Shown here one piece after another: positions 1 through 64,000 of a stretch of 64,000 nt of DNA. The stretch is taken from positions 145,444 to 209,443 of the IMG/VR virus record IMGVR_UViG_3300043446_003193; one strand, written 5' to 3'. Every line of letters starts with the position of its first letter. Position 1 is the first letter of the stretch. The notes under the pieces were generated by a model. That model saw only the letters and a program-made list of their open reading frames with translations. It was not told the origin of the DNA and searched no databases. Made by a program: the position numbers and the translations under genes.

Positions 1-206
1 TTTGTAGATGCTGTAAATGATGCGGTATAATTTTCTAATGAAGTTAATCTTTGATCATCTAATGTATTTATACTATCTTTTACTGCATTACTAACAACAC
101 TTAATCCCAATTTATAGGTCGTACCTCTATCAATACCCACTATTTGAGTTTCAAGTGATGCACTTGTGAGTGGTATTAGTTGCGATATTCTTTTTCCTTG
201 ACTCAT
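1..206 (-). CDS. Partial CDS (runs off left edge), probable virion/fibre protein, MSQGKRISQLIPLTSASLETQ...
   Basis: Manual translation: ATG at 206-204, 1 nt after the stop of 208..837, open to position 1; K-R-I-S-Q-L N-terminus is common in phage fibre proteins. Confidence 0.6.
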   Translation of the reverse strand, partial: MSQGKRISQLIPLTSASLETQIVGIDRGTTYKLGLSVVSNAVKDSINTLDDQRLTSLENYTASFTAST

Positions 207-207
207 T

Positions 208-837
208 TTATAATATTATTTCTTCATCATTTTCGGTTAATATATTGATATTATCTTCCGTATCTAATATAAATTGTACAAATTTACCTTTTACATAAAT
301 ATTTGTCTTATTTTTATTAGTTTCATCAATTCCAATAAATTCATTAATTATTAAATGAACTCCTGTTTCGGATTGTTCAAAACTAAGATAAGTTGGTGTT
401 CTAACTCCATTAACATATACATCAAAATTTGCTTCATATAATTCAGTAACCGCCTGTATATAAACATTATTAAAAGTTAATCTAATCCTTCTGTCATCTA
501 AAATATCAATATAATCTGGTTGACGAAATATCCAGTTTGCTGTAATATCTAATATTTCATCTCTAAATCCTAAAACTAAATCCTTTTCACTTCTTTTAAT
601 AGTAGTCGGAATTAACGCTTGACGAGTTTTAGAATTAAATGTTTTTCTGCTTCTACTATCAAATGATGTTTCATAATCATAAGTTTGAACCGATGCCAAA
701 CTTCCAGAAAATGTTTCCCCTTGAATTTTTAAATCATTTGCAAGTTTGTCAATAAAAGATGCACCTGGTATTTTATTAATATCAGTTTTAGGTACTACCT
801 TATCTAATTTTCTTGTATTTGAATTAAATATTTTCAT
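208..837 (-). CDS. Hypothetical virion-associated protein
   Basis: 209-aa ORF coupled to neck genes; VYVNG strand similar to the C-terminal domain of 1160..2260. Confidence 0.5.
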   Translation of the reverse strand: MKIFNSNTRKLDKVVPKTDINKIPGASFIDKLANDLKIQGETFSGSLASVQTYDYETSFDSRSRKTFNSKTRQALIPTTIKRSEKDLVLGFRDEILDITANWIFRQPDYIDILDDRRIRLTFNNVYIQAVTELYEANFDVYVNGVRTPTYLSFEQSETGVHLIINEFIGIDETNKNKTNIYVKGKFVQFILDTEDNINILTENDEEIIL

Positions 838-1160
838 TACCCTCTATATTCTACGTCTGCAGAAAGATATACTTTATCTCTTTCGTTTAGAACGTATGGA
901 AAATTTGATTTTTTAAATTTTATATTAACACCATCTGAACTTTCTTCAATAAGATAATCTACTGGATTGATTATTACGGTATTTATGTAAACTAAAATTC
1001 TATTTTCGTTTTTTTGTCTTTTTATTTCTCTTAAATAGAGTTTAAAAAACCAAAATTTTGCAACAAAAGTATAATAAGTTTCATCAACACTTTTAAATGT
1101 ACAAAGTGCTTGATTATCGGTATTGTAGGTATTAACCATATCCAAAAAACTATTCTTCAT
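837..1160 (-). CDS. Hypothetical protein
   Basis: 107-aa ORF, 1-nt stop/start overlaps on both sides. Confidence 0.5.
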   Translation of the reverse strand: MKNSFLDMVNTYNTDNQALCTFKSVDETYYTFVAKFWFFKLYLREIKRQKNENRILVYINTVIINPVDYLIEESSDGVNIKFKKSNFPYVLNERDKVYLSADVEYRG

Positions 1161-2260
1161 TATAAATCAATAAATTTACCTATTATTGCAACTTCATAAC
1201 CAGTAGTTTCTACATTATATCCTAAAACTCCACTATCAAATGTTATTGTTAAATTATTTCCTGTTATTAATTTTGAATACGCGCCAACTTCCTCATATAC
1301 TCTAATACCATTTATATAAACTTTCAAATTATCGTTATTACCAACGGTTGATGAAAGGATTGACGGTACTGGTATAAATTTAATATCAGAAGTTATAAAA
1401 ATATTTTGTGCACTTGCTGTTAATATTTTTGAATTATTAAGATTTAACCAATCAATTATATCTTTATTATCATAATATGGTGATGGTTTTGTTAGCACTC
1501 CTTCTAATCTTCCGTTTCCTGTTACATCCGTTTCGGTAGTAATAACTACTTTCTTTGTAGACATTGATTTTTTAATAGTTGATTGTTCATCAAACTTTTC
1601 AGGAAGTAAATATGCTTTTACATTAAGATTGAATTCTACTCTATTGATTCTTTCAGTACCTTCACCAACTTCATTTACAACATTGAACTCAGATACTTCT
1701 GTTCTAAATTTAAAACGGTCTTTATCTCCCCAATATTGTCCAGTATAGTTTAATTGTTCAATTACCTGATTTAATTGTTCAGTAAAGTTTGTCCAACCCA
1801 TACATTCATAATTCACTTCCACATATTCTGGCATTTGAATTTTATAAATTTCGTATTTAGGTTTTGAAGTTGTACCTAATAATGTAAAACGGTCGTATCT
1901 ATTATCTTTTGAATATTTTGTTACTCCTTGATATGAAACGTGTCTTTTTAACATCGGCATTGCTTCATCTTTTGCAATTGACGTTCTTCTAATCATCAAT
2001 AATGGTAATTGTATTTTACCATGTATGTCTCTAAAAACACCTTGTCTTCTTGCACCATTCCATCTTTCCGAATTACCATATATTACAGGTATTTTTAACG
2101 CTTTACCATTATCATCTAATGTTGGTAAAACAGTATCTTCTAAATAAGACATCATTGCATAATCAATATCAAAGAGAGATACACTTTGTTTAAAGTCTCC
2201 TTTGTTTGATTTTAGTTGATTTCCCCTATTTAATGTTTCTTTTAATGGATTTGTAGACAT
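1160..2260 (-). CDS. Tail terminator / sheath stabiliser, T4 gp15-like, with extra C-terminal domain
   Basis: KIPVIYG..ERW, KIQLPLLMIRR, P.YV.VNYE motifs; follows gp13/gp14-like genes. Confidence 0.6.
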   Translation of the reverse strand: MSTNPLKETLNRGNQLKSNKGDFKQSVSLFDIDYAMMSYLEDTVLPTLDDNGKALKIPVIYGNSERWNGARRQGVFRDIHGKIQLPLLMIRRTSIAKDEAMPMLKRHVSYQGVTKYSKDNRYDRFTLLGTTSKPKYEIYKIQMPEYVEVNYECMGWTNFTEQLNQVIEQLNYTGQYWGDKDRFKFRTEVSEFNVVNEVGEGTERINRVEFNLNVKAYLLPEKFDEQSTIKKSMSTKKVVITTETDVTGNGRLEGVLTKPSPYYDNKDIIDWLNLNNSKILTASAQNIFITSDIKFIPVPSILSSTVGNNDNLKVYINGIRVYEEVGAYSKLITGNNLTITFDSGVLGYNVETTGYEVAIIGKFIDL

Positions 2261-2261
2261 T

Positions 2262-2717
2262 TTAGTTTATTCTTTCTTCTATGTTAAGATTTGATTTAGA
2301 TACCATAAATGTTTGACAAACAACACTAAAATTATTACCAGGTTGTCCACCTACTAATTGTACTTCGGTTGTATTATCAATCTCATAGTATGCTGTATTG
2401 AAATAAATGATATCACCTATTTCTGGATATATTCCTTTTTCTTCTAACATCCATCTATCCAATTTGAATGTTACATTTTGATCAGTTTCGGCTCCAAATC
2501 CTTCGTATCTAGCAGTTTCTGGATCTTTGTTAATTAAAGCAAATACTTCTACACCAGGATGCCAGGTTTTGTTTATAGATTCTCCATAAATGTTTACCTT
2601 TGTTTCATTTAAATTAATTTTAAATAAAACAACTTTATTTTGAACTACATCGTCTACTACTTCTCTAGCAAGACTTTTAAATAATTCTATATCTCTACCT
2701 ACTAAAAATTTTGGCAT
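2262..2717 (-). CDS. Neck / head-closure protein, T4 gp14-like
   Basis: NIYGES and P.IGDIIYF...YYEI motifs; synteny between gp13- and gp15-like genes. Confidence 0.6.
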   Translation of the reverse strand: MPKFLVGRDIELFKSLAREVVDDVVQNKVVLFKINLNETKVNIYGESINKTWHPGVEVFALINKDPETARYEGFGAETDQNVTFKLDRWMLEEKGIYPEIGDIIYFNTAYYEIDNTTEVQLVGGQPGNNFSVVCQTFMVSKSNLNIEERIN

Positions 2718-2718
2718 A

Positions 2719-3915
2719 TTATCCTACATATAATTTTAAAGGAACTTTTCTTAACATTTCTTGGTGGTGATTTGATTCATGCGCTTGTTTTTCAAACACA
2801 TTCTTTCTACTCATCTCTTCTAAATTTTCTCTTAATTGCGTTACTAATAAATCTTTTTCCACTTGTGCTTCTGCTCTTAACGCTGCACCATCCAATGCAA
2901 TTTCTCCATCTGGAATAGGAACAGAGGAATATTTTTCTCTAATAGCTCCTAATAATTCTTTAGATAATGCAAGAGTATATTTTCTAATCCATTGTTTACC
3001 CACATCATTAATATTTGAATACTGAATAAAATCATATGGAATATCAGAATAATCAGAAAGTGAATCGGCTTGAATTGTTTGAGAATCATGTTCAAATTCA
3101 TCTCTACTCATATATTCAAAATAAACTCTATTCATTCCTGTTCCAGTTGGTACTGGAAATATTTCTAATTTATTATCTACAATATTAAATGTATGTGCAG
3201 ATTTTCTTATGTGATCATTAAATTCAATTTGTTGCATTCTTAGAACATCTTCATATAAAGGCATCATTAAGAATTGTGCTGCAGGTGAGTAGTTACCAAA
3301 TCCTAATTCTGAAATTAAGTTTAGAGTACCTTGTGCACCAACTGAATATGGGTCAAAGAAACGAGTGATAGCAGGAATTGCTTCGTGATATACTCTGGTT
3401 ACATCTATTGTTGAACTTCCTGAAAACAATGTTTGAAAAGATGAAGAAGTTTCAACATCTATTGCCTGTTTCATAATATCATATATCTGAACTGATGCGG
3501 TTAAATCAACATATGCTTTCTTTATTGCGGTAGAACCACCCACACCCGCTTGAGTTCCGTATTGTTGTGCCATACGAATCGCAGTAGGAAGAAATGAACC
3601 ATCAACAAGTGTTTGAGAAAAATTTGAAACTTTTCCCTTTGGTTGGCCTCTTAAAATATCAAGATTATTACGAAGGTTAAATTGATTTACTTGAGAAGAA
3701 TATTCTGAAGTTGCTTCTTCAAAACAAGCCCAAATTTGTTCATTTTCCAATTCAATATTTACAATTGGATAACCTAATCTTTTTGCTACCCAAGTTGCAG
3801 TTTTTGGTGCATCTAATCTAAATTCGCTATCGGAATCGTATAATCCAAAAGGAGTTGATGAACCTGATATAAATGAGCCAGATATTGAACCAGACCAATA
3901 AGTGTTTGCAGACAT
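2719..3915 (-). CDS. Neck / head-tail adaptor, T4 gp13-like
   Basis: RLGYPIVNIEL, WIRKYTLALSKELLG.IREKYS.VPIPDG..ALDG motifs; directly downstream of the capsid gene. Confidence 0.75.
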   Translation of the reverse strand: MSANTYWSGSISGSFISGSSTPFGLYDSDSEFRLDAPKTATWVAKRLGYPIVNIELENEQIWACFEEATSEYSSQVNQFNLRNNLDILRGQPKGKVSNFSQTLVDGSFLPTAIRMAQQYGTQAGVGGSTAIKKAYVDLTASVQIYDIMKQAIDVETSSSFQTLFSGSSTIDVTRVYHEAIPAITRFFDPYSVGAQGTLNLISELGFGNYSPAAQFLMMPLYEDVLRMQQIEFNDHIRKSAHTFNIVDNKLEIFPVPTGTGMNRVYFEYMSRDEFEHDSQTIQADSLSDYSDIPYDFIQYSNINDVGKQWIRKYTLALSKELLGAIREKYSSVPIPDGEIALDGAALRAEAQVEKDLLVTQLRENLEEMSRKNVFEKQAHESNHHQEMLRKVPLKLYVG

Positions 3916-3941
3916 AATAAAAATTTATAGTTTTATACTAC

Positions 3942-3950
3942 TATAAATAT
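3942..3950 (-). promoter_or_regulatory. Late-promoter-like motif ATATTTATA (one of about 15 copies)
   Basis: Recurrent intergenic motif upstream of structural genes; see findings. Confidence 0.65.
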
Positions 3951-3952
3951 AG

Positions 3953-3988
3953 AAATAAAAAAAGAGGAGATATTTCTACCCCCTCTTT
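3953..3988 (-). terminator. Rho-independent terminator after the major capsid gene
   Basis: Minus strand AAAGAGGGGG-TAGAAATA-TCTCCTCTTT stem (with G-U pairs) followed by a U tract. Confidence 0.8.
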
Positions 3989-4014
3989 CTTTTTATTACT
4001 CTAATCCGTTAAGA

Positions 4015-5640
4015 TTATAAAGTGTTTAAACCGTTTACGATAATCTTACCGTAGAATTCTGGTCTAACGATCTTCTTAGCGTAACGAGTCATAACTCCTC
4101 TTCTTGGAGTGAAGTTAGTTGGATCGTACACTAAAGGAGTCATAATCAATGGAACATATGGAGCGTATACAGCACCTGTCTCAAAGAAGTTAGAACCTTT
4201 AAATCCTAATAAGATAACGTTCTCAGTCATGTATGGGTTTTTGTAAACATCATATCTGTTAGAGATAGAACCGATGTTAGTTACACCTGCAGCAAATTGT
4301 AAAGCATCTTTACCAGGATTTGCAGAGAAACCGTTCATTGATTCCAAAATAGTTGCAACGTTTGGAGATACTACTACGAAGTTAGCACCACCTCTCATTG
4401 TTAACTGATGGATTTTGTTAGATACCTTTTGTAATTTGATACCTAAAGTTTGATACCAAGTACTCTTAGTGTATGCAGAAGCAGCTGCTGCGTTAGAATC
4501 TACCGCGAATGCTCCAGTTGCACTATTGTAATCGTATCCAACTCTTGCATCCCAATAATCAGTTGTGAATGCGTTTTGTTGTAACATTTCTAAGATTTCC
4601 AAATCAATTTCTAAAGAAATGTACTCAGATAACATTTGAGTTAACTCAGCTTCAGCGTCTACACTATGGTAAGCATTTAAGTCTTGAGCTAATTCAGGAG
4701 TCCAAATTGCTTTCAACTTACGAGTCTTAGCAACGATTGGTTCTGATTTCAATTCTAATTCAATTTCTGGAATGTCTAAGTTTGAACCTTTATCTTCAAA
4801 GTCACCTCTGTTTTCAGCAGATGGTTGCTTATGATAAGATAATGTAGCACCACCAGCACTTACACCACCTGCAGATCCTGTACCGTAGAATTCTACTGAA
4901 GTACCATTGATCTTAGTGTATTTAGGATAGTAGTTGTTAGCTGTGATAGAACCAGATTGTAAGATTTCAAATGCTCTTACACCGTTCCAATCAGCATCAG
5001 TTGGTAAAGTTACAGTTACTTTTTTGATACCACCAGCTGCTAAAGAAGCAGATAAGTCAGCGTCAAAATTGATATCAGCCCAAGATGCAGTTGCAACTGT
5101 TGCGTCTAACGCTGCTGATGTATCGTTGATTGTATAACCAAATCTTCCAGCTCCGTAAAGACCACCTTCAGCAACTTGAGTAGAACCCAATTTGTTACCG
5201 TGAGATGCTTCAGAGTTGTAAGTTAAGTTATCCTTACCGAAAGTACCACCTTTACCGAATAATGAATTACCGTTAAAGTCTGGGTTACCAGCTTGTGAAG
5301 TACCATATTTGAAGTCCATGTAGAAAATAAGACCTGAAGGTAAGTTCATAGGTTGTACTGAAACGAATTCTTTAGCTGCGATAGAACCGAAGATTCTTCT
5401 TACTAAAGGTAACGCAACACCAGCCCATTCTTCAGAACCTGCTGAAGTACCTGTTCTTGTAGCCTCATCCAATAATTGCTTAGCTTGGTTTTCTAACATT
5501 ACTGCCATACCATGCTTAGTAGTTTCTGAACCTACTCCTTCAAGTAAGCCAGTTTTTTCCCATTTGCTTTTCAAACCTCTAGTTTGCTCAAGCATTACGC
5601 TCTGTGGGTTAGCGCCTGTCATTAATTTTTTTAAGTCCAT
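4015..5640 (-). CDS. gp23: Major capsid protein, T4 gp23 family
   Basis: LPLVRR, VQPMNLPSGLIF, AKTRKLKA.WTPELAQDL.AYH, YAPYVPL, F.PRRGVMTRYA motifs; probable maturation site LLDE/A near residue 59. Confidence 0.97.
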   Translation of the reverse strand: MDLKKLMTGANPQSVMLEQTRGLKSKWEKTGLLEGVGSETTKHGMAVMLENQAKQLLDEATRTGTSAGSEEWAGVALPLVRRIFGSIAAKEFVSVQPMNLPSGLIFYMDFKYGTSQAGNPDFNGNSLFGKGGTFGKDNLTYNSEASHGNKLGSTQVAEGGLYGAGRFGYTINDTSAALDATVATASWADINFDADLSASLAAGGIKKVTVTLPTDADWNGVRAFEILQSGSITANNYYPKYTKINGTSVEFYGTGSAGGVSAGGATLSYHKQPSAENRGDFEDKGSNLDIPEIELELKSEPIVAKTRKLKAIWTPELAQDLNAYHSVDAEAELTQMLSEYISLEIDLEILEMLQQNAFTTDYWDARVGYDYNSATGAFAVDSNAAAASAYTKSTWYQTLGIKLQKVSNKIHQLTMRGGANFVVVSPNVATILESMNGFSANPGKDALQFAAGVTNIGSISNRYDVYKNPYMTENVILLGFKGSNFFETGAVYAPYVPLIMTPLVYDPTNFTPRRGVMTRYAKKIVRPEFYGKIIVNGLNTL

Positions 5641-5663
5641 TGTATGTACTTTTAATTGTTTGT

Positions 5664-6881
5664 TTATTTAATAATACCTGCTAATTTCTTAAATCTGTCA
5701 GAAAAATCAGCTGATTCAGCAATTACTTGCTTAGCTGCTGCTGGCTTAGTAGATTTTACTGCTTTGCTAGCGATTCCTTCAGAAATAGATTTTTTAGTAG
5801 ATTTGTTAGATGAAGAATATTTGAAATTCTCTGCTAATGTAGAGTAAACCAATTTAACTTCTCTAACTGATTTTGTTCTATCCAAAGTTTCAATCACTTT
5901 AACTTTTTGTTCGTTAGTCATGTTGTGTGCTCTGAATAATTTGTTAGCGAATAACAACTTAGCGTTCAATAAGTTCACTTCGTTGATTGTTTTTTGTAAA
6001 GACTTGATAGTTTTGTAAGCTTCGTTAAGTTCTTTTTCTTTTTCTTCTTCTTCAGCTTCGTCAACTTTCTCTTTATCGTCTTTCATATCCGCTTCCATTT
6101 CACGTAAGATTTCTTCTAAATCAACAACGTCTTTGTCATCTTCTTTAGATTCTTCTTCGTTGGTTACAACCACTTTAGGGTCTTCACCTTTGTCTGTACC
6201 TGCTTCAGAACCATCTGCTAAATTTTCGTTTTTAGCTTCTTCATCTTCTTCAGCTTCGTACATAGGTTTTTCTTCTTCTTCAGAATCTTCACCTTCTAAT
6301 TGAGCTTCTAATTCTCTGATGATAGCTTCTAAGTCCATGTCATCTTCTGTTTCTTCTTCTTCAGAACCAGTTACGTCATAGTCTTCACCATCTTCTTCTC
6401 CTGTCTCATCCGCACCCGCAGTAAATGCTGGTAATTCTTCTTCAGAATCTTCTCCTTCTAATTCTGCTAATCTAGCTTTTAATTGAGCGATTTCGTCTTG
6501 TTTTGCAACTTCGTCATCACCAGCTTGATCATCAGCGAAAGGATTTTCTTCTTCAGAGATATCTGCTACCTTTTTGAAATCATCAACTTGTGCACCTGGT
6601 TCGCCAGATGTTGTTTCAGTTGAACCTGCTTCAAATTCAGTATCAGCGTCTAATGTAGGATTAGATGTAGATGCACCAATGTTTGATGAATCTAATTCTT
6701 CGTCAACTTTTTCAGCTTCTTTATCTTCAGCTTCAGCTTCTGCTCTTAACTTTGCAGATAAGATAGATTGAAGTCTTGGAGTGAAAGCCTCTTCAAGTGC
6801 GATTTTTGCGTTTGCTAAAGCAGTTTCTTTTACAGCTTTGGCATCAGCGATTGCTTCTTTCAATAATTTTGAATTTGCCAT
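5664..6881 (-). CDS. Prohead core scaffolding protein (gp22-like)
   Basis: Very acidic E/D-rich coiled coil directly upstream of the capsid gene; C-terminal RFKKLAGI. Confidence 0.8.
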   Translation of the reverse strand: MANSKLLKEAIADAKAVKETALANAKIALEEAFTPRLQSILSAKLRAEAEAEDKEAEKVDEELDSSNIGASTSNPTLDADTEFEAGSTETTSGEPGAQVDDFKKVADISEEENPFADDQAGDDEVAKQDEIAQLKARLAELEGEDSEEELPAFTAGADETGEEDGEDYDVTGSEEEETEDDMDLEAIIRELEAQLEGEDSEEEEKPMYEAEEDEEAKNENLADGSEAGTDKGEDPKVVVTNEEESKEDDKDVVDLEEILREMEADMKDDKEKVDEAEEEEKEKELNEAYKTIKSLQKTINEVNLLNAKLLFANKLFRAHNMTNEQKVKVIETLDRTKSVREVKLVYSTLAENFKYSSSNKSTKKSISEGIASKAVKSTKPAAAKQVIAESADFSDRFKKLAGIIK

Positions 6882-7028
6882 CTTTTTTCCTTAAATTTTG
6901 TTGTGAAGTTATTCTTGTAGGGAACTCCAATGTAATTATGTTGATTGTTCGGTCACACCTTATAAGAGAAGGGTATTCATTAACCAACGATGTCTTGTAA
7001 TCTTATAATAAAAATAAGATATTTGAGA
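6882..7028 (-). other. Long (~145 nt) structured 5' leader of the scaffold-capsid operon with Shine-Dalgarno TAAGGA
   Basis: Unusually long intergenic gap; hairpins ATCTTAT/ATAAGAT (7000-7020) and GTTGGTT/AATCAAC enclosing TACCCTT/AAGGTG; AAGGA 6 nt before the ATG. Confidence 0.5.
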
Positions 7029-7036
7029 ATAAATAT
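7029..7036 (-). promoter_or_regulatory. Late-promoter-like motif ATATTTAT for the scaffold-capsid operon
   Basis: Same motif as upstream of other structural genes. Confidence 0.65.
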
Positions 7037-7046
7037 ATAAAATTTT

Positions 7047-7066
7047 TAGAAAACTAAAGAAAATTA
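7047..7066. repeat. Operator-like 2x10-bp direct repeat TAGAAAACTA-AAGAAAATTA
   Basis: 19/20 identical to 34131-34150 upstream of the RHH gene. Confidence 0.7.
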
Positions 7067-7243
7067 GTGATTATACTTATTTTTTCTTATAGTTTCTTCT
7101 TTTTGTAACCTTTTTTTAATAGAAGGTTTAGTAAAGTTCTTTCTTTCTCTAAGTTCTTCTATTTGTTTTATGGACTGAACTTTCTTTTTATATTCCTTTA
7201 ATGCCCACTCTATGTTTCCGTTTTTCACGTTAACTATTAACAT
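7064..7243 (-). CDS. rpsU: Phage-encoded 30S ribosomal protein bS21 (59 aa, absent from the ORF track)
   Basis: Manual translation MLIVNVKNGNIEWALKEYKKKVQSIKQIEELRERKNFTKPSIKKRLQKEETIRKNKYNH; NIE.ALK..K.K and LR.R..F.KPS..R are bS21 signatures; MLI start resembles Bacteroidota bS21. Confidence 0.92.
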   Translation of the reverse strand: MLIVNVKNGNIEWALKEYKKKVQSIKQIEELRERKNFTKPSIKKRLQKEETIRKNKYNH

Positions 7244-7249
7244 AACTAA

Positions 7250-7549
7250 TTAATATGGTGTTTGATATTCCAATTGTTTTTTTAATTCTCTTTCGTATTC
7301 CTTTTCAATTTTATCTAAATCATCTTTAGCAGATTTAATATCTTCTTGATGTTTTTTTAATTGATAAAGATATTGGTTTTTTCTATCTTCGTTTTGTTCA
7401 TCAAAATATGCTTTACTCATCATTTTTTGACGAGTTGTTAATCCTTCATATTTTCTTATAGCATCAATGTATGCAGATGATGCTTTTCTAAAACCGGCTC
7501 TTATTTTAACTGCTTCTTCTTTTAAAGGAATTAGATTTATTAGTTTCAT
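7250..7549 (-). CDS. Hypothetical, putative internal head protein
   Basis: N-terminal KLINLIPLKEE shared in part with 8346..8624; head module. Confidence 0.5.
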   Translation of the reverse strand: MKLINLIPLKEEAVKIRAGFRKASSAYIDAIRKYEGLTTRQKMMSKAYFDEQNEDRKNQYLYQLKKHQEDIKSAKDDLDKIEKEYERELKKQLEYQTPY

Positions 7550-7920
7550 TATTGTAAATTAACTAATTTATATTTTGTAGAATATAATAAAGTTACAATC
7601 GTATCAATATCGTTTTGTAACCAACTCATTTGTAACTTTTCATCTTTTCTTAATTTCTCAACTGCTTTACAAAGTTTTTCAAAATAAGAAATTATATTTT
7701 TGATATCATTGTTAGTATCAATACCACTTACTGGTTGAACTTTGATTAATCCGTACTGTCCTTGATATGCTTCCACTAATCCATCTACTAATCCACCAAT
7801 TGAATCGTAATATGTACCTAAAGCCAAATGAGCAGATAATGCACCAACACCTTTAACTCCCCAATGGAAAGCATGTGCTTGTGTTCTACTGTGTAATAAT
7901 AATGATGCTAATTGTTCCAT
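7549..7920 (-). CDS. Dps/ferritin-like protein
   Basis: H..HW.V.G......H..L..YY.....VD.LVE pattern of Dps-type ferroxidase ligands. Confidence 0.7.
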   Translation of the reverse strand: MEQLASLLLHSRTQAHAFHWGVKGVGALSAHLALGTYYDSIGGLVDGLVEAYQGQYGLIKVQPVSGIDTNNDIKNIISYFEKLCKAVEKLRKDEKLQMSWLQNDIDTIVTLLYSTKYKLVNLQ

Positions 7921-8349
7921 TTATTTACAAGTTTTACATTCGTTAATTCCCAGTCTTTGTTTCATCACATCTTCAGAAATATCTGCTATTTCAAAATATC
8001 TTCCTAATACATGTCCCATATCTTCATAAAGAGCCTCTAATCTTTGTTGTTGTGCTCTAGCTTCTACTGCTTCCTTTTCAAATGAAGTTTGTAACTTTTT
8101 AAGTTCATTCATATTTCTCTTAATAGTTACTCTATCAAACCAATCTCCACCTTCTCTTAAAGTATATTCTTGTGCTGCATCTGCAATACCACCCAATGTT
8201 TCTGCAATTTGCATAATATCAGATTTTCTACTCATACCTTCTCTATGTTGGTTATATGTAGAAATTATTTCTAAGAAGTGTTTTTTTAATTCAGAAGGCA
8301 ATTGTTCTAATTGTTCTTCTTCTTTCAATAAATCTTTTAACTTTATCAT
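7921..8349 (-). CDS. Hypothetical, putative internal head protein
   Basis: N-terminal MIKLKDLLKEEE; coiled coil; head module. Confidence 0.5.
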   Translation of the reverse strand: MIKLKDLLKEEEQLEQLPSELKKHFLEIISTYNQHREGMSRKSDIMQIAETLGGIADAAQEYTLREGGDWFDRVTIKRNMNELKKLQTSFEKEAVEARAQQQRLEALYEDMGHVLGRYFEIADISEDVMKQRLGINECKTCK

Positions 8350-8624
8350 CTATGTACGATTTTATACTTTTTTAATCTTTGTACTGCCTGAGATAAGTCC
8401 TGTGGAGTCATATCTAATGCGTCTACTAATTTAGCAATAACTAATTGTTCTTTTTTTCTTGGTAAGTTATATGATTTAATAACTTGCAATGCTCTATCTA
8501 AAAATCTTTCTACTTTAGAAGGTAGATTAACATCCATATCTTCCAAATCTTCATTCATTTCTTCTTTTGAAAGAACTACTGCAGTTGTATAATTAGCCGG
8601 TATTAAGTTTATTAACTTTGCCAT
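8346..8624 (-). CDS. Hypothetical, putative internal head protein
   Basis: N-terminal KLINLIP...EEMNE. Confidence 0.5.
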   Translation of the reverse strand: MAKLINLIPANYTTAVVLSKEEMNEDLEDMDVNLPSKVERFLDRALQVIKSYNLPRKKEQLVIAKLVDALDMTPQDLSQAVQRLKKYKIVHR

Positions 8625-8625
8625 A

Positions 8626-9216
8626 TTAGTTTAATTCAATTATGATTTCTCTCATTAAATCCTGTGATTTACACCACTTACCACATTCTTCTGCCATCTG
8701 TTTCCATTGTTTAGATTCGTTCATTGGTGCCATAAATGCTCCATGTGTAGATGGATTAGAAACAAAATCCCAACCTACTAATTCAAAATCTTCTTGAACC
8801 ATTACAGTTCCATCTCTTAATTCTTTAACAGACCCTAAACCTCTTGATGAAATACCTAAACGAATATTATTCTTTAATAATTCTTTTAATATGTTACCAG
8901 ATGGAGTTGAAAGTATTTCTACTACACCACATACATCATCACCTTCCCAAAAAATTTCTCTAATATTGTGAGATACATTTTTTAAGTTAATTACTGGAGA
9001 ATCCGGATGGTCTAATTCACCCAACGCTCTTCTTTCTTTAATGAGTTGTTCGTATTTTTTACACTCTCTTTCCAATATTTCACGTGGATATCTTCTACCA
9101 TTTTGGTTTGCAGCCCCAGCTCTTTGAAGAATGCCCTTAACTAAATAAGTACCATTTTCTTCTTGTTGAAGTTTTGCTTCAAATAAGTGTGTTTCTATTA
9201 ATAGTCCTTTGTTCAT
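8626..9216 (-). CDS. gp21: Prohead core protease, T4 gp21 family
   Basis: N.NGRRYP, ALGELDHP, NVSH, TPSGNI, LGISSRGLGS, DFVSNPS motifs. Confidence 0.95.
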   Translation of the reverse strand: MNKGLLIETHLFEAKLQQEENGTYLVKGILQRAGAANQNGRRYPREILERECKKYEQLIKERRALGELDHPDSPVINLKNVSHNIREIFWEGDDVCGVVEILSTPSGNILKELLKNNIRLGISSRGLGSVKELRDGTVMVQEDFELVGWDFVSNPSTHGAFMAPMNESKQWKQMAEECGKWCKSQDLMREIIIELN

Positions 9217-9509
9217 TAGTCTTTTTTTCTTAATGCTGCTAAATCAGAACCTTCAATTTCTCCGTCTTTATCAACATCAATTTGTTTTTGCTTATCAGTC
9301 AATTCTGCTTCATTATATCCTCTTAATCTACCTTCTGATTTTGCTTTATAAGCAGTATCAACCGCATTAAAGAATTTTTTCTTATCATCATCACTCATAG
9401 AGCTGATATCTTTGCCACTCTTATCTAACATATGTTTAAACAATTGCTGATAATCGTTTTCTTCTTTAACTACCTGACGGATAAGTTCTTTTAATTGTGA
9501 TGTTTTCAT
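9216..9509 (-). CDS. Small head-module protein with EF-hand-like loop
   Basis: DVDKDGEIEGSD; N-terminal LKELIRQVVKEE. Confidence 0.55.
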   Translation of the reverse strand: MKTSQLKELIRQVVKEENDYQQLFKHMLDKSGKDISSMSDDDKKKFFNAVDTAYKAKSEGRLRGYNEAELTDKQKQIDVDKDGEIEGSDLAALRKKD

Positions 9510-10106
9510 TTATTCTGATATTTTACGAATTTGTTGCTCTAATTTTATCAATCTTTCCTTTATAGTATAAATATGTTTATTTGTTCTTTTCCAAAAATTC
9601 TGATTACTTACACCACTTTCTTGCTTTATTTTACCATACCAATTCAAAAACCTTTCCATTTCAGCAAGTTGTTTACTTATATTAGAAATTCCTTTTCCTA
9701 TTTTGTGTGTTGCAGGAACATTTTCTTTTTTAAGTTCTAACCAACGATTTTCTTTAACAACACTATATCCAGTTAAATCTGCTTGCCTTTTTCCTTTAGA
9801 TTTTTCATCACCTTTTTTAGTGAACGCATATGGAGTATTATAAGGACCAGCCGCATCGCTAGTTGTCATTTCATCAACCATTCGTTCTCTAACCATTTTA
9901 CGAATGATTTCTTTTATTTTTTGAAGTTCTTCTTCCTTTTTATCAGGTAATCCAGCGTGTTTTGTAGATGCAAAATCTTTAGCATCTTTATCGGACATTG
10001 AATCTGCTGCTTTTTGTACTTCTGGAGATGGGTTTTCCATATCACCTTTTTGAGCGGCATGAACCATTCCCATAAATCTTTGTTGTGCTTTAGATACTGC
10101 TGGCAT
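9510..10106 (-). CDS. Modular head-module protein, DUF3008-like N-terminus
   Basis: PAVSKAQQRFMG...SMS....DFASTKH.GLPDK motif. Confidence 0.55.
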   Translation of the reverse strand: MPAVSKAQQRFMGMVHAAQKGDMENPSPEVQKAADSMSDKDAKDFASTKHAGLPDKKEEELQKIKEIIRKMVRERMVDEMTTSDAAGPYNTPYAFTKKGDEKSKGKRQADLTGYSVVKENRWLELKKENVPATHKIGKGISNISKQLAEMERFLNWYGKIKQESGVSNQNFWKRTNKHIYTIKERLIKLEQQIRKISE

Positions 10107-10122
10107 TTTTAATAAATTTAAA

Positions 10123-10359
10123 TTATTGTAATACTATAACCGAACCGGTTAAATTAATTAATGCTGCAGGATAACAAGGAAATATCTGATGGTTATCTAT
10201 TGAAGCCAAACTTATACTACCACCACCCTCTAATGCTATACTTCCACTAGGATTTCCTTCCCCTCTCATTATACCCCAAACATTTGGATAGTTTGTACCT
10301 GGACCTAATGCAACTGAAGAAGATACTATTGTTACTTTGTATGCTCTATAATTTGTCAT
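10123..10359 (-). CDS. Small beta-rich hypothetical protein (possible decoration protein)
   Basis: 78-aa ORF in the head module. Confidence 0.45.
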   Translation of the reverse strand: MTNYRAYKVTIVSSSVALGPGTNYPNVWGIMRGEGNPSGSIALEGGGSISLASIDNHQIFPCYPAALINLTGSVIVLQ

Positions 10360-10362
10360 TTT

Positions 10363-11238
10363 TTATTTTTTTATTGATTCCTTTAATTCTTTTAATAATT
10401 CATAACTCATCATCAATGCAGATAAATGTTGTTCTTTAATCTTTTTTACAGATTTAATTTTTTTAATATTTGCAATTGTTTCTGCTAATTTGATTTTAGT
10501 AACTTTATCTGAAATTTTTGAACCAACTTCTTTTAAATTAGTAACTATGTTTGAAACTTCATTACTAACATATTCATTTAACTTACCAGTATTATTGATA
10601 TTGTTGATATATTCTCTCAATAATCCTTTTTGTTCTTCAGTAAGGTTTTTGTATTTTGTATTAAAACTTTCTACTAATAACTTGTAAGATACTGCTCTTA
10701 AATCCTCATCTTGTTTTTTATATTCTTCTAAAACAGCATCTTTCATTTTAGAATCTTTATTTTGAATAGAAGAGTTGATAATATTTTCTGCAATTGTAAA
10801 ACGAGATGAAACTATATCAGTTGGGTCAAATTGTTCATCTGATGTAACTGTTTCAAAAATTTTATAAATAGATGCTAATGTTTTATAATTAGAAATTGGA
10901 GATTTAATAAACTCATCTAAATTATAAGTTTCTTTAATCTCTTTAATAAGATTATATTTTTCTTTTGTAAGTTTTTTCTCGTCTAATCTTTTACGAGCTT
11001 CTAAAATCGTATTGATGAATTGATCAGCTTTTGATTCTGAATTATATTTTTCATTAATAAGATATTGGTATAATTTCAATTCTTTTGATAATTCTTTTTT
11101 AGAATTAAAATATTCTTTTAGAATTTTTTCTGCTACGGACTTATTTGCAGACATTATTTCTGCGGTAATTTGTCTTACTAGTAATTCAAATATAAAACCA
11201 GTATTTTTAAATTTAGAATGTTTAATTTTTTTCATCAA
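10363..11238 (-). CDS. Conserved-looking hypothetical protein downstream of portal
   Basis: 291-aa ORF, KHSKFKNTG.IFELLVRQIT N-terminus; own ATATTTATA motif at 11257-11265. Confidence 0.55.
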   Translation of the reverse strand: MMKKIKHSKFKNTGFIFELLVRQITAEIMSANKSVAEKILKEYFNSKKELSKELKLYQYLINEKYNSESKADQFINTILEARKRLDEKKLTKEKYNLIKEIKETYNLDEFIKSPISNYKTLASIYKIFETVTSDEQFDPTDIVSSRFTIAENIINSSIQNKDSKMKDAVLEEYKKQDEDLRAVSYKLLVESFNTKYKNLTEEQKGLLREYINNINNTGKLNEYVSNEVSNIVTNLKEVGSKISDKVTKIKLAETIANIKKIKSVKKIKEQHLSALMMSYELLKELKESIKK

Positions 11239-11282
11239 TTGATATAGTTAATCAGATATAAATATATTTTTCTATTAGTTTA

Positions 11283-13031
11283 TTACTCTTTTGTTAAATC
11301 TTCTGTCAAAATCTTCTTTTTGTTACCATTCATATCTTTGAAAACTTCTAAATATGAATTTTTTGGAACATATTTTTTAACAGAACCTTCTTTCGCTTTA
11401 AGAGTTTTTATTCCTAATGGGTCTCTACCTTCTGGATGGTCATCCTTACCATATCTAACTGGGTCTTTAGGTCTACCAACCCCATCTTCCTCTAATTCTG
11501 CTTTTAATTTATTTAATTCTTCTTCAACATTTGTAGGGCCTTCGGTTCCAGTTTCTTTTGCTGGATCTACACCCTGTGTTTCAATTGATGTTAAACGGAA
11601 TGTTTGTTTAGTATCTTCTAATATTGAAAGTGTTTGCTCATCTTGTTCATCTTTAGCCATTCCCATTATAGCTTGATACATCCATTCTTTAGAGAACATT
11701 TTTGTTTGTTGCATTTGTTGAATTAATGCAACTTTAGATGTATACAACTCTACTTTCTCTTGCTCATAAATTTTAGATGGAATAGTTAATTCCAATGTAA
11801 AGTTTGTTAAACGGTCATCATCAATACCTTGTGCGTATAAGTGGATGATTGCAATTTTGGTTAATTCAGAAACCATAACTCTTTGTATTCTCTCAATGGT
11901 TTTTGCAAATCTAACATCCATCGCTGCAAGAGTTGCTTTACCATTTGTATCTTCTTCATATCCTAAATATGCTTTTGGAATTTGAAGTGCTGCCATCAAT
12001 TTATTTTTAAGATAATTGATGTCTTCAATCATATTGTATTCCAACCCTTTTAGAGTATCAATTGAAGTACCATTATCATTACCTCTTACTGGCATATAAT
12101 AATCTTCAATCAAATTCTGTATATTGTATTTTAAATTATATTCACCCGTTCTTTCATCAACAAATGGAACTTTTTTAGATGCATTTATAATTTTTTGCAT
12201 GTAGTTATCTACCTCATTTGGTGGAATATTACCTACATCAATTTTAAAGATTCGTTTTTCAGGTGCTCTCATTACTCTATGAATCAACATAGCATCTTCC
12301 ATCAACATCAATTGTTTCCAAACTCTTCTTGCACCTTCTAACATTGATTTACCATATGGAAGGAAGTTGGAATCGTTATTTAAACGGAAGTGAGCAACTT
12401 CATAATTTTCAAATTCTTTTTTAGGAGTTTGTCCATAAGAACCCAATGGGTTTTGATATGGAGCGTATACAAATTTAACTCTTTGTGGATTTTGTTGGTC
12501 AAACCCTTCAACTCTACTAACTTCATATGAAGAAAGTGGCATAACATTTACAATACCAATTCCTTCTTCTGCTGCGATTTCTAATTGTAAATATAAATCA
12601 CCATATTTTACTAAATTTCTTGTCCATGGCCATAAGTTAAATTCAACATTTAAAATATCGTAGAAAAGATTTTCTAATATTTGTTTTACATTATCATCTT
12701 CGTGATGAATTTTTAAAACATTACCCATTTCATTTCTAGCAGTACACTCATCTGCATATGTATTTAATGCTGATGATAGTATTGGGTCTGTATCCATTGA
12801 ATCGTAATCTCTGAACAAGTCAATTCTAACTTGTTGATATGCCATTGATGATTCAATGTTACCAGTTCCATAATTTGTAACCTTTAATTTCATAAAGCGG
12901 TCAACAAGATTAGTGGTCATATTTTGCCACTCATCTGTATCAATTACTTTAACTCCCTTTTCGGTTTTACGAACTATGGTGTTTGTTGAAAATAATTTTT
13001 GTAACCTGCCTAATACTGATTTATCTGCCAT
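11283..13031 (-). CDS. gp20: Portal protein, T4 gp20 family
   Basis: PYGKSMLE.ARR.WKQL.LMEDAMLIHR..RAPEKRIFKIDVGN.PP, EDYYMP.RG, IDTL.G motifs. Confidence 0.95.
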   Translation of the reverse strand: MADKSVLGRLQKLFSTNTIVRKTEKGVKVIDTDEWQNMTTNLVDRFMKLKVTNYGTGNIESSMAYQQVRIDLFRDYDSMDTDPILSSALNTYADECTARNEMGNVLKIHHEDDNVKQILENLFYDILNVEFNLWPWTRNLVKYGDLYLQLEIAAEEGIGIVNVMPLSSYEVSRVEGFDQQNPQRVKFVYAPYQNPLGSYGQTPKKEFENYEVAHFRLNNDSNFLPYGKSMLEGARRVWKQLMLMEDAMLIHRVMRAPEKRIFKIDVGNIPPNEVDNYMQKIINASKKVPFVDERTGEYNLKYNIQNLIEDYYMPVRGNDNGTSIDTLKGLEYNMIEDINYLKNKLMAALQIPKAYLGYEEDTNGKATLAAMDVRFAKTIERIQRVMVSELTKIAIIHLYAQGIDDDRLTNFTLELTIPSKIYEQEKVELYTSKVALIQQMQQTKMFSKEWMYQAIMGMAKDEQDEQTLSILEDTKQTFRLTSIETQGVDPAKETGTEGPTNVEEELNKLKAELEEDGVGRPKDPVRYGKDDHPEGRDPLGIKTLKAKEGSVKKYVPKNSYLEVFKDMNGNKKKILTEDLTKE

Positions 13032-13051
13032 TTTGTTTTATATAATTTTTT

Positions 13052-13083
13052 TGAAGATACGAAAAATAATTGGAATTACCAAG
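13052..13083 (-). promoter_or_regulatory. Bacteroidota sigma70-type promoter upstream of portal
   Basis: CTTG-N20-TATCTTCA, same architecture as six other copies. Confidence 0.5.
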
Positions 13084-14143
13084 CTCTACAACTCCAATAT
13101 CTTGCTTTCCATCTTGGGCCTGGATTATCACAATTATGTCTCGCTCTAAAATTCTTTCTTCTTTCTGGATTATCTTTTTTAATAACCATTCTCTTTCCTT
13201 TTGCAGATGTACCACCAAATCCAAAGTTTACTTTAACAACATTTCCTTTGTCGTTTTTAACATATACTTTAAATTTCTTTACATCACCTTGCATTGGTTT
13301 ACCTAATTTAACACTTCTACCTTGATATTCTGCTTCATATACACAATTACAATTTGCCTCTGCAAGTTGTTTGGTATATTCTCTCATAAATTTAATAAAA
13401 TCATGAGTATCTTGTTCGTTTTCTACATCATACTCATCAATTTCTGTTGCGTCATCTCCATAGTATCCACCAGGTTGGTCGTTTTCTTTTACAGGTACAC
13501 AGTTTGGAACCATTTTACCATTTTTCATTTTACCACCAATTTCTCTATATCCATCCCAACATTCATGTAATGCATTTAGTTCTCCTAAACTTTCATCACA
13601 TTTTCTCCAACCACCACCTTTTTCTTTGTAGTTTTTTGCGGCCCATCCATTTGCATATGCTGATGGGTATACATCAAATTTAGACTTAGCAGCGGATTTA
13701 GATGCTGCCCATTTACCAGGGTCTGTTGGGCAATTCTTTTCTAAGAATAAATTTAGTTTTTCTTCTATATTCATAGTTTCATTTTTTTTCTTTCCTGCGC
13801 AATGTGCTTTTTGACTAAAACCTTTTGGATTATTACAGTCTATACTATTTTTATATTTTTGACTCCAATCTTCATTTTTTGGTTTAGTAGAAACATATAT
13901 AGGTGTTTTACCTTGTCCACTACTATCTTTACCACCTCTTCCCGCATCGTTTTGTGCAGCTCTCTTTCTACGAGTTGCACTTTCTTTCTCTTTCTTACTC
14001 ATTCCGGCAGCTTTTGCAGCGGGAACACATTTGGCATATCCACTTTTATCTCCAGAAGTTCCACATGGTGGGTGTTTACCATCAACTTTCTTGCCGATGT
14101 TTACCCATTTTTCTTTAAACCATTTATTTAAATCTTCGTTCAT
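13076..14143 (-). CDS. Modular basic protein made of short Cys/Trp/Lys-rich cassettes (putative internal-head polyprotein)
   Basis: Cassettes such as KWFKEKWV..CG..KCVP, SIDCNNPKGFSQKAHC, YPSAYANGW, CWDGY..KMVPNCVP, KVYV..NFG..FRARHNC..YWSCRAW, separated by x-N-E or hydrophobic-x-E. Confidence 0.6.
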   Translation of the reverse strand: MNEDLNKWFKEKWVNIGKKVDGKHPPCGTSGDKSGYAKCVPAAKAAGMSKKEKESATRRKRAAQNDAGRGGKDSSGQGKTPIYVSTKPKNEDWSQKYKNSIDCNNPKGFSQKAHCAGKKKNETMNIEEKLNLFLEKNCPTDPGKWAASKSAAKSKFDVYPSAYANGWAAKNYKEKGGGWRKCDESLGELNALHECWDGYREIGGKMKNGKMVPNCVPVKENDQPGGYYGDDATEIDEYDVENEQDTHDFIKFMREYTKQLAEANCNCVYEAEYQGRSVKLGKPMQGDVKKFKVYVKNDKGNVVKVNFGFGGTSAKGKRMVIKKDNPERRKNFRARHNCDNPGPRWKARYWSCRAW

Positions 14144-14174
14144 CTATAAGAGTTTCAACATATAAATATAAAAT

Positions 14175-15782
14175 TTATCCAATTAACCAGGTTAAATTTT
14201 CTGTTCCTTTTTTTCCTAAATCCATTTCATATGGATTTTGTTTTAAATGGTTAGTGGATATTAATCCTTCATATTTGTTTATTTGTGTTGCACCTAACAT
14301 ACTTTTAGTTAAGTCAATACCTTCTTGTTTTAAACGAAGTGCTGTATTTCTAACCCAAAGTCCAATTGCCATAGCCATTGTCAAGTCATCATTATAACCC
14401 TTCATAGCTTCTGCTCTTCCAGCTTGCCAAATAAATGTAAATAATTCATCTATCAATCTACCAGAACGAATAAGGATATCTTTATCGTTTATGTAGGTAT
14501 CTAATGTTGAAATAATAAGAGGACGAGTTTTTGATGTAGTAGAGAATCCTGCAACCATTTTCTTTTCATCTCTATAAAATTTACTACTCATTTGTTTTTC
14601 TACATCAATATATTTTAAATCAACACTCATATAAAATAGATTTCCGTATCCTCTATCTATACATTGTTGAATTGTAGACCATCCTACGTTTGAGTTTTCT
14701 ACTACTAGTAATGCGTTGTTCCATTCGGTTGCAACGGCTACTAAAAAGTTTCCAAAGTCTTTTGTTTCAATTTTACCTCTATATTCTGCAACTTGAGAAC
14801 TATCCTCAATATCAATAACCTGAAAAGTAGAATAATCCGAACCATCTCCTCTCGCTACGTCGGCCACTACCATATATTGTCTATTATAATTTGGATGTTC
14901 CCATTTCCAATAGTTACCATCAAACCCAGTTTTTTCTATCGGGTCCATCACATATGTATCTTTATACCACATCAATAATTGAGGATCTATTACAGTGTCA
15001 CCAGAAGATACGAAGTCACAGTCACATTCTTGTGCTGCACCTTTAACTCCTAAGATTCTTGTTTGTTCATCTCTCCACGCTTGATTTCTTTCAGGGTGTA
15101 CAGTCCAATGTAGATTAATACAATTAAACCCGTTTGAACCATTTTCTCCTTCAACCCACATTTTATGGAACCAGTTACCCACACCATTAGGAGTAGATAA
15201 TACAATAGCAGCACCACCCGTTGAAAGTGTTGACTGTGCTGATAACCAAATTTCATCAATATCTCTAATGAATGCGGCCTCATCCACAACTAATAGGGAT
15301 AGGGCTTCCGAACGTCCTGCATCAGGAGAACTTGCAATTGCTTTTACTTGAGAACCATTTTTTAATTTAAGAGAAAGTTTGTTATCTTCAGCTGCTGCGG
15401 TTGAACCATCTCTTAACCAAACAGGAAGAAGGTCATGCATTACTCTAACCTTTTCAACAAGGTTTTTGGCTACCGTAACTTTTGTTGCAATAACCAATGC
15501 ATTAAAATCTTGATTAAATAACATTTTCCAAAGAATGTATCCTGCAGAAAGTGTTGAAAGACCTAACTGACGGGATTTAAGAATAATGTTAAAACGATTA
15601 TCTTTAAAATCTGTTAAACATCCCTCCTGGAAAGGATAAAGGTGAAAGGGTATTTTTCCTCTCACCGGGTGCTGAATTACACAATATTTTTTCATAAAGT
15701 AAATGGGGTCTCCCGCACACTTACGATATTCTTCAGCGATTATCTCTTTCAGGCTCTTCTTTGGTTGAGCTTGAGCTTGCAT
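14175..15782 (-). CDS. gp17: Terminase large subunit, T4 gp17 family
   Basis: LYPFQ, KSRQLGLST (Walker A), LLVVDEAAF (Walker B), STPNG, DVARG.G.DYS, DDL.MA nuclease motifs. Confidence 0.96.
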   Translation of the reverse strand: MQAQAQPKKSLKEIIAEEYRKCAGDPIYFMKKYCVIQHPVRGKIPFHLYPFQEGCLTDFKDNRFNIILKSRQLGLSTLSAGYILWKMLFNQDFNALVIATKVTVAKNLVEKVRVMHDLLPVWLRDGSTAAAEDNKLSLKLKNGSQVKAIASSPDAGRSEALSLLVVDEAAFIRDIDEIWLSAQSTLSTGGAAIVLSTPNGVGNWFHKMWVEGENGSNGFNCINLHWTVHPERNQAWRDEQTRILGVKGAAQECDCDFVSSGDTVIDPQLLMWYKDTYVMDPIEKTGFDGNYWKWEHPNYNRQYMVVADVARGDGSDYSTFQVIDIEDSSQVAEYRGKIETKDFGNFLVAVATEWNNALLVVENSNVGWSTIQQCIDRGYGNLFYMSVDLKYIDVEKQMSSKFYRDEKKMVAGFSTTSKTRPLIISTLDTYINDKDILIRSGRLIDELFTFIWQAGRAEAMKGYNDDLTMAMAIGLWVRNTALRLKQEGIDLTKSMLGATQINKYEGLISTNHLKQNPYEMDLGKKGTENLTWLIG

Positions 15783-16429
15783 TATTTTTTAAATTTAATC
15801 TTCCAATATACACCTGCCCCAACATATGGTGATAAAGAACCATTTGTTCCATCAACCGTTCTGTTTGCAACGCCGGCACCTAATTGGTAAATTTTATCTT
15901 TTTTAGTTTTTACTATAACACCTGCACCTATATTAGATACCACATCTGCTTTATTAAATCCACCATTGAATCCATAATATACTTGTGTTTTAGGTAATTC
16001 TTTAACAATAAGAGTTTCTTTAATTTCTCTTTGTTTTACACTTGCATTGAAAGTTCTACCTAAAATTTTATTTTGTGTAATAGTATCTGTTACTGCTACT
16101 GTACCCAATGAATCAGGCAATCTTAAAGTATCTTTATAAACATTTTTAGCAAAGAAATCTTTTAATAACGCTGCTGTGTCTACTATTGTAGGAATTACAA
16201 CTTCTTTTTCAACAATTGTTTCGTGATAAATATCTGCACCTTTTTTAGTTACAACTTTAGTTTTTACAACTTCAAATGTATCAATATCATGTTTAATAAC
16301 TTCATATTTTTTACCATCAATTCTAACAGTTCTTCCTGGCATTTTACCACCTGGATTAAAATACTCCAATAATACGATTACAACTAATACCGCAATTGCG
16401 ATGTTTTTTAAATTTAATAATTTTTTCAT
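15782..16429 (-). CDS. Membrane-anchored protein with C-terminal beta strands (possible lysis accessory)
   Basis: N-terminal TM helix IAIAVLVVIVLL; Gly/aromatic beta strands ending GVYWKIKF. Confidence 0.5.
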   Translation of the reverse strand: MKKLLNLKNIAIAVLVVIVLLEYFNPGGKMPGRTVRIDGKKYEVIKHDIDTFEVVKTKVVTKKGADIYHETIVEKEVVIPTIVDTAALLKDFFAKNVYKDTLRLPDSLGTVAVTDTITQNKILGRTFNASVKQREIKETLIVKELPKTQVYYGFNGGFNKADVVSNIGAGVIVKTKKDKIYQLGAGVANRTVDGTNGSLSPYVGAGVYWKIKFKK

Positions 16430-16433
16430 AATT

Positions 16434-17102
16434 TTATTTTTTAATTAATTCTGGATGATTTAACTCAACCAACTTTTCTTCTAATAACCTTTTTCTTTCA
16501 ATCAATAATTCTATTGCTTCATAAGAATTATCAATATCTTTTTTTAAATCTTTTTTTACTTTTTCAATGTCAACATCCCAATCCCATTTTGAAATTGTAC
16601 CATCTTCATTAACCATTTCAATTTGTTGTTTCACTCCACCTAAAGCCTCTTCCAATCTATCTTTATATTCTCTTATAAAAGCCAATTTATTTCTGGTTAT
16701 TTTATAATCTTCATAGTACGGATATGTACCATCTATCTTTAGATTTGTTTCTAGTTTTGCTAAACAATTTGTACATAATCCTGTTTTACGGATTAGTTTT
16801 TTGTCTGCCCAACTATATTTTCCAGTCTCACATTTTTCATCAGAACAAGTATTTAATTTTTGTAAATACTGTCTAACATCATCCATTTGTGAATGAGCGA
16901 TTTTAAAACCTTCTTTTTGTTCCCAAGTCTTACCATCAGAATCGGTCCAGATTTCTCCAACCTTTCTTTTTTGCTCACTTTCTTTTTCATAACCAAATAC
17001 TCTTTGAGTATTATCTTCTCTTCCAAAAACCGTGTCTATAATGAGTTTACGAGATTTGTGCATCCCTTTTGCTTTCTCATCAAAACTTTTTCTTTTTGCC
17101 AT
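16434..17102 (-). CDS. Hypothetical protein with Cys cluster
   Basis: C....C and C..C pairs; GEIWTD.DGKTWEQK motif. Confidence 0.55.
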   Translation of the reverse strand: MAKRKSFDEKAKGMHKSRKLIIDTVFGREDNTQRVFGYEKESEQKRKVGEIWTDSDGKTWEQKEGFKIAHSQMDDVRQYLQKLNTCSDEKCETGKYSWADKKLIRKTGLCTNCLAKLETNLKIDGTYPYYEDYKITRNKLAFIREYKDRLEEALGGVKQQIEMVNEDGTISKWDWDVDIEKVKKDLKKDIDNSYEAIELLIERKRLLEEKLVELNHPELIKK

Positions 17103-17138
17103 TGTAACTGTTTAATTTATATATAAATATATATTGTC

Positions 17139-20100
17139 TTATTCATAAAAAATACCAAGTATCTGATTTAATGGTGCGAATGTACCTGTAAGTTTATATG
17201 TTTTTCCATTATAAAAGAATACCAGTCCTTCATTTGCCACTATTCTTTCAATTCCACCCAATCTATTCAATCTACTCAATTCTTGTTTTAATTTTTGAAT
17301 TTGTGCAGGATTGCCAGAAGTTTTAACTTGATCGGCAACTGTTTTTAATCGTGATTTCATTGAACGAATTGCCTTATCAGGATGAACCGTCAATACACTA
17401 CCAACAAATTCTAAAACATCTGCACCTACTCCTAAAAATATTTCTTCAAATGGTTTGATATTATCTTTTTGTTGTTTTGCAACATTTACTTTATCATTAT
17501 TCATTGCCCAGTCTTGTAACTTAGGATTTGATATTGTATTTAATCTAAAAGATTTATCACCAAATGCCCATCTTCTAATTAAAGCTTCTTTTGTAAGTTT
17601 ATCAACTTTAACAGGTGCGTTTGATGTAATCCACCAATCCCACCAACTTTGATGATAATCTGCTACATTATCTGAATCTTTTAATCCAAATTCGGATTGT
17701 AATTTTGAAATCTTAGAAAGATATTTTGATTGTTTAGAACTTAAATCTTCTGATTTTGGAATTTCAGTTATTGGTGGTCCTTGAATTGTGTATTTAGATT
17801 GAACATCTGCATTTACTTGCTTAATCATACCTGCTAATACACTCTCTGCTCCATCCACCTTACCAACAGCGTTTCCTTTTTCATCATATTCTATACAATT
17901 GTGAAATACTAAAAGTGCTTGTCCGTAAGGAATAACATTTACCGAAGTTGGCCAAATTACTTCAATATTCATAAATTTGGTTCCTTCACCAAATACTTTT
18001 TCTCTTTGTTTTTGAGATAATGCAGATACTGCTGCTGAAAGGTCTTTCATTGCGTAATTATATGCATCTGTTAAACCACCTCTTCCGCCAAATTTTGATG
18101 CAACATCTTCAATGCCCATTGCACTTGCTCCACCATTTGATAAATGTCCTTTATTTCTAGCTGCAATTAATCTACCATTTTTCCAGCTGATTGCTAACGC
18201 CTGTCCATCGGTTTTTTCTCTTACTACACCTAAATCCCCATTAAGTGCTTTTGTAACGATATCTTTAAGGTGTCCAAATGTCAAATCCATATCATCAAAT
18301 GGATGACTCATATGACCATATGCCCCACCTTCCATTAATAGACCTTCTTTTAAAAATTCAGTTGGTTTTTCATCAAATCTAGGTAGGTTTCTTGCAGAAT
18401 ATTTTACAGTATATTGGGTTTCATCTTCATCACCCCATATTGCATCTGCTATTGGAAAATCCATCTGCGTATATCCACCACTATAATACCAATCATCTCC
18501 TTTATTTACACCATCGTCTGCGTCTAATTTTCTAGTATGTCCTTTTGGTAAATAAGCACCATCGGCTTGAGAATCTGCATCAGCTAATCCACTTATTTCA
18601 TTTATATACATTTCAATATCTTCGTATAATTTTGAAATTTGTTCGTCAAAGTTAGGTTTGATGTTTAATTCTTTTTCCATTTTAGTTATCTCATCATATC
18701 CCATATTTCTCAATGATCTTGCAACATCATTTGCTTTATATCCGTTTGGATTTCCGAATAAGTATGCATTTATTCTTTTTCTGAATGTTGAATTTTTATA
18801 TGCATCAATTAAATTTTTAAAATGAACATCATTGGAACCCATTTCATCTATTTTACGAAATGTAGTTGCCTGTCTTCCATTTATTGTTGGCATTCCATGA
18901 TCATCCTTTCCAATATCTTTAACTTGTACCTTTTTATTTTTAAACTTACCCATTAAAATAGTATCACCCGTATCAACATCTACATTAACATCTTCTTTGT
19001 TAATTTCAATTGCTGCCAGTTGCTTTTTAGCAGATGCTAACGAATCATGAGTTCCTAATCTATCTCCACCATTTTTTGGATATACAACATATTTGTCACC
19101 AACTTTTTTTATGGTTTCGTTTACATTTTCATTGTAGATTTGTTTGTTGATTCTACCATATTCTCTCATTAGAATTCCTGCAACTGCATGTGCTTGGTTT
19201 TCTATTGGAGAACCATCTGCACCATCTTTTTCTAAATTTCTAACTAACCCCAATTCATCTTGCTTTCTATGAACCATTTCATGTGCAAGAGTTCTTAGGA
19301 TATCTGCTGTTAATCTACCTTCGGTTGCAACATATATGGATTTATCTTCAGGATTATATCCACCTAAACTTGTTTTTACTTCTGCGAATTCTCTTCCACC
19401 AACTAATGTAACATTTGGTGTTTCTTTTAATTTTAATCTTTTAGTTGCAAATTCTACAAAATGTTGAATAGATTGTTGTTTTGTTTCTGATAAATTTTCA
19501 TTTAAAGAAAACTTACTAATCATTTTTTTATTATTCCAACTATCTGCTATTTTTTCCGCAATTTCAGGAGTAATATCCATATTTTCTATTCTTTCTGCAA
19601 TTGCGGCTGCAAATATATTTAGTGCACTTGCTTCATCAATATCTTCGGCAAAAATAGCAGCTTTTCCTACACCAGTTGCAACTACTTCTGTTACAGCATG
19701 TGGTATCAATTCCATAGCCGTATGTTTTACCAACCCAGCAGCACCATGTGCCAATCCGCCACCAACTGCTGCAAATAATGCTGTTGTAGCTATTTTAATA
19801 CCAACGGATTTTAAAGCTTTTTTCTGCTTATCATCTAATTTACCACCAGCCATTAAAGTTTTTACACTACTACCAGCTGTTTTAAATGTATCATATTCAT
19901 GCTTCAAACCATGCATAATTGCATGTCCAGCACCTTTTGCTTTGTCCATTATAGCCTGACCCCAACTTCTTCTCTCATCGTGTCCTTCTTTTTTATTTAA
20001 TAACTTAGAAAAAGTTTGTTTTTCTTCTTTACTCCAATTTTTTACTTTTTCTTGTATTCTTTTTACTTGACCTTCTTTTGTATTTCCTGATTTTTCTTTT

Positions 20101-21224
20101 TGTGCATTTTTTTCAGCATCAGATTTTAATTCTACACCAGATAATTTTTGTTCTGGAGGCGGACCTTGTTGGGTATCAGAATCGGTTCCTATTGGAGAAG
20201 TTTTTTCTTTATCTATTTTTCCTTGAGTGGTTTGTCCTTGTTTTGTTGGTTGTCCAGGCTCAGATGGTTTAGCTGCTTGAGTTGCTGCTTTTCCAGGTTC
20301 TTCTTTTTTCTTTGGTTGATTAGCAGGAGCATCGGCTGGCCCAGCTATTTTAGCAGCTTGAATATGTGCAGGATGCTCTTTAGGTAATCGTAATGCATCT
20401 CTTGCTTTAATTTTCTTTTGTTGTCCTTTTGAATTTGTATATGTTATATCAACGTCTAATGCAGGATTTTCAGCTTCTCCAAAATATTGATTTGTAAATT
20501 CTTCAAACATTTCATTGGTAATGTAGTTTTGAATTATTTCAGAAATAGGATCATATACATAATCATCGTCTGTTGTAGCTACTGCTCTAATTTCTTTATT
20601 CTTTTTTTCAATAGCCTCTACATCTTCTTTTGAAGGGTATCCTCTATATAATTCTTCGTTAAGTTTGGTTGTTATCATTTTGAATATTTCTCTATCAAAT
20701 TTTGGATATGCTTTTAAGAAAAACTTTTTAGCTTTTTCTTTATCATTACTTCCCAATCCTTTTCTAACTTGAGTTCCACTAATTGGATTTGGTTCTGGAG
20801 GGATAGGATATGTATAACCAATTTCATCATAACCATATCCAGATTTTCCGTTATATGGTTTGAAATATTTACCTTGTAACCTTGTTGCATCTTTTTCACC
20901 AACTGCTGCAATATAAGCAGTAGTTTTTCCATCAAACTTTCCAAGTATTTCTACCGGTCTATATGGGTTAGAAACTTTAACAAATTTTGAAGCAGGAACT
21001 CCAAACATTGTAGTTGCTATTTCTTTTTTTTCTTTAAAAGTAAATGGTGATTTATCTGAAGATGTATCATTAGAACTTGCTATATAGACATTTGCTTCTC
21101 CAAACTGAGAAACTAATCTTTGATACGCATCATAATGTCCTCTGTGAAATGGTTGAAAACGACCACCGTATATTACGATAGTTTTTTTAACCTCTGGTTT
21201 ATTCACTTCTTTTATTAAATTCAT
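17139..21224 (-). CDS. 1361-aa multidomain protein: HxGH nucleotidyltransferase + HExxH metallopeptidase-like + ATP-dependent ligase-like domain
   Basis: GGRFQPFHRGH and ISGTQVR; RTLAHEMVH..Q; EKTDG, NIEVI, LVFH, EGLVF, YKLTG ligase-superfamily motifs. Confidence 0.75.
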   Translation of the reverse strand: MNLIKEVNKPEVKKTIVIYGGRFQPFHRGHYDAYQRLVSQFGEANVYIASSNDTSSDKSPFTFKEKKEIATTMFGVPASKFVKVSNPYRPVEILGKFDGKTTAYIAAVGEKDATRLQGKYFKPYNGKSGYGYDEIGYTYPIPPEPNPISGTQVRKGLGSNDKEKAKKFFLKAYPKFDREIFKMITTKLNEELYRGYPSKEDVEAIEKKNKEIRAVATTDDDYVYDPISEIIQNYITNEMFEEFTNQYFGEAENPALDVDITYTNSKGQQKKIKARDALRLPKEHPAHIQAAKIAGPADAPANQPKKKEEPGKAATQAAKPSEPGQPTKQGQTTQGKIDKEKTSPIGTDSDTQQGPPPEQKLSGVELKSDAEKNAQKEKSGNTKEGQVKRIQEKVKNWSKEEKQTFSKLLNKKEGHDERRSWGQAIMDKAKGAGHAIMHGLKHEYDTFKTAGSSVKTLMAGGKLDDKQKKALKSVGIKIATTALFAAVGGGLAHGAAGLVKHTAMELIPHAVTEVVATGVGKAAIFAEDIDEASALNIFAAAIAERIENMDITPEIAEKIADSWNNKKMISKFSLNENLSETKQQSIQHFVEFATKRLKLKETPNVTLVGGREFAEVKTSLGGYNPEDKSIYVATEGRLTADILRTLAHEMVHRKQDELGLVRNLEKDGADGSPIENQAHAVAGILMREYGRINKQIYNENVNETIKKVGDKYVVYPKNGGDRLGTHDSLASAKKQLAAIEINKEDVNVDVDTGDTILMGKFKNKKVQVKDIGKDDHGMPTINGRQATTFRKIDEMGSNDVHFKNLIDAYKNSTFRKRINAYLFGNPNGYKANDVARSLRNMGYDEITKMEKELNIKPNFDEQISKLYEDIEMYINEISGLADADSQADGAYLPKGHTRKLDADDGVNKGDDWYYSGGYTQMDFPIADAIWGDEDETQYTVKYSARNLPRFDEKPTEFLKEGLLMEGGAYGHMSHPFDDMDLTFGHLKDIVTKALNGDLGVVREKTDGQALAISWKNGRLIAARNKGHLSNGGASAMGIEDVASKFGGRGGLTDAYNYAMKDLSAAVSALSQKQREKVFGEGTKFMNIEVIWPTSVNVIPYGQALLVFHNCIEYDEKGNAVGKVDGAESVLAGMIKQVNADVQSKYTIQGPPITEIPKSEDLSSKQSKYLSKISKLQSEFGLKDSDNVADYHQSWWDWWITSNAPVKVDKLTKEALIRRWAFGDKSFRLNTISNPKLQDWAMNNDKVNVAKQQKDNIKPFEEIFLGVGADVLEFVGSVLTVHPDKAIRSMKSRLKTVADQVKTSGNPAQIQKLKQELSRLNRLGGIERIVANEGLVFFYNGKTYKLTGTFAPLNQILGIFYE

Positions 21225-21277
21225 GTCTATAAATATCTTAAATGTTGTACTTTTAGCTTTTTAGTAACTTTTTTAAT

Positions 21278-21309
21278 CAAACATAGTGAAAATTTTTGAA
21301 ATTTCCAAT
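21278..21309 (-). promoter_or_regulatory. Bacteroidota sigma70-type promoter (ATTG-N20-TATGTTTG)
   Basis: Perfect TAnnTTTG -7 element; a late motif also lies at 21228-21236. Confidence 0.6.
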
Positions 21310-22697
21310 TAAAGTTTTACATTTATCATCCAAGCATTTTCTGCAAATTGTTCTTTTGATACTAATTCGTATTGAACTTGATTTATACCATCTTCCTTAT
21401 AATTTATTTTTCCTTCCTGCATTTCCTTAACAAATCTTCTTTCGTTTTTTGCAGTTGGTTCACCCTTTATCCATTCTCCATTTACAAATCCCTCACTAGG
21501 ATGTGGTAATGCGTAAAATCTTCCATTTCTTCTATATGGTGTATTATTACTACTTACTTTAAATGTTTCATTTGTTATCTCTACATTATGTATCAATAAA
21601 TCAGAAATTACATTATTTTTATCTTTTAAAAAATCAGATATATTTTCAGGTAAAACTACATCATTGTAAATTTTAATATCTGCAATCTTTCCTTTTAAAT
21701 AATTTGCTATAATTGGATTACATTCACTGCATGGATTTTTACCAATTAAAATATCATTATTATATTTTTTTAATTTACCTTCAAATTCATGCGGTTTATA
21801 TTCCAATGTTTCTGTTCTTGTATTTTTAATTAAATTACTATTACAATAAAAATATATTTTATTTTCTTTAGAGTCTACCGAAACTGTTATCCATGTCCAT
21901 TCTCCAAATCCTCTTTTTATCCATGCATAAATTTGATTATCGTTTTGAGAATATAAAGAAGCGGATATTGCTCTAGAATTATTAAATCCTATAAAATAAG
22001 ATTCTTTTTTATCTATACTTAAAATTGGATATTCTACATATCGTTTATCTTTTATACCTATTAACCATTCTTTATATTTTTCAGGCTGATCTTCAATTTT
22101 ACACAAAATAGATAATGTATGTGATTGGGATAATAATTCCGATATACCAGTATCTTTTGGAATCGTTATATAAGAATTCTCTCCATCAAAATTAAAACAA
22201 GGAATATCATTGTATTCAAAAAATAAATTATCTTCTGTTAATCCTTCAAAACGACATCTCCAAAATAGGTCATCATCTTCCATACCCCAATCCCAATATT
22301 CATTAGAGTAACCATTTGTTGCTTCTACCTGTTCTTTATTCATTAATACAACACCACCGAAGTATTGTTCATAGTTTAATCTATATTTGTATTTAGATAC
22401 GGCGGTTGCAATATGTGTTGGAAACTTGTCTGGATATGAATAATCACAACTATCGTTTTCCGGTAACATATCTACATCGTGAAAAGCAACATAATCACAT
22501 CCATCTTCAAATGCATGTTTGGCTGCAATATTTTTCATCGCACCTCTATTGAATAATTTATCATCCGTTTGGTGTACAATATAAAATTGATGTGGAATTC
22601 CTTTTTTGTTTAAAAATTTTGTAAGATGAGGAACTAACATTTTAAGATGATATTCCCTATCTCTATAAGGAACACATATTCCGAGTTTTTTTATCAT
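21309..22697 (-). CDS. GT7 (beta-1,4-galactosyltransferase-like) glycosyltransferase with inserted LamG/ConA domain
   Basis: VPYRDR, FNRG..KN, HDVD, YFGGV, NGYSN.YW.WG.EDDD; insert FDGENSYI...W..ITV...IGK...LKGKIADIKIYN. Confidence 0.85.
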   Translation of the reverse strand: MIKKLGICVPYRDREYHLKMLVPHLTKFLNKKGIPHQFYIVHQTDDKLFNRGAMKNIAAKHAFEDGCDYVAFHDVDMLPENDSCDYSYPDKFPTHIATAVSKYKYRLNYEQYFGGVVLMNKEQVEATNGYSNEYWDWGMEDDDLFWRCRFEGLTEDNLFFEYNDIPCFNFDGENSYITIPKDTGISELLSQSHTLSILCKIEDQPEKYKEWLIGIKDKRYVEYPILSIDKKESYFIGFNNSRAISASLYSQNDNQIYAWIKRGFGEWTWITVSVDSKENKIYFYCNSNLIKNTRTETLEYKPHEFEGKLKKYNNDILIGKNPCSECNPIIANYLKGKIADIKIYNDVVLPENISDFLKDKNNVISDLLIHNVEITNETFKVSSNNTPYRRNGRFYALPHPSEGFVNGEWIKGEPTAKNERRFVKEMQEGKINYKEDGINQVQYELVSKEQFAENAWMINVKL

Positions 22698-22699
22698 AA

Positions 22700-23164
22700 C
22701 TATTTTCCTTTAGGAGACACATAAATTGTATCTCTTATAAGTATTTGTTTTTCCGTATAAGGAGCATATACGGATGTATTATAACATTTAATATCTAAAA
22801 AATGACCAGCTTTTGTTGTTGGCATATTGACATATTCTATATTATTTATTTCTATTTCATTTAATTTATAATCTAATATTTTTATATTATTTCCTTCCTT
22901 TATTTGGGTATATAATTCATTTATTCTTATTTCCAATATTTCATCTGATTCATTTTTATATAAAACATATGAATCTGGATGAAAAATAATTCCATCAATT
23001 TTGTAATAGTTTGGTTCTTTCAAAACTTTAGTAAACTCTATTGTTGCGGTTTTATATTTTTCCTCAACAGGGCAATATCCTGTTAATGAGTTTACCTTTG
23101 GCTTTAAATCAATAATATTTTTAATTATTAATTCGTTATATTTTATATTCTCAAATAAATTCAT
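22700..23164 (-). CDS. Hypothetical protein, possibly a degenerate stand-alone Hint domain
   Basis: 154 aa; colinear similarity by eye to the adjacent Hint domain (see findings). Confidence 0.4.
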   Translation of the reverse strand: MNLFENIKYNELIIKNIIDLKPKVNSLTGYCPVEEKYKTATIEFTKVLKEPNYYKIDGIIFHPDSYVLYKNESDEILEIRINELYTQIKEGNNIKILDYKLNEIEINNIEYVNMPTTKAGHFLDIKCYNTSVYAPYTEKQILIRDTIYVSPKGK

Positions 23165-23166
23165 AA

Positions 23167-26100
23167 TTAAGGAGTTATTTTACCACCTGGCCCTAAAACG
23201 TTGTGTACTAATATATTATTTGCAAAGTAAGTATCATTTGTTTCAACATCTAATGAAATAAATTCATCTAATTCATCAACTCTTATTTTTTCTTCAATCA
23301 TTTCCCAGTTACCATCTAAATTATACATCATATCACCAACTATAACGTCTTCTGCTCTTAAAAATTTATATTCATTATCTCTTTTTATAAAAATAGGATG
23401 TTCAAAAGTTATTTTTAATTTATCATTTATTACATAATGATAATGCCAGACTCCACTTGTAACAGATTTTACGGCACTCATAGAATCTACATAATCAAAA
23501 GTATTTGTAGAAAATGTTTTCCATGCATCTTCTTCTTCAGAAAATCCATCAATAGAAATATTTTTTAATAAATCCCCTTCTATCAAATCTTCAACATTTT
23601 TTTCACTACCATCCCACATTAAAATTTTTGTACCTTTTGCTAAACACGTTCCGCCACCTGTACAATCACAACCTGCTCCTGTGTATTTATATATCAAACA
23701 AGAGGAATTTGCTGTTCCAGAACACCCACTTTCAGATACTGCATATATTTCATAATATATTGGGTTATCACATGCAATACTACTTATACTAAAAGCATAT
23801 GATGTACCAAATGAACGAGAACCTTGATTTAATATACTACCTTCCGGTCCATAATCAAATGTACATTTATACCAAACTACATAATAAGTCGCCGCATTTT
23901 GTGCGTTTGCAGTACCTGTTCTGGAAAATGCGTATGTTAAAGTACCACAAGTTGGAGTATCCAATGAAACAGTAGGTGCAGTTATATTTCCAGATGCAGC
24001 TACTGCATTATATGAAATTGCACTATTTGTTGCGGTTGTTGATAATAATGTATCTGATGAATTATATATTTTCGCTCTAAAATACATAGTAGTACCACTT
24101 GTTAGTGATATAAAAGCAGCATAATTAGTATTTGCTGTAATACTTGTAAATGTTTCTGCCGCCGTCCAAGTTGAATTATCCGTACTTTTTTCTATTACCA
24201 ATTTTGTAGCAGTATCAATTTGACCAACCGAATATGTAGCAGTTACTCCACCACATACTACTGATTTAGATACAAATGATAATGTATTTACTACACCTCT
24301 ATTTCTTAATACAATATAATAATCAGTTCCTTGAGAAGTATCTGTTGATGATTTTTGCCCATGTATACGATATGTAGTTGTTACTCCTAAAGTAGCACTA
24401 CTTACAACTCTTGCAGCTAAATAGTAATTACCATTTGTATATGGTAGACTGTTTCCAGAAGTATCACCTGTATTATATAATTGGAAGGTTTTTATATTTA
24501 GCGCACCTTCACCCTGTTGTGGAGATGTATTATCTGCTGTTTCCCAAAGTCCATTATATGTGTTTTGAAACATTCTAAACATACCATATGCGCCGGTTCC
24601 TGGTGCATTTCCGGAATCTACTGATACTGTCATTGTAGTATACGCACCTGGGAAATTACTCCAAGTGTATTTATTATCCATTGATAATACGGTATGTATG
24701 GATGCCAAAGCCTTTGTGTTCGGTTCTAAATTATCAAATGTAATTACAGAAGAATTTGTACTAAATGTACCGCCAGTTCTACCACTCCAGGTATCTAAAT
24801 TTATAATTCTAGTAGGAGTATATGTTGGTCCTTGATATGCGTATATACCATATAGTGTTGCAGGGGTATTTAATGTAAAAGTATAATCTAAATCTTCAAC
24901 TAATTGATTTGCAGTCCAACTAGAATATTTTATTGTACCCCAGTCATCGGTTGCTTTTACTCTCATTTTATATGTACTACCAAAACTCAAACCAGTAAAT
25001 GTAATACCCGATTGTGTTGTAAGAACAGTACCATTAGTATCTGCTATTTGGTATTCAACTGTTATATTATCAGCAGTTAAATCAATAGTTCCATCATTTG
25101 AATCATATGTTAATAATCCTGCATATATACTCATTTCAGTATATCCTTTTGTAAATGCTACACTAGGAGTTCCTGTTATTGATGCTAATCTTTTACCCTT
25201 TACTGTTATTGAAATATCTTTAGACCTTTCACTACCAGCATTAATATATAAAGTCCATGCATTAGTTGTACCGGAGTAAGTATATAAGTTACCCCACCAT
25301 GTATAAGTTACTGTTCCTCTTGATGAAGAACTTAAAGTAGTTTTTGATGTTGTTGCCAACTTTCTACAAAATGTAGTACTGGTATTTGTTCTTATCAAAT
25401 AAGTGCCATTATACGGGTTTGCACCATTAAAACTAAGTGGAGATGCTTGCATTCTATTATTATCTAACCAAACATACCAATATCCACCCTGTGAGTTTGT
25501 CTCAGTTGGACCGTTTGTTGTATATGATGCATCTAATGTAAAATTAACTCCTCTAATAGCATATCCGTCAACAAACCCACTTCCTCCTTTTACCACATCA
25601 ATTGTTCCAGGTTCTCTAGTAACAGTAACTGTTTTATTAGTTAAAGTATGATAATAATATAATCCTGAACTTATTGTATATGTTAAATAAACCGAACCAT
25701 ATCCATCACCAATTGTAGATGAATTACAAATTGCATCATATAAACTAAGTGCAGAAAAAGAAAAAGAAGCTACTGAATCTGGGTCTATTTGTGCATCAGT
25801 TAAACTTTGTCCTCCCGCACTTCCCCCATTTGGATAATATGCATCCAATCTTGCAGATATTTTAGTGAAATTGCCAGATGATCTGGTTACTGAAAAAACA
25901 ACAGACTGAACTTGAGAAAGTGTACCGGAATTTATGTTAGATGTTAAAGAATATCCGTATCCTTGATTTGGATACCCATATACTGTCACACTTGTTTCAT
26001 TAAAATCAGATTGTCTATATGTACCACCAGATGCTTTTACATGATAATACCAAGTTTGATCAGCAGATGGAGCAGTCCAACCATTATGTGCTGTTGTATA

Positions 26101-27963
26101 AGTACCACTATTCAAATCTGCATAAGTTCCTCCAGACCCTACTTTGTATTGAAAGTTATCATAAGTAAATGCAGTTGCTAATGATTTTGTTATACTAATA
26201 GAACCATTTGAATATTCTCTTCCAGTTACCCAACTTGCACCCAATCCAATTTGACTTTGATTTATTTTAAAACGAACACTAAAATTATCAGTTAATACAA
26301 ATCCATTTCCATCTGTAATTGTGGCCGTATGTGTTGATGTTCCATCATTTGCAGATGTCGCAGGATTATTAACAGTTATAGTAATTACTCCAGATGCCGT
26401 TTTTGCTCCTGATGCGGAAACCGTGCTATCGGTTGACGTAGCAGAAACACTTGTAACAGAAAATCCATTATCATTTGAACCATTAATAGTAACCGTTCCT
26501 GTAAAAGTTCTATTAGCTCCTGTTAAAACATAATCTTGATCATCAATTGTTAAAACTCCCTTTTGTGGTATTAATATATCTCCGGTTTCTGTATATCCGG
26601 ATACAAATGTAGAATTGCCATCGCTTCTTCTTGCTCTTACTCTTGCTTTTGCATATTGTGCAGTTGTAGTTTTACCTGCAATAGTTACCGAAGGTGTTAC
26701 ATTTGTACCGGCTGCAACCAAAGAAGTCCATGCTCCATAAGAACCACCACTATCTTTAACAGCATAATCTATATCATAATTTAAAGTAGTTCCACTTACA
26801 GCTGCAGTCAAAGCAGTGACCGTTACACCAAATGATTGTCCAAAAGCAGAATATGCTGCACTAATAGATGGTGAAACCATAGCAACAGTTACATTCGTAG
26901 TTGTATGATTTCTAACACTACTATTACTACTATTTGTAATATTTACTCTAAGAGATTGACTACCTAAAGTATTATAATAAATTGATAAATTTTGAGAAGT
27001 TGATGTAGAAATACTTGCTCCTGTTAATACCCAATTATAAGATATTGCAATAGAATCGGGATTATATAAAACTGTTGAAGTAACAGAATATGCAACAAAA
27101 GGTTCTACACTCGTAGAAGCACCAATTGATACCGCCATTGGTCTTCTAAATGTAGTTGCCGTAGTACTTGCCGTATCAAATGGGTTTGCCGAATCTTTGA
27201 CCACAATAGTATAATCATCATCGGCCGTATTACTTGAATTATTAAAAGTTGCAGTATTTACATCTGCAGAACCATAACCTGCTCCATTAAAATTATAATA
27301 ATACGGAGAAACACCACCTGCAACATTCACAGTAAAATCTACGGAACCGGTAGTATAATTATACGTTCCTGCGCCAGTAAATGATGGAGAAGTTGTAACT
27401 GATGTAATTGTTAAATCAACTGCATTTACAAAAACTGTTTTAGAATCATTTGCTTGTTTATTTGAAGAGTTTATTCTAAGTTCTAATCGTAATGTGTTTG
27501 TAGAATTTGGTACAATATATGTATTACTATTATCAACATAAAAGTCAGAAGCATTAGTTACATTTCCGGTAAGAGTTGCAGGAAATACATTTGTTCCAGT
27601 ATATACACCATTTACCCAGATTTTAATATATGCCGTTTCTCCGGACTGCATACCCGTCACAGTATATGTAAAATCTAATCTTTTACCTGATTGAGCATTT
27701 GTATTAGCAGGACTAGTTAAAGTATTTATTGTAATTGCAGGAACTTTACCTTCAAATTCTACAAACTCATATTGACTTCCAGTAGGCCTTGCTCCAGTAC
27801 TTGGGTTTAATACTCCGACAGTATTTGGTAAATCTCTGACAGTATTTGGGTCAACTGTACCGGTCAAAAATTGATTTGCAACATATGAACCACTTACTGT
27901 CGTAGTTGCAGTGTTAAGACCGGCAGAAGAACCTAAATCTCCAATTCGTATATTACTTGCCAT
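23167..27963 (-). CDS. Long Ser/Thr-rich fibre/adhesin (Ig/FN3-like beta repeats) with C-terminal Hint (BIL/hedgehog-like) domain
   Basis: Beta-rich T/S/G composition; GGGT/CLAKGTKI...TFEHP...SLDVE...YFANNILVHN at 23200-23646. Confidence 0.8.
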   Translation of the reverse strand: MASNIRIGDLGSSAGLNTATTTVSGSYVANQFLTGTVDPNTVRDLPNTVGVLNPSTGARPTGSQYEFVEFEGKVPAITINTLTSPANTNAQSGKRLDFTYTVTGMQSGETAYIKIWVNGVYTGTNVFPATLTGNVTNASDFYVDNSNTYIVPNSTNTLRLELRINSSNKQANDSKTVFVNAVDLTITSVTTSPSFTGAGTYNYTTGSVDFTVNVAGGVSPYYYNFNGAGYGSADVNTATFNNSSNTADDDYTIVVKDSANPFDTASTTATTFRRPMAVSIGASTSVEPFVAYSVTSTVLYNPDSIAISYNWVLTGASISTSTSQNLSIYYNTLGSQSLRVNITNSSNSSVRNHTTTNVTVAMVSPSISAAYSAFGQSFGVTVTALTAAVSGTTLNYDIDYAVKDSGGSYGAWTSLVAAGTNVTPSVTIAGKTTTAQYAKARVRARRSDGNSTFVSGYTETGDILIPQKGVLTIDDQDYVLTGANRTFTGTVTINGSNDNGFSVTSVSATSTDSTVSASGAKTASGVITITVNNPATSANDGTSTHTATITDGNGFVLTDNFSVRFKINQSQIGLGASWVTGREYSNGSISITKSLATAFTYDNFQYKVGSGGTYADLNSGTYTTAHNGWTAPSADQTWYYHVKASGGTYRQSDFNETSVTVYGYPNQGYGYSLTSNINSGTLSQVQSVVFSVTRSSGNFTKISARLDAYYPNGGSAGGQSLTDAQIDPDSVASFSFSALSLYDAICNSSTIGDGYGSVYLTYTISSGLYYYHTLTNKTVTVTREPGTIDVVKGGSGFVDGYAIRGVNFTLDASYTTNGPTETNSQGGYWYVWLDNNRMQASPLSFNGANPYNGTYLIRTNTSTTFCRKLATTSKTTLSSSSRGTVTYTWWGNLYTYSGTTNAWTLYINAGSERSKDISITVKGKRLASITGTPSVAFTKGYTEMSIYAGLLTYDSNDGTIDLTADNITVEYQIADTNGTVLTTQSGITFTGLSFGSTYKMRVKATDDWGTIKYSSWTANQLVEDLDYTFTLNTPATLYGIYAYQGPTYTPTRIINLDTWSGRTGGTFSTNSSVITFDNLEPNTKALASIHTVLSMDNKYTWSNFPGAYTTMTVSVDSGNAPGTGAYGMFRMFQNTYNGLWETADNTSPQQGEGALNIKTFQLYNTGDTSGNSLPYTNGNYYLAARVVSSATLGVTTTYRIHGQKSSTDTSQGTDYYIVLRNRGVVNTLSFVSKSVVCGGVTATYSVGQIDTATKLVIEKSTDNSTWTAAETFTSITANTNYAAFISLTSGTTMYFRAKIYNSSDTLLSTTATNSAISYNAVAASGNITAPTVSLDTPTCGTLTYAFSRTGTANAQNAATYYVVWYKCTFDYGPEGSILNQGSRSFGTSYAFSISSIACDNPIYYEIYAVSESGCSGTANSSCLIYKYTGAGCDCTGGGTCLAKGTKILMWDGSEKNVEDLIEGDLLKNISIDGFSEEEDAWKTFSTNTFDYVDSMSAVKSVTSGVWHYHYVINDKLKITFEHPIFIKRDNEYKFLRAEDVIVGDMMYNLDGNWEMIEEKIRVDELDEFISLDVETNDTYFANNILVHNVLGPGGKITP

Positions 27964-30900
27964 TAGATAAAACCTGTTTTAAAGTATTTACTTCTTTTTT
28001 TAAATTTTGTATTTGTTTAACCATAATTGGAATTAGTTCATTATATTTTATGGTTAAATACTCTCCCATTATTCTTCCATCTGTTAAATTTGGATATATT
28101 TTTTCAACATCTTGTGCAATAAATCCATAATGTTTTTTATTTTCACTATCAGAATTCCAACTATATGCAACCGGATGTAATCTATCCATATCTTCAATTT
28201 CAGTTTCATCTATATCAACTATATTTTTTTTCAATCTTATATCAGAACTAAGTGATGTTGAAAAACCGGCAATATCACCTTTTACATGCAATTCTCCATA
28301 GTGAGCAAAATATCCTGCAGATTTTATATTTGCATTAGCAGCTGTTGGTGTAGCAATATCTTCAACTTTAAGAAAATTACCAGTACTATCCTGTGAACTA
28401 TTAAATAATGCCTGTAATCCTCTTTCTGAAATTTCTACTTGTTTTGTTAATGAAGTAGCTGTTAAAGATAATCCTTTTGCATAATAATTTGTTGAAGATG
28501 GTGAATATGAATCTACTCCAATACTTTCTGCCCAAATTGCATATCCAGCTGGTATAGTACCAAATCCAAATAAAGTAAATGAATCATAATAATCAATATG
28601 CCATCTTGTTTTTCTATAATTCGCAACCAAACCATTTGATTTTGTAGTGGATATTTGTAATGGGTTTGTTGTTTTACCAAGAGTTATAAATTGAAAAGAA
28701 GTATCTGCAAATTCTTCTTGAGTACTTGTAGTAGATGGAGAAACTGTTCTAGAAATTGAACCAATTGATGTTCCACCATAAGATAATGTACTTGTTACAG
28801 TTGCAGTACCAGTAACCGAATCAAAAGAAGTATAAAAATCAATATATTGTCCATCCATTTGTGAAAGAGTAGTATATGATGTTCCTTTTTTAGTATTAAA
28901 ATATGATATAAAAGCAGTAACAGCTGCTTCAGCACTACCACCTATCCATCCTCTAGTGATAGAAGAATAATAATTTAAATTCGTTGGGTCTTGACTTAAA
29001 TTATATTTTATATGATATGCAATATTTAGAGCTGCTTGATCAACAGTTGAAAAAGTACCAGTAGAAGCTACATATGTATACTCCATTGTTGGAGCATTGT
29101 TCCATTCTAAATCAATTCTATATTTAACCGATGCGTTAATTGAATATGTTGATGTAGCAGATAAACTGGTATACATATTAGTACTTGTTGCCGACAAAGT
29201 AGCTACCGTAGAACCATTAACATTATACAAATACAAATTTTGTGGTGTTGAAGTTCCTATACTAAAATAAGTTTGAGCGGTAGTTGCCGTTATTGCACTA
29301 CCTGCTCCTGGAACTGTTGTTAACAATTCACCTGGATGAATAAGTACACGGTTTCCTGCATAGGTACTTTCCCCTGTAATTTGAATATAATTATCAGCCC
29401 CAGTTCCTCCAGCATTTAAAGTAATTTTATCTTTAGAAATGCTATTTTGACCAATAACCCACCCACCAATAGTACCATCAGTAGCAGTTATTTTTCCAGA
29501 TATGTTCGCGTTGGAAGCTACTAAAGCACCTGCAGTATCTACTCTAAATGGAGCAGAGTTAAATGCCGTATTACCCGCATGAAATCCTGCAATTGACATT
29601 ACCGCTTGTGAATTACCGGATGAATTACCTGCTATTACTCTTGATTGACCACCATCTAATATCACACCATTTGTTGCAGTACCACCAATTAATTTTCCTG
29701 CTTGAATTTCAAATCCACCAATTGATCCAGTTTGAGCAGTTAATGTTGTTGCAGATATTGCACCACCAATATCAACTATATTTGTTGCAGATGCATCGTA
29801 TTTAAAATAATTACTACCACTAACAAAACTTACTTTTGGTACAAATGAACTTCCACTAATTCCTAACCAAATACCATTAGTACCATATGATTGAACTCCT
29901 TGACCTATTGAAACAAATGGTTTGGTAGTTCCACCTGCTAATGTTATATTTGCAGCAGAACCAGATGCATTAGTACCAATATTTAAAGTATTTTTAACAT
30001 ACGATTCATCAAATATTGCAATCTTAGCTGCAACAAAGAAATCTTGTGTTCCCAAATATTCCCAATAAGAATTGCTTGCTCCATCGGTAGGTGCATTTCC
30101 AGTTGTTTGCTGTAATGTTGCGTAATATTTTGTAACACCTCCTGAACTTTGATAAACGGCATCTCTTCTTGAAGAACCCGCAACAGTTGTGTAATAATAA
30201 GTTGTGCCTGCTGCATATTCTCCTCTTAACACAATACCAGGACCCGTCGCTCCGGTATTTCCATCAGTACCATCCGATGAAACATTTACATTATGTGTTT
30301 TATAAAAAGTTGTAGAAGTTCCTTCCGAATCTACATATGATCCGGTAATGCTTACAATTAATCCACTTGTAGAAGATGGTGTAGAAGGTGTTATTGTTGT
30401 ATATCCATCACCATCTACACCGGCATTTGTACCATTTGTTACAGAAGATATTCTAAATGAAGGTATAACATATGGAGAAGTGGCATCATACGCATATGCA
30501 CTACCACCTTCATTTACATATAATTTAAATGAAGAAGGAGTACCATATGAACCTGCTGTACTTTTTGTAATAGTTTGTCCATCTTTTTCAATTGATACAA
30601 CTACCGCCGGTGGTGCCGCTAATGCTTTAGAAACGGTAGCTACAACATTTTTAGTACCAGATGTACCTTCACTATCGGTATAGTTTACAGGTATTGTTAC
30701 TTGAGCAGTTGAACCAGTTATTGAAGATGCCGTTGATGTTATTGTTATAACATTTGACGAAACTGTTCCTGCCAATCCATTTGTATATGTTGGTGTACCT
30801 ATTGAAGTAAATCTACTTGTACCAGATTCCAAAGCAGTTATCGTTAATGCGGTTGGAGTAGCAGAACCACTTGTTTTTGAATTTGCATTTATTGATTGTG

Positions 30901-33900
30901 CAGATGGAGATACTGCTACTAATACATTTGGTGTACCTGCTTTAGCTTTTGAATATGTTACTAATTTTACAAATGTACTATCACTTCCTCTACCATCTCT
31001 GTAAGTTACTTTTAAATTTATACTACCACTATCAGCGGATAACGCGGTTATAGAATAGTTGTTATTTGTAAGTACTGCTGTTACATTTGAAGATGATGAA
31101 ATACTTGCACTAAATTTATTGTTTCCAATTGTAGATGCGTATGAAATATCTTCACTTCCAACTTTTACTGATATAGAACCACTACTTGCTAAAAACCCAC
31201 CAAAAACAGTTCCACCAGAATATGCAGGAAATGTTGTATTTTCGTTTGATACTGTCACTGCAATTTGTGATTCAGCTATTACCGGAGTAATTGTAATTGT
31301 ATCACTATAAACTGCATTATTTAAATCATAAGCAGTAAATGTATATGTTGTTGCGCCAGATGAATATGAATAATCACTACCATTTATACTATATGATTGT
31401 ACACCGGTGGTATTATTGTTAGAACCAACGGTCAAAGCTGGTTTACTACTACCACTAGTTACAGTAATTTCATTTGTAGTACTTCCTAAATTATTTCTTT
31501 TTACATCAATTGTTATAGTTTGTCCAGATGGTGATAAACTCAAATCGGTCATTTTATAAAAAAACTGATTAGCGTTAGAAACTGCATTTAAGTTTTTACT
31601 CTTATCACCTTTTAATACACCTTCCAATTGTACCGAAGATGAATATCCTCCTTTATTAAAATAATAAGTTCCTTTATGTGTAAGTTGGGTAGGAGTAGCA
31701 TATGACCAAGATGCTACATTTGTACCTAGCATTGCAACATCGTGTTGATCATCTCCACTAAAAACACGATAAACAGACTCGGTAGATTTTCCTATATATT
31801 CGGTAGATATTAAAGCTAATTTTGGTAAATAAGAACCAGAAGTTATGTAAATACTACCAGAAACAATGTTATTTGTTAGCTTTATATCAATAAAATCATT
31901 AAGTTGTGCAGGAACATTATTATCGTCTGGATCATACACAAATTGATTTTTATTAGCAATTGCAATGAAATTTTGACCATCAATACCATCTGCACCAACA
32001 GCTCCTTGATCAACTCTATAAATGTTTACCAAATCTCTTACATCTTCGCAAGATGCCGTATATTGAACTCTACTAATTTTTGATGAAGATATTGATCCAG
32101 TAAAATTAGAAACCAAAAGAGTTGCGGATGTTTCCGTTACATTTGTTAATAAACCAGGATAAAAAGGTTCAGATGCATAAACCGATGGATTAATGTAATC
32201 ACCATTTGCATCAAATGCTGAAGAGTAGAATGTTACAGAACCGGTTAATCCTATTTTTGAAATATCAAAATTTATTGAAGATACTCCAATTGTTTCTCCT
32301 GAGCCAGAAAAACTAAATAGTGTATTATCTGGAGTTACTGTTAATGATTTTTGAACAATTGTATCTGTTCCACCAGTAAATGTAATTTCTTTTTCTAAAG
32401 TAACAGGTACATAATTGTTATTAATATCGTAAAATTCAAAACGAAAATCGTAAGTATCATTATTTACTTTAGTCGGAACATTTACATTTAGAGTAACTTC
32501 ATTAGGAGAAAAGTTTGTTTCTTGAGAAGCTCGTAAACTTATGTTTGATAAATACCATTCTCCTTGATGAATATTAAAAAATATTTGTCCCTGCCCATCA
32601 GTATCTGGTTTAAAATTTATTTGTTGTTTATCAAATCTTCTAAAAGATTCACTAACATTAAATTCACCTAAAAGTTTTCCATATCCAAGATCAGAGTCCT
32701 CAACTACGAATGCCGGTCCAACACCAAACACATTTAATTTTCCATAACCAAAAGAAGATGATTGCAATAAAAGACTGAAATCTAATTGATATTCAGTATT
32801 ACTTAGAAAATCAATATCATTGTGATTATAAAAAACTCTCTGTGGATGTTGTGTTGTATTTAAAGTATTATCGTCTTGTAGTTTTACTGAAGATGCTAAT
32901 ACTGAATCATTTTGTGTAGCAGTATAATATGTATTTTCTTCATGTTTTTTATATTTCCAAAAATCATCTATTATTTTTTGAGATGAAAATTGTCCTATTC
33001 TAACATTTACACTTCCACTATATGCATCAGTTTGAAATAGTTCATTTGATTCTAACTGAATATCTTCTAATAAACTATAATTTCCAATATCTGATTTTCT
33101 TTTACCAAATATTTTCAAACGATTTACATCACCACTAAATGTTTCCAAATTAGCTATTTTTATTTTAGCATAAGAAGAACTAATTGCAGAGTTTGTTAAA
33201 GTTACACTTTCGTTATATGGTAATGTAAATGATGCGGAAGAAAAATCAGTTACATATTGTACGGCGTTTGTGGCATTTGAAGATGTTTCATAATAAGGAA
33301 TTGTTGCTAATGCTTTTTTAGAATTAACAACATCTTTTATAATTGTAGAATATGATTGATTTAATCCAGTTATCGTAATTGTTTCACCTTCCATAGATGA
33401 TGAAAAATTACTTCCACTAATTTTTAATTCATAAATTGTATCACCTTTGAAAGTTCTAAAATTTGAACCAGATGTAGGTTGTACCGAAACACCATCAACA
33501 CTTCCACTAATAGTTACTCTATTTACAGTTCTATTGTATATTGGTAAAATTGTTTCAGTTATATCTACCGTCGGTCTACGATAGAAACGAATCTTTGTTG
33601 TATTTGCAATAATAGGATTTACATTCACTACTTTTTGCCATCTAACATTATATTGATTTTCCCAGTTTGAAGGGATTGGTGTTAGTAATCCATTAGCATC
33701 TTCATATTCACTTAATTCTCCTAATATAGTAATTGTACATGGACCAAATGCAGTATCTGGATAAACATATACTGCCACTACTTTTGAAGTTCCTTCATAA
33801 TATTCAGGAATACCTTCTCCTGGTTCGTGATAAATTACATTTCCTAATGCATCTTTAATTTCTATCTTTATAAGAGTATCGGCAACTAATTCAGGAGAAC

Positions 33901-34048
33901 CCTGAATTAAAAAAGAGTTTTTACCACCAGAAAAAGTTCCAGGTAGTTCGGTGATTCTAAAGTATCTACTATTTGGATCAGTATCTTCTAAAAATATATT
34001 ATATCTCTCTAAATTTTCTGGAAATAGAGTCTTTTTAAGAATGGCCAT
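27953..34048 (-). CDS. Long tail fibre with C-terminal peptidase S74 intramolecular chaperone
   Basis: SDIRLKKNI...PV.Y.W...GFIAQDV..IYP...YNELIP.MVKQIQ.L; GSIGGF/GTIGGW fibre repeats; short Gly-X-Y stretches. Confidence 0.88.
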   Translation of the reverse strand: MAILKKTLFPENLERYNIFLEDTDPNSRYFRITELPGTFSGGKNSFLIQGSPELVADTLIKIEIKDALGNVIYHEPGEGIPEYYEGTSKVVAVYVYPDTAFGPCTITILGELSEYEDANGLLTPIPSNWENQYNVRWQKVVNVNPIIANTTKIRFYRRPTVDITETILPIYNRTVNRVTISGSVDGVSVQPTSGSNFRTFKGDTIYELKISGSNFSSSMEGETITITGLNQSYSTIIKDVVNSKKALATIPYYETSSNATNAVQYVTDFSSASFTLPYNESVTLTNSAISSSYAKIKIANLETFSGDVNRLKIFGKRKSDIGNYSLLEDIQLESNELFQTDAYSGSVNVRIGQFSSQKIIDDFWKYKKHEENTYYTATQNDSVLASSVKLQDDNTLNTTQHPQRVFYNHNDIDFLSNTEYQLDFSLLLQSSSFGYGKLNVFGVGPAFVVEDSDLGYGKLLGEFNVSESFRRFDKQQINFKPDTDGQGQIFFNIHQGEWYLSNISLRASQETNFSPNEVTLNVNVPTKVNNDTYDFRFEFYDINNNYVPVTLEKEITFTGGTDTIVQKSLTVTPDNTLFSFSGSGETIGVSSINFDISKIGLTGSVTFYSSAFDANGDYINPSVYASEPFYPGLLTNVTETSATLLVSNFTGSISSSKISRVQYTASCEDVRDLVNIYRVDQGAVGADGIDGQNFIAIANKNQFVYDPDDNNVPAQLNDFIDIKLTNNIVSGSIYITSGSYLPKLALISTEYIGKSTESVYRVFSGDDQHDVAMLGTNVASWSYATPTQLTHKGTYYFNKGGYSSSVQLEGVLKGDKSKNLNAVSNANQFFYKMTDLSLSPSGQTITIDVKRNNLGSTTNEITVTSGSSKPALTVGSNNNTTGVQSYSINGSDYSYSSGATTYTFTAYDLNNAVYSDTITITPVIAESQIAVTVSNENTTFPAYSGGTVFGGFLASSGSISVKVGSEDISYASTIGNNKFSASISSSSNVTAVLTNNNYSITALSADSGSINLKVTYRDGRGSDSTFVKLVTYSKAKAGTPNVLVAVSPSAQSINANSKTSGSATPTALTITALESGTSRFTSIGTPTYTNGLAGTVSSNVITITSTASSITGSTAQVTIPVNYTDSEGTSGTKNVVATVSKALAAPPAVVVSIEKDGQTITKSTAGSYGTPSSFKLYVNEGGSAYAYDATSPYVIPSFRISSVTNGTNAGVDGDGYTTITPSTPSSTSGLIVSITGSYVDSEGTSTTFYKTHNVNVSSDGTDGNTGATGPGIVLRGEYAAGTTYYYTTVAGSSRRDAVYQSSGGVTKYYATLQQTTGNAPTDGASNSYWEYLGTQDFFVAAKIAIFDESYVKNTLNIGTNASGSAANITLAGGTTKPFVSIGQGVQSYGTNGIWLGISGSSFVPKVSFVSGSNYFKYDASATNIVDIGGAISATTLTAQTGSIGGFEIQAGKLIGGTATNGVILDGGQSRVIAGNSSGNSQAVMSIAGFHAGNTAFNSAPFRVDTAGALVASNANISGKITATDGTIGGWVIGQNSISKDKITLNAGGTGADNYIQITGESTYAGNRVLIHPGELLTTVPGAGSAITATTAQTYFSIGTSTPQNLYLYNVNGSTVATLSATSTNMYTSLSATSTYSINASVKYRIDLEWNNAPTMEYTYVASTGTFSTVDQAALNIAYHIKYNLSQDPTNLNYYSSITRGWIGGSAEAAVTAFISYFNTKKGTSYTTLSQMDGQYIDFYTSFDSVTGTATVTSTLSYGGTSIGSISRTVSPSTTSTQEEFADTSFQFITLGKTTNPLQISTTKSNGLVANYRKTRWHIDYYDSFTLFGFGTIPAGYAIWAESIGVDSYSPSSTNYYAKGLSLTATSLTKQVEISERGLQALFNSSQDSTGNFLKVEDIATPTAANANIKSAGYFAHYGELHVKGDIAGFSTSLSSDIRLKKNIVDIDETEIEDMDRLHPVAYSWNSDSENKKHYGFIAQDVEKIYPNLTDGRIMGEYLTIKYNELIPIMVKQIQNLKKEVNTLKQVLSNGK

Positions 34049-34060
34049 TAATCTTTTTAC

Positions 34061-34098
34061 ATAAATATTCTCAAAAAAATAATCTTCACATATTTATA
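34061..34098. promoter_or_regulatory. Back-to-back ATATTTAT(A) motifs for the divergent fibre operon (-, 34061-34068) and RHH gene (+, 34090-34098)
   Basis: Motif orientation follows gene orientation. Confidence 0.65.
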
Positions 34099-34100
34099 TA

Positions 34101-34150
34101 AAGAAAACTAATAAATACTATATTGTATTATAGAAAACTAAAGAAAACTA
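34101..34150 (+). repeat. Phased 10-bp direct repeats WAGAAAACTA (operator-like)
   Basis: Copies at 34101, 34131, 34141 plus a degenerate copy at 34111, all in 10-bp phase. Confidence 0.75.
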
Positions 34151-34158
34151 AATAAGTT

Positions 34159-34344
34159 ATGAAATACGCAATGTTGCAAATTAAAAAAGAAACCCATGAA
34201 CTTCTCAAATCATATTGTGAAGAACACGGGTTTAAAATGGGTAGTTTAGTTGAAAATCTAATCAAAAAACACGTTGGTGTTTCAAAACCTCAATCAGGTG
34301 TGTTGAAGGCTGATAAAGTTACTGTTAGAAATCAATCTTACTAA
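34159..34344 (+). CDS. Ribbon-helix-helix-like DNA-binding protein
   Basis: AMLQI strand + ETHELLKSYCEEHG helix + MGSLVENLIKKH helix; only credible plus-strand gene. Confidence 0.7.
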   Translation: MKYAMLQIKKETHELLKSYCEEHGFKMGSLVENLIKKHVGVSKPQSGVLKADKVTVRNQSY

Positions 34345-37300
34345 ATCCATTCTCTTTTTTTATTTCTATTAATCCATCTACGATATCTCTCATAGCATCT
34401 AAGTGAGAAATAACCCAAATGAAATCAAATTGAGTTTTAAGATATTGCATCATTCCGAATAGGGATGATAGATTATCACTATCTAATGTACCAAATCCCT
34501 CATCAATCACTAAGAAGTTTGGTCTAGGTAATCCACATATGTTTATCAATGCAACTCTGATTGCTAAACCACTAATAAACTTTTCCATACCACTACACAT
34601 TTCTAATGCCCATTCTTGATCCTCGTAAACTATCTTTGCGTTGATATTCTTGCCATCTACTTCCATTACAACCCCGAAATCAACTACTTGTCCTAAGATA
34701 TTATTTACTTCCGTTTGAATAACCGGTAATGCTTTAGAAATTAATTCATATGGAATACCATCTCTCTTTACAGCATCTAAATAATAGGTGTATAGGCGGT
34801 TCTTTTCTTCTAAATCCTTAACTTCATCCATTTTAGCTTTGATACCGTCTATAAACGATTGCAATTGAGAAATAGAACCATTTACAGAAGTTATATCTTT
34901 ATTAATTTGTTTAATTACTTTATCAACTTCTGATTTAAGAATTTCTTTTTCTTTAATTTGTTTTTCTAATTGTTTGTTTGTTTCAATTGTATCTTCGTTT
35001 TCGTAATATTTTTCAATATCTTCTTCAACTTTATCCAATTGAGTTTGTAATAATTCTTCTTTTGTTTCTAAACCTTTGTATTCCATTTCGGCTTTCTCTA
35101 ATATAACTTTTATTCTGGAATATCTTGTTTTGATTTCTTGTAATTCATTATATTGTTCTTCTACACCTTCCATAGTATCCAATGTTTGTTGAATACCTGT
35201 ACAATTAACCAATGCTTCTCTAAATTCTTCTTTCAATTGAGGTAATAATTCTTTTACTCTCATTGCATCTTTTACAAAAGTATTATCACAACAAAACTCA
35301 CAATTTGGGTCGTATTTATGATTATTCAAATGTGCAATCGTTTCTTCTGCAGAACTTACATGCACTTTTGCAATATCATAAGTTTTAGTTGCTTCGGTTA
35401 ATGCTTTTTGTTCTTTTTGATAATTTGAATATGCCGTTTCAATATCAACGCCGCCAAATGATTTCTTATCTTCTATTGATTGTGATAATTCATTAAGGGT
35501 ATTGGTATGATTTTCTATTTTAGTTTCAGTATTGGTATATTCCGTTTCTAAATCTTCAATTTGTTTTGTAATTAATTTTCTTTTATCTTCCAAAGTGGGT
35601 AAATCTAAATTAGAATCAATTGGTGCAAGTTGTCTTGTTAATCCTAACACCTCGTTCTCAATACTTTCTTTTATTTTTGCTTCAGAATTTAATTGTTGTT
35701 GTAATTCTTTTAATTCACCTTTTTTATATTTAATCTCAATACCTTTATTTGCCAATTCTGTTGTAAAATCAGTTTTCTTAAAATTTTTGATAAGAACACT
35801 TACTTCTCTAATATCTTCTACTGCTGTATCAAACAACTTATCAAAGATATTCAATCCCATAAATTGTGCCAATAAATCTTTTCTTTCACTTTGTGATTTA
35901 TCAATGAATAGTGCATTATTCCCTTGCAGAGATAATGCAGTTAATACGAAATCCTCATACTTACCAACATATTGTTCAATGATGGTGTTTGTATCTCTTC
36001 TTTCTGTTCCATTAAGTGAAGTTCTTTCATCTCCATCCATTTTATAGAACTCAACATCTACTTTTACATTCTTTCCTTTGTTGATTGTTTTAGCAGTTCT
36101 TTCAATAAAATATCTTTCACCATTAATATCAAATTCTAACTTACATTTGAAATCGGTTTTACGATTATTCATTATGTTTGCTGCTTTGAATGCTCTACTA
36201 CTCTTATCGTATAAACAAAATGAAATAGAGTCAAATAGAGATGATTTACCACTTGCATTTGGTGCAAATAATCCCATCAATCCGTTTAATTTACTGAAAT
36301 CAATAACATTGTCCTCACCATAGGAGAACATGTTACTAAACTCAAACTTTATAGGTTTCCATTGGATATTTCTTGCAACATCATCTAATACAATTCTACT
36401 ATTAATATCTCTATTGATTGTTTCCAATTCAGATAAATCTTTATCTGTCACAAATGGCATCATTCTCTTAACATAATCATGTATTAAAGAGTTTTGATGG
36501 TTTACATCTGTAATATCTTCAAAATCTAATTTGTTTTGTCTATTTCCGGTCTTTAATTTGGAAAGTGAATCCGTTCTAATGATTGTAAAATCTTCAAGTC
36601 CGTATCTCATCTTAATTTCTGTCAATACTTTCTTTGTATCGGCAGTATCGGTATTAGATAAACGAACTCTCAATCTTGCATTCTTTGGCATATTGTTTAC
36701 AACCGGAACTACACCATTATCTACATCCAAAGTATAATAACCATAATCGTTTGGTAAATCAACACTCTCATAAGTTAGAGTATCCATATCCCAAACTAAG
36801 AAACCATGTTTATCTAATGTTTCACCGAAGTTTTGTTGAACCAATGAACCAGCATAAACTACCTTACAACCTGCCGGACTAATCATCTCTTGTCTTTTAT
36901 GAATATCACCCAATAGAGCTAAATCATATCCATCAAATATATCGGTTGTAAAATGTCTACTACTAACCACATAACCCACATCCGTAATAGAATTATCCAC
37001 GGGGCCGTGGAATAATGCAATCTTTGTTTTTGCATCAATATCTTCTGCTTTAGGCCAATTATCTTTATTATCAAAAATAGAATAAACAGCGAATGCAGTA
37101 TCACCATATTTCCAAACTTGTGTATCTCTTAAATAATAAAAATTATCCAAATTCAATGCTTCTACAATTGGAGTAAGAACATCAATTCTATCCAAATTAT
37201 TCATATTACAATCGTGATTACCTGTAATAAGAATTGTAGGTGCTAATTTTGCACACTCCGTAAATAACCAACTAATCTCTCTAACTAATTCAGGAGACAT

Positions 37301-37471
37301 TTCCAATTTAGCATGAGCAATATCACCTGCTAAATAAATGATTGCATTTTCCGTTCCTCTATTACGGATTTCCTCAAACATTTTTTCAAATACTTGTCTA
37401 TACTCTTTGTGTCGTTTCACGTTACGGATATGTACGTCCGCAATATGGTAAATTGTTTTTAATTTACTCAT
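34325..37471 (-). CDS. Fused SbcD/Mre11 (gp47-like) nuclease - SbcC/Rad50 (gp46-like) ATPase
   Basis: ADVH, GDIAH, GNHD, FHG phosphoesterase motifs; FSNMFSYG, NASGKSS, CEFC hook, SGMEK, LVIDEGFGTLD, ISH. Confidence 0.93.
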   Translation of the reverse strand: MSKLKTIYHIADVHIRNVKRHKEYRQVFEKMFEEIRNRGTENAIIYLAGDIAHAKLEMSPELVREISWLFTECAKLAPTILITGNHDCNMNNLDRIDVLTPIVEALNLDNFYYLRDTQVWKYGDTAFAVYSIFDNKDNWPKAEDIDAKTKIALFHGPVDNSITDVGYVVSSRHFTTDIFDGYDLALLGDIHKRQEMISPAGCKVVYAGSLVQQNFGETLDKHGFLVWDMDTLTYESVDLPNDYGYYTLDVDNGVVPVVNNMPKNARLRVRLSNTDTADTKKVLTEIKMRYGLEDFTIIRTDSLSKLKTGNRQNKLDFEDITDVNHQNSLIHDYVKRMMPFVTDKDLSELETINRDINSRIVLDDVARNIQWKPIKFEFSNMFSYGEDNVIDFSKLNGLMGLFAPNASGKSSLFDSISFCLYDKSSRAFKAANIMNNRKTDFKCKLEFDINGERYFIERTAKTINKGKNVKVDVEFYKMDGDERTSLNGTERRDTNTIIEQYVGKYEDFVLTALSLQGNNALFIDKSQSERKDLLAQFMGLNIFDKLFDTAVEDIREVSVLIKNFKKTDFTTELANKGIEIKYKKGELKELQQQLNSEAKIKESIENEVLGLTRQLAPIDSNLDLPTLEDKRKLITKQIEDLETEYTNTETKIENHTNTLNELSQSIEDKKSFGGVDIETAYSNYQKEQKALTEATKTYDIAKVHVSSAEETIAHLNNHKYDPNCEFCCDNTFVKDAMRVKELLPQLKEEFREALVNCTGIQQTLDTMEGVEEQYNELQEIKTRYSRIKVILEKAEMEYKGLETKEELLQTQLDKVEEDIEKYYENEDTIETNKQLEKQIKEKEILKSEVDKVIKQINKDITSVNGSISQLQSFIDGIKAKMDEVKDLEEKNRLYTYYLDAVKRDGIPYELISKALPVIQTEVNNILGQVVDFGVVMEVDGKNINAKIVYEDQEWALEMCSGMEKFISGLAIRVALINICGLPRPNFLVIDEGFGTLDSDNLSSLFGMMQYLKTQFDFIWVISHLDAMRDIVDGLIEIKKENGFSKIDF

Positions 37472-38409
37472 AAACTATTTATTTTATTTAACAATAATTC
37501 TTCCGAAGTAAATTCTTTAGTTTTCTTTAGTTCTTCGTAGAATTTTTCATACCCCATATCGGCGGCATCTTTATCTTTTAAATACATCATTTTAACCTGT
37601 ATTCCATTCTTTCTAAAATACTCTGCTGCTTTCAATGCCTCACTTATCGCATCGTTATCTAATGAAATAATGATATCACTAACACCACTCATAAAGATTT
37701 TCTCAACTAATGATTTTGAAGGAAACTTACCTAATAGTGGAATGGCATTTCTTTTAATTGTAATTGCATCAAATACACCCTCACAAAGTATAATTGGTTC
37801 ATTCCAATTTACCTGAGAATCAAAACAAATTATATTTTTACTAATTGGTGGGTTTTTATATTTCATCTTCTCTTCTGGATAATAAGAACGAGAAACAAAA
37901 TAATTTAATGAACCATCGGAATTATAAGAAGGTATAATAACCCTTCTAGCGTATAATCCTTCCATACAATATCCTATATTATATTTTATAATATCTTTTT
38001 CAGTAATACCCCTTTCAGTAAGATAATGCATGGCATGTTTATATTCAGGATTAAACCCTTTAGGAACCTCATTAAGAGGTTTAAATTCTTTTGGTAGGGA
38101 AATGAACACCTTTGTATCGGCATCCTCTAATTGTGGGTTATATTGAGAATCTCCATATATTTCTCTAATAATAGAAATAGTCTTTCTATCAACATCCAAC
38201 TTTTTTAATAAGGATGTTAGTTTTTTACCACCACTATTACACGTCCAACAATGCCACTTTTGAGTTTCGGTATTAACTTGTAACTTTTGTTTGTGGTGAT
38301 TACAAAACGGGCAATAAAATGCCAATTCGTTACCCCTTAATACGGAATAACTACCCAACGCATTAGATAGCGTGGTCGTAACTATATTTTTATCAGTTTG
38401 CTTCAACAC
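37468..38409 (-). CDS. DNA primase (zinc finger + TOPRIM); start revised to GTG at 38409
   Basis: CPFC..H..K and WHCWTC zinc finger; LCEGVFDA, LDND, KDAAD; the track start at 38427 lies inside a promoter. Confidence 0.88.
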   Translation of the reverse strand: MLKQTDKNIVTTTLSNALGSYSVLRGNELAFYCPFCNHHKQKLQVNTETQKWHCWTCNSGGKKLTSLLKKLDVDRKTISIIREIYGDSQYNPQLEDADTKVFISLPKEFKPLNEVPKGFNPEYKHAMHYLTERGITEKDIIKYNIGYCMEGLYARRVIIPSYNSDGSLNYFVSRSYYPEEKMKYKNPPISKNIICFDSQVNWNEPIILCEGVFDAITIKRNAIPLLGKFPSKSLVEKIFMSGVSDIIISLDNDAISEALKAAEYFRKNGIQVKMMYLKDKDAADMGYEKFYEELKKTKEFTSEELLLNKINSL

Positions 38410-38413
38410 AACT

Positions 38414-38445
38414 GTAATATACAACAAATATTTGATATTACCAAA
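38414..38445 (-). promoter_or_regulatory. Bacteroidota sigma70-type promoter (TTTG-N20-TATATTAC)
   Basis: Shares 16 identical bp with the 62427-62458 copy. Confidence 0.7.
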
Positions 38446-38462
38446 TATTTACATAAGTATTT

Positions 38463-38876
38463 TTACTCAGAAAACCAAGAATCCGGTATTTCTTTATCTG
38501 CATACTTAAATCCGTGTTTATCACACCAATCTCCGTATGTAGTTTTGGATTTTTTGTTGATTTTATTCTTAGAATTGGAAAATACGAATCGTATATCTAA
38601 ATTAGGATTTTGTTCCTTTACCAGTAAGTGTTTCTTACGGTCTGCAATTACAAACCTACCCTTTGTTTCTACTCTTATCCCGTTTGGTAACTTAAAATCA
38701 GGATTGTAAGTATGTTCAGAAGCAGGTATAGTATAAGATACTTTTTCGGATTCATATTGAACCTCAATACCCCTAGCTGAAATTTGATTAGAAATGTTTT
38801 CTTCAAGACCTGACTTAAACCCATACTTTTTTGCAACCCATTTAGGATTGTTCTTTTTTGTAACTTTTTTAGCCAT
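38463..38876 (-). CDS. T7 endonuclease I-like Holliday junction resolvase
   Basis: FKSGLEE, YES.K, HTYNPDF.LPNGI.VETKGRF, DRKKHLL.KEQ.P.LDIRFVF. Confidence 0.93.
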   Translation of the reverse strand: MAKKVTKKNNPKWVAKKYGFKSGLEENISNQISARGIEVQYESEKVSYTIPASEHTYNPDFKLPNGIRVETKGRFVIADRKKHLLVKEQNPNLDIRFVFSNSKNKINKKSKTTYGDWCDKHGFKYADKEIPDSWFSE

Positions 38877-38881
38877 TAAGT

Positions 38882-39094
38882 TTATTTAGTTTTTAATGTG
38901 TCTGAGTATTTTTTCTCATTCACTTCTCCACCTCTACCTGTTTTAAATTTAGCCGCAGTTAATACTTGCTCATCTGCTTTTTTCAAATCATTTGTAGTAT
39001 ATGGAGTTTTTGCTGCAACACCAGCGTCAAATCCAATTTTATCAACACCTAATGCTGATTGTTGTGCTTTGTATGTATCTAATATTGTTGCCAT
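38882..39094 (-). CDS. Hypothetical protein
   Basis: 70 aa, preceded by the late motif at 39112-39120. Confidence 0.55.
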   Translation of the reverse strand: MATILDTYKAQQSALGVDKIGFDAGVAAKTPYTTNDLKKADEQVLTAAKFKTGRGGEVNEKKYSDTLKTK

Positions 39095-39124
39095 CTGTTT
39101 TGTATTTTAAATATAAATATAAGA

Positions 39125-40078
39125 TTATGTGTCAAATCGTACAATAAAATTAACTGTCAAATCATGTTCTGACTTTATTGGTTGTGGTAATTTTGCAACC
39201 GCCAATAAATCACAGTTATCATCATACAATCCAATTGTTGTAATAAATGGTGCTAAAAAAGAGCCAGTTGAATCTACCGAACTACTAACATCCCAATGAT
39301 CAAACCCACCTGATATAGCGGAATTTACAGATGAACCAAATCTATAATCTAATATATCACCATTTTCTAATACTGATTTTTTACGAATGTATTTTGCGGG
39401 TTGGGTTGTATATAATTTTTGTATTTTATTATCTGCTGTGTTTAATTCATATTCTCCACCAACACTAACTATTGCAGTTGGATTTGTTGAAACATTGAAT
39501 TCATCTTGCTCACAAATCAAAAGATATTCGTGCTCATAAATTGTTTCGGTAGATTTATATTGTATATCCCATGTACCACCTAATTTTGAATTAGAACCAC
39601 TTGTAATTACAACCAATCCTTGATTGTAAAATACATTTCCAATTCTATGATTACTTCCGCTCAATACTAAATTACTATACTTATCATCTACATAGTAAGT
39701 TCCACCATCATTTAATAAAACCGAACCCTTTTTTATTCCATCACCAATACAATTTTGTGGTATTGATATTACTTTTGCTGAACCACTTAAAAATCTTTCT
39801 GGATTTGTTTCATCATATACATTTGTTTTACTACCTAATCTATAAAATGGGTCATTTTCTTTTCCATTATAAAATTGGGCTCTAAGCTGTCCAAATACAG
39901 AATATTTGTTATATATTGACCCACTTAATAATCCGGTAGTAATTGTATTTGCATCATTAGATGTATAGTTACCATCTACTGCTTCCAATAGTGTAACTCC
40001 TGCTGATGTTTTATCCCATTCTTTATAAGCTTTGAATGGTCTAATACTAATATCTGATTTAGGTATTCTTTTTAACAT
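39125..40078 (-). CDS. Baseplate/tail-collar structural protein, paralogue of 40152..41375
   Basis: C-terminal FITTIGLYDD..DLLAVAKL. Confidence 0.6.
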   Translation of the reverse strand: MLKRIPKSDISIRPFKAYKEWDKTSAGVTLLEAVDGNYTSNDANTITTGLLSGSIYNKYSVFGQLRAQFYNGKENDPFYRLGSKTNVYDETNPERFLSGSAKVISIPQNCIGDGIKKGSVLLNDGGTYYVDDKYSNLVLSGSNHRIGNVFYNQGLVVITSGSNSKLGGTWDIQYKSTETIYEHEYLLICEQDEFNVSTNPTAIVSVGGEYELNTADNKIQKLYTTQPAKYIRKKSVLENGDILDYRFGSSVNSAISGGFDHWDVSSSVDSTGSFLAPFITTIGLYDDNCDLLAVAKLPQPIKSEHDLTVNFIVRFDT

Positions 40079-40096
40079 ATCGTATATAAATATCTC

Positions 40097-40137
40097 AAAA
40101 CTAAAAACCCACCAAATTAAGGTGGGTCATAGTTTTT
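40097..40137 (-). terminator. Rho-independent terminator
   Basis: ACCCACC-7 nt-GGTGGGT stem followed by a U tract on the minus strand. Confidence 0.75.
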
Positions 40138-40151
40138 ATTTTATTCTCCGA

Positions 40152-41375
40152 TTAGAAGTCTAATTTAACTTTGATTGCAATCTCTTTATCAAAAGATTTT
40201 TCAATTGGTTTTGAAGTTTTAGCTACTGCTAATAATTCATTTGCGTCATCATACAATCCAACAGTTGTAATGAAAACCTTAGGGTCTTTTTCAAATGTTG
40301 ATTGAACGAATTGTCCAACTGAACCAGTTACGAATGTTGGGTTATTTGAGAAGTTAAATTCTCTATTGTTTGCTCTTACGAAATAATGAGAGGTTGAAAC
40401 ATTCTCAGTTCTACGAGCTTGGAAATCTGCACCTAAATTAATTGCTTTAAATAAATTGATAGAACCAGTTAAGTTGTGATAAACACCACTTTGAGAACTA
40501 GTTGCACCCGCTAAATTACCACCAACACTTGCACTTATTGCAGATGGGTTTAATAAGATAACACCCATATCAGGATAGAATAAACCATATCCTTTACCAT
40601 TTGATGCTGTGTATGTACTAATAGATGATGTTAAAGCAGAACCAATGTTTAATGAACCACTAACAATATTATAAACTCTACCTGCAGTTGTTACATTCTC
40701 ATCTGTACCACCACTATCATCAATTAATGTAATTAAACCAACTGAACCAGAAAGTTTCAATGAGAAGTTTCCTGGGTCCAATCTTTCTTTATATCTTGCT
40801 CTATTTACATTAATTGCGTAGAAATTAGTTAAATCGTGTCCAGCTGCAGTTGAACCACTATATACACTAAAGTACGGGTCAGCAGAATCTAATAATACAT
40901 TTCTAAATTGGTTATAAACCGCTTTAGTAGGCATTGTAGATGAATCATCTTGTGTTAATGTTGGTGCACCATATCCATCAACATCACCATACGCAATTGA
41001 GAATTGAACCTCTGCTGTATCTGATGATGGAGTTGCGTTATAAACATCAATATAGTACTTACCACTTGCATCTGCAACTTGTGTTGAAGATGTATAGGCA
41101 ACTGTCAATGAACCGGTATCACCACTCCATATACCAGAAGTTACTATTTCTGTTTTGTTAGTTACTTTATCAATTGCACCAAATTTTTTATAAATACCAT
41201 TTGAAATAGTATTTGTATCTGCACTAATTTGTTCTCCTTGTCCTAAAAATGTGTTTACGATTCTAACTAATTCGTTAGTATCTACCGGAGTACCTGTTGT
41301 ATTTGCAGCAGTCGCTAAGTACTGTGATAAGTTACTTGCTAAAAGGGCTCCTCTATTGTCTCTTATTAATGCCAT
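40152..41375 (-). CDS. Baseplate/tail-collar structural protein
   Basis: C-terminal FITTVGLYDDANELLAVAK. Confidence 0.6.
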   Translation of the reverse strand: MALIRDNRGALLASNLSQYLATAANTTGTPVDTNELVRIVNTFLGQGEQISADTNTISNGIYKKFGAIDKVTNKTEIVTSGIWSGDTGSLTVAYTSSTQVADASGKYYIDVYNATPSSDTAEVQFSIAYGDVDGYGAPTLTQDDSSTMPTKAVYNQFRNVLLDSADPYFSVYSGSTAAGHDLTNFYAINVNRARYKERLDPGNFSLKLSGSVGLITLIDDSGGTDENVTTAGRVYNIVSGSLNIGSALTSSISTYTASNGKGYGLFYPDMGVILLNPSAISASVGGNLAGATSSQSGVYHNLTGSINLFKAINLGADFQARRTENVSTSHYFVRANNREFNFSNNPTFVTGSVGQFVQSTFEKDPKVFITTVGLYDDANELLAVAKTSKPIEKSFDKEIAIKVKLDF

Positions 41376-41383
41376 AGTTTATA

Positions 41384-42007
41384 TTATTGAACGTAAGTTA
41401 CTGTTACTGGAATAGTTTGTGAACCACCCGTTTCATTACCATAAACTGTGATTGTAGTTTTGATAGTAGATGTTAATGAACGGTTAGGAATAAATTTGAA
41501 AGATAAACCTTTAGCGATAGCTGCTGTTGCAGATACATCATCACCAATGAATACTGGTACTGAACCTACGTCAGATGTTACACCTTCACCTACAATATCA
41601 CCTGCGTTTTTATTTGCCAATAGAATTGTATATCCTAAACTTCTATTTCCCGCTGGAGATGTAGTTGGTGATAAAGCAACTTCACCACTTCTTTGATTTA
41701 CTGAAATATTAGGAACACCAAATTCAACAACAGGAATTCTAGTTGTGCTTTTTGGTAATGTTACTAATTTGTATTTCATTACTTGAGTTTCATCTGGATT
41801 AGCTTCCAACACTGGCATATTTTTAATTGCCGCGTCGTAATATGCAGAACCCAATGGATGAGCTGGCTCATATAAACTGTAATCAATTTCATCATCTGCT
41901 AAAGCAAATTGAGTGATGTTAATTCCTCCACCTGCTGCTAATTTCTCTCTACCTTTTTTGGTAAGAATAGCATCTACTGTTAATTCGGTGTTACTTAAAT
42001 ATCCCAT
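41384..42007 (-). CDS. Baseplate/tail-collar structural protein
   Basis: N-terminal ILTKKGREKLA....ITQFALAD. Confidence 0.55.
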   Translation of the reverse strand: MGYLSNTELTVDAILTKKGREKLAAGGGINITQFALADDEIDYSLYEPAHPLGSAYYDAAIKNMPVLEANPDETQVMKYKLVTLPKSTTRIPVVEFGVPNISVNQRSGEVALSPTTSPAGNRSLGYTILLANKNAGDIVGEGVTSDVGSVPVFIGDDVSATAAIAKGLSFKFIPNRSLTSTIKTTITVYGNETGGSQTIPVTVTYVQ

Positions 42008-42055
42008 AGTATTGTATTAATCGTTTGATATAAATATAATAATTTTCAAATTCCG

Positions 42056-45000
42056 TTATTCTACTTCCAAAATTGGTTCACTTGCATCTCTACCTGCCTT
42101 ATTAACTCTCAATGTATTAGGATTAGTAGTAAATACTTCTACTGGAGGAGTACCGTCTAATGTAGTCGCTGCAGTATTTTTGGAACCTCTAAAGAAAGAA
42201 TTTTCTAATCCTCTTGTTAAATCGGAAGTATTTCTAAAGTGAGTAGGTAAGTATCCATTTAATGGAGTTACACTAACAATACTTCCAGTTCCTGCATTTA
42301 TAGTTTTTGAACCAGAAAATGGTTGTACATTTAAATATGTTTCATAATATACAGAAGATGTTAGTTCAACTCCACCTCTTTCATCTCCCTTACCATTAAC
42401 AACCACTTTATATTTAACAATATCTCTTCTTTTTTGTTCTTTAATTAAATCAACTTTGATTCTTTCTTTTACCGTTCTATTATTTTCATCAATATATGTT
42501 CTAATAGCATATCCGTTTTGTGCATATATTCCGAATCCAATTGTTTCATAATCAGTTTGACCAACTACAATATTTGAATTAATAATATCAATTTCACTAA
42601 GAATAGTTGGATTTGCTAAACCAGCATCTATTGAAGCAGTTTTTTGATAGTAATCCGCTGTATTTGATGTTTCATATCCTATATTTGTTTCGTATTGATA
42701 TGAATCTGAACTTATTCTCTCAATTGAACCGGTGTAAATTATACCTTCGTATTGTTCATTTTCTCCAGAAACTTTTTCTCCTAAATTAGCATCAATTAAT
42801 GCTTCTTTTTGAGTATTTTCTGCTAAAACAAAAGTAGTATCATTATAATGTATATCAACTTCATGTTGTTCGTTTTCTGCGGTAGGTTTACTTTTCGCTA
42901 TTTTACTTCTTTCTAAGAAATGTGGTTCAATCAATAAACCAGTAGTTGCTTTAACTCTTGCCGGCAACATTTTCTTAATATCTTCAAACATTGATTTCTC
43001 ATATAGTTTGATTAAGTTAATGTATTGGTATATATCTCTACCATCAAATCTTTGGAAATAATAGTGTCTTAAATCATCTAATCTTTTATATCTGTCTTTG
43101 TATCTATCAGATGGGTCACCAATATAATTATCCAAATTCAATCCACCCAAAGATTTTGCAATATCAATATTCAATTCTTTTGTAGGAGAAAAGAATAAAC
43201 CAACTCTATTAGAATCAGTAGGAGATTGGTCAAATGCCTTTTTAGTTGCTCTACTCTTATAAGATAAATCAACTCCAACACTTCCAGATATTTCTTCTCC
43301 TGTCAATGTATATTGTGATTCAAATCTAACTTTATTTGTTGAATAACGAGAAGAACCCGCATCTGGCATTTCTACTACAACCGTTCTATCTATTACTTCA
43401 AATTGATATGGGTATGTGTAAGAAGCTGGGAAATTATAAGCAGATGCACTATATGAAGCCGAAGGGTTTACAGAATACAATTCAGTTTGTAAACCATCTT
43501 CATAATCATTTCTAGTTGTGCTTCCGCTGAAATAGATGTTAGCATCTACATTTATCAAAGAAGATGTTGCCGCTAAATTCTTTGGATATTCAAAATCTAA
43601 ACGGAAATATAAATCATCAGTTGATGCCGATACGTGGTTTCCATTAACCATTTCAGGGAATGAAACGTGCTCATAGAATCTTTCTTTATCCAATGGTGTA
43701 GACCATAAACGGAATTCATCCACACTTCCTACAAAATCATTTCCCAATCTAATATAAGAACCATTATTCCAAGAAGAGTTTGTGTCTGCTATACTTGAAG
43801 AAACAGATTGTTGAAATATACTTCTTTCTTTTTCGGCTTGTCTAATGTTTAATTCAAAATTATGATAACTACCACTTACCTCTCTACTAACTTCAATACC
43901 AAAAAATTTATTATTAAATATTGGTAATAATGATGATGATATAGCTCCACCACCATAACTAAATGTAAGAACACCAGTTTCTCCACTACCACTCATATTT
44001 AAAACCATTCCGTTATCGCTCGTAATAACATTATAATTCCCCGCAGTAGTAGGTTTTACAAAAAATTCTATTGTATCTGGTTTTCTATTTCTTTCTGTAT
44101 TTCTCCACTCAAATTCAACATACGAACCAGATGTTATTTTTAATCCGGTTGTTATATTATCAAATTCATATTTTCCTTTACTTTCATCCGATACCTCTGG
44201 TCCACCAAATTCTAAAATTGAAAGATTTGATGATGGGATACCATAACATGCCATTAATGCGTATATACCTCTTCTGGTTCCTTTATGTTTTAAAAGATAT
44301 GGTAAGTTGTTTACAATTCTTCTCCATACTTCATATGTTCTTTTTTTAGCAGGAGTTTGGTATTTAACACTACCATTTGAATCTAATCCAAATGCGTATT
44401 CCCAAAGTTTTGAATCGGCTGCCAAATTCTTTGCATCCCAACCGAATGATTTAAGGGTATCAAATAGTATTTTATCAGATATTCCACCATTTGCTTTATA
44501 ACCCAAACCTCTACCTTTTTCAATTGCTTTAGTATGGTAATAAATGTTATCAAAGTGTTGTCCAATCATTGAAAAGAATAATAATAAACTATCATTTTCT
44601 GCATTGGTAACAATATATTGTGGAATATTGTTTTGAACCCAATTTGAATTTTGTATATCGTATGTTTCTGCTAATTCAATTATATTCTCGTACCAATTAG
44701 TAACAGTTGCTGTTGATGAATTTAATCTAGTTGTTCCATTATACGGCCAGGTTAAAGAACTTGCAGTTGATAATGTAAATGAAGAAGATGTGTATAAGAA
44801 TTTTTCAAATCCATCAAATCCTTGTATTATTTGATTTTTCTTTATAGTTTGTCTTTCTTTTTCGTTCAATTCTGCTATTGAACCTGCACCAACCGATGCA
44901 CTAAGAATTAAATTTTCATATAATTCTATTAATTGAACTTTATATACAAAATTATCAACTCTTTCTTTTGCAGAACTAAAGTGTACAAAATTGTTCCATA

Positions 45001-47089
45001 GATAAGCCGAACCACTTGCATACTCAATGTTTAATGAATCGGTATCAATGAAAGAAGAACTTAAATATGTTGATACTAAATTTGCAGATGAACTGACAGA
45101 ACCACTTAATATTAAATCATCTAAAGATTCATATCCGGTTGATTTACCAGTAACAAAATCTACTTCTACATTGAAATTAGGCCCTTTTATTGGTGGACAC
45201 TTAACATCATCTTGTTCGTTTAATACAACCGTCTCAATTAATGGGTTTGTAAGTAATTTTGTAATCCAAAAAGTTGAATTAGTATTTATACCAGCAGGAA
45301 GTGGTGAATATAATTTTAATATTGTAGATTTAACTTCTTTATCAACAATTTCATTTCCTAATGTATCTTGTTTCTTTGATGATAATGTCCAGTTGTCCTC
45401 TTCCCAAGATGTAATCAATACCTGATCAGCATTTCCAAAATTAGCTAAGTGAGTAAGATACTTACTTTCTTTTTCTGGTTCAAGAAATTTTAATTTTTCT
45501 ATGAACGCATCATATATTGATTTTTTAATAATATCTTCATCTAATTTAATAGCAGGATATAGAATATCTGTTTTAATTTCATATTCATTTCCAACTAATT
45601 CTATTTCACCAGATTTATTATATGGTTTTAAAATAAGTGTTACATTATCATTACCATTCCATTTTGGATATTTTTCTGCTAATGTTCTAAGATTAATTTT
45701 AAAACTACCATTTGGTGTTAAATTCTTTAATAAAGAAACTTTAGTTTTATCTTTTAATAATAAATCAACATCAACACTAGAAACTGCAAATGTTTTATAA
45801 GTTACATTATAATCTATTTGTAAATCTGAAAATGATGGTACATCTATTGTATCTGGAAAAGATATCTCTGTTATTGATGGAAAATCATTAACAGTTGCAA
45901 AGTTTATTATAACTTCTACTTTATCACCGGTTCCATAAGTATTTCCTATTGGAACTAAATAAATTTTCTTTTGGCCAAATATTCCTTTGAAATTATTTTT
46001 AAAAGACAATTTTACAAATCCATCCGCAGGGTTTACTCTTACTACATTATCTTGAGTAATGTATACGTCAATAAAATCAGAATTAGTTGAAGTAAAATCT
46101 ATATTGATAAAAGTATCAGAATCCGAATCTTTTACTTGCTTTGCATATGAAGTTGTAGTTAAATTGATTGTAGGCTTTGGAACTGCAATTTCTTTTTCTA
46201 AAGCAACATAAACAGCAACTCCACCTTTTTCTAATTCTTTTGCAGATACTTTAAAATTAATTGTAGTTTCTGTCCATTTTGAAAAATCGGTTGGATATGT
46301 TTCTGCAATGTTTTTAGATGTATAATAAAATTTTGTATAAGAAAAACCCGCTGGCAATGACCCGTTTATTGTAAAATATATTTCTGATTTTTCAATATTT
46401 GCAGAACTAATCTTTTTACCATCTGTATCTGATGAACTGAGTTTTAAAGAATCAGAATCTACTATATCACTACCATTTACAATTTTATAATCTAATTTTA
46501 ATATATCTCCTAATTCATTTTTAAAATTAGAATTAAATGCTATTTCATAGTTTTTAAGAGTAGGAGTAGAAACAGCATCTTGTGTAGATGATACGGCTGT
46601 TGGTTTAAATGAAAAATAAAGATTTTCACTTATAGTTGTTGTTAATAATTGTTTACTATTAATTTCTACATAATCCGTATTACTATTTTCTTTTAAACCG
46701 AACTCTTTAATTATAATTCTTTCTTGAAATGTTTGTTGACCTGTTACAAAATTATATCCACTCGGTACAGAGTCAATCCTTACATCAAAATAATTTTTTG
46801 CTATTTTTCCATCAATTTTAGCATAATATTTTCTATTACTTCCAAACGTTAAAGATGGAGAAAATTGGGATGTTACTGACAATCCTGATCCTAAACTCGT
46901 TGTTCCATCAAAAAATTCTGCATTTTCGTTAGAAGAAAGATACAATTTTATAACACCATTTGTATTAACATTGGTATCAGTATTTGATGATGTTGTTCCA
47001 CCACCACCTCCACCTGTTAAACTTTCATCAGTTCCAATTGGATCATTTGGTGCTGCCATTTTATATCTTCTATCGTATCTTATTGACAT
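42056..47089 (-). CDS. Large baseplate wedge-like protein with LamG-like domain
   Basis: NLPYLLKHKGTRRGI (wedge/gpI-like), TIEFFVK...FVGSVDEFRLW; in the baseplate cluster. Confidence 0.6.
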   Translation of the reverse strand: MSIRYDRRYKMAAPNDPIGTDESLTGGGGGGTTSSNTDTNVNTNGVIKLYLSSNENAEFFDGTTSLGSGLSVTSQFSPSLTFGSNRKYYAKIDGKIAKNYFDVRIDSVPSGYNFVTGQQTFQERIIIKEFGLKENSNTDYVEINSKQLLTTTISENLYFSFKPTAVSSTQDAVSTPTLKNYEIAFNSNFKNELGDILKLDYKIVNGSDIVDSDSLKLSSSDTDGKKISSANIEKSEIYFTINGSLPAGFSYTKFYYTSKNIAETYPTDFSKWTETTINFKVSAKELEKGGVAVYVALEKEIAVPKPTINLTTTSYAKQVKDSDSDTFINIDFTSTNSDFIDVYITQDNVVRVNPADGFVKLSFKNNFKGIFGQKKIYLVPIGNTYGTGDKVEVIINFATVNDFPSITEISFPDTIDVPSFSDLQIDYNVTYKTFAVSSVDVDLLLKDKTKVSLLKNLTPNGSFKINLRTLAEKYPKWNGNDNVTLILKPYNKSGEIELVGNEYEIKTDILYPAIKLDEDIIKKSIYDAFIEKLKFLEPEKESKYLTHLANFGNADQVLITSWEEDNWTLSSKKQDTLGNEIVDKEVKSTILKLYSPLPAGINTNSTFWITKLLTNPLIETVVLNEQDDVKCPPIKGPNFNVEVDFVTGKSTGYESLDDLILSGSVSSSANLVSTYLSSSFIDTDSLNIEYASGSAYLWNNFVHFSSAKERVDNFVYKVQLIELYENLILSASVGAGSIAELNEKERQTIKKNQIIQGFDGFEKFLYTSSSFTLSTASSLTWPYNGTTRLNSSTATVTNWYENIIELAETYDIQNSNWVQNNIPQYIVTNAENDSLLLFFSMIGQHFDNIYYHTKAIEKGRGLGYKANGGISDKILFDTLKSFGWDAKNLAADSKLWEYAFGLDSNGSVKYQTPAKKRTYEVWRRIVNNLPYLLKHKGTRRGIYALMACYGIPSSNLSILEFGGPEVSDESKGKYEFDNITTGLKITSGSYVEFEWRNTERNRKPDTIEFFVKPTTAGNYNVITSDNGMVLNMSGSGETGVLTFSYGGGAISSSLLPIFNNKFFGIEVSREVSGSYHNFELNIRQAEKERSIFQQSVSSSIADTNSSWNNGSYIRLGNDFVGSVDEFRLWSTPLDKERFYEHVSFPEMVNGNHVSASTDDLYFRLDFEYPKNLAATSSLINVDANIYFSGSTTRNDYEDGLQTELYSVNPSASYSASAYNFPASYTYPYQFEVIDRTVVVEMPDAGSSRYSTNKVRFESQYTLTGEEISGSVGVDLSYKSRATKKAFDQSPTDSNRVGLFFSPTKELNIDIAKSLGGLNLDNYIGDPSDRYKDRYKRLDDLRHYYFQRFDGRDIYQYINLIKLYEKSMFEDIKKMLPARVKATTGLLIEPHFLERSKIAKSKPTAENEQHEVDIHYNDTTFVLAENTQKEALIDANLGEKVSGENEQYEGIIYTGSIERISSDSYQYETNIGYETSNTADYYQKTASIDAGLANPTILSEIDIINSNIVVGQTDYETIGFGIYAQNGYAIRTYIDENNRTVKERIKVDLIKEQKRRDIVKYKVVVNGKGDERGGVELTSSVYYETYLNVQPFSGSKTINAGTGSIVSVTPLNGYLPTHFRNTSDLTRGLENSFFRGSKNTAATTLDGTPPVEVFTTNPNTLRVNKAGRDASEPILEVE

Positions 47090-47116
47090 CTATTCTTTTT
47101 TATAAATATTTTTATT

Positions 47117-48466
47117 TTATTTTTGTGCATCTTCGTATCTAGGACGATTTACAACATCTCCATAGTTTGAATCCCATGGATTTCCCATACTACCACCACC
47201 GGTATATATTTCTCTAGTATACCCGCCTCCGCCTCCACCGGATGCTCCAGAACTCACACCACCTTTAGATGGTGGAGGGGTTGGTACATATCCACATGTC
47301 AAAGAATTTGTTTCAATCAATTCTTCATACGAACCACCATTTCCATTTGCGTAATTTCCATATTGGTCATATCCTTTACAAAATGTATTTAATAAAGTTC
47401 CTTTTGCCGGATATTCTGGAGTTGGAGCAGGTGTAGTTGCAACATCATTAAATGTTGTAGCAGTTCCATCTGGAGAATATACATTTCGTTTAATATCAGA
47501 AACTATATTAAATGCTTCTAAATTATCTTGAATTTGTTTTTGTAATTCAACAACTGCGAATTCTTTTGGTAATTCTTTTACTCCAATCTCTCTTCTTTTT
47601 AAAGATTGTAAATTATATTCAATACATTTATATAAAATAGATTGTACTTCATTTACTAAAGTAGAGAATTCATAGGTATCACAATCACCAAATCTTTCTC
47701 CGGCCGGCTGACCAAAATTTGATTGAGTTATATCATAATTTTTATTATAAAGATAGTATTCTGTTGATTCTTTAAAATCATTAAATATTTTCTTTTTTAC
47801 CAAATCAAATTTACTTAAACCAAAATCTTTTTTAAGAATATTGAAAAAATCTTTACCATATTTACTTTCTAATGATGCATCAATTTTATCTAAAAAAGTA
47901 CTTTGAAAAGAAGTTATTAAATCAAGTACATTATTTTTATAATATTTGTATTCTTTATTTAATCTTTGTAAATTATCTATTTCTTTTTTTGTTTTTTGAT
48001 TTATTGTAGCCTCTTTTGTTTTCAAAGGAAGAATACGAATTTCTTCTCTTGATGGGGATATTTCCTGAATCCATACTCTTTCTAATTCATTTTCACTTCC
48101 CACTTTGTATCTTACAAAATTTATATTAACTTTAAGAATACCATTTGTAAATCCTAAATCTTTTAATAATTTTTCTATATCAATTGCAAGTTCTTTTTGA
48201 CCACCTTTATTGGTAATATTATACATATAATTTTTAATATCACCAGTTTTTATATATGCAACATTTTTACCTGATTTTTGTGGTAATAAGTTATTATTAA
48301 TATCATAAACAGATACTTCCATAACATCATACTTACAATCACCAAAATCGGTTTCTTTTATTTGCTCTTTTGATACAATAAATAAATCATCCTTTTCAAT
48401 GAATTTACCTTCATTTTCAGATTTATCATTTAATTGTTCAATATTTGTATATTTTTTAATGCTCAT
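47117..48466 (-). CDS. Putative baseplate structural protein
   Basis: IQEISPSREEIRI motif; Pro/Gly-rich tail; operon context. Confidence 0.5.
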   Translation of the reverse strand: MSIKKYTNIEQLNDKSENEGKFIEKDDLFIVSKEQIKETDFGDCKYDVMEVSVYDINNNLLPQKSGKNVAYIKTGDIKNYMYNITNKGGQKELAIDIEKLLKDLGFTNGILKVNINFVRYKVGSENELERVWIQEISPSREEIRILPLKTKEATINQKTKKEIDNLQRLNKEYKYYKNNVLDLITSFQSTFLDKIDASLESKYGKDFFNILKKDFGLSKFDLVKKKIFNDFKESTEYYLYNKNYDITQSNFGQPAGERFGDCDTYEFSTLVNEVQSILYKCIEYNLQSLKRREIGVKELPKEFAVVELQKQIQDNLEAFNIVSDIKRNVYSPDGTATTFNDVATTPAPTPEYPAKGTLLNTFCKGYDQYGNYANGNGGSYEELIETNSLTCGYVPTPPPSKGGVSSGASGGGGGGYTREIYTGGGSMGNPWDSNYGDVVNRPRYEDAQK

Positions 48467-48478
48467 AATTTATTTATA

Positions 48479-49636
48479 TTAGAAAGATTTTGGATGCATC
48501 TTTCCAAATCTTGTTTTATAATCCTTTGATTCAGTTGTACCATCTGCTTTTGTAACAGATACCGTCATAGTTGAATCATAACTTACACTATGTGAGTTGC
48601 CATATAATGGAAAACCTCCTGGTTTTGAATCTATTCCATCACCCGCTTTGTGATCAATTCTAAGTTGTATATCTTTAGTACCTCCAGGTGGTAAACTAAA
48701 CTGTGTTTCAGGAATAATTAACCAATCAGGATTTCTTCCGATTCCACTTGGTTTAGTGTGACTTATTTTTACGGTTGCGGCCGCTTTATCATTATTGGTA
48801 AACTTTAATGTTCCACCGGTTGACCATCTAACTTCGCTACTACCTGATTTTCCATTACCTCTTAATTTAACATCTTTATCTTCAGTAGGGCCGTCTATTT
48901 TTAATATAACTGCTTTATTAATTGCGTCTGCTCCAGATGCCAATGCAGTATTTGTAGTTGATTGTTGAATCGCTTGTTGTTGTTGAACCGCACCTAATTG
49001 TGCCTGTAAACCTTCAATGATTGAATTCAATGAATCAATTTGTTTAATTAATGCTTCAATTTGTGCTTTAAATCCAGTATTTTGTGATTGTAAAGAAGCT
49101 CTTAAAATAGATTCATCAATTGATTTTTGAACTGCTGATTGTATTTGATTTGAAAAATCTTGTATAGTTCCAGTTAAAGTATCAATTTGGTTAACCAATG
49201 TATCGTTTGTTTGATCAACTGATAATCTATTATTTATTTCAGTTTGAACCTGTGATTTTAAAGTAACTATCTGGGAATTAAGTGCTTCAACTTTTGCAGT
49301 TAATGATTGAACTTGCTTTCTTAAATCTTCTACTAAAGCAACTTGCTCATCATATAAAGGTTTTGGAACGAGATTTAAATTACGTTCTGGTATTACTGGT
49401 TTTAATTCTTTTACCTCAACATCAATTGCTTTTAATATTTCTTCTTCATCATACTTTGGTGCAGTTAATGATTTAAATAACAAAGAAGATGCAACATTTT
49501 TTTCATCAACAACTGTTACACCATATTCGTTTTTAGAAACAGCAGAACTTCCCGATACTCTCAATACACTTTCAAGTTCAGAACTTCTTGTTTCATCTAA
49601 TTTTTGAGCAATTGCTTCCAATGATGTTAATGCCAT
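48479..49636 (-). CDS. Coiled-coil structural protein with C-terminal Ig-like domain
   Basis: Heptad Q/L-rich middle; beta-rich C-terminus. Confidence 0.5.
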   Translation of the reverse strand: MALTSLEAIAQKLDETRSSELESVLRVSGSSAVSKNEYGVTVVDEKNVASSLLFKSLTAPKYDEEEILKAIDVEVKELKPVIPERNLNLVPKPLYDEQVALVEDLRKQVQSLTAKVEALNSQIVTLKSQVQTEINNRLSVDQTNDTLVNQIDTLTGTIQDFSNQIQSAVQKSIDESILRASLQSQNTGFKAQIEALIKQIDSLNSIIEGLQAQLGAVQQQQAIQQSTTNTALASGADAINKAVILKIDGPTEDKDVKLRGNGKSGSSEVRWSTGGTLKFTNNDKAAATVKISHTKPSGIGRNPDWLIIPETQFSLPPGGTKDIQLRIDHKAGDGIDSKPGGFPLYGNSHSVSYDSTMTVSVTKADGTTESKDYKTRFGKMHPKSF

Positions 49637-50703
49637 TATGCAACTATTTGAAATATTAATTTATTATCAATTATTGTTGAAATTCCACTTTCAACTATTT
49701 TAAGTTTTAACCTATATGCTCTATTAATTGGTAAAGTATTTAAATCAACAATAAAATAATTTGAAGTTGAATCACAACTTAATTTACTATAATCTCCAAA
49801 AGGAATTATAATTTCATTAGTTGTATAATCTTCTAATTGATAATATGAAGATGTTGGTAAATACTTTGATTGGTCGTATTCAAATGTTGTACTAAATGAT
49901 TTTGAAGGAAACATATCTCTACCCTTAACTCTTATTTTTATTTTTTGATTAGCAGGATATTGTTTTTTTAAATTTGATACAACAACCTTATAACCATCTT
50001 CTGCAGAGCCGGTTACCGGTGCTAAACTTCCTGTTGAAACTGAACTATCATCCCAAACTATTTCTAATTTAGGTTCATATATTGTATTAGTTTCTTTTGA
50101 AAAGAATTTAAGAACACCATAATCTTGTGTATCGTTTTCTTTATCCAAAGCATGGTGTAATATAAATCCATTGTTTGGTAGAGAACCACTAACCCATAAA
50201 TTTACAATACCAGTTACATCCATTCTAACATCATCCGATTCGTATGAATAAGATTGTGATGCCATAGATGCAGTATACCAAGTTCCACCACCACCATTGG
50301 AGATAGAGCCCGTATCGGAGCCACTCACATATGCATCTGGATTAATATCATATACCATCCATTCGTTTATACCATCTTTATAAAACCAACTAACACCATC
50401 TGTTGTTATGTTATCAAATTTAGTACCAGTTCCCATTGTCCAACTTTGAGAAACTGCGTTTGCATAAATTGTATATTCTAATGGAATTTCTTCGGATTTA
50501 GCCGCCTTTAAATTAAGATATGCTTTCCAACCACTTCCCGTTTCCAAATTAGAAACATTAAATTTAATCAATGTTCTATTTACATCTTTAGTAGCACCAT
50601 AATATAGTTTACCTACTTCTAATATTTCATCTCTCCCAGCATTTTGATTTGGTTGCTGTAAGTAGATACTTGCATCGTATGATGATGTATAAAATTTATG
50701 CAT
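49636..50703 (-). CDS. Virion protein with DNRLRE/CBM96-like domain
   Basis: DASIY..QPNQNAG....EVG...RTLIKF...DVTGIV..W......NNGFIL...PKLEI. Confidence 0.6.
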   Translation of the reverse strand: MHKFYTSSYDASIYLQQPNQNAGRDEILEVGKLYYGATKDVNRTLIKFNVSNLETGSGWKAYLNLKAAKSEEIPLEYTIYANAVSQSWTMGTGTKFDNITTDGVSWFYKDGINEWMVYDINPDAYVSGSDTGSISNGGGGTWYTASMASQSYSYESDDVRMDVTGIVNLWVSGSLPNNGFILHHALDKENDTQDYGVLKFFSKETNTIYEPKLEIVWDDSSVSTGSLAPVTGSAEDGYKVVVSNLKKQYPANQKIKIRVKGRDMFPSKSFSTTFEYDQSKYLPTSSYYQLEDYTTNEIIIPFGDYSKLSCDSTSNYFIVDLNTLPINRAYRLKLKIVESGISTIIDNKLIFQIVA

Positions 50704-52706
50704 TATATAGCCCTCCCTTTTATGTCTTTATTTGGATATTTTACTTCAAATACACACGGATCTAATGAAGGATATACAATCTTTCCCTTAGTCGCTTCGT
50801 CTATATTATATTTGTTTGGTGAATAATTACCATCTCCTCCACATAAGTTTGAAATTTTAACAGAAGGTACACTCATTACACCATCTACATTTGCAAGTAT
50901 TAATTCTATTTCGGAAATGTTTATTGTTTTGTTGAAAGACCATTTATCTATATTAAAATATTCTTGAATCTTTGTTAAACAATTAGCAAGAACTTCTCTT
51001 TTATTGTAGTTTTGATATGCAACAATTTCAAAATCAACACCAATATTTACAACAAAACCATCAATAATATTAACTGCATCAGTCATCAATCTATATTCAC
51101 CTAAATATGTTTTAAGATTTTGTTTAACTGCCTGATTTAGATTAGTTAATTTTTTATTACTATCATAACCCAACACATACATATTAATTGCAAATGGATT
51201 ATTTGTTTCTGCTATATTTGATTTCTTTTGTGAAAGATATTTAACCAATTCCTTTTGTATTTCAACTTTTGATTTACCTTGTAATCCTTCAACAACACCT
51301 ACAAATTCTGCTATATTTTTTGGAGAAGAAAGTATAGATGCAGGAGAGTTATTGTCTATTTCACCATCTGGACTTACATATACTTTTGCAACGCTACCAT
51401 ATCTTTCAGGCATTGATAACGCTCTTACGATATAATCTTGTCTAGTTACTGCTCTATTTTGAGAACCAAACATTGCAATTGCATTTTGTCTAATTTCTTC
51501 TACTGATTCTGCTCCTCTACCACCAGTTGCAGATTCTAAGTTTTCAACAGCAACTGATTGTTTTATTGTATTATATACCGTCTGATTATCAACTGCTAAT
51601 AAATCTTCATCAAATTCAATTCTTCTTATTGTTGTTAAATCACCTTGATTAACATTTGATTCAACACCACCACCTACTAAATATTTTACAGTCAATGTTT
51701 CACCGCTAGGTGCAATTCCGAATGTATTTGTCTTTAAGAAATTGGATGGGTCAATACCTTGATTTAATCTATTGATTGAATTTGCTAATCCTAATCCTAC
51801 ATTTTTAGTATTTGGTAATAGTTTTTCATCTTCATATCCTGCAGAATTATTACCACTTCCAAATTGTAAATCCATTGTATTATCTGAATTTACTTTTACT
51901 GAAAATCTATTCGGTACTTTTTGTACTTCTAAAACATAAGGAACTGAACCAGAAAATTGAGATAATTCTGAATTTGATTCTGTATTTGCTTTTTCAATAA
52001 AAATACTTTCTTGTGCCAAATAAGGAACTTCATACCATTTTGTTGAACCACCATCTGATGTTACTGAAACTATTTGGATTATTTTATCATCATTTATAGT
52101 TGTAGAAGGATAATCAGTTGATGAATTAAATAATATTGTTGTTTCCTTTTCAATAGCCGAAATTGCTTTTATTTTTTTACTAATCAAATAAAATGTTGGT
52201 TCACCCGTCATATCTCTTTCATACACATCAATTTCTCTATCGGTTGGATTTTCAAAATCAACAGAATCAGTTGTTCTAAAAATAATAGATGAATTGGTTG
52301 TTGATTGTATTTCTAAACCATCTTTAATTTTTAAATAATATCTTTCATCTGGTTTATTTGAAGAACCTGAACCAACAGCGGGCACTAATTGATATACAGT
52401 AATTGTTGTAACCGCAGGTGTTGTAACCTTTGGTTTATATCCCATTGTTTGAGCTAATGCAACTACATTTTTTCTTTCAGTTGCGTGTGCTATCATTGAT
52501 TCTTTTAATTGAACATCTTGATAGAAAGATAACATATCTCCTATTGCTGCAGCCTGTTCAACAAATACCATACCCGGTGATGATTCATTGAAATCCGAAT
52601 AACTATTTGGAAAATATGTTTTAGTAAAATCAATTAAATTTTGCTTTAATTGGCCAAAATCTTTTCCAACATAATTTATAGTTTTATTTAAGTTCTTGAT
52701 TGCCAT
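50703..52706 (-). CDS. Baseplate wedge protein, T4 gp6 / baseplate J-like
   Basis: DF..LK.NL, DFNESSPG, A...GYKP, FGSG, GG...ES.EEIR.NA...F..QNRAVT..DY. Confidence 0.9.
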   Translation of the reverse strand: MAIKNLNKTINYVGKDFGQLKQNLIDFTKTYFPNSYSDFNESSPGMVFVEQAAAIGDMLSFYQDVQLKESMIAHATERKNVVALAQTMGYKPKVTTPAVTTITVYQLVPAVGSGSSNKPDERYYLKIKDGLEIQSTTNSSIIFRTTDSVDFENPTDREIDVYERDMTGEPTFYLISKKIKAISAIEKETTILFNSSTDYPSTTINDDKIIQIVSVTSDGGSTKWYEVPYLAQESIFIEKANTESNSELSQFSGSVPYVLEVQKVPNRFSVKVNSDNTMDLQFGSGNNSAGYEDEKLLPNTKNVGLGLANSINRLNQGIDPSNFLKTNTFGIAPSGETLTVKYLVGGGVESNVNQGDLTTIRRIEFDEDLLAVDNQTVYNTIKQSVAVENLESATGGRGAESVEEIRQNAIAMFGSQNRAVTRQDYIVRALSMPERYGSVAKVYVSPDGEIDNNSPASILSSPKNIAEFVGVVEGLQGKSKVEIQKELVKYLSQKKSNIAETNNPFAINMYVLGYDSNKKLTNLNQAVKQNLKTYLGEYRLMTDAVNIIDGFVVNIGVDFEIVAYQNYNKREVLANCLTKIQEYFNIDKWSFNKTINISEIELILANVDGVMSVPSVKISNLCGGDGNYSPNKYNIDEATKGKIVYPSLDPCVFEVKYPNKDIKGRAI

Positions 52707-52711
52707 TGTGT

Positions 52712-53155
52712 CTATTGTGTATTAACAGTTATTGTTGTTGATTCTGATAAATTTGGGTTTGATAATAATGAAAATTTTATTTCTAAATTTATAGTATGAT
52801 TATCAATATTATTGTTATCCCAAATATAGTTTATTCTATCTATGTTTATGTATGGTAACCATTGTTTTACAGCATCTTCAATGGTTGATTCAATTCTATT
52901 TTCAAATTCATCCGTTGAATATACTTGTTCAAATAACAAATTATAAATATCACAACCAAACTCTGGCTGCATCAATCTTTCACCTTTTCTAGTTAAAATT
53001 AAATTTTTTAAATTTTCTTTAGCTTGGGTTAGTGTTGTGTAATTGACAGAAAAAATACCTGCAGAATCAGAAGATTTATTAATTCCAATTCCAAGTATTT
53101 TATAATCGTTTTCTTTTAAATCCGTTACATTAACTTTACCAAGTTCTATTGCCAT
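52712..53155 (-). CDS. Baseplate wedge gp25-like protein
   Basis: NLKNLILTRKGERLMQPEFGC....LFE...WLPYI. Confidence 0.92.
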   Translation of the reverse strand: MAIELGKVNVTDLKENDYKILGIGINKSSDSAGIFSVNYTTLTQAKENLKNLILTRKGERLMQPEFGCDIYNLLFEQVYSTDEFENRIESTIEDAVKQWLPYINIDRINYIWDNNNIDNHTINLEIKFSLLSNPNLSESTTITVNTQ

Positions 53156-53664
53156 TATTTAAATCTTTTAACTAATTCCGAATAATCTCTTGTCAATGCT
53201 TTTACTGTTGCGTCTTGTAAACCATCTCCTGTTGATTCAAATTGTTGTGGAATATTTTGTGGGATATCCATTCCTCTATAATCCATAGTTTCCCAATCTT
53301 CTTCCATAGTTTGTTGTGGTTGTAACATATCTAATACGCTACTCACAGCAACTGCACCTTCCTTTCTCTGTTCAGCTGTAAAAGGTTGGGTTTGATTTAG
53401 AATTTCATTAATCATTGCATTTTTTGTAAATTCTTTTTGTGGTTTCTGTGGTTGCGGTCTTTGTTGTGTTGTAATCGCAGGTTGTTTTCTACCCATCGTA
53501 GTATTTACTTCCGTTAATTCTGCTAACGATGGTGTTGATTTCTTTTGTGAGTTTAATGTAACTGCACCAGATTTAATAAGTTTAACAAGTTCTTCTTTAA
53601 CTTGTTGTTTAACTTCATTTTTAACAACTTCTTTGATTAAAGTTAATAAAATTTCTGATTTCAT
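53155..53664 (-). CDS. Hypothetical protein
   Basis: 169 aa; LIKEVVKNEVK N-terminus; ALTRDYSEL C-terminus; own late motif at 53691-53698. Confidence 0.55.
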   Translation of the reverse strand: MKSEILLTLIKEVVKNEVKQQVKEELVKLIKSGAVTLNSQKKSTPSLAELTEVNTTMGRKQPAITTQQRPQPQKPQKEFTKNAMINEILNQTQPFTAEQRKEGAVAVSSVLDMLQPQQTMEEDWETMDYRGMDIPQNIPQQFESTGDGLQDATVKALTRDYSELVKRFK

Positions 53665-53710
53665 AATAATTGTTTGTATATGTTTTAGTAATAAATATTT
53701 GATTTAATAA

Positions 53711-55111
53711 TTATCCAATCGCCGGTAATTTTATATTTCCGATAGTTGGAAGGGTTGGTGTAGTTATTTCTGGAGTAGCAAATGTAGGAAGCTCCGGCAA
53801 TGCAGGTATTTCTGGTAATTGTGGGATTTCTGGGATTTCTGGAAGTTCAACCGTTGATGGAAAATCTGGAACAAAGGGCCCATCTATTACTTGATAACCA
53901 GACCATTGAATGATTGCCGGTGCAGGTGGTGCAGGTGGTGGATATTGTGCCATTACAGACATCGTCCCACTAACTCCTAATAAATGAAACTTAGCAACAT
54001 TTATAAATGGATCAATCATTATATTTGTTTTTGTACTCCAAACAATATTTGGAAGAACAAAATGAAAATATGGTATATCTGGAATTAATCCTTTTATTGC
54101 ATCAAATGCCATTGCCTTTAAATCTTCAATTGTTGGAATAGAATCTTCAATCATTTTTTTAAATTCTTCCTTTGTTGGAAGTTTTGGTATTGCTATGTAT
54201 TGAGATAAATCTATTTTTGGAATTACACCATCAATTGTATCCTTTACAAATTGTTTTATTTCTTTTTTAGTTGGTAATGGTTTTGGAATATTATTTGCAA
54301 GAGCAATAGCAGCTTCAACCTGCTGAATTATTGGTTGTAATATTATTTCTTCTGCAGCTGCAATAATTTGTTTTTTTATTTCTTCAACTGCTTTTTCAAT
54401 TAATTGATCCTGTATTTTATCAATTATTTCTTGTCTTTTAGGTAATTCTGGAAAAGGAAACTTTAATGCCTTCTTTATTTGTGCACCAATACTTGGTTTT
54501 TTCTTTTTAGCTTCTTCGTATTGATGATATACCTCTTTTGCTTGTTTTATAACAGGATGATTTTTAACTTCATCTGCTACCGGCTCTTTATTAATAATTT
54601 TTACAATAGTTTCATAAACATTCACATCTCCAATTGGAGGAATGTTCACCGTTGTTTTTTTTAAATCATCAATTAATCCTTTTAAAGTTTCAACCAATGC
54701 TTTGTGTATTGCTGCTGAAATTGTAAGTTGTATTGGGTTAGGTCCAATATTCATAACTGCTCCAGGTGCAGGTGGTGTAGATGGCCATCCTCCTGGTTTT
54801 AATAATGGATTTGGTATTGGTGCCATTTCTGCACCCATCCAATATGCATCAAATGCTGATGGATATATTTCTGCTAAAATATTAAAATTTTCTCCACCAC
54901 TATCTTGTCCTTTTTTTAGAGCATCTTTAATTACCGATGCCATTCCAGTAACATTACCATTCATTACTGGAACTCCGTAAATCATATCACCACCTCTCTT
55001 AATACATTTATCGTATTCTTGAGCGTACATTAGTGCAAAAGAATCTAAATCTTTAGCATATTGTCCAGAAACCATTTTTAATAATATGTTTAATTTGAAT
55101 ATAGCCCACAT
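53711..55111 (-). CDS. Pro-rich hypothetical protein next to the spike-like gene
   Basis: 466 aa; C-terminal P-x-[IL] tripeptide repeats. Confidence 0.5.
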   Translation of the reverse strand: MWAIFKLNILLKMVSGQYAKDLDSFALMYAQEYDKCIKRGGDMIYGVPVMNGNVTGMASVIKDALKKGQDSGGENFNILAEIYPSAFDAYWMGAEMAPIPNPLLKPGGWPSTPPAPGAVMNIGPNPIQLTISAAIHKALVETLKGLIDDLKKTTVNIPPIGDVNVYETIVKIINKEPVADEVKNHPVIKQAKEVYHQYEEAKKKKPSIGAQIKKALKFPFPELPKRQEIIDKIQDQLIEKAVEEIKKQIIAAAEEIILQPIIQQVEAAIALANNIPKPLPTKKEIKQFVKDTIDGVIPKIDLSQYIAIPKLPTKEEFKKMIEDSIPTIEDLKAMAFDAIKGLIPDIPYFHFVLPNIVWSTKTNIMIDPFINVAKFHLLGVSGTMSVMAQYPPPAPPAPAIIQWSGYQVIDGPFVPDFPSTVELPEIPEIPQLPEIPALPELPTFATPEITTPTLPTIGNIKLPAIG

Positions 55112-55112
55112 A

Positions 55113-56402
55113 TTATGATTTACTTAAATAGTTTCTTGCAGATTCTATGATTTTTAATTTACCCTTTATGGCTTTGAATACTGCCTGATTAACAGGTCCT
55201 ACCGCAGTTGGTCCAACTGGTGTAGCATATACCTGCTTTGTAATTGCATCTAAAATTTCTTCTAATATTTTAATTAATTCTCCCGCCAATACCATTCTTT
55301 GATAATCTTCACCTGCTTTACCTGATGTTTTCTTTACACCACCTAACCATATAGTACCCGTATTATCTGAAGATAAAATTATATTTCTTTTGGTTTGTAG
55401 TATAATATTGTTATCACTATGTATATGCGAATCACCAAAAGAATCTACACTAAATTTACCATCAGTAATTACACCAGTATTTCCTTTACCAAAGATAATA
55501 AATTCTTTAGCTTTGGCAGATAAAAGAATTCTATCGGAATTTACAGTCAATTGGTCTCCTTTTAATTTATCAGCAGTTGGGAAATCTTTAAATGCTATTT
55601 TTTGTTTTGTTATTGTTGGTTTAAACTTAGTATCAACTTTACCGGATGTAATGTATATGGATGTACCATCTTTATTAATATCTTCATCTACTAAAGTTCC
55701 TATTACTTTTGAATCTAATTCTGGATTTTGTTTGTTTCTTAGATAAATTCCAGGTGTAGAAGTTTTACCATCTTCTGTTAGAAAGAATTCAGAAAATCTA
55801 ATAGTATTTCCAACTCTACCACTTAATATAGTATCACCTTGTCTTGGTTTTAAAAATTTAATTTTTTCATTAACATTATAAGGTGGAGCAGTTTCTACTG
55901 AATTAGAGTTTTGAGTAGTTGATGTACCTGTTTGTTGAGTTGTTTTATATTTTTCGTTCTTATCAGATGTATCTTGCTTTTGTATTTTATAATCAGAAAA
56001 CTTTTCAGTAGTTTTATAATCCTGTCTATAATTTGGATATAATGTATTACTATATGGAAGATAGAAGAAATCATTTTCTATTTGAATAACAATTACGGTT
56101 TCTCCAACTAAAGGTAATGTAAAATTATTTTTATCAAATGGATATGCGTGGTATAATTTGTCAACAGAGAATGTATCATCTTGTTTGAAATCAATTGCAC
56201 CATAATATCTCGTATCTGTGTTTGATAGTTTATCGTTTTCGTTATATAAAACTAAACTATCGGCAACATTTCCTTCTTTACCTTTTTGGTATTCTAAAAA
56301 ATCTTCTTCGGTTACATATACTTTTACGACAGTTGATAAGAACGCACTAAAGGTTGATGACTTTTTATTACTTGATTCGTTATAATTGGTTACATCAAAC
56401 AT
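55113..56402 (-). CDS. Baseplate central spike / hub, gp5/gpV-like
   Basis: LPLVGE.V OB-fold motif, GD.ILSGR.GNTIRF, beta-helix-like repeats, TPVGPT tip motif; near gp25/gp6. Confidence 0.6.
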   Translation of the reverse strand: MFDVTNYNESSNKKSSTFSAFLSTVVKVYVTEEDFLEYQKGKEGNVADSLVLYNENDKLSNTDTRYYGAIDFKQDDTFSVDKLYHAYPFDKNNFTLPLVGETVIVIQIENDFFYLPYSNTLYPNYRQDYKTTEKFSDYKIQKQDTSDKNEKYKTTQQTGTSTTQNSNSVETAPPYNVNEKIKFLKPRQGDTILSGRVGNTIRFSEFFLTEDGKTSTPGIYLRNKQNPELDSKVIGTLVDEDINKDGTSIYITSGKVDTKFKPTITKQKIAFKDFPTADKLKGDQLTVNSDRILLSAKAKEFIIFGKGNTGVITDGKFSVDSFGDSHIHSDNNIILQTKRNIILSSDNTGTIWLGGVKKTSGKAGEDYQRMVLAGELIKILEEILDAITKQVYATPVGPTAVGPVNQAVFKAIKGKLKIIESARNYLSKS

Positions 56403-56806
56403 TATATTTTAGTTTTTATTTCTTCAATTTCAATTTGTAAATCTGTCATCTTTTCTTTAGATTCTGCCTCTACTTTATTAATCGTATCTTCCATATCAGA
56501 AAGTAATTGTGCCTTTTCTGTTTCACTCAACCAACCATCTTCACCAATACCTTTTGCTTCTGCAGCCGCCAATCTTTGAGCGATTGTTGCAAGTTTAATT
56601 AAATGGTCATCATTTTTAACTGATACTTCAATGAGGTCTTTGATGATTGGAGCAATAACAGTAGCCTCTCCAACATTACGGATAAGTTTTCTTAACGATT
56701 CAATTAATTCAGAAATGTTTTTTTTCTTATTTTGTTGATTGTCGTAAATATCTTTAAATAATGATGATAAGTTTTTACCATCAAATAACTGAAATTCTGC
56801 ACTCAT
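56402..56806 (-). CDS. Hypothetical coiled-coil protein
   Basis: 134 aa, preceded by the late motif at 56826-56833. Confidence 0.5.
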   Translation of the reverse strand: MSAEFQLFDGKNLSSLFKDIYDNQQNKKKNISELIESLRKLIRNVGEATVIAPIIKDLIEVSVKNDDHLIKLATIAQRLAAAEAKGIGEDGWLSETEKAQLLSDMEDTINKVEAESKEKMTDLQIEIEEIKTKI

Positions 56807-56848
56807 AATTCAATATTCTTTATAAATAAATATTCTTATATTATAAAG

Positions 56849-57541
56849 TTAAATCTTTATATCCCCATTATCCATAAACTGGTTGTATAATTCCATTTGT
56901 TTGTCTCTCATTTTATTAACAACTTTTGTAATATAATGAGTTGGATGACCGGTCATTTCTCTAATTAGAAGATATAATGATTTTTTATTAAATGATTCAA
57001 TATATTCTGCTCTACGGAATAGTTCTAATACGGCATCGGCAATTTGTATATCTCTTTTCTTTTGAAAATAGTTTTCTAAATGTGCATCCCAATACGCTAA
57101 CATTCTATTATTGAATGTACGATATTCATCATTTTTTTCTTCTTCTCTAAAGTTATTTTCAGTATCAAAAGATTCTGGCAATCCAGACATTATATCCGTA
57201 TCTTTGTATCTTTTGTAATTTGCATTATTATTTAGGATAAGATAGTTTCTCGCAACAATAGTAAAATATGAAAAGGCCTTACCTTTACCATTTTTGTACA
57301 TATGGATTTTTTCTACCATAAATGCAACAACCTCTGCCATTACATCTTGAGGGTCATCATCAAAATAAGTAAATTTCCATTTGTTATAAACAATCTCTGC
57401 TAATTTAGAAAATGCAGATGCAATTCTTTCTCTATATAATTTATCCTTAAGATTTTTATCCGTTGTCAAATTATATTCTATGATAGCATCTTCTGTATCT
57501 TTTGTAAAATACTGTCTATTTGGGCTTCTTTTTCTAGGCAT
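56849..57541 (-). CDS. Phage sigma factor, T4 gp55-like (late transcription); probable start MPRKR at 57541
   Basis: YFT......I..YN, KLAE, F.Y....QD, KAFSYFTIVARNYLI resembles gp55/sigma region 2. Confidence 0.7.
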   Translation of the reverse strand: MPRKRSPNRQYFTKDTEDAIIEYNLTTDKNLKDKLYRERIASAFSKLAEIVYNKWKFTYFDDDPQDVMAEVVAFMVEKIHMYKNGKGKAFSYFTIVARNYLILNNNANYKRYKDTDIMSGLPESFDTENNFREEEKNDEYRTFNNRMLAYWDAHLENYFQKKRDIQIADAVLELFRRAEYIESFNKKSLYLLIREMTGHPTHYITKVVNKMRDKQMELYNQFMDNGDIKI

Positions 57542-57800
57542 TTTTTTGTTGAGTTTTGAATCTTTCAATAGTTTCTTTTATTTGATAAAATATAGAACCT
57601 ACTTCATCATCCTTCTCAAACATTTCACGACTATCAATTTGTCGTAATGCCTCCAGTAATGCTTCGTTTCTTTTAATTTCGTTTTCTATAAACACTTCAG
57701 TTTCTTCAAGTGTTTCTTCATATGCTTCTAATTTTTTTAGAAGATTCCAAATTACATATCCTAATGTAATTACCAATAATGTTAATAATGAATATATCAT
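57534..57800 (-). CDS. Small membrane-anchored hypothetical protein
   Basis: N-terminal TM helix, acidic coiled coil. Confidence 0.55.
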   Translation of the reverse strand: MIYSLLTLLVITLGYVIWNLLKKLEAYEETLEETEVFIENEIKRNEALLEALRQIDSREMFEKDDEVGSIFYQIKETIERFKTQQKNA

Positions 57801-57803
57801 ATC

Positions 57804-58439
57804 TTATACAATTTCGTATCCTTTTAAATAAAATTTGTTTGCGTGTTTGTATTTAACTTCTACCATTTCTCCATTTGGAGATTTCATAATAATCTTATCA
57901 TTTCTACCATAGTTTACTTTTTTAAGTACAGTTGTAGAATACACTCTATCTTTAATAGTAATACCATCCAAATGGTCAATTTCGTGCTGAACAATAACTG
58001 TCATCATTGTTTCTTTAGAAACTTGTTCATTTGCTCTATCACCCTCTGGATTGATTTCAAATGTCAATTCACCTAAGTTATCAGTTTGTACAACAACTTT
58101 AGTTGCACGAATTGTTCTAACTGGCTTTGTTAAGGTTGTTGGTATTGATAAGCACCCTTCAAAAAATAAAAAACCTTCATTTGATCTTTCAGTAATTATA
58201 GGATTTACTAAAAATAACTCTTCATCTCCAAATTGGATATAACATGCTCTCTTTTTGATACCTAATTGAGTTGCTGAAATACCTAAACCAGGATGTTTTA
58301 TCAATGCTTCAGATAAAGTATTTTTTAATTCATTTGCTTCATCTTGAGTTATTTCTGTTTTGGGACAAGGAGTTTTTAAATACTCTACAAATTCTTTAGT
58401 TTGTAACCCACTTTTGTTTTTGTCAACAATTAATTTCAT
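57804..58439 (-). CDS. def: Peptide deformylase
   Basis: GLGISATQLG, EGCLS, QHEIDHLDG. Confidence 0.95.
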   Translation of the reverse strand: MKLIVDKNKSGLQTKEFVEYLKTPCPKTEITQDEANELKNTLSEALIKHPGLGISATQLGIKKRACYIQFGDEELFLVNPIITERSNEGFLFFEGCLSIPTTLTKPVRTIRATKVVVQTDNLGELTFEINPEGDRANEQVSKETMMTVIVQHEIDHLDGITIKDRVYSTTVLKKVNYGRNDKIIMKSPNGEMVEVKYKHANKFYLKGYEIV

Positions 58440-58442
58440 ATT

Positions 58443-58649
58443 TTATTTTTTAAGTCCGTATTTTATCCATTTATACCAAAATCTTTCATGTAGAAAGTAA
58501 ATTATTGGTTTTATTATTAATTCACCCAATCCAACCATTCCTGCCCATTTTAAAGGTAGTCCTGCGGTAATTGTAAGAATTATTGTAGTTATAGTTCCAA
58601 TAAATCTATAACTAATACTTTTTGCTATATGTCTTTTAATCAACGGCAT
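58443..58649 (-). CDS. DUF2061-like small membrane protein
   Basis: RHIAKSISYR..GT.TT...K..IYFLHERFW. Confidence 0.8.
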   Translation of the reverse strand: MPLIKRHIAKSISYRFIGTITTIILTITAGLPLKWAGMVGLGELIIKPIIYFLHERFWYKWIKYGLKK

Positions 58650-59013
58650 ATTCTATAACATCTCCATCGGTATCCATATACCCTTTTCTAATTTTTGTTC
58701 CACTAATCAATTCAACATCAGCAGGTGGGTGGTGATTGATTACATCATAACCTACACCTCTACCATAGTTTACACTTTCAATATCAGGAATGATACTGAT
58801 TAAAATTTTATCCATATTTTTTTGTATAAATGGTTCTTCGGTTAAATCCATCATAACTCTATGTGCCGATTTTGGATTGTTTTCATCTTCTTCTACATCT
58901 CTGATAGCTATCCAAACATCTTTACCTTTGTCCAATTGTTGTGAAATTAACCACTCATGTCCCGCGTGCCATGTCTGCCATCTTCCGATGAATAATGCGT
59001 ATTTTCTTTTCAT
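58636..59013 (-). CDS. Cytidylyltransferase-like (HxGH) nucleotidyltransferase
   Basis: FIGRWQTWHAGH, YGRGVGY, ISGTKIRK. Confidence 0.85.
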   Translation of the reverse strand: MKRKYALFIGRWQTWHAGHEWLISQQLDKGKDVWIAIRDVEEDENNPKSAHRVMMDLTEEPFIQKNMDKILISIIPDIESVNYGRGVGYDVINHHPPADVELISGTKIRKGYMDTDGDVIEYAVD

Positions 59014-59014
59014 A

Positions 59015-59884
59015 TTATATAAAGTTTAATATTGCTAATTCTTTTGCCTTTGCCTCAACCATAATATCTACATCATTTCCATATGTTTCTGGTAATGATT
59101 GAATATAATCCGAATGTGCCTGGGGTTTGTTTCCTTCTTTACTTTCAGAATAGTGTACAACCGGAATAATATCTTTTGGCCAGGTAGATGCCGCTAGTTC
59201 TAATGCTTCTTGTTCAGATAAATCACCTGTACAAAATTTGTGGTGATGGTAATCAAATACAATTGGTATTTTAATCGCGTTGTGAATATACATTAAGTCT
59301 TTTACTGAATACATTGATGCCTTATCATCATTCTCCACTGTCAACCTATTTTGCACCGATTTAGAGAGGCGTTTGTAATTTTTGATAAATCTATCCATTG
59401 CAGACTTTTTATCTCCGTAAACACCATTACAATGAATATTAATCTTATTATAAGGAGTTTTAGATAATCCCATCATATCAAATATCTTACCATGTAGTTC
59501 TAAATCTGCAATTGAATTTTTGATAACCTCTTCTTTTGGAGAAGTCAATACAACATATGGGCCTGGGTGGCAAGTAATACGAATATTATGGAATTTGGCA
59601 TAATCACCCGCTTTCTTTAACTCACTTTTAATTTCTTTGTAATCTTTTAATTGAGTTAAATCAATATGATCACCCCACGGGATGATTGCAGATGATAGAC
59701 GAAAGAAATGAATCTTATGTTGTCTATTCCACTCTAAAATTTTGATAATATCTTTAGCATTTGCTAATGCCAACTCCGAAACATAATCCAATCCTTTGGT
59801 ATTGAATGTTTTCTTCACCATTGAACGATTTGTGGTAACTTTCTTACCCATCGTCATATTAATACATGCATATCCTATATTCAT
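59015..59884 (-). CDS. uvsE: UV DNA damage endonuclease UvsE/UVDE
   Basis: IGYACIN, FFRLSS, HPGPY.VL.SP, INIH, RLTVENDD, DYHHH, HYSES, AHSD, MVEAKAKELA. Confidence 0.95.
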   Translation of the reverse strand: MNIGYACINMTMGKKVTTNRSMVKKTFNTKGLDYVSELALANAKDIIKILEWNRQHKIHFFRLSSAIIPWGDHIDLTQLKDYKEIKSELKKAGDYAKFHNIRITCHPGPYVVLTSPKEEVIKNSIADLELHGKIFDMMGLSKTPYNKINIHCNGVYGDKKSAMDRFIKNYKRLSKSVQNRLTVENDDKASMYSVKDLMYIHNAIKIPIVFDYHHHKFCTGDLSEQEALELAASTWPKDIIPVVHYSESKEGNKPQAHSDYIQSLPETYGNDVDIMVEAKAKELAILNFI

Positions 59885-59888
59885 ATAT

Positions 59889-59920
59889 GTAATATACGAA
59901 AATAAATCTAAATTACCAAA
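59889..59920 (-). promoter_or_regulatory. Bacteroidota sigma70-type promoter (TTTG-N20-TATATTAC), 4 nt before the uvsE ATG
   Basis: Same architecture as the other copies. Confidence 0.72.
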
Positions 59921-59922
59921 TT

Positions 59923-61014
59923 TTAGTAAGTTTTGGTATTATTTTCTTCATTAATTAGTTTGCTAAGCTCTTTTTCTGTACCTTTCTTTGAACTTAACCA
60001 ATATTTAACCGCTTTTGGGTTATTTATCCATAAATTTCTCTTTTGCCATGGAAATTCAGGATGCATATATTCTTCCCATTGTAAATTTGGGATTTCTTCT
60101 TCTATAAATTCATTAGTAGATGTAACATCATCCAAAGAATCACCAGACTCAATAGATTTTTCTTCATTTTTTGTGTTAATCTCATTTTTTTCGTTTTCGT
60201 TAATAATATCATCACCGTAAACCTCATATAAACCCATTTTTTGGTTATTTTCAACCATTTCTCCAATAATTTCTTCTCTAGATTTCTTTTTTTGTAAAAT
60301 TAGTCCGTTAAATGCAATAATAAGTGCAACTGCCAATGGGTCAAACACAATTACAATCAAAAATATAAAGAATTTTACAACATTTTTCAATTCCATACCA
60401 AATGCTTCGGCTACAAACCTAAAACCACCCACTTCTTTCTCTAAATCTAAATTTTTTAACTTAATTTCGTTGATTTTTTCGGTATTTTGAGCATTTTCAG
60501 TTTGCAAACCATCAATTTTTTTGTTAATTTGAGCAGTTTGTTTATCTTTGTTATCAATTGAACGCAAAAGTCGGTTATTTACCTTACCTTTATCCAAAAT
60601 TGTGTTTTGCGTTGAGGATAATTGTCCTAATTGAGTGTTTAGTTGAGTAATTTGAGATGTATTTTGTTCAATTTTTGTTTGATAAACAGCAATTTCTCTA
60701 TCAACTACTTGCAATTTAAGTGATTGGGCCTGAAATGCGTTGGATAGATATCCAAAAATGCCGGCAGAGGTAATTAACATCAATACTGCAACGGCTGAAG
60801 TGAGATACCATTTGTTAAATCCTTTCAAATTATCCCATTCTTGCTTTAAATAAGTTGCAGAAACTAATTTAGCAAACTCCAACGCGCCCGCCATTACCAT
60901 AACAGCAGTGGCTGCCCCACTAAATAGTACACCTAGTCCTGTTACTGAGAAAAATGCCGCACATCCTGCAATAATTAGTGCGGAGAAACCCACTAAATAT
61001 TTAAGCCAATTCAT
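59923..61014 (-). CDS. Multi-TM membrane protein with coiled coil
   Basis: Three N-terminal TM segments, long coiled coil, TM FFIFLIVIVFDPLAVALIIAF. Confidence 0.65.
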   Translation of the reverse strand: MNWLKYLVGFSALIIAGCAAFFSVTGLGVLFSGAATAVMVMAGALEFAKLVSATYLKQEWDNLKGFNKWYLTSAVAVLMLITSAGIFGYLSNAFQAQSLKLQVVDREIAVYQTKIEQNTSQITQLNTQLGQLSSTQNTILDKGKVNNRLLRSIDNKDKQTAQINKKIDGLQTENAQNTEKINEIKLKNLDLEKEVGGFRFVAEAFGMELKNVVKFFIFLIVIVFDPLAVALIIAFNGLILQKKKSREEIIGEMVENNQKMGLYEVYGDDIINENEKNEINTKNEEKSIESGDSLDDVTSTNEFIEEEIPNLQWEEYMHPEFPWQKRNLWINNPKAVKYWLSSKKGTEKELSKLINEENNTKTY

Positions 61015-61015
61015 A

Positions 61016-61192
61016 TTATCGGTTAATTCTTACTAGCTCATTTACTCTTTCAATGATTTTTCTACTATCATCAATAATTAAACTAGCATCTGATGGTGTT
61101 AATTGTTGTGCACCTTTAATTCCGTTTTGTAAAACTCTTAATTTTCCATCTAAAGACTCTAATAAAGTCTGTATTTTTTCGTTGTATATCAT
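61016..61192 (-). CDS. Small hypothetical protein (58 aa, absent from the ORF track)
   Basis: MIYNEKIQTLLESLDGKLRVLQNGIKGAQQLTPSDASLIIDDSRKIIERVNELVRINR; fills the gap exactly; late motif at 61197-61204. Confidence 0.7.
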   Translation of the reverse strand: MIYNEKIQTLLESLDGKLRVLQNGIKGAQQLTPSDASLIIDDSRKIIERVNELVRINR

Positions 61193-61212
61193 AGTAATAA
61201 ATATTTTTAAAT

Positions 61213-61246
61213 AAAAAAAGGTAGAAGTAATGACCCTTCTACCTTT
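61213..61246 (-). terminator. Rho-independent terminator after hsp20
   Basis: AAAGGTAGAAG-8 nt-CTTCTACCTTT stem plus U tract. Confidence 0.8.
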
Positions 61247-61278
61247 GTAATATACGAAAAATAACTGAATTAACCAAC
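61247..61278 (-). promoter_or_regulatory. Bacteroidota sigma70-type promoter (GTTG-N20-TATATTAC) abutting the terminator
   Basis: Same architecture as the other copies. Confidence 0.55.
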
Positions 61279-61662
61279 TTTAGGGGTTAATTTTTTTGGT
61301 TTGGACTCTTCCTTTCTTTCAATAGTAATCAATAGAATACCATTTTTGATTTCAGCTTTTGCCTTTCTACCATCAAAGTTTTTTCCAACTTGAACTCTTT
61401 CCTCAATATCCGAAATCAATTGATTAAAAGGATTTTCTAAGTCCTCTGTACTTTTTTTTGCTTTGATTTCAATCTTATCTTCAAAACAATTAATTTCAAT
61501 ATCCTTTGGGTCGTGTCCCAATACTGATAAAGCAATTGTAGCCGCTTCATCTTTAACATCTACTGCAAATTTGTTAGGAACATATGTTGTTGTTTTTGTT
61601 TGTTCCCAAATTGGACTGTTTGCCCATCTTTCTACAATTCTGTCAATCTCTGAATAAAACAT
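61270..61662 (-). CDS. Small heat-shock protein (Hsp20/alpha-crystallin)
   Basis: VLGHDPKDIEI...IEIKA, AKAEIKNGILLITI. Confidence 0.85.
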   Translation of the reverse strand: MFYSEIDRIVERWANSPIWEQTKTTTYVPNKFAVDVKDEAATIALSVLGHDPKDIEINCFEDKIEIKAKKSTEDLENPFNQLISDIEERVQVGKNFDGRKAKAEIKNGILLITIERKEESKPKKLTPKVG

Positions 61663-61699
61663 AATTTTATATTTTTTGGTTAATAATACTCCATATAGT

Positions 61700-61739
61700 T
61701 CAATTACTATACCAAAGGATTATTTACGACAAATTGTCA
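61700..61739 (-). promoter_or_regulatory. Possible sigma54-type promoter with upstream palindrome for hsp20
   Basis: TGGTATA-N4-TTGA at 61700-61714; GACAA-A-TTGTC palindrome at 61728-61738. Confidence 0.4.
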
Positions 61740-61743
61740 GAAA

Positions 61744-62397
61744 TTATTTATTGTTTGTGTAATTTTGTCTTTCAATAATTGTACTCATATGGTCTGCCCA
61801 ATGCATAATATATTGAATGTTTGAACGAAGATATTTTGAAGTATCATACACTTTGAAATATTTTTCATTATCTTCATCATATAAACCATCTGTTAATTTA
61901 ATTCCAAAATATTCGTTTTCTGAAATAGGAATTTGGTAAAGAGATAGTGTGTACAAAGTTCTATCGGTGATTGCCATAAAGGAGTTTTTATCATTACGTC
62001 TATAAACCTCACCTTTATTTTTAATATGCCATTCGGAATCATTTGGTGCATAATGTAATTCTTCTTTTGTACCTAATTTACCTAAATCATGATGTAAAGC
62101 TACAAATACCAATTCCTCTTCAGTAAAATCACAAACACCACCTGCTTCTTCAAATGTTTTTTTCATTCTTAATGCATTCTTACATACATTAAAAATATGG
62201 TCAATATAACCACCAGTATATGCATTATGATAATTTAAGTTGCCGGATGCAGGAGATACTATTAAATTACCACCTAATTCGGTTTCGGAATACATATGGA
62301 GTAATTTCTCCAATCTATCACCTGTAAAATACTTTTTGAGAATACCGATAAAACGGTCATAATTAGCTTTTAATTCAGCTTCTGTCTTTTGTTTCAT
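61744..62397 (-). CDS. HD-domain phosphohydrolase (YhaM-like HD domain)
   Basis: SPAS...YHNAY.GG..DH..NV, LHHDLGK, HWAD. Confidence 0.85.
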   Translation of the reverse strand: MKQKTEAELKANYDRFIGILKKYFTGDRLEKLLHMYSETELGGNLIVSPASGNLNYHNAYTGGYIDHIFNVCKNALRMKKTFEEAGGVCDFTEEELVFVALHHDLGKLGTKEELHYAPNDSEWHIKNKGEVYRRNDKNSFMAITDRTLYTLSLYQIPISENEYFGIKLTDGLYDEDNEKYFKVYDTSKYLRSNIQYIMHWADHMSTIIERQNYTNNK

Positions 62398-62426
62398 ACT
62401 TTTAGAGTTTAATCATTTTCAATACT

Positions 62427-62458
62427 CTAATATACGAAAAATTTTTGATATTACCAAA
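62427..62458 (-). promoter_or_regulatory. Bacteroidota sigma70-type promoter (TTTG-N20-TATATTAG)
   Basis: Same architecture as the other copies. Confidence 0.72.
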
Positions 62459-62462
62459 TTTA

Positions 62463-62780
62463 TTATCTTAGTAATAAGTCCTTCTTAGTCAACAACTTAT
62501 AAAGGATTTCAACCTCTTCTTCGGTAGTTAATTCTGGTAAATCATCATCAAATAACCTCATAGTGAATATTGGATTATCGTTTTCATCAGCATACATGTC
62601 GGACTCTGATGAAAATAAAGTTGGTAGAGTTTCTAAATTTTTCATCTCATTTTCATCCACATCAACTAATGGAATAATATAATAATGAAAATTATCGTCT
62701 TCTTCGTTTACATCTATCCTGTGACATTTCCATTTATCAAAGCTGGCTTCTGTAATCGGTGTTTGTGGTACTATTATCAT
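62463..62780 (-). CDS. Acidic hypothetical protein
   Basis: 105 aa with its own promoter. Confidence 0.6.
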   Translation of the reverse strand: MIIVPQTPITEASFDKWKCHRIDVNEEDDNFHYYIIPLVDVDENEMKNLETLPTLFSSESDMYADENDNPIFTMRLFDDDLPELTTEEEVEILYKLLTKKDLLLR

Positions 62781-62785
62781 AATAA

Positions 62786-62817
62786 CAAATATAGTAAAAA
62801 TTTGTTACAAAAACAAA
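62786..62817 (-). promoter_or_regulatory. Bacteroidota sigma70 promoter, perfect TTTG-N20-TATATTTG
   Basis: Exact -33/-7 consensus; 5 nt before the ATG at 62780. Confidence 0.78.
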
Positions 62818-62819
62818 TT

Positions 62820-63659
62820 TTAATTATTAAACCAATCTCTTTGAATTTGTCTAACCATTGGCCATTCATTTGGATCATTGAAATCTTTTATTTTAGAGTG
62901 GTCAGTTCTAACTATGTTTTCAATTTCTTTCATAAAAATTCCGTACTTACTATGCAAAGGTTCGGTATATATAGCGGTTGGTTGTATACCATACTCTTCA
63001 AAAAATAAATTCATAATAACTCCAGGACCAAATCCCCATTCATATTTAATTGATTCTGGTTTTTTATAAAATTGTTGTTTTCTATAAAAATATAAATTAC
63101 TCGCTAAATCCATTACAAATGAAGAACCATAAAAAATAATATCATTGAAGTTTGTTAAACAATATTCTTCCGCCATCATTCCTTTGAATGTGGACATTAT
63201 TTCCATTGGGATTTTATTTAAAAGATATAATCTTCTATCATGATGTAAAGGATGGAATACCAAATCAAATCTACTTTTTACAACAATATCATATTCAAAA
63301 TTATTTTCAATTTCATATTCTCTTTTTATCTTCATTGATTGTTGAAATCCGTAGAATATAGCAAGTTGATAATCTTTATGTAAAAATGAATCACATTTTT
63401 TTGAATCAATTATATATTTTTTTGGTTTATAAGTATTTAATAAATTTTCAATTTCTTTTTTTTCTAAATCCCTTCTTATATAGTTTGAATTTCTAGTAGG
63501 TCTTTCTGTACTTTCATCCCAAGTATGAAAAAAATAATCTACTACAACCGAATCTTCAGAATTATTAATAAAACATTCTTCCCAAAATTTTTTTTGATTA
63601 TCGGCCGCCATTTCCCAATTTCTTATATGACCACTAAAACAAACAGCTATTCTTCTCAT
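62820..63659 (-). CDS. Putative glycosyltransferase-like protein
   Basis: RIAVCFSGHIR, VDYFFHTW, YDIVVKSRFDL, NDIIFYGS pattern seen in phage/LPS GT-like proteins. Confidence 0.6.
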   Translation of the reverse strand: MRRIAVCFSGHIRNWEMAADNQKKFWEECFINNSEDSVVVDYFFHTWDESTERPTRNSNYIRRDLEKKEIENLLNTYKPKKYIIDSKKCDSFLHKDYQLAIFYGFQQSMKIKREYEIENNFEYDIVVKSRFDLVFHPLHHDRRLYLLNKIPMEIMSTFKGMMAEEYCLTNFNDIIFYGSSFVMDLASNLYFYRKQQFYKKPESIKYEWGFGPGVIMNLFFEEYGIQPTAIYTEPLHSKYGIFMKEIENIVRTDHSKIKDFNDPNEWPMVRQIQRDWFNN

Positions 63660-64000
63660 AGTAATTTCTTTTTTCCGTATTCTAAATTATAATTAGACAT
63701 TTTTAATTTTTGATGTACACAAAATGTATATAAAGCTACGGTTGGATTTGTTATATTTGTTAATCTTTCAAATTCTTTTTTAAATCTTGAAAAGTTACTA
63801 ATAAAATTAAAAGATATAGAGCGAGATATTATTAATGAATATGATAATCCAGACTCTTTCATATTTAATCCTAAATTAACATCATCCGAATATATTTCAT
63901 GTTCATCTAATAAATTATTGATATAAAATTCATTAAACCAATTTTTAGAAAATTCTGATAATTTGTACTTATTTTCATTTATTATAAAAACAAGTTTATA
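63656..64000 (-). CDS. Partial hypothetical CDS (frame open to the right edge)
   Basis: The frame of track ORF 63656..63862 continues without a stop to 64000. Confidence 0.55.
   Translation of the reverse strand, partial: YKLVFIINENKYKLSEFSKNWFNEFYINNLLDEHEIYSDDVNLGLNMKESGLSYSLIISRSISFNFISNFSRFKKEFERLTNITNPTVALYTFCVHQKLKMSNYNLEYGKKKLL

What the first reader, a model, noticed from the sequence alone, without database searches (positions are those of the whole stretch)
6882..7243. Hidden bS21 gene beside the scaffold gene's isolated Shine-Dalgarno: possible ribosome re-tuning for capsid production
Seen: a 59-aa bS21 ORF (7243-7064, missed by the track) lies directly upstream of the scaffold-capsid operon. 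The scaffold has TAAGGA 6 nt before its ATG, while the other gene starts I inspected, including gp23, are AT-rich and SD-less. Established: phage bS21 genes near head genes are known in large freshwater phages, and in Bacteroidota (Flavobacterium) bS21 helps sequester the anti-SD, with its C-terminal region including a Tyr near position 54 implicated. Inference: aligned on KPS from memory of the host protein, the phage protein has Arg53 at that position and a short C-terminus. Swapping it into host 30S subunits could free the anti-SD and selectively boost the SD-bearing scaffold mRNA.
Basis: partly seen in the sequence, partly recalled or inferred. Interest (0 to 1): 0.85.

Follow-up and report, generated by a model that had tools for sequence, protein, structure and literature searches.

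The report
Phage bS21 gene beside structured scaffold leader
A freshwater T4-like phage of a probable Bacteroidota host carries a real ribosomal protein bS21 gene that lacks the host-type tyrosine known to hide the ribosome's anti-Shine-Dalgarno tail. The "gap" next to it is a conserved folded RNA leader of the scaffold-capsid message, and the idea that the two cooperate through one weak Shine-Dalgarno motif is still unproven.

Summary
The 59-aa ORF at 7064-7243(-) is a genuine bS21 gene under purifying selection. TAAGGA does sit 6 nt before the scaffold ATG. It is not "isolated": it ranks 22nd of 202 starts, and SD-like motifs are no more frequent at starts than in mock windows. It is, however, invariant in about 65 related phage loci.

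Arg53 occupies the position of Flavobacterium johnsoniae Tyr54, and the C-terminal tail is shorter and more basic. This is clade-wide, including sister lineages that use SDs generally and one SD-poor lineage with no scaffold SD. The bS21/scaffold-SD coupling is therefore not general.

New here: the 182-nt gap is a structured 5' leader with three helices. 15 of 19 pairs show compensatory changes, there is one copy per genome, it always lies upstream of the scaffold gene, and Rfam has no match. Metatranscriptome contigs cover capsid, scaffold and leader up to about 6988 but hardly cover bS21.

TAAGGA is most likely an ancestral SD kept in the leader's single-stranded stretch. Pairing is weak (about -5 kcal/mol), a class that gave no response in published F. 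johnsoniae Y54A/deltaC reporter assays. The ribosome re-tuning idea remains testable but unproven.

The parts
7064..7243 (-). Phage bS21 gene (59 aa). The N-terminal half is Flavobacteriia-like. Arg53 sits at the position of Bacteroidia Tyr54, and the C-terminal tail is short and basic, ending in ...RKNKYNH.
   Evidence: Pfam, NCBIfam and PHROG hits. 229 close homologues of 58-59 aa. Alignments. Codon-position conservation.
6876..6988 (-). Structured 5' leader of the scaffold-capsid mRNA. P1 is 6982-6988 with 6940-6946. HP1 is 6969-6974 with 6955-6961 (bulged). HP2 is 6923-6929 with 6904-6910. The conserved junctions read AAUGAAUAC and GUGACCGAAC. An A-rich single-stranded initiation region follows.
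   Evidence: RNAalifold. Pair counts: 98.8% of cells paired against 33-56% in slid controls, and 97.2% with 15 of 19 pairs compensatory. Covariance model R1 gives one hit per genome, 106.8 bits here. No Rfam match.
6888..6893 (-). TAAGGA, the SD-like motif 6 nt upstream of the scaffold ATG, between HP2 and the start codon.
   Evidence: Sequence. Invariant in about 65 related loci with variable spacing. dG -5.1 kcal/mol, rank 22 of 202.
6989..7063 (-). Upstream part of the gap. It holds an invariant 16-mer TTTCTTTAGTTTTCTA (7047-7062), a late-promoter-like ATATTTATT (7028-7036) and an AT-rich hairpin. The promoter of the scaffold-capsid mRNA probably lies here.
   Evidence: RNA contig depth falls near 6988.
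5664..6881 (-). gp22-like acidic scaffold (prohead core) protein, 405 aa.
   Evidence: Position between the protease module and gp23. The N-terminus LLKEAIADAK is conserved across all lineages. Homologous to the immuto and Mel-JY01 genes at the same place.
4015..5640 (-). gp23-type major capsid protein. It starts 23 nt after the scaffold stop, and its start region is A/T-only without an SD.
   Evidence: PF07068, E = 1.2e-77. Start regions of relatives.
8626..9216 (-). gp21-type prohead protease. It belongs to the upstream gene run that ends with bS21. A late-like ATATTTATA motif lies at 11257-11265.
   Evidence: PF03420, E = 1.2e-29. Motif list.

Best explanation
The ORF is a genuine phage copy of ribosomal protein bS21. 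It belongs to a large, almost wholly uncultured clade of T4-like aquatic myoviruses. The nearest named relatives are Flavobacterium phage immuto, Microcystis phage Mel-JY01 and the huge phage LR756508. In every lineage sampled here except immuto (no bS21) and Mel-JY01 (two genes intervene), bS21 sits on the coding strand directly upstream of the scaffold-capsid genes.

This phage infects a host with Bacteroidia-type, SD-blind translation (inferred). Its bS21 keeps a Flavobacteriia-like N-terminal helix. At the Bacteroidia signature position Tyr54 it has Arg, the basic type of residue recalled for SD-using bacteria (from memory of the E. coli and Firmicutes proteins, not read off a tool output), and its C-terminal tail is short and basic (shown).

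The 182-nt 'gap' is the promoter region plus a conserved, folded 5' leader (P1, HP1, HP2) of an abundant scaffold-capsid mRNA. Its 5' end lies near 6988, and bS21 is not part of the abundant transcript (structure shown; transcript ends suggested by metatranscriptome contigs).

TAAGGA lies in the single-stranded stretch between HP2 and the AUG. It is most simply an ancestral SD of the scaffold gene. Sister lineages that use SDs have AAGGAAGG, GAAAGG or AGGAG at the same place. This SD-poor family has kept the motif under purifying selection as part of the leader.

Inferred mechanism, with my estimates:
- The phage bS21 enters host 30S subunits late in infection (about 0.7, by analogy with HTVC008M bS21).
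- Lacking Tyr54, it clamps the 16S 3' tail less tightly than host bS21 (about 0.45).
- The resulting gain for the weak TAAGGA is at best modest (about 0.15-0.2 that it is measurable).

The scaffold-capsid message would then owe its output mainly to its own promoter, its leader and an A-rich Bacteroidia-type start region.
For: - bS21 identity and selection.
- Clade, synteny and residue at the Tyr54 position (R/K/H/Q/M, never Tyr).
- Intermediates keeping 'A[IV]Y' fix the ungapped register: (L080).
- Host type: A enriched at -11..-13 (0.63-0.73) and at -3, G depleted, SD-like sites 11% at starts against 15-23% in controls. Promoter-like TTTGG-N17-19-CGTATATTT motifs in intergenic regions.
- SD usage differs by lineage: 28-30% against 10-11% mock in G001-G003, 9% against 21% in G004, 11% against 15% here.
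- Leader structure. One covariance-model hit per genome over 642 kb.
- Leader columns are invariant at 61% of sites against 21-28% for 3rd codon positions.
- RNA: depth is high over 4000-6943, about a quarter of that in 6944-7127, and about 0 over 7128-8599. One contig ends at 6988.
- Literature: Tyr54 stacking and the less basic C-terminal domain (PMC7797042). Y54A and deltaC effects, and no effect for a weak SD (PMC9976891). Loss of bS21 releases the ASD (PMC13000457).
Against: - No experiment shows that this bS21 enters ribosomes, or where the 16S tail then lies.
- Y57 (F58 in most relatives) lies one helical turn after Arg53 and could replace Tyr54. One relative (P0068) lacks any aromatic residue there.
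- The RNA evidence comes from assembled contigs of relatives at 85% identity or more. The bS21 coding region averages 86% identity, so its low depth may partly be a threshold effect, and a contig end is not a mapped 5' end.
- The host is inferred, not shown.
- The covariance model does not reach significance for immuto, LR756508 and lineage D. Their membership rests on inspection by eye.
- The strict invariance of TAAGGA within the leader would also fit a specific function, either ASD pairing or another one.
Confidence: 0.55

Rival explanations
1. Phage bS21 (Arg in place of Tyr54) replaces host bS21, frees the anti-SD of the Bacteroidia ribosome, and thereby selectively boosts the one conserved SD-bearing late message, the scaffold mRNA (and the capsid gene through coupling).
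For: - Arg53 at the Tyr54 position and a basic tail.
- Y54A and deltaC in F. johnsoniae raise strong-SD reporters 1.7- to 4-fold.
- TAAGGA(A/G) is invariant in about 65 loci, with SD-compatible spacing of 6-9 nt, in a genome where G is otherwise avoided upstream of starts.
- Other SD-like sites are not conserved.
- Phages of the kind described by Chen et al. 2022 keep Tyr54 and have an SD-less capsid start.
Against: - Pairing is only 5-6 bp (-5.1 kcal/mol), and a weak SD (AGGA) did not respond in Y54A or deltaC cells.
- Lineage A has the same kind of bS21 and an SD-depleted genome but no SD at scaffold or capsid.
- Arg at this position is clade-wide, including in phages that use SDs generally.
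- The capsid gene, needed in larger amounts, has no SD here.
- Ribosomes lacking the bS21 C-terminal helix initiate worse on SD-less mRNAs, which make up nearly all of this phage's mRNAs.
- bS21 appears far less transcribed than scaffold and capsid.
Confidence: 0.15
2. TAAGGA is a functional part of the leader RNA and has nothing to do with the anti-SD. It could pair with the pyrimidine-rich 5' side of the HP2 loop (UUCC/UCCU) to form a pseudoknot or a cis 'anti-SD' that gates the start region. Or it could be part of an operator for a phage translational regulator.
For: - The leader as a whole is under strong constraint and has three covarying helices.
- Lineages with GGA in the start region (own family, L113, B, L085/L086) have UCCU or UUCC at the start of the HP2 loop. 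Lineages without it (A, L114, immuto, LR756508) lack both.
Against: - Lineages C and D and Mel-JY01 have an SD-like motif without a clear complement in the loop.
- The complementarity is only 4-6 nt and partly overlaps the HP2 stem.
- No covariation test was possible, and no regulator has been identified.
Confidence: 0.2
3. There is nothing special here. TAAGGA is a chance purine run in an A-rich start region, and its conservation only reflects the short evolutionary distance between the related contigs.
For: Within this genome the motif is at chance frequency: rank 22 of 202, and 15 of 202 in both real and mock windows. 61% of all leader columns are invariant anyway.
Against: - Third codon positions in the flanking genes are invariant at only 21-28% of sites, so six neutral sites would rarely all be invariant.
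- The positions immediately upstream and the spacer downstream do vary.
- GG-containing purine motifs recur at the same place in diverged lineages with different sequences.
Confidence: 0.1

Closest known systems
Head-module bS21 of freshwater Bacteroidetes myoviruses (Chen et al. 2022, ISME Commun 2:31, PMC9723584)
   Same: A T4-like freshwater phage with about 32% GC and a Bacteroidota-like bS21 encoded among the head genes. The proposal is the same: the phage protein replaces host bS21 during late protein production.
   Different: Those phages carry bS21 on the reverse strand between the portal and protease genes, and they keep an aromatic residue (mostly Tyr) at position 54 (context of P0274). 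Here bS21 is co-oriented with its neighbours, lies directly upstream of the scaffold leader, and has Arg at that position. The genome is 209 kb, against 293-331 kb.
F. johnsoniae bS21/rpsU autoregulation through a freed anti-SD (Jha 2021 PMC7797042; McNutt 2023 PMC9976891; PMC13000457)
   Same: The logic is the same: a ribosome whose bS21 does not hold the 16S 3' tail gains the ability to read an SD. The phage protein is in effect a natural Y54R variant with an altered C-terminal helix.
   Different: The rpsU SD is extended (below -13 kcal/mol, up to 13 bp) and acts on ribosomes that lack bS21 altogether. Here the motif is 5-6 bp, the phage bS21 gene itself has no SD, and no functional data exist.
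Pelagibacter phage HTVC008M bS21 and other viral ribosomal proteins (Mizuno et al. 2019, as cited in PMC9976891)
   Same: bS21 encoded by a T4-like aquatic myovirus. That protein was shown to enter E. coli ribosomes.
   Different: Different host type and a different clade. No link to an SD-blind ribosome and no associated leader RNA has been described.
Francisella bS21 paralogues that change which mRNAs are translated (PMC9578407, abstract)
   Same: Alternative bS21 proteins give ribosomes of different mRNA preference.
   Different: These are cellular paralogues in an SD-using gammaproteobacterium, not a phage takeover.
Structured 5' leaders and translational operators of T4 late and middle genes, such as the gene 32 pseudoknot and RegA sites (from general knowledge, not tested here)
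   Same: A phage mRNA leader with conserved helices next to the start region.
   Different: No sequence or Rfam relationship. The fold here (P1 enclosing a bulged hairpin, then a second hairpin) is confined to this clade's scaffold gene, and its ligand or partner is unknown.

Membership tests
Ribosomal protein bS21 (PF01165 / TIGR00030) | Profile score above the curated cut-off over the whole domain | tested here: met
   PF01165: 48.8 bits against 27, covering profile positions 2-54 of 55. TIGR00030: 41 bits against 28.95.
Ribosomal protein bS21 (PF01165 / TIGR00030) | Small size (about 55-70 aa), two-helix layout with a conserved KPS motif between the helices | tested here: met
   59 aa, K39-P40-S41. 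Aligns end to end with solved bS21 chains.
Ribosomal protein bS21 (PF01165 / TIGR00030) | Assembles into the 30S subunit | not testable with these tools
   Known only by analogy with HTVC008M bS21 (cited).
Bacteroidia-type, anti-SD-sequestering bS21 | Signature Tyr54 that stacks on A1534 | tested here: not met
   Arg53 falls in that column in the 40-sequence alignment and by the ungapped KPS+12 rule. Intermediates keep A[IV]Y. A small alignment gives Thr51. The nearest aromatic residue is Y57.
Bacteroidia-type, anti-SD-sequestering bS21 | C-terminal domain less basic than in other phyla | tested here: not met
   Net charge +5 over 18 residues. The Flavobacterium value of about +2 over 22 residues is a hand count from the alignment, not a tool output. 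Criterion taken from PMC7797042.
Bacteroidia-type, anti-SD-sequestering bS21 | Overall closest to Bacteroidota bS21 | tested here: met
   The best solved-structure matches are 9i5v_9 and the F. johnsoniae chain 7jil_z. Identity to Flavobacterium bS21 is 41-44%, concentrated in residues 1-45.
Chen-2022-type phage bS21 | Aromatic residue at position 54, and the gene on the reverse strand between portal and protease | tested here: not met
   Arg at the position. The gene is co-oriented with its neighbours and lies between the protease module and the scaffold gene. The Chen-type context was seen for P0274.
Shine-Dalgarno sequence | Complementarity to the 16S 3' tail at 5-10 nt from the start codon | tested here: met
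   AAGGA gives 5 bp with a CCUCCUUU tail, and 6 bp in the TAAGGAG variants. Spacing is 6-9 nt and dG is -5.1 kcal/mol. The host's own 16S tail is unknown.
Shine-Dalgarno sequence | Motif enriched at starts over background in the same genome | tested here: not met
   15 of 202 in both real and mock windows. 11% of starts against 23% of internal ATGs.
Shine-Dalgarno sequence | Conserved at orthologous starts | tested here: met
   Invariant in the family. GG-containing purine motifs occur at the same place in lineages B, C and D and in L085/L086. They are absent in A, L114, immuto and LR756508.
Shine-Dalgarno sequence | Actually pairs with the anti-SD and raises initiation | not testable with these tools
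   Needs reporters, toeprinting or cryo-EM.
Conserved structured cis-regulatory leader RNA (no Rfam family) | Helices supported by compensatory changes beyond controls | tested here: met
   On the unfitted MAFFT alignment A4: 98.8% of cells paired against 33-56% in slid controls, 7 compensatory pairs, 0 of 500 shuffles as good. RNAalifold on A3: 9 of 12 pairs compensatory. On A5, which is fitted to the model: 15 of 19 pairs.
Conserved structured cis-regulatory leader RNA (no Rfam family) | Fixed genomic position and single copy | tested here: met
   One hit per genome, always upstream of the scaffold gene, over 642 kb searched.
Conserved structured cis-regulatory leader RNA (no Rfam family) | Match to a described RNA family | tested here: not met
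   No Rfam 15 match at E <= 1.

The most novel reading that the evidence does not exclude
A clade of phages of SD-blind Bacteroidota carries a natural Tyr54-to-Arg bS21. Once swapped into host 30S subunits late in infection, it unlocks the sequestered anti-SD. The unlocked ribosomes are then recruited through the conserved TAAGGA(G), presented by a dedicated three-helix leader, to the scaffold-capsid message. This would be a phage-made specialised ribosome paired with a phage-made RNA switch.
Probability: 0.12. Interest if true: 0.85.

Novelty: new variant of a known kind. Interest (0 to 1): 0.58.

Why it matters
Why so many aquatic phages encode bS21 is an open question. Until now the only studied set from Bacteroidota phages was reported always to keep the anti-SD-occluding aromatic residue. 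This clade does not keep it at that position. Nature has therefore supplied the Y54 substitution (and a remodelled C-terminal helix) whose laboratory versions are already known to liberate the anti-SD in F. johnsoniae. That makes the 'phage re-tunes the ribosome' idea directly testable with existing strains and reporters.

Separately, the conserved three-helix leader in front of the scaffold-capsid genes is a candidate new cis-regulatory RNA. It controls the most abundant late message of a widespread group of uncultured freshwater phages.

Tried and rejected
- **Coding uORF in the gap.** A 47-aa TTG ORF (6844-6987) overlaps the leader, but relatives carry 1- and 2-nt indels in the hairpin loops that break the frame. 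Rejected.
- **Single-sequence fold of the 207-nt gap.** Not better than shuffles (z = 0.65). The structure became visible only by comparison across lineages.
- **Rfam and terminator scans.** No Rfam match and no terminator-like site.
- **Other, stronger SD-like starts.**
  - GGGAGGG before the gene at 49636-50703 lies in the end of the upstream coding region (KGRAI-stop). Synonymous GGAAGAG replaces it in at least 27 of 80 homologues.
  - AAAGGA before the gene at 21309-22697 is absent in homologues.
- **Co-occurrence of bS21 with the leader.** Rejected. By eye, immuto has a leader-like arrangement but no bS21 anywhere. In Mel-JY01 two genes separate bS21 from the leader.
- **Small MAFFT alignment.** It placed Thr51 under Tyr54. 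The broader alignment with intermediates superseded it.
- **Loose promoter patterns.**
  - TTTG-N17-21-TATATT gave 14 window matches against 7.4 expected.
  - ATATTTATW gave 16 against 13.7, not enriched by count alone.
  - The signal is strand bias (45 against 5) and position, with 34 of 45 lying 12-44 nt before a start.
- **Searches that gave nothing useful.**
  - Megablast against GenBank phages found nothing.
  - 'relatives' is not available for a virus record.
  - The Chen et al. supplements hold no sequences.
  - Several representative bS21 proteins sat on contigs too short to be useful.
Full report
**What is at the coordinates**

The minus strand of 4000-9300 carries a T4-type head module:
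- gp21-like prohead protease (8626-9216, PF03420);
- several small genes, including a DUF5856/Dps-like one (7549-7920);
- a 59-aa ORF at 7064-7243;
- a 182-nt non-coding gap;
- an acidic 405-aa gp22-like scaffold gene (5664-6881);
- a gp23 capsid gene (4015-5640, PF07068, E = 1.2e-77).

The 59-aa ORF is bS21: PF01165 at 48.8 bits against a cut-off of 27, TIGR00030 at 41 bits against 28.95, and phrog_21469. The window is the last 64 kb of a 209,443-bp IMG/VR virus record, estimated complete, with 31.8% GC and a single bS21. My crude ORF call gives 212 genes, 206 of them on one strand. In 59 related loci the bS21 codons show 80% invariant 1st and 2nd positions against 21% invariant 3rd positions, so the gene is real and under selection.

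**The Shine-Dalgarno observation**

TAAGGA (6888-6893) followed by 6 nt and the ATG is present. Genome-wide, starts are SD-poor:
- Predicted pairing of -4.5 kcal/mol or better occurs at 11% of starts against 23% of internal ATGs.
- With a Bacteroidia-type tail the figure is 11% of starts against 15% of mock windows.
- G makes up 5-13% of upstream positions. A peaks at -11 to -13 (0.63-0.73) and at -3 (0.59). This is the pattern described for Bacteroidia (A-3, -6, -12, -13; PMC9976891).

The scaffold motif is not isolated. It ranks 22nd of 202 starts at -5.1 kcal/mol. Perfect complements of 5 nt or more occur at 15 of 202 starts and at 15 of 202 mock windows.

What sets it apart is conservation. 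In all of about 65 related IMG/VR loci where the scaffold start is seen, TAAGGA(A/G) is invariant. The bases just upstream vary, and the A-run to the ATG varies in length, giving a spacing of 6-9 nt.

Two stronger SD-like sites did not hold up. One lies in the end of an upstream coding region and is lost by synonymous changes in many homologues. The other is absent in homologues.

**Host**

I infer a Bacteroidota host from four observations:
- the start-region signature above;
- SD depletion at starts;
- intergenic motifs of the form TTTGG-N17-19-CGTATATTT, which resemble the Bacteroidota -33 TTTG / -7 TAnnTTTG promoter (the consensus is from my own knowledge);
- capsid similarity (53%) to Flavobacterium phage immuto.

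The bS21 N-terminal half is also closest to Bacteroidota proteins. None of this is direct proof.

**The bS21 protein**

With F. johnsoniae-type sequences obtained through a search, a small alignment put Thr51 under Tyr54. A 40-sequence alignment changes that. It includes intermediates such as the L080 protein and many representatives that keep 'A[IV]Y' exactly 12 residues after KPS. It aligns the region without gaps and puts Arg53 in the Tyr54 column. Either way the residue is not aromatic.

The C-terminal domain has 18 residues and net charge +5. Flavobacterium has 22 residues and about +2, by hand count from the alignment. The tail aligns better with the Firmicutes ending ...RKRKF than with the Bacteroidota ending.

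Published work shows the following:
- Tyr54 stacks on A1534 and is Bacteroidia-specific (PMC7797042).
- Y54A and deltaC raise strong-SD reporters 1.7- to 4-fold, whereas a weak SD (AGGA) does not respond (PMC9976891).
- Loss of bS21 releases the anti-SD (PMC13000457).

One caveat: Y57 here, or F58 in most relatives, lies one helical turn further along and might substitute for Tyr54. One relative has no aromatic residue there.

**Comparison across the clade**

I searched with more distant bS21 representatives and with a distant scaffold protein. This uncovered many lineages with the same order: protease module, bS21, a 125-190-nt gap, scaffold, capsid. In all of them bS21 has R, K, H, Q or M at the Tyr54 position, and never Tyr.

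The phages described by Chen et al. 2022 are a different group. A Tyr54-type representative (P0274) sits on the reverse strand between portal and protease, exactly as that paper describes, and its capsid start is SD-less.

I read 100 kb from each of four sister genomes:

| Genome (lineage) | SD-like sites at starts | SD-like sites in mock windows | Scaffold start | Capsid start |
|---|---|---|---|---|
| G001 (B) | 29% | 11% | AAGGAAGGT | AGGAG-type |
| G002 (C) | 30% | 10% | AAGGAAGGC or GAAAGG | AAGGAG-type |
| G003 (D) | 28% | 11% | TAGGAGA | seen only in L143 (AAAGGAT) |
| G004 (A) | 9% | 21% | none | none |
| This genome | 11% | 15% | TAAGGA | none |

Other relatives:
- L085/L086 have AAAGGA-type motifs at about half of the starts seen, including scaffold and capsid.
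- Immuto has no bS21 at all and no SD at either gene.
- LR756508 has bS21 and no SD at either gene.
- Mel-JY01 has bS21 and GGAGA at every start seen.

Arg at position 54 is therefore the clade's general state. The scaffold motif mostly tracks each genome's overall SD usage. The family in the window is the exception: it kept the motif at the scaffold gene only.

**The gap is a structured leader**

Across 59 family members the gap is 91% identical on average, against 74-80% at 3rd codon positions of the flanking genes. 61% of its columns are invariant, against 21-28% of 3rd positions. The longest invariant runs are GTGACCGAACAATC, TTAATGAATAC, AATAACTTCAC and ATTGGAGTT.

Comparison with other lineages shows three helices with compensatory changes:
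- P1 is 6982-6988 with 6940-6946.
- HP1 is a bulged hairpin, 6969-6974 with 6955-6961.
- HP2 is 6923-6929 with 6904-6910.
- About 25 nt of A-rich single strand follow, holding TAAGGA and the AUG.

Support for the structure:
- RNAalifold on an unfitted alignment of 26 sequences recovers HP1 and HP2, with 9 of 12 pairs compensatory.
- On a 13-sequence MAFFT alignment the full structure has 98.8% of cells paired, against 33-56% when the partners are slid. It has 7 compensatory pairs, and 0 of 500 shuffles do as well.
- A covariance model built from that alignment finds exactly one hit per genome in 642 kb, always in front of the scaffold gene. The window scores 106.8 bits, lineages B and C 92-104, L114 85, L085 66, L086 50, Mel-JY01 33 (E = 0.007), and lineage A 23-31.
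- On the resulting alignment, which is fitted to the model, 15 of 19 pairs are compensatory and 97.2% of cells are paired.

Immuto, LR756508 and lineage D look similar by eye but do not reach significance. Rfam has no match. The 'AAGGTG' and 'GGAG' strings in the gap are stem halves, not SDs.

**Transcripts**

Four metatranscriptome runs hold contigs of relatives. Laid on 4000-9500 at 85% identity or more, depth behaves as follows:
- It is high over capsid, scaffold and leader.
- It falls to about a quarter in the bin 6944-7127.
- It is about zero over 7128-8599, which includes the bS21 coding region.
- It is low (1-13) over the protease gene.

One near-identical contig spans 6841-6988 and ends exactly at the first base of P1. 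This fits an abundant scaffold-capsid mRNA that starts at or near the leader, with bS21 on a much less abundant upstream transcript.

Three caveats apply. These are assembled contigs, the bS21 coding region averages 86% identity (at the threshold), and a contig end is not a mapped 5' end. A late-promoter-like motif, ATATTTAT[AT], occurs 45 times on the coding strand against 5 on the other, and 34 of the 45 lie 12-44 nt before a start. Its copy in this gap (7028-7036) is 155 nt before the ATG, so where the promoter lies is unresolved.

**Reading**

- Shown: a real phage bS21 of the Arg54 type, a conserved TAAGGA, and a conserved folded leader.
- Inferred: a Bacteroidota host, and entry of the phage protein into 30S subunits with a looser hold on the 16S tail.
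- Weak link: that this helps a 5-6-bp motif.

The published reporters, lineage A, the SD-less capsid gene and the cost on SD-less mRNAs all argue against a large, selective effect.

I therefore treat TAAGGA as an ancestral SD retained within a constrained leader. For the latter, the HP2 loop begins with UUCC or UCCU in the lineages that have GGA in the start region.

Noticed in passing
window 7047-7062 (-) and 34131-34146 (-): The exact 16-mer TTTCTTTAGTTTTCTA occurs twice in the window: right after the bS21 stop and in a divergent intergenic region. 0.46 matches are expected by chance. It is invariant in 59 family loci and is also present in lineage A gaps. It could be a binding site or a transcription signal.
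   Followed up: partly
whole genome; window examples 38416-38445, 59891-59920, 62429-62458 (-): Two classes of promoter-like motif. TTTGG-N17-19-CGTATATTT in longer intergenic regions resembles a Bacteroidota sigma-A promoter. ATATTTAT[AT] lies 12-44 nt upstream of many starts, in the manner of T4 late promoters.
   Followed up: partly
window 6904-6929 (HP2 loop) and 6888-6893: The 5' side of the HP2 loop (UUCC/UCCU) is complementary to the GGA of the start region in lineages that have the motif. Both are missing in lineages A, L114, immuto and LR756508. This may indicate a pseudoknot or a cis anti-SD.
   Followed up: partly
window 6859-6881 (-): The first 23 nt of the scaffold coding region, including 3rd codon positions, are invariant in 59 loci. 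The constraint on the start region extends into the gene.
   Followed up: no
L080:4001-4192: A viral contig encodes a bS21 whose N-terminal half is like this phage's (MLIVNVKNGNIE...) but whose C-terminal half is the Flavobacterium type with the Tyr (KQKAEYIQFLRD). It serves as a bridge between the two types and is not next to a scaffold gene.
   Followed up: partly
L270/L271 (context of P0274): The arrangement described by Chen et al. 2022 (TerL, portal, bS21 on the reverse strand, protease, DUF4494, capsid) goes with a Tyr54-type bS21. Head-module bS21 thus occurs in two distinct arrangements with different residues at position 54.
   Followed up: partly
L082:4731-5972 (MW353176.1): The scaffold homologue of Flavobacterium phage immuto is annotated in GenBank as 'DNA polymerase phi-like protein'. 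This is probably a misnomer caused by its acidic low-complexity middle part.
   Followed up: no
L083 (PP395634.1, Microcystis phage Mel-JY01): This phage, recorded with a cyanobacterial host, belongs to the same head-module clade (capsid 55% identical). It has the leader RNA (33 bits) and uses GGAGA before every start seen.
   Followed up: partly
genome 13.7-20.9 kb (outside the window): Long 'intergenic' stretches there contain many tRNA-like sequences, apparently a tRNA cluster. ARAGORN found no tRNA inside the 64-kb window.
   Followed up: no
whole genome: Extreme strand bias: 206 of 212 ORF-called genes lie on one strand. The same holds in four sister genomes (86 of 87, 116 of 116, 116 of 118, 88 of 91).
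   Followed up: no
window 7549-7920 (-): A DUF5856 / 'starvation-inducible' Dps-like gene sits two genes upstream of bS21. It is conserved at that place in the relatives whose flanks reach it.
   Followed up: no

What the first reader, a model, noticed from the sequence alone, without database searches (positions are those of the whole stretch)
17139..21224. 1361-aa enzyme polyprotein apparently punctuated by prohead-protease sites
Seen: an HxGH nucleotidyltransferase (HRGH 21135-21146), a linker, a hydrophobic Gly/Ala helical segment, an HExxH domain (19269-19283), several mini-modules and a ligase-superfamily domain (KTDG 18204-18215, EGLV 17220-17231). Module borders carry clusters of hydrophobic-x-E: LIKE, KLNE, ITNE, YFGE, SLNE-NLSE, IYNE-NVNE, KIDE, YINE, FLKE-LLME. 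Established: T4 gp21 cleaves after (I/L)-x-E in core and internal proteins, and T4 internal proteins are injected with the DNA. Inference: the phage packages one precursor, cuts it during head maturation and injects an adenylyltransferase/protease/ligase kit, possibly for counter-defence (NAD or RNA repair). The gene has both a late motif and a host-type promoter.
Basis: partly seen in the sequence, partly recalled or inferred. Interest (0 to 1): 0.8.

Follow-up and report, generated by a model that had tools for sequence, protein, structure and literature searches.

The report
Phage RNA-repair enzyme precursor, probably capsid-loaded
This 1361-residue gene of a large T4-type phage strings together an NMNAT-like nucleotidyltransferase, a small zinc protease and an unannotated RNA-ligase-like enzyme, and its domain junctions and N-terminus carry the marks of T4 head-protease substrates, so it may be an RNA-repair kit delivered with the DNA, though this is unproven.

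Summary
The ORF (17139-21224, minus strand, 1361 aa) and all motif coordinates are real. The N-terminus is an HxGH nucleotidyltransferase closest to archaeal/NadM NMNATs. Residues 581-699 are an intact SprT/IrrE-like zincin. Residues 966-1361 are a Pfam-less covalent nucleotidyltransferase whose KTDG lysine superposes on the catalytic lysine of eight RNA/DNA ligases and one capping enzyme.

The C-domain anchors a large modular family (1847 clusters at 50% identity). Relatives fuse it to, or place it beside, a Pnk-like kinase, an HD phosphohydrolase and a CCA-adding enzyme, so the system is RNA (tRNA) end healing and sealing.

The phage has a T4-type head module with an S77 (gp21-like) protease. 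Hydrophobic-x-Glu is not enriched beyond controls in the single sequence. Across 120 homologues it is the only tripeptide pattern conserved in the variable linkers (9 sites against 0-3 for controls), and the sites fall in low-confidence stretches of the models. Family N-termini carry T4 CTS-like leaders. This protein starts MNLIKE, like T4 Alt's MELITE. Cyanophage cytidyltransferases carry IP-type CTSs, and one was reported in a virion proteome.

Packaging and cleavage are plausible (about 0.5) but untested. The host-type promoter is not supported.

The parts
17139..21224 (-). Whole ORF, 1361 aa plus stop
   Evidence: More than 2800 homologues, many of them full length.
21228..21236 (-). ATATTTATA motif 12 nt upstream of the ATG. 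It recurs before 11 genes and is a putative phage (late?) promoter element.
   Evidence: 18 copies on the coding strand against 1 on the other, and 11 of the 18 lie 12-35 nt upstream of a start.
21207..21224 (-). N-terminal leader MNLIKE (aa 1-6). Hydrophobic-x-E is kept here in 97% of homologues. It resembles T4 Alt's MELITE.
20655..21185 (-). HxGH nucleotidyltransferase, NMNAT-like (aa 14-190). Motifs: HRGH at 27-30, ISGTQVR at 148-154. It ends in KLNE.
   Evidence: Pfam PF01467. PHROG 395. A profile of the domain against PDB finds archaeal NMNAT and NadM at E 5e-11 to 1e-8. Invariant residues are listed.
20325..20474 (-). Conserved module of unknown function (aa 251-300, LDVDITY...HPAH), preceded by YFGE
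20025..20324 (-). Low-complexity K/A/Q/P/E-rich linker (aa 301-400) with many indels among homologues
19545..19823 (-). Variable Gly/Ala-rich hydrophobic segment (aa 468-560). Possibly membrane-active; not a clear transmembrane helix.
   Evidence: Kyte-Doolittle maximum 1.57
19485..19505 (-). Tandem junction motif LNE-N-LSE (aa 574-580) before the zincin. Kept in 99% and 94% of homologues.
   Evidence: Low pLDDT in the model.
19128..19484 (-). SprT/IrrE-like zincin metallopeptidase (aa 581-699). HEMVH at 648-652. Invariant Glu675 is the likely third metal ligand. It ends in IYNE.
   Evidence: Foldseek PDB: PprI/IrrE at probability 0.99, plus selecase. AFDB: SprT-like and IrrE-like at E 1e-6 to 1e-3. 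Invariant residues.
18993..19115 (-). Rare beta-beta-alpha mini-module (aa 704-744), present in about 5% of close homologues
   Evidence: PHROG 3684.
18843..18992 (-). Mobile beta-rich module m2 (aa 745-794). It is found at different positions in relatives and ends in KIDE.
18642..18842 (-). Four-helix module m3 (aa 795-861), ending in NFDE
18330..18641 (-). Variable module (aa 862-965), ending in the tandem junction FLKE-G-LLME
   Evidence: Low pLDDT.
17142..18329 (-). RNA-ligase-like covalent nucleotidyltransferase (aa 966-1361). N-terminal GGAYGHMSHPFDD; KTDG at 1004-1007; a helical insert of about 160 aa; EGLVF at 1332-1336; YKLTG at 1343-1347.
8626..9216 (-). Prohead protease, Peptidase_S77 (T4 gp21-like). 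It is the proposed processing enzyme. Its own N-terminus MNKGLLIE matches T4 gp21's MNEPQLLIE.

Best explanation
The gene encodes a modular precursor from a large family of 'Far-T4' phage proteins whose business is RNA (tRNA) end repair and nucleotide chemistry.

Its parts, in order:
- an NMNAT-like HxGH nucleotidyltransferase
- a small SprT/IrrE-type zinc peptidase
- several small mobile modules
- a divergent ATP-type RNA ligase with a helical insert

Shown here:
- The domain identities.
- The RNA-repair context. Relatives fuse these domains to, or place them next to, a Pnk-like kinase, an HD phosphohydrolase and a CCA-adding enzyme.
- The conserved hydrophobic-x-Glu islands at every junction.
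- The T4-like head protease in the same genome.

Inferred:
- The protein is made late.
- It enters the prohead through its short Alt-like or CTS-like N-terminal leader.
- The S77 prohead protease cuts it after the junction Glu residues into separate enzymes.
- The pieces leave with the DNA, so that RNA repair, and perhaps NAD or adenylyl chemistry, is in place before host anticodon nucleases or NAD-depleting defences act.
For: Domains: NTase; zincin; ligase fold, with Lys1004 in register with Rnl2 K35, Rnl1 K99, Pab1020 K95, Cgt1 K67, and by range arithmetic Trl1, NgrRnl and the ASFV ligase.

RNA-repair context: Pfam on 73 relatives. P0285 combines NTase, DUF5661, AAA_33 kinase, HD, PolyA_pol and the ligase. 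A split operon of NTase | CCA | kinase | HD | ligase lies upstream of TerL and portal. A CCA/HD neighbour appears.

Protease and sites:
- S77 protease, Gp23 and Portal_T4.
- The capsid protein's QLLDE|A aligns with T4 gp23's FLTE|A.
- Nine linker positions keep hydrophobic-x-E in at least 90% of 120 homologues, against 0-3 for controls.
- The same motif sits before module m2 in 9 of 13 unrelated upstream contexts (P 0.005).
- Junction sites lie in stretches with pLDDT under 50.
- Fission points of the split operon coincide with these sites.

Leaders:
- 107 of 139 family representatives have hydrophobic-x-E ending at residues 4-16, against 15 of 46 window ORFs.
- The pattern M..h..hh.E (h = hydrophobic) fits 18 representatives, T4 gp24, Alt, IPII and IPIII, window ORF 7921-8349 and the stand-alone ligase P0199.
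- In T4 the CTS residues 4 and 7 target and 8 and 10 direct processing (PMC9026906).

Other:
- Cyanophage cytidyltransferases start with IP-like CTSs, and one was reported in a virion proteome (PMC10665884).
- The gene sits between a tail-fibre gene and the terminase and portal genes, and is preceded by the motif shared with structural genes.
Against: - There is no proteomic or biochemical datum for this protein or any close relative.
- This protein's own leader is only 6 residues long and fails the 10-mer CTS pattern.
- Some family members start directly at the NTase or at GGAYGH with no leader.
- The Glu before GGAYGH is Met, Cys or Ala in about 15% of lineages.
- In the single sequence the motif is no more enriched than its reverse.
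- Hydrophobic-x-E also occurs inside the folded domains.
- The split operon looks like an ordinary translationally coupled enzyme operon.
- In S-SRM01 the zincin and cytidyltransferase genes lie in the replication module.
- Counts over related sequences are not independent.
Confidence: 0.5

Rival explanations
1. The enzymes are the same, but the protein is an ordinary cytoplasmic multidomain RNA-repair and nucleotide enzyme. It is made during infection, never packaged and never cut. The conserved hydrophobic-x-Glu residues are domain-end or linker features, and the N-terminal peptides have no targeting role.
For: - T4's own repair enzymes (Pnkp, Rnl1) are not virion proteins (established knowledge).
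- The split version in L003 is a compact operon with 4-nt gene overlaps.
- The reversed motif is equally enriched in the single sequence.
- Leaderless family members exist.
- Glu is replaced by Met, Cys or Ala before GGAYGH in some lineages.
- The S-CREM2 authors themselves warn that abundant enzymes may co-purify with virions.
Against: - In the linkers hydrophobic-x-E is conserved, while the reversed, Asp and Lys controls are not.
- Leaders match the T4 CTS pattern at the positions shown to matter.
- The gene keeps a position inside the morphogenesis block across diverged phages.
- Low-complexity and hydrophobic inserts and a peptidase domain are odd for a soluble repair enzyme.
Confidence: 0.3
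2. This is a polyvalent protein in the sense of Iyer et al. 2017. It is delivered with the DNA, but its own zincin domain cuts it, in the head or after entry, rather than the prohead protease.
For: - An intact HExxH with an invariant downstream Glu, and a SprT/IrrE-like fold.
- The polyvalent-protein model assigns exactly this role to zincin domains (PMC5512222).
- One relative has a Pfam SprT-like hit.
Against: - Most relatives (NTase plus ligase, 52 of 150 representatives, and others) have no zincin yet keep the junction and leader motifs.
- The zincin also exists as a 132-aa stand-alone gene in cyanophages.
- The Pfam polyvalent-protein MPTase family was not detected.
Confidence: 0.12
3. 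The main role is NAD+ supply. The N-domain is a true NMNAT that rebuilds NAD+ against NAD-depleting defences, and the C-domain either uses NAD+ or is unrelated to RNA.
For: The best PDB matches of the N-domain profile are all NMNAT or NadM. Phage NMNATs and NAD-centred conflicts are described in PMC9503650 and PMC10665884.
Against: - NCBIfam NMNAT equivalog cutoffs are missed by far (30.8 against 127 bits).
- The match covers only the first 55 residues or so.
- No Nampt or Nudix partner was seen.
- Relatives add kinase, HD, CCA-adding and 2H domains, which point to RNA ends.
Confidence: 0.08

Closest known systems
T4 Alt and internal proteins IPI-III (CTS-targeted, gp21-processed, ejected head proteins)
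   Same: - Same head machinery: S77 protease, gp23-type capsid protein and gp20-type portal.
- A short N-terminal leader ending in hydrophobic-x-Glu (MNLIKE against Alt's MELITE).
- The family consensus MNxLSxFLVE fits the CTS pattern at residues 4, 7, 8 and 10.
- Enzyme cargo, as with Alt.
   Different: - Twice the size of Alt.
- About ten internal candidate sites would release several enzymes rather than only trimming the ends.
- The cargo is RNA-repair and NMNAT-type rather than an ADP-ribosyltransferase.
- Packaging is not shown.
- No sequence homology to Alt or the IPs beyond the leader.
Polyvalent proteins of phages and conjugative elements (Iyer et al. 2017, PMC5512222)
   Same: Many unrelated domains in one polypeptide, a zincin peptidase domain, shuffled module order, a location next to virion genes, and proposed delivery with the DNA and proteolytic release.
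   Different: - That survey reported no ATP-grasp-type RNA ligases linked to polyvalent proteins.
- The zincin here is not the Pfam MPTase-PolyVal family.
- The junction motif fits the head protease, not necessarily the zincin.
T4 Pnkp/Rnl1 and RM378 kinase-HD/RNA-ligase tRNA repair
   Same: Same logic of healing and sealing: kinase, 3'-end phosphoesterase and ligase, present in relatives fused or adjacent. RM378 belongs to the same capsid-protein clade (39% identity).
   Different: - This protein itself lacks the kinase and phosphatase.
- The ligase is a distinct, unannotated family with a helical domain of about 160 aa inserted before motifs IV and V, and an invariant N-terminal GGAYGHMxHPFDD.
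- It is almost always coupled to an HxGH nucleotidyltransferase, which T4 repair does not use.
- The statement about RM378's enzymes rests on my own knowledge of Blondal et al., not on a tool result.
T4-like cyanophage 'cytidyltransferase' (T4-GC 190; S-CRM01 g127, S-CREM2 ORF154)
   Same: An HxGH nucleotidyltransferase of T4-type phages with a CTS-like N-terminus. It was reported in a virion proteome. In S-SRM01 it sits next to a stand-alone copy of the same zincin domain.
   Different: It is only marginally similar in sequence (pairwise E 0.037), has no ligase domain, and the gene lies in the replication region.

Membership tests
HxGH (cytidylyltransferase-like, PF01467) nucleotidyltransferases | Pfam model above its gathering score | tested here: met
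   29.7 bits against a cutoff of 21, aa 18-73. TIGR00125: 30.7 against 27.7.
HxGH (cytidylyltransferase-like, PF01467) nucleotidyltransferases | HxGH motif and the second signature ISxTxxR | tested here: met
   HRGH at 27-30 and ISGTQVR at 148-154. H27, G29, H30, T151 and R154 are invariant in 30 diverse relatives.
NMN adenylyltransferase (archaeal/NadM type) | Equivalog-level match over the whole domain | tested here: not met
   The best PDB hits of the profile are all NMNAT or NadM (E 5e-11), but only over about 55 residues. NCBIfam equivalogs: 28.6 against 181 bits and 30.8 against 127 bits.
Covalent nucleotidyltransferases (ATP-dependent RNA/DNA ligases, capping enzymes) | Motif I KxDG with the nucleophilic lysine in the conserved structural position | tested here: met
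   KTDG is invariant. Model residue K50 is in register with the catalytic Lys of Rnl2, Rnl1, Rnl3 and Cgt1, and of Trl1, NgrRnl and the ASFV ligase. The residue numbers of those lysines come from my knowledge of the literature.
Covalent nucleotidyltransferases (ATP-dependent RNA/DNA ligases, capping enzymes) | Nucleotidyltransferase fold match clearly above background | tested here: inconclusive
Covalent nucleotidyltransferases (ATP-dependent RNA/DNA ligases, capping enzymes) | Motifs IV (EGxxxK-like) and V (K-x-K-like) | tested here: inconclusive
   EGLVF and KTYKLTG are invariant and form a beta-hairpin. They were not covered by the structural alignments, and motif V has a single conserved Lys.
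Known RNA ligase families (Pfam/PDB sequence level: Rnl1, Rnl2, Rnl3, Trl1) | Sequence-profile match | tested here: not met
   No Pfam, NCBIfam or PHROG hit for aa 955-1361. The profile against PDB returns only chance hits. AFDB clusters: two unnamed relatives only.
Zincin metallopeptidases (SprT / ImmA-IrrE / minigluzincin type) | HExxH plus a downstream third ligand, on the zincin fold | tested here: met
   H648, E649, H652 and E675 are invariant in 32 sequences. Matches: PprI/IrrE at probability 0.99, selecase, and SprT-like or IrrE-like AFDB clusters at E 1e-6 to 1e-3. No Pfam model passes.
Polyvalent proteins (Iyer et al. 2017) | Several unrelated effector domains plus a peptidase in one polypeptide, next to virion genes | tested here: met
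Polyvalent proteins (Iyer et al. 2017) | Transfer into the host with the DNA | not testable with these tools
   Needs virion proteomics or ejection assays.
T4-type prohead-protease substrates / CTS-targeted internal proteins | A gp21-family (S77) protease in the genome with T4-like specificity | tested here: met
   PF03420 at E 1e-29. The capsid protein's LLDE|A aligns with gp23's LTE|A, and the protease N-terminus has LLIE like gp21.
T4-type prohead-protease substrates / CTS-targeted internal proteins | A 10-residue N-terminal CTS (hydrophobic at 4, 7 and 8; Glu at 10) | tested here: inconclusive
   This protein has only MNLIKE (Alt-like) and fails the 10-mer pattern. 18 of 139 family representatives, the stand-alone ligase and window ORF 7921-8349 pass it.
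T4-type prohead-protease substrates / CTS-targeted internal proteins | Accessible, conserved (L/I/hydrophobic)-x-E sites | tested here: met
T4-type prohead-protease substrates / CTS-targeted internal proteins | Presence of processed fragments in virions | not testable with these tools
   The only datum is for a distant cyanophage cytidylyltransferase (PMC10665884).

The most novel reading that the evidence does not exclude
Large T4-type phages of aquatic bacteria load a complete RNA-repair and adenylyl-transfer kit into the capsid as one polyprotein. The head-maturation protease acts as a polyprotein convertase at hydrophobic-x-Glu junctions. The released enzymes are injected ahead of gene expression.

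Those enzymes would include:
- a new RNA ligase family with an inserted helical domain and a GGAYGHMxHPFDD N-terminus exposed by cleavage
- an NMNAT-like partner that may pre-adenylylate RNA 5'-phosphates or regenerate NAD

The family numbers in the thousands, so this would be a widespread counter-defence mode.
Probability: 0.3. Interest if true: 0.8.

Novelty: new variant of a known kind. Interest (0 to 1): 0.66.

Why it matters
If the precursor is packaged and cut as predicted, three things follow.
- T4's capsid-targeting and gp21-processing system would extend from small internal proteins and Alt to a true multi-enzyme polyprotein.
- tRNA and RNA repair could be delivered as protein rather than expressed after entry.
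- The unexplained cytidyltransferases seen in cyanophage virions would have a rationale.

Independently of packaging, two findings stand.
- The C-terminal domain is a very large family (1847 clusters at 50% identity) of RNA-ligase-like enzymes with no Pfam or PHROG model and an unusual topology.
- Its near-obligate pairing with an NMNAT-like nucleotidyltransferase suggests an undescribed step in RNA end repair or NAD-linked ligation.

Both are directly testable with recombinant protein.

Tried and rejected
- Direct family scans (Pfam, NCBIfam, PHROGs) named only the N-domain.
- The C-domain profile against PDB sequences gave only chance hits, RNase III and eS6.
- Foldseek on the C-domain was weak (E at least 0.1), so I relied on VIA-align registers and on context.
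- The wide VIA search was dominated by meaningless helical-bundle hits to residues 329-407 of the model.
- Single-sequence motif statistics were rejected as evidence. [LI]xE is not significant overall, and its linker enrichment is mirrored by the reversed motif.
- The conserved LLxE before GGAYGH might have been a pure domain feature. Glu is replaced by Met, Cys or Ala in some lineages, and those lineages carry another hydrophobic-x-E 11-22 residues upstream. That is compatible with a border mark but could be chance in a 30-aa window.
- TATAAATA as a T4 late promoter was rejected: wrong strand and a chance-level count.
- The sigma-70 scan was below the shuffles.
- I tried to test whether the junction residue covaries with the protease family by fetching contigs of the Met and Cys variants. 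The contigs were too short or had no DNA.
- The Atlas feature search on modules m2 and m3 gave only leads below the trust level, including an 'IpIV internal head protein' cluster at score 0.63.
- No paper on Mel-JY01 was found. Burroughs & Aravind 2016 is not held.
- Megablast of 20 kb against the phage collection found nothing.

Full report
**1. The observation**

The minus-strand ORF 17139-21224 is intact and encodes 1361 aa.

The window is about 30% G+C and nearly all its genes are on the minus strand. It is a phage with a T4-type head module:
- Gp23 capsid protein, 4015-5640
- Peptidase_S77 prohead protease, 8626-9216
- Portal_T4, 11283-13031
- large terminase, 14175-15782

Upstream of the gene lie a GT7 glycosyltransferase with a lectin domain (21309-22697) and a 2031-aa protein with a C-terminal Peptidase_S74 chaperone, which marks a tail fibre or spike. 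The gene therefore sits inside the morphogenesis block.

By capsid protein, the nearest isolates are Microcystis phage Mel-JY01 (55%), Flavobacterium phages 'immuto' (53%) and Rhodothermus phage RM378 (39%).

**2. The domains**

*N-terminal domain (aa 14-190).*
- It passes Pfam CTP_transf_like and PHROG 395.
- HxGH and ISGTQVR are invariant across 30 diverse relatives.
- A profile of the domain finds only archaeal NMNAT and NadM structures in PDB (E 5e-11 to 1e-8).
- That match covers only about 55 residues, and NCBIfam equivalog cutoffs are missed.
- I call it NMNAT-like; the substrate is unverified.

*Zincin (aa 581-699).*
- An AlphaFold model of aa 570-862 (pLDDT 79) matches Deinococcus PprI/IrrE (probability 0.99), Mycobacterium ImmA-type regulators and selecase.
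- It also matches AFDB clusters named SprT-like or IrrE-like (E 1e-6 to 1e-3).
- His648, Glu649, His652 and Glu675 are invariant. The domain looks like an intact minimal zincin.

*C-terminal domain (aa 966-1361).*
- No Pfam, NCBIfam, PHROG or PDB sequence match.
- Its model (pLDDT 78) gives weak Foldseek hits, but these are led by T4 Rnl1, archaeal Rnl3 and T4 Rnl2.
- In every one of these alignments the KTDG lysine falls on the known nucleophilic lysine. The residue numbers of those lysines are from my knowledge of the literature.
- EGLVF and YKLTG form the terminal hairpin expected of motifs IV and V. They follow a helical insert of about 160 aa, which is an unusual topology.
- The invariant N-terminal GGAYGHMxHPFDD is predicted to be disordered.

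**3. The family**

- A full-length search found more than 2800 relatives.
- An exhaustive search with the C-domain found 1847 clusters at 50% identity. The proteins are 390-1930 aa long, and the domain is almost always C-terminal.
- Module order is shuffled among relatives. NTase plus ligase is the commonest core.
- Pfam on the N-terminal parts of 73 diverse relatives found CTP_transf_like in 50, plus AAA_33/Zeta/KTI12 P-loop kinases, PolyA_pol (CCA-adding) with its RNA-binding domain, HD, 2H phosphoesterase, SprT-like and DUF5661.
- P0285 fuses NTase, DUF5661, kinase, HD, CCA-adding enzyme and ligase in one 1930-aa protein.
- In a related 189-kb contig the same functions are five adjacent, overlapping genes: NTase+DUF5661 | CCA | kinase | HD | ligase. 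They sit in the same place, upstream of the terminase and Portal_T4 genes.
- Another relative has a CCA/HD enzyme next door.
- This fusion-and-fission pattern identifies the system as RNA (tRNA) end healing and sealing. It follows the logic of T4 Pnkp and Rnl1 against anticodon nucleases (background: PMC7824862).

**4. The hydrophobic-x-Glu junctions**

*In the single sequence the statistic is weak.*
- [LI]xE occurs 16 times against 12.4 expected.
- The tenfold density difference between linkers and cores is matched by the reversed motif, because linkers are richer in Glu.

*At family level the signal is clear.*
- In the poorly conserved parts, nine positions keep hydrophobic-x-E in at least 90% of 120 homologues: 6, 190, 229, 250, 576, 580, 794, 960 and 965.
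- The reversed motif is kept at three positions, all of them the same Glu residues. The Asp and Lys versions are kept at none.
- Inside the domain cores all of these motif types are equally common.
- The alignment shows the motif exactly where insertions and module swaps occur: L(N/K/R)E-x-(L/I)SE before the zincin, I(Y/F)xE at its end, FRx(I/V)xE after m2, N(F/L)xE after m3, and LLxE before GGAYGH.
- Module m2 is preceded by hydrophobic-x-E in 9 of 13 unrelated upstream contexts (P 0.005).
- The sites lie in the low-confidence stretches of both models. The interior occurrences lie in confident helices and strands.
- The gene boundaries of the split operon coincide with the junction motifs of the fused protein.

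**5. Fit to the head protease**

- The capsid protein's QLLDE|A aligns with the T4 gp23 maturation site FLTE|A.
- The protease begins MNKGLLIE, like gp21's MNEPQLLIE. The review PMC9026906 notes that LIE-9 conforms to the gp21 cleavage logo.
- The same review states three things:
  - The first 10 residues of IPIII are the capsid targeting sequence (CTS).
  - Residues 4 and 7 matter for targeting, and 8 and 10 for processing.
  - Alt loses a short N-terminal propeptide and is also trimmed at its C-terminus.

The tool-derived T4 leaders are:
- gp24 MAKINELLRE
- Alt MELITELFDE
- IPII and IPIII MKTYQEFIAE

Comparison with the family:
- 107 of 139 diverse members have hydrophobic-x-E ending at residues 4-16. 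The control is 15 of 46 window ORFs (Fisher P 9e-8, though related sequences are not independent).
- The consensus is MN(E/D)LS(N/K)FLVE|SILxE.
- The pattern M..h..hh.E (h = hydrophobic) matches the following:
  - 18 representatives
  - the stand-alone ligase P0199 (MIRLKKLLNE)
  - only ORF 7921-8349 in this window (MIKLKDLLKE, between protease and scaffold)
  - among the first-Met ORFs called in the two T4 segments held: only gp24, IPII and IPIII; Alt's annotated N-terminus, tested separately, also fits
- It also hits UvsX of S-SRM01, which is a false positive.
- Whichever module comes first in a relative, a leader ending in hydrophobic-x-E precedes it.
- This protein and its close kin have a shorter conserved leader, MNL(I/L)xE|(V/A)(N/D)KP, like Alt's MELITE.

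**6. Outside support and counter-evidence**

Support:
- T4-like cyanophage cytidyltransferases begin with IP-type CTSs: S-SRM01 MKNFHQFITE|A, S-CRM01 g127 MKLFNQFFKE|A and S-BM3 MKTLKFFLE|S.
- The S-CREM2 study found its cytidylyltransferase in the virion proteome and remarks that such enzymes are detected frequently. It also warns of co-purification (PMC10665884).

Counter-evidence:
- These enzymes are only marginally similar to the N-domain here.
- In S-SRM01 a stand-alone copy of the zincin (30% identity, E 3e-17) lies just upstream of the cytidyltransferase, in the replication region. This links the two domains functionally and argues against the zincin being merely a processing device.
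- Some family members have no leader.
- The Glu before GGAYGH is Met, Cys or Ala in about 15% of lineages, although another hydrophobic-x-E lies 11-22 residues upstream in those lineages.

**7. Promoters**

- T4's TATAAATA is on the wrong strand here and occurs at a chance count.
- The coding strand carries ATATTTAT(A) 18 times against once on the other strand. Eleven of the 18 lie 12-35 nt upstream of start codons, including this gene and several structural genes. This is a likely phage promoter element.
- No sigma-70-type site stands out.

**8. Verdict**

The domain identities and the RNA-repair theme are well supported. Conserved junction and leader motifs, a matching protease and the gene's position make capsid loading and head-protease processing the best single explanation (about 0.5).

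It remains an inference. A cytoplasmic multidomain enzyme (0.3) and zincin self-processing (0.12) are live rivals.

Relative to what is known (T4 CTS cargo, polyvalent proteins, phage RNA repair) this is a new variant. It combines all three and rests on an unannotated, very large ligase-like family.

Noticed in passing
window, coding (-) strand; e.g. 21228-21236, 17122-17130, 14161-14169, 11257-11265, 3942-3950, 42029-42037, 47101-47109: ATATTTAT(A) occurs 18 times on the gene strand against once on the other. Eleven of the 18 lie 12-35 nt upstream of start codons, mostly of structural genes. This is a likely phage promoter element. It is the reverse complement of T4's late TATAAATA.
   Followed up: partly
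window 7921-8349 (-): A 142-aa ORF between the prohead protease and the scaffold gene starts MIKLKDLLKE. That fits the T4 CTS pattern and is nearly the same as the leader of stand-alone ligase homologues (MIRLKKLLNE). It is a candidate internal head protein. No Pfam or PHROG hit.
   Followed up: partly
window 10363-11238 (-): A 291-aa ORF just after the portal gene has 20 [LI]xE against 6.3 expected. It is a likely prohead core protein degraded by the protease. The scaffold candidate 5664-6881 starts MANSKLLKE.
   Followed up: no
window 58636-59013 (-) and 59015-59884 (-): There is a second, small (125 aa) HxGH-type ORF (GRWQTWHAGH) with weak similarity to aa 12-161 of the finding (E 0.02). 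It lies next to a UvdE UV-endonuclease gene (Pfam E 6e-73).
   Followed up: partly
L002 5572-6894 (S-SRM01), L008 1426-2283 and 645-881 (S-CRM01), L009 1501-2532 (S-BM3): T4-like cyanophage 'cytidyltransferases' begin with near-copies of the T4 IPII/IPIII capsid targeting sequence (MKNFHQFITE|A, MKLFNQFFKE|A). So does the small S-CRM01 g129 (MKKLDQFLTE). This would explain why such enzymes are reported in cyanophage virion proteomes.
   Followed up: partly
L003 4837-11245: A related 189-kb contig has the system split into five overlapping genes: NTase+DUF5661 (with its own HELAH zincin motif), CCA-adding enzyme, Pnk-like kinase, HD, ligase. They lie between an SbcCD gene and the terminase and portal genes.
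   Followed up: yes
window 18291-18329 (-), aa 966-978: GGAYGHMxHPFDD is invariant across the family but predicted to be disordered. It may be a metal- or nucleotide-binding N-terminal arm of the ligase domain. Some stand-alone homologues begin exactly at M-GGAYGH.
   Followed up: no
window 18993-19115 (-), aa 704-744: This beta-beta-alpha mini-module (KYVVYPKNGGDRLGTHDSLASAKKQLAAIE) is present in only about 5% of close homologues. It is inserted exactly after the IYNE junction and matches PHROG 3684.
   Followed up: partly
window 34325-37471 (-), 27953-34048 (-), 21309-22697 (-): Three neighbouring genes: a fused SbcD-SbcC nuclease (1048 aa); a 2031-aa tail fibre or spike with a C-terminal Peptidase_S74 intramolecular chaperone; and a GT7-type glycosyltransferase fused to a ConA-like lectin domain directly upstream of the finding.
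   Followed up: no
window 9510-10106 (-) and 13076-14143 (-): ORFs near the portal gene carry DUF3008 and a weak DUF5872 match. The same small-module families surfaced as weak Atlas leads for modules m2 and m3 of the finding.
   Followed up: no

Follow-up and report, generated by a model that had tools for sequence, protein, structure and literature searches.

A freshwater jumbo phage tail-fibre operon ending in a GT7 glycosyltransferase split by a LamG-like domain: a candidate virion-glycosylation system

Layout of the fibre operon

The window, the whole stretch of 64,000 nt that was analyzed, belongs to the 209-kb genome (CheckV completeness 100%) of an uncultured, myovirus-like jumbo phage from freshwater, whose host is probably a member of the Flavobacteriia. 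The layout of its open reading frames places four coupled genes at 21309-34048, all on the minus strand, which encode two fibres, a 154-aa protein (P0002) and a GT7-LamG enzyme (P0001; Table 1). The end of fibre 1 overlaps the start of fibre 2 by 11 nt (27953-27963), and the two following junctions are gaps of 2 nt each (23165-23166 and 22698-22699). The coupling proposed by the sequence-only reading is thus borne out, and the identical overlap and gaps recur in a relative from another sample with 78-84% identity. Sequencing runs that match the stretch are DNA metagenomes only, with freshwater samples providing all of the stronger matches, and our search of sequencing runs found no RNA or proteome data containing it.

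Table 1. Features of the operon and its flanks (positions in the window; residues numbered within each protein).
Feature	Position	Strand	Remarks
Candidate late-type promoter element ATATTTATG	34060..34068	-	11 nt 5′ of the fibre-1 ATG
Fibre 1 (P0004)	27953-34048	-	2031 aa, 23.7% Ser+Thr
Peptidase_S74 intramolecular chaperone/self-cleaving domain, fibre 1 residues 1935-1988	28085..28246	-	Pfam
Fibre 2 (P0003)	23167-27963	-	1598 aa, 26% Ser+Thr
Hint/bacterial-intein-like domain, fibre 2 residues 1440-1588	23200..23646	-	Cys1 through terminal His-Asn
154-aa ORF (P0002)	22700-23164	-	Small stand-alone family
GT7-LamG enzyme (P0001)	21309-22697	-	462 aa, final operon gene
GT7 catalytic domain, N-terminal part, P0001 residues 1-154	22236..22697	-	FNRG, DVD (D74/D76), YFGG, WGMEDDD
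Inserted LamG/pentraxin-like jelly-roll, P0001 residues ~155-389	21531..22235	-	Laminin_G_3 (concanavalin A-like) in Pfam; jelly-roll fold
GT7 catalytic domain, C-terminal part, P0001 residues 390-462	21312..21530	-	Resumes at RNGRFYALPH, with His399
Exact ATATTTATA	21228..21236	-	Precedes the next gene (17139-21224)

The element ATATTTATG in front of fibre 1 is a one-base variant of ATATTTATA, the recurrent upstream motif of this genome. Across the whole genome, ATATTTAT[AG] has 41 sites on the coding strand and two on the other. At 33 of the 41 coding-strand sites an ORF start follows within 70 nt, in most cases that of a large gene of structural appearance. The same genome-wide scan detected no copy within 21309-34048, and the exact ATATTTATA behind the operon indicates, as judged from the motif, where the next transcription unit begins and hence where the operon ends downstream. 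The operon had been described as lying behind one late motif; a variant motif upstream and none inside agree with this description, and we infer the "late" character of the motif from its association with structural-looking genes. A T4-type TATAAATA was also considered as the motif and rejected, as its 19 copies in the window show no enrichment over the 18.7 expected.

Fibre 1 carries a C-terminal Peptidase_S74 domain (58.6 bits against a Pfam cut-off of 22, E 7.8e-16) and matches the PHROGs tail fiber family phrog_1980 (E 8e-17). Fibre 2 shows a weak fn3 match and has a homologue of 40% identity at the equivalent position of the related locus L017. Its C-terminus is probably a Hint domain: phmmer searches of the PDB retrieved the KlbA intein (E 3.6e-5) and the BIL domain 2lwy (E 8.8e-4), the Pfam families Intein_splicing (18.6 vs 35.8) and PT-HINT (17.9 vs 27.7) matched below their cut-offs, and Cys1, the block-B T-x-x-H and the terminal H-N are invariant in six sequences down to 29% identity. 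Ten residues remain after the terminal His-Asn and the +1 position holds Val or Ile instead of a nucleophile, so that cleavage rather than splicing would be expected. No paper retrieved by the literature searches describes a phage fibre that ends in a Hint domain at its C-terminus.

The label "(pseudo)Hint" had been given to P0002, for which it is unproven. An exhaustive profile search yielded nine family representatives of about 130-154 aa each, all stand-alone, and P0002 has no match in Pfam, NCBIfam, PHROGs or the PDB. Its predicted structure is of low confidence (pLDDT 57.6) with inteins as the best fold matches at non-significant E-values of 0.1-1, hhalign gave a probability of 0.1% against the fibre-2 Hint profile, and the positional homologue in L017 has no Hint match. 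Complex prediction for P0001 and P0002 scored 0.00, which counts neither way.

Anatomy of the GT7-LamG enzyme

P0001 matches Glyco_transf_7N (74.8 bits, cut-off 27) and Glyco_transf_7C (73.3 bits, cut-off 23) in Pfam and has a complete GT-A catalytic fold that can be superposed on β4GalT1 and β4GalT7. The N-terminal part aligns with β4GalT7 (3lw6, E 2.6e-36), with D141 at the position of the catalytic Asp that is changed in the mutant entry 4lw3 (D211N), and the alignment to β4GalT1 extends to model residue 462. The C-terminal part aligns with residues 162-211 of a bacterial GT7 that has no interruption (E 3e-6) in local BLASTP, which was used for the comparison of this part with bacterial GT7s; global MAFFT misaligned it. 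Domain searches thus confirm the proposed insertion, a complete GT7 fold split by a LamG domain and resuming at RNGRFYALPH. The break had been placed after WGMEDDD; it lies about 12 residues further on, past the following helix, and the insert measures ~235 aa instead of ~200. It is located between this helix and the strand that brings in His399.

Among 30 orthologues and paralogues, D74, D76, E140, D141, D142 and H399 show little or no variation, and R389, L397, H399, D436 and G437 of the C-terminal part are conserved. P0001 and nearly all of its relatives keep FNRG, DVD, YFGG, W-G-x-EDDD and the His, the exception being one third paralogue (L003, 6777-8231) that lacks the EDDD motif and the His. 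His399 is presumably the metal-binding His. Tyr112 in YFGG is nearly invariant; it may be the counterpart of the β4GalT1 Tyr that favours Gal over GalNAc, which serves as a lead only. P0001 lacks a signal peptide and any membrane segment, and a hydropathy scan of the ORFs of the genome showed no hydrophobic segment in it. Judged by its sequence, P0001 is a predicted soluble, inverting glycosyltransferase of the GT7 family, similar to β4-galactosyltransferases.

Among orthologues, the LamG insert is only 42% identical compared to 76% and 66% for the catalytic core, the faster evolution that might be expected of a specificity module. There is no sign of a recent capture of the phage's own stand-alone LamG protein, to which the insert shows 23% similarity (E 0.03). 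The insert also matches binding domains of botulinum neurotoxins, a reflection of the shared jelly-roll fold only, and nothing about it is toxin-like.

Relatives, glycan islands and other glycan genes

Full-length relatives of GT7-LamG are numerous (~1,857 clusters at 90% identity), none of them has a name, and they occur solely on uncultured phage contigs or phage-looking MAG contigs. The "eukaryotic" β4GalT family therefore has a large unannotated phage branch. Neither the region nor P0001 had a match among 50,697 GenBank phage records (megablast, tblastn), P0001 had none in PHROGs and NCBIfam, and neither BFVD nor the same GenBank records yielded a GT7 from a tailed phage. Literature searches retrieved no paper on a phage GT7 or on glycosylated tail fibres.

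In the relatives, GT7-LamG usually occurs as two or three tandem copies within a glycan island of 10-20 genes directly downstream of the fibre module. The gene order runs from an S74 fibre through small S/T-rich proteins, a methyltransferase and a GT2 to the two or three GT7-LamG copies, which are followed by radical SAM, SGNH-like, epimerase, DegT and UDP-glucose-dehydrogenase genes. This synteny was observed in one related phage lineage (SbcCD 62-90% identical), so that it may reflect inherited gene order and not independent evidence of functional coupling. In a hydropathy scan of 18 related loci, only 3 of 277 ORFs contained a hydrophobic segment; the islands are thus nearly devoid of membrane proteins, indicating that Wzx-, Wzy- or WecA-type machinery is not encoded there. 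The expected co-occurrence with Hint fibres holds for the distant relative L027, where a Hint-terminated S/T-rich fibre directly precedes the island, but not for most relatives, in which this place is taken by proteins of 150-180 aa with 30-33% Ser+Thr.

The other glycan genes of our phage (two GT2, a GT4, a methyltransferase and a HAD-NTP-transferase) lie ~105-116 kb from the operon in a region without the late-type motif, and the pathway may therefore not be co-expressed. The genome contains no Epimerase-family gene, and the phage thus lacks its own UDP-Gal supply. A downstream 1361-aa gene was considered as a sugar cytidylyltransferase; this was dropped, as NCBIfam groups its N-terminus with NMN adenylyltransferases, an NMNAT-like assignment that is unrelated to sugar activation and lends glycosylation no support.

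Putative role and comparison with known systems

Our preferred reading, which we hold tentatively and at slightly less than an even chance, is that the GT7-LamG of the tail-fibre operon is made late together with the fibres and glycosylates virion proteins, most likely the fibres themselves. P0001 would act in the cytoplasm, with a UDP-hexose as donor, most likely UDP-Gal supplied by the host, and would transfer the sugar onto a protein-linked acceptor of the virion. The fast-evolving LamG domain would lie beside the acceptor site and could serve as a built-in subunit for acceptor or glycan recognition, comparable in function to α-lactalbumin on β4GalT1, and in the relatives GT7-LamG would work within the glycan island that follows the fibre genes. 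The virion-modification role suggested earlier thus finds support in an intact and conserved GT7, in its solubility and final position in a fibre operon behind a structural-type motif, in islands beside fibres without flippase or polymerase and in the missing ThyA family; the fibres, proposed earlier as the substrate, would be its most likely target. The Ser+Thr content of the fibres adds nothing to it, because 24-26% is an ordinary level for fibres.

A less likely alternative is that GT7-LamG and the islands of its relatives remodel the host envelope, acting from the cytoplasmic side on precursors of LPS, capsule or glycoproteins that host machinery then exports, either to block superinfection or to keep progeny from re-adsorbing to debris. 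It is well established, and has been reviewed, that phage glycosyltransferases can change the surface glycans of the host, and GT7 homologues without an insertion occur widely across many bacterial phyla. Moreover, soluble glycosyltransferases can use undecaprenyl- or lipid-linked acceptors at the inner membrane face without phage membrane proteins, and the other glycosyltransferases of this phage are not associated with the late-type motif. However, the P0001 gene is translationally coupled to the fibre operon behind a structural-gene motif, and the islands lack an initiating phosphoglycosyltransferase as well as a flippase or polymerase. The phage also looks lytic, with no integrase seen in the annotated parts of its genome, and late in a lytic cycle little time would be left for export. 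Still less probable, in our estimate, is a glycosylation of virion proteins other than fibres (capsid, decoration, sheath or the small S/T-rich proteins), with the operon position as a remnant of the island location. The S/T-rich proteins in front of most islands and the single island gene that remains at the operon site in this phage are compatible with such targets, as are the known targets in mycobacteriophages, the capsid and tail tube; on the other hand, the close coupling to fibres is kept in the nearest relatives, and L027 again combines a Hint-ended fibre with the island.

We consider it very improbable that P0001 adds a hexose to a modified base of the phage DNA for evasion of restriction. 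Hydroxymethylated bases do serve as acceptors for phage glycosyltransferases of several folds (Pyle et al. 2024, cited in PMC12619734). Against this role, no thymidylate synthase/hydroxymethylase of the ThyA family (PF00303) was found in the complete 209-kb genome, whereas the family was detected in 10 control genomes, so that an enzyme for a glycosylatable base appears to be missing. The P0001 gene, moreover, lies among late structural genes and not among replication genes, and the nearest solved relatives use sugar acceptors, in the case of β4GalT7 a protein-linked sugar. Equally little weight is given to a non-catalytic role as lectin-like assembly factor or virion component on a retained GT7 scaffold: inactive copies such as the L003 paralogue do exist in the family, but the catalytic motifs of P0001 and nearly all relatives are kept. 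Only as a long shot do we mention that the Hint domain of fibre 2 could, beyond cutting itself off, resolve its thioester onto a sugar or glycan hydroxyl, giving a covalently glycan-capped tip with a glycan built or extended by the co-transcribed GT7-LamG. This transfer would resemble the Hedgehog reaction with a glycan replacing cholesterol, and if true, it would be a novel chemical route to a receptor-binding tip.

If virions are glycosylated as in the preferred reading, self-glycosylation would be common in abundant freshwater and marine phages and not peculiar to mycobacteriophages and giant viruses, with effects on host recognition, particle stability, grazing and aggregation. The GT7-LamG fusion represents a natural glycosyltransferase with a built-in putative recognition module, and the family offers an expressible handle on phage glycosylation in a lineage without a cultured phage.

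Both fibres end in domains of types that are self-cleaving elsewhere, a bona fide endosialidase-type S74 chaperone in fibre 1 and, in fibre 2, a domain that shares Cys1, T-x-x-H and the terminal H-N with BIL and Hint domains. Compared to the animal β-1,4-galactosyltransferases (CAZy GT7; β4GalT7, PDB 3lw6/4irp; β4GalT1, PDB 1tvy/1nf5), P0001 is the product of a tailed-phage gene and lacks the membrane anchor and stem at the N-terminus, and its UDP-hexose donor and protein-linked acceptor are putative. According to residue mapping, its ~235-aa LamG domain is inserted at the equivalent of bovine residues ~331-338, which in β4GalT1 is immediately followed by the metal-binding His and the long flexible loop. 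In lactose synthase, α-lactalbumin is a separate protein that binds at the acceptor side and re-aims the specificity of β4GalT1. The LamG domain of P0001, whose insertion point lies where this loop region begins to project from the fold, is a possible functional analogue only; unlike α-lactalbumin, it is covalently inserted, and its fold is unrelated.

Uninterrupted bacterial GT7s, for example from Parachlamydiaceae, Waddliaceae, Steroidobacter and Planctomycetota, are 40-53% identical to residues 1-154 of P0001 and share a recognizable C-terminal part, whereas they carry ~5 residues in place of LamG and measure 219-354 aa in the ORFs checked. Giant viruses glycosylate their own fibrils through virus-encoded pathways, and all viral GT7 structures that the BFVD search retrieved belong to them. 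The Mimivirus LCMiAC01 galactosyltransferase (A0A481YZG5) and a Megaviridae GT7-like protein (A0A5J6VLB6) share the catalytic N-terminal part with P0001 (E 3e-12 to 1e-11), but have no LamG insertion and belong to viruses of eukaryotic hosts. Mycobacteriophages glycosylate their own virions with phage glycosyltransferases, with glycans on capsid and tail tube (Freeman et al. 2023, PMC10527164, cited in PMC12619734). Glycans have been demonstrated in that system, whereas ours is proposed from genes alone, and the two differ in glycosyltransferase families, phage lineage and hosts.

An inserted LamG domain in the GT7 enzyme

Both Pfam GT7 halves of P0001, the 462-aa enzyme encoded by the fibre operon, scored far over threshold, with a Laminin_G_3 match between them. 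Among solved structures, the closest by sequence are beta4GalT7 (E 2.6e-36) and beta4GalT1, and Foldseek placed the first ~155 residues of an AlphaFold2 model (alignment of 30 family members; pLDDT 87) on both enzymes at 1.5–2 Å. At the site of the phage insert, each of the bacterial GT7s checked (12 stand-alone ORFs of 219–354 aa and an 882-aa fusion) has about five residues, and P0001 residues 390–446 align with residues 162–211 of an uninterrupted bacterial GT7 (E 3e-6). Since both flanks align to beta4GalTs or uninterrupted bacterial GT7s, the GT7 fold is complete and LamG a true insertion into it, as the sequence-only reading had claimed.

The 30-member family alignment shows no or almost no variation at FNRG, DVD, YFGG, W-G-x-EDDD and His399, and D141 is aligned to the Asp mutated in the D211N beta4GalT7 entry. 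From the alignments, we take the insertion point to be equivalent to residues ~331–338 of bovine beta4GalT1, directly before the metal-binding Met/His. In beta4GalT1, a long flexible loop after this site closes over donor and acceptor. The insert diverges faster than the core: orthologues share a mean identity of 42% over the insert, versus 76% and 66% over the two parts of the core. P0001 has no hydrophobic segment and begins directly with its catalytic domain, which points to a cytoplasmic enzyme. Laminin_G_3 domains also occur in a stand-alone protein of 283 aa, immediately downstream of another S74 fibre of the phage, and inside a 1677-aa protein; both are only distant kin of the P0001 insert.

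A word-seeded search returned 1,857 P0001 relatives; the 120 listed are mostly 445–510 aa long with full coverage, and none carries a functional name. The family had no match in 50,697 GenBank phage records, and matches in BFVD were giant-virus GT7s only, all without the insert. Across 185,579 species genomes, full-length GT7-LamG was found only on a handful of phage-looking MAG contigs, all other matches being uninterrupted bacterial GT7s. Such uninterrupted genes are widespread in bacteria; those closest to the phage core are chlamydial (50–53%; L028–L030, Parachlamydiaceae and Waddliaceae), and one copy, from a deltaproteobacterium, has an additional ~600-aa region fused at its C-terminus.

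Layout, upstream motifs and fibre ends of the operon

The four ORFs, with an 11-nt overlap and two 2-nt gaps, are arranged exactly as previously described, and overlap and gaps are identical in a relative from a different sample. Genome-wide, ATATTTAT[AG] has 41 copies on the coding strand versus 2 on the opposite strand; 33 of the 41 lie at most 70 nt upstream of an ORF start, with only ~5% of the genome non-coding, and the copies mostly precede large structural-looking genes, another S74 fibre among them. ATATTTATA, located 12–65 nt 5′ of ORF starts, is a candidate late promoter distinct from T4's TATAAATA, and we infer late expression of the units that carry it. Because a motif of this type stands upstream, the genome-wide scan found no ATATTTAT[AG] copy inside the operon, and the next one stands before the gene that follows, a single transcription unit of the "structural-gene" type is a fair reading. 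A second upstream motif, TTTGGTAAT ... TTTTCGTAT(A/C)TT, accompanies a different gene set including the primase and may mark another temporal class.

The 61-aa ORF divergent from the fibre operon might encode a repressor of it; no other plus-strand gene in the window looked convincing, and this ORF is called in a relative too. The 110-bp spacer between them has three TAGTTTTCT copies (6 found in the window, 1.7 expected) and an exact ATATTTATA oriented to this ORF. Elsewhere, a 1361-aa protein with its own ATATTTATA has an N-terminal NMN-adenylyltransferase-like HxGH domain, past which Pfam gives no match; HExxH and a C-terminal K-x-D-G ligase-like motif were read by eye only.

Coordinates of features (window positions unless a related locus, L, or the whole record, G000, is named)
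Feature	Position	Strand	Remark
ATATTTATG	34060-34068	-	upstream of fibre 1; one-base variant of ATATTTATA
ATATTTATA, examples	3942, 11257, 14161, 17122, 21228, 40085, 42029, 47101
TTTGGTAAT ... TTTTCGTAT(A/C)TT	~13065, 37470-37500, 59902, 62440
Spacer	34049-34158
61-aa ORF	34159-34344	+	ribbon-helix-helix-like; weak Pfam RepB-RCR_reg, E 0.0017
1361-aa protein	17139-21224	-
SbcD-SbcC fusion	34325-37471	-	1048 aa
1677-aa protein	42056-47089
DUF7796-like gene	62820-63659	-	phrog_13607
283-aa Laminin_G_3 protein	G000:C1:107870-108328; L103 1459-2310
Separate glycan cluster	G000:C1:50420-62005 (L020 4421-16006)		~105-116 kb from the GT7 gene
Fibre-2 homologue and next ORF	L017 5416-10004
GT7 fusion	L035 5971-8616		Desulfomonilaceae MAG

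At the C-terminus of fibre 1, Pfam clearly identifies an S74 chaperone domain. For fibre 2, sequence comparison supports a C-terminal Hint/BIL domain (Pfam matches sub-threshold; in the PDB, the KlbA intein at E 3.6e-5 and a BIL domain match). Cys1, T-x-x-H and H-N do not vary among six sequences, one of which is a 29%-identical S/T-rich protein directly before a glycan island on a distant Flavobacteriales-MAG contig. Only 3–10 residues follow H-N and position +1 is Val or Ile, so that the domain probably cleaves itself, in analogy to S74 release, instead of splicing. A word search found only four long proteins with such an end.

The next ORF, the 154-aa P0002, was negative against Hint in a profile-profile comparison, and the best fold matches of its poor model, inteins, were non-significant. 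P0002 has a small family of relatives, all stand-alone proteins, some starting with a Hint-block-A-like string without Cys; "pseudo-Hint" is a lead, and a fibre-assembly helper is equally plausible. At the related locus L017, the fibre-2 homologue ends Cys-stop and the following P0002 relative begins Hint-block-A-like without Cys, which has the look of a fibre-Hint fusion that was split.

The phage and the glycan islands of its relatives

The record of 209,443 bp, complete according to CheckV, ends with the 64-kb window, which has a GC content of ~30% and all its ORFs of at least 120 aa on the minus strand, save a few short plus-strand ORFs nested within longer genes. Among the genes of the window are those for a T4-type large terminase (TerL), a baseplate wedge protein, a DnaG-type primase, a T7-type endonuclease I and an SbcD-SbcC fusion. 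Compared by TerL, the phage is closest, among cultured phages, to Flavobacterium phage "immuto" (54%) and Microcystis phage Mel-JY01 (53%), and its DNA is found in freshwater metagenomes of many studies. Based on gene content, TerL relatives and this occurrence, the source is an uncultured freshwater myovirus-like phage; Bacteroidota as host are a plausible guess only. It may fall within or close to the recently named "moraphages", aquatic phages of 200–307 kb that have four core glycosyltransferase groups and for which Flavobacteriia are the predicted hosts (PMC12619734). One P0001 homologue is carried by a 307,943-bp contig. The fusion of SbcD nuclease and SbcC ATPase, 62–90% identical across relatives, is a handy lineage marker.

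In 18 IMG/VR loci and further contigs, the conserved order runs from SbcCD through the S74 fibre and small S/T-rich proteins to a DUF6734 protein, methyltransferase and GT2, two or three tandem GT7-LamG paralogues, radical-SAM enzymes with repeated DUF7796-like (P0125-like) copies and, last, genes whose C-terminal motifs look SGNH-like or epimerase/dehydratase-like by eye, as well as DegT, UDP-glucose dehydrogenase and mannose-1-P guanylyltransferase (weak Pfam matches). As just 3 of the 277 ORFs of the 18 loci have a hydrophobic segment, these islands are predicted to encode soluble enzymes and no export machinery. In the window's phage, one GT7-LamG is left at the fibre site; the phage's separate glycan cluster holds two GT2 genes, one of which has a GT7C-like segment, a methyltransferase, a HAD and NTP-transferase fusion, a GT4 and a P0125-like gene, and the genome-wide scan found no ATATTTATA-type motif between genome positions 50415 and 86101. 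The faintly DUF7796-like family (~250–300 aa) is a candidate for a new group of sugar-modifying or sugar-transferring proteins; relatives' islands hold up to six tandem paralogues (tandem in L004, L006, L007 and L019), and this genome has two copies.

Candidate acceptors

The analysis establishes how the enzyme is built, which family it belongs to and where its genes sit; its target is inferred. Virion glycosylation overall is the best-fitting function and, in our judgement, reasonably probable, because the post-fibre placement is conserved, the gene is coupled to the fibre genes, the upstream motif is of structural type, export genes are lacking and the closest solved relative extends a protein-linked sugar. 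This synteny evidence all comes from one lineage, and S/T richness is common to fibres anyway; the fibres as acceptor, proposed by the sequence-only reading, are a tentative assignment with somewhat less than an even chance. Soluble glycosyltransferases are able to use lipid-linked acceptors, and the enzyme might instead remodel the host envelope, which we regard as unlikely. Glycosylation of DNA is highly improbable, since a ThyA-family hydroxymethylase was not found in the genome (control genomes were positive) and the P0001 gene sits among structural genes; we give a non-catalytic role of P0001 similarly little credence.

GT7 enzymes, LamG domains, S74 modules, Hint modules and phage self-glycosylation are each already known singly. 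New are the insertion of LamG into the GT7 fold at the base of the acceptor loop, the very large phage-only GT7 branch, and the location of this branch in fibre-adjacent glycan islands of aquatic phages.
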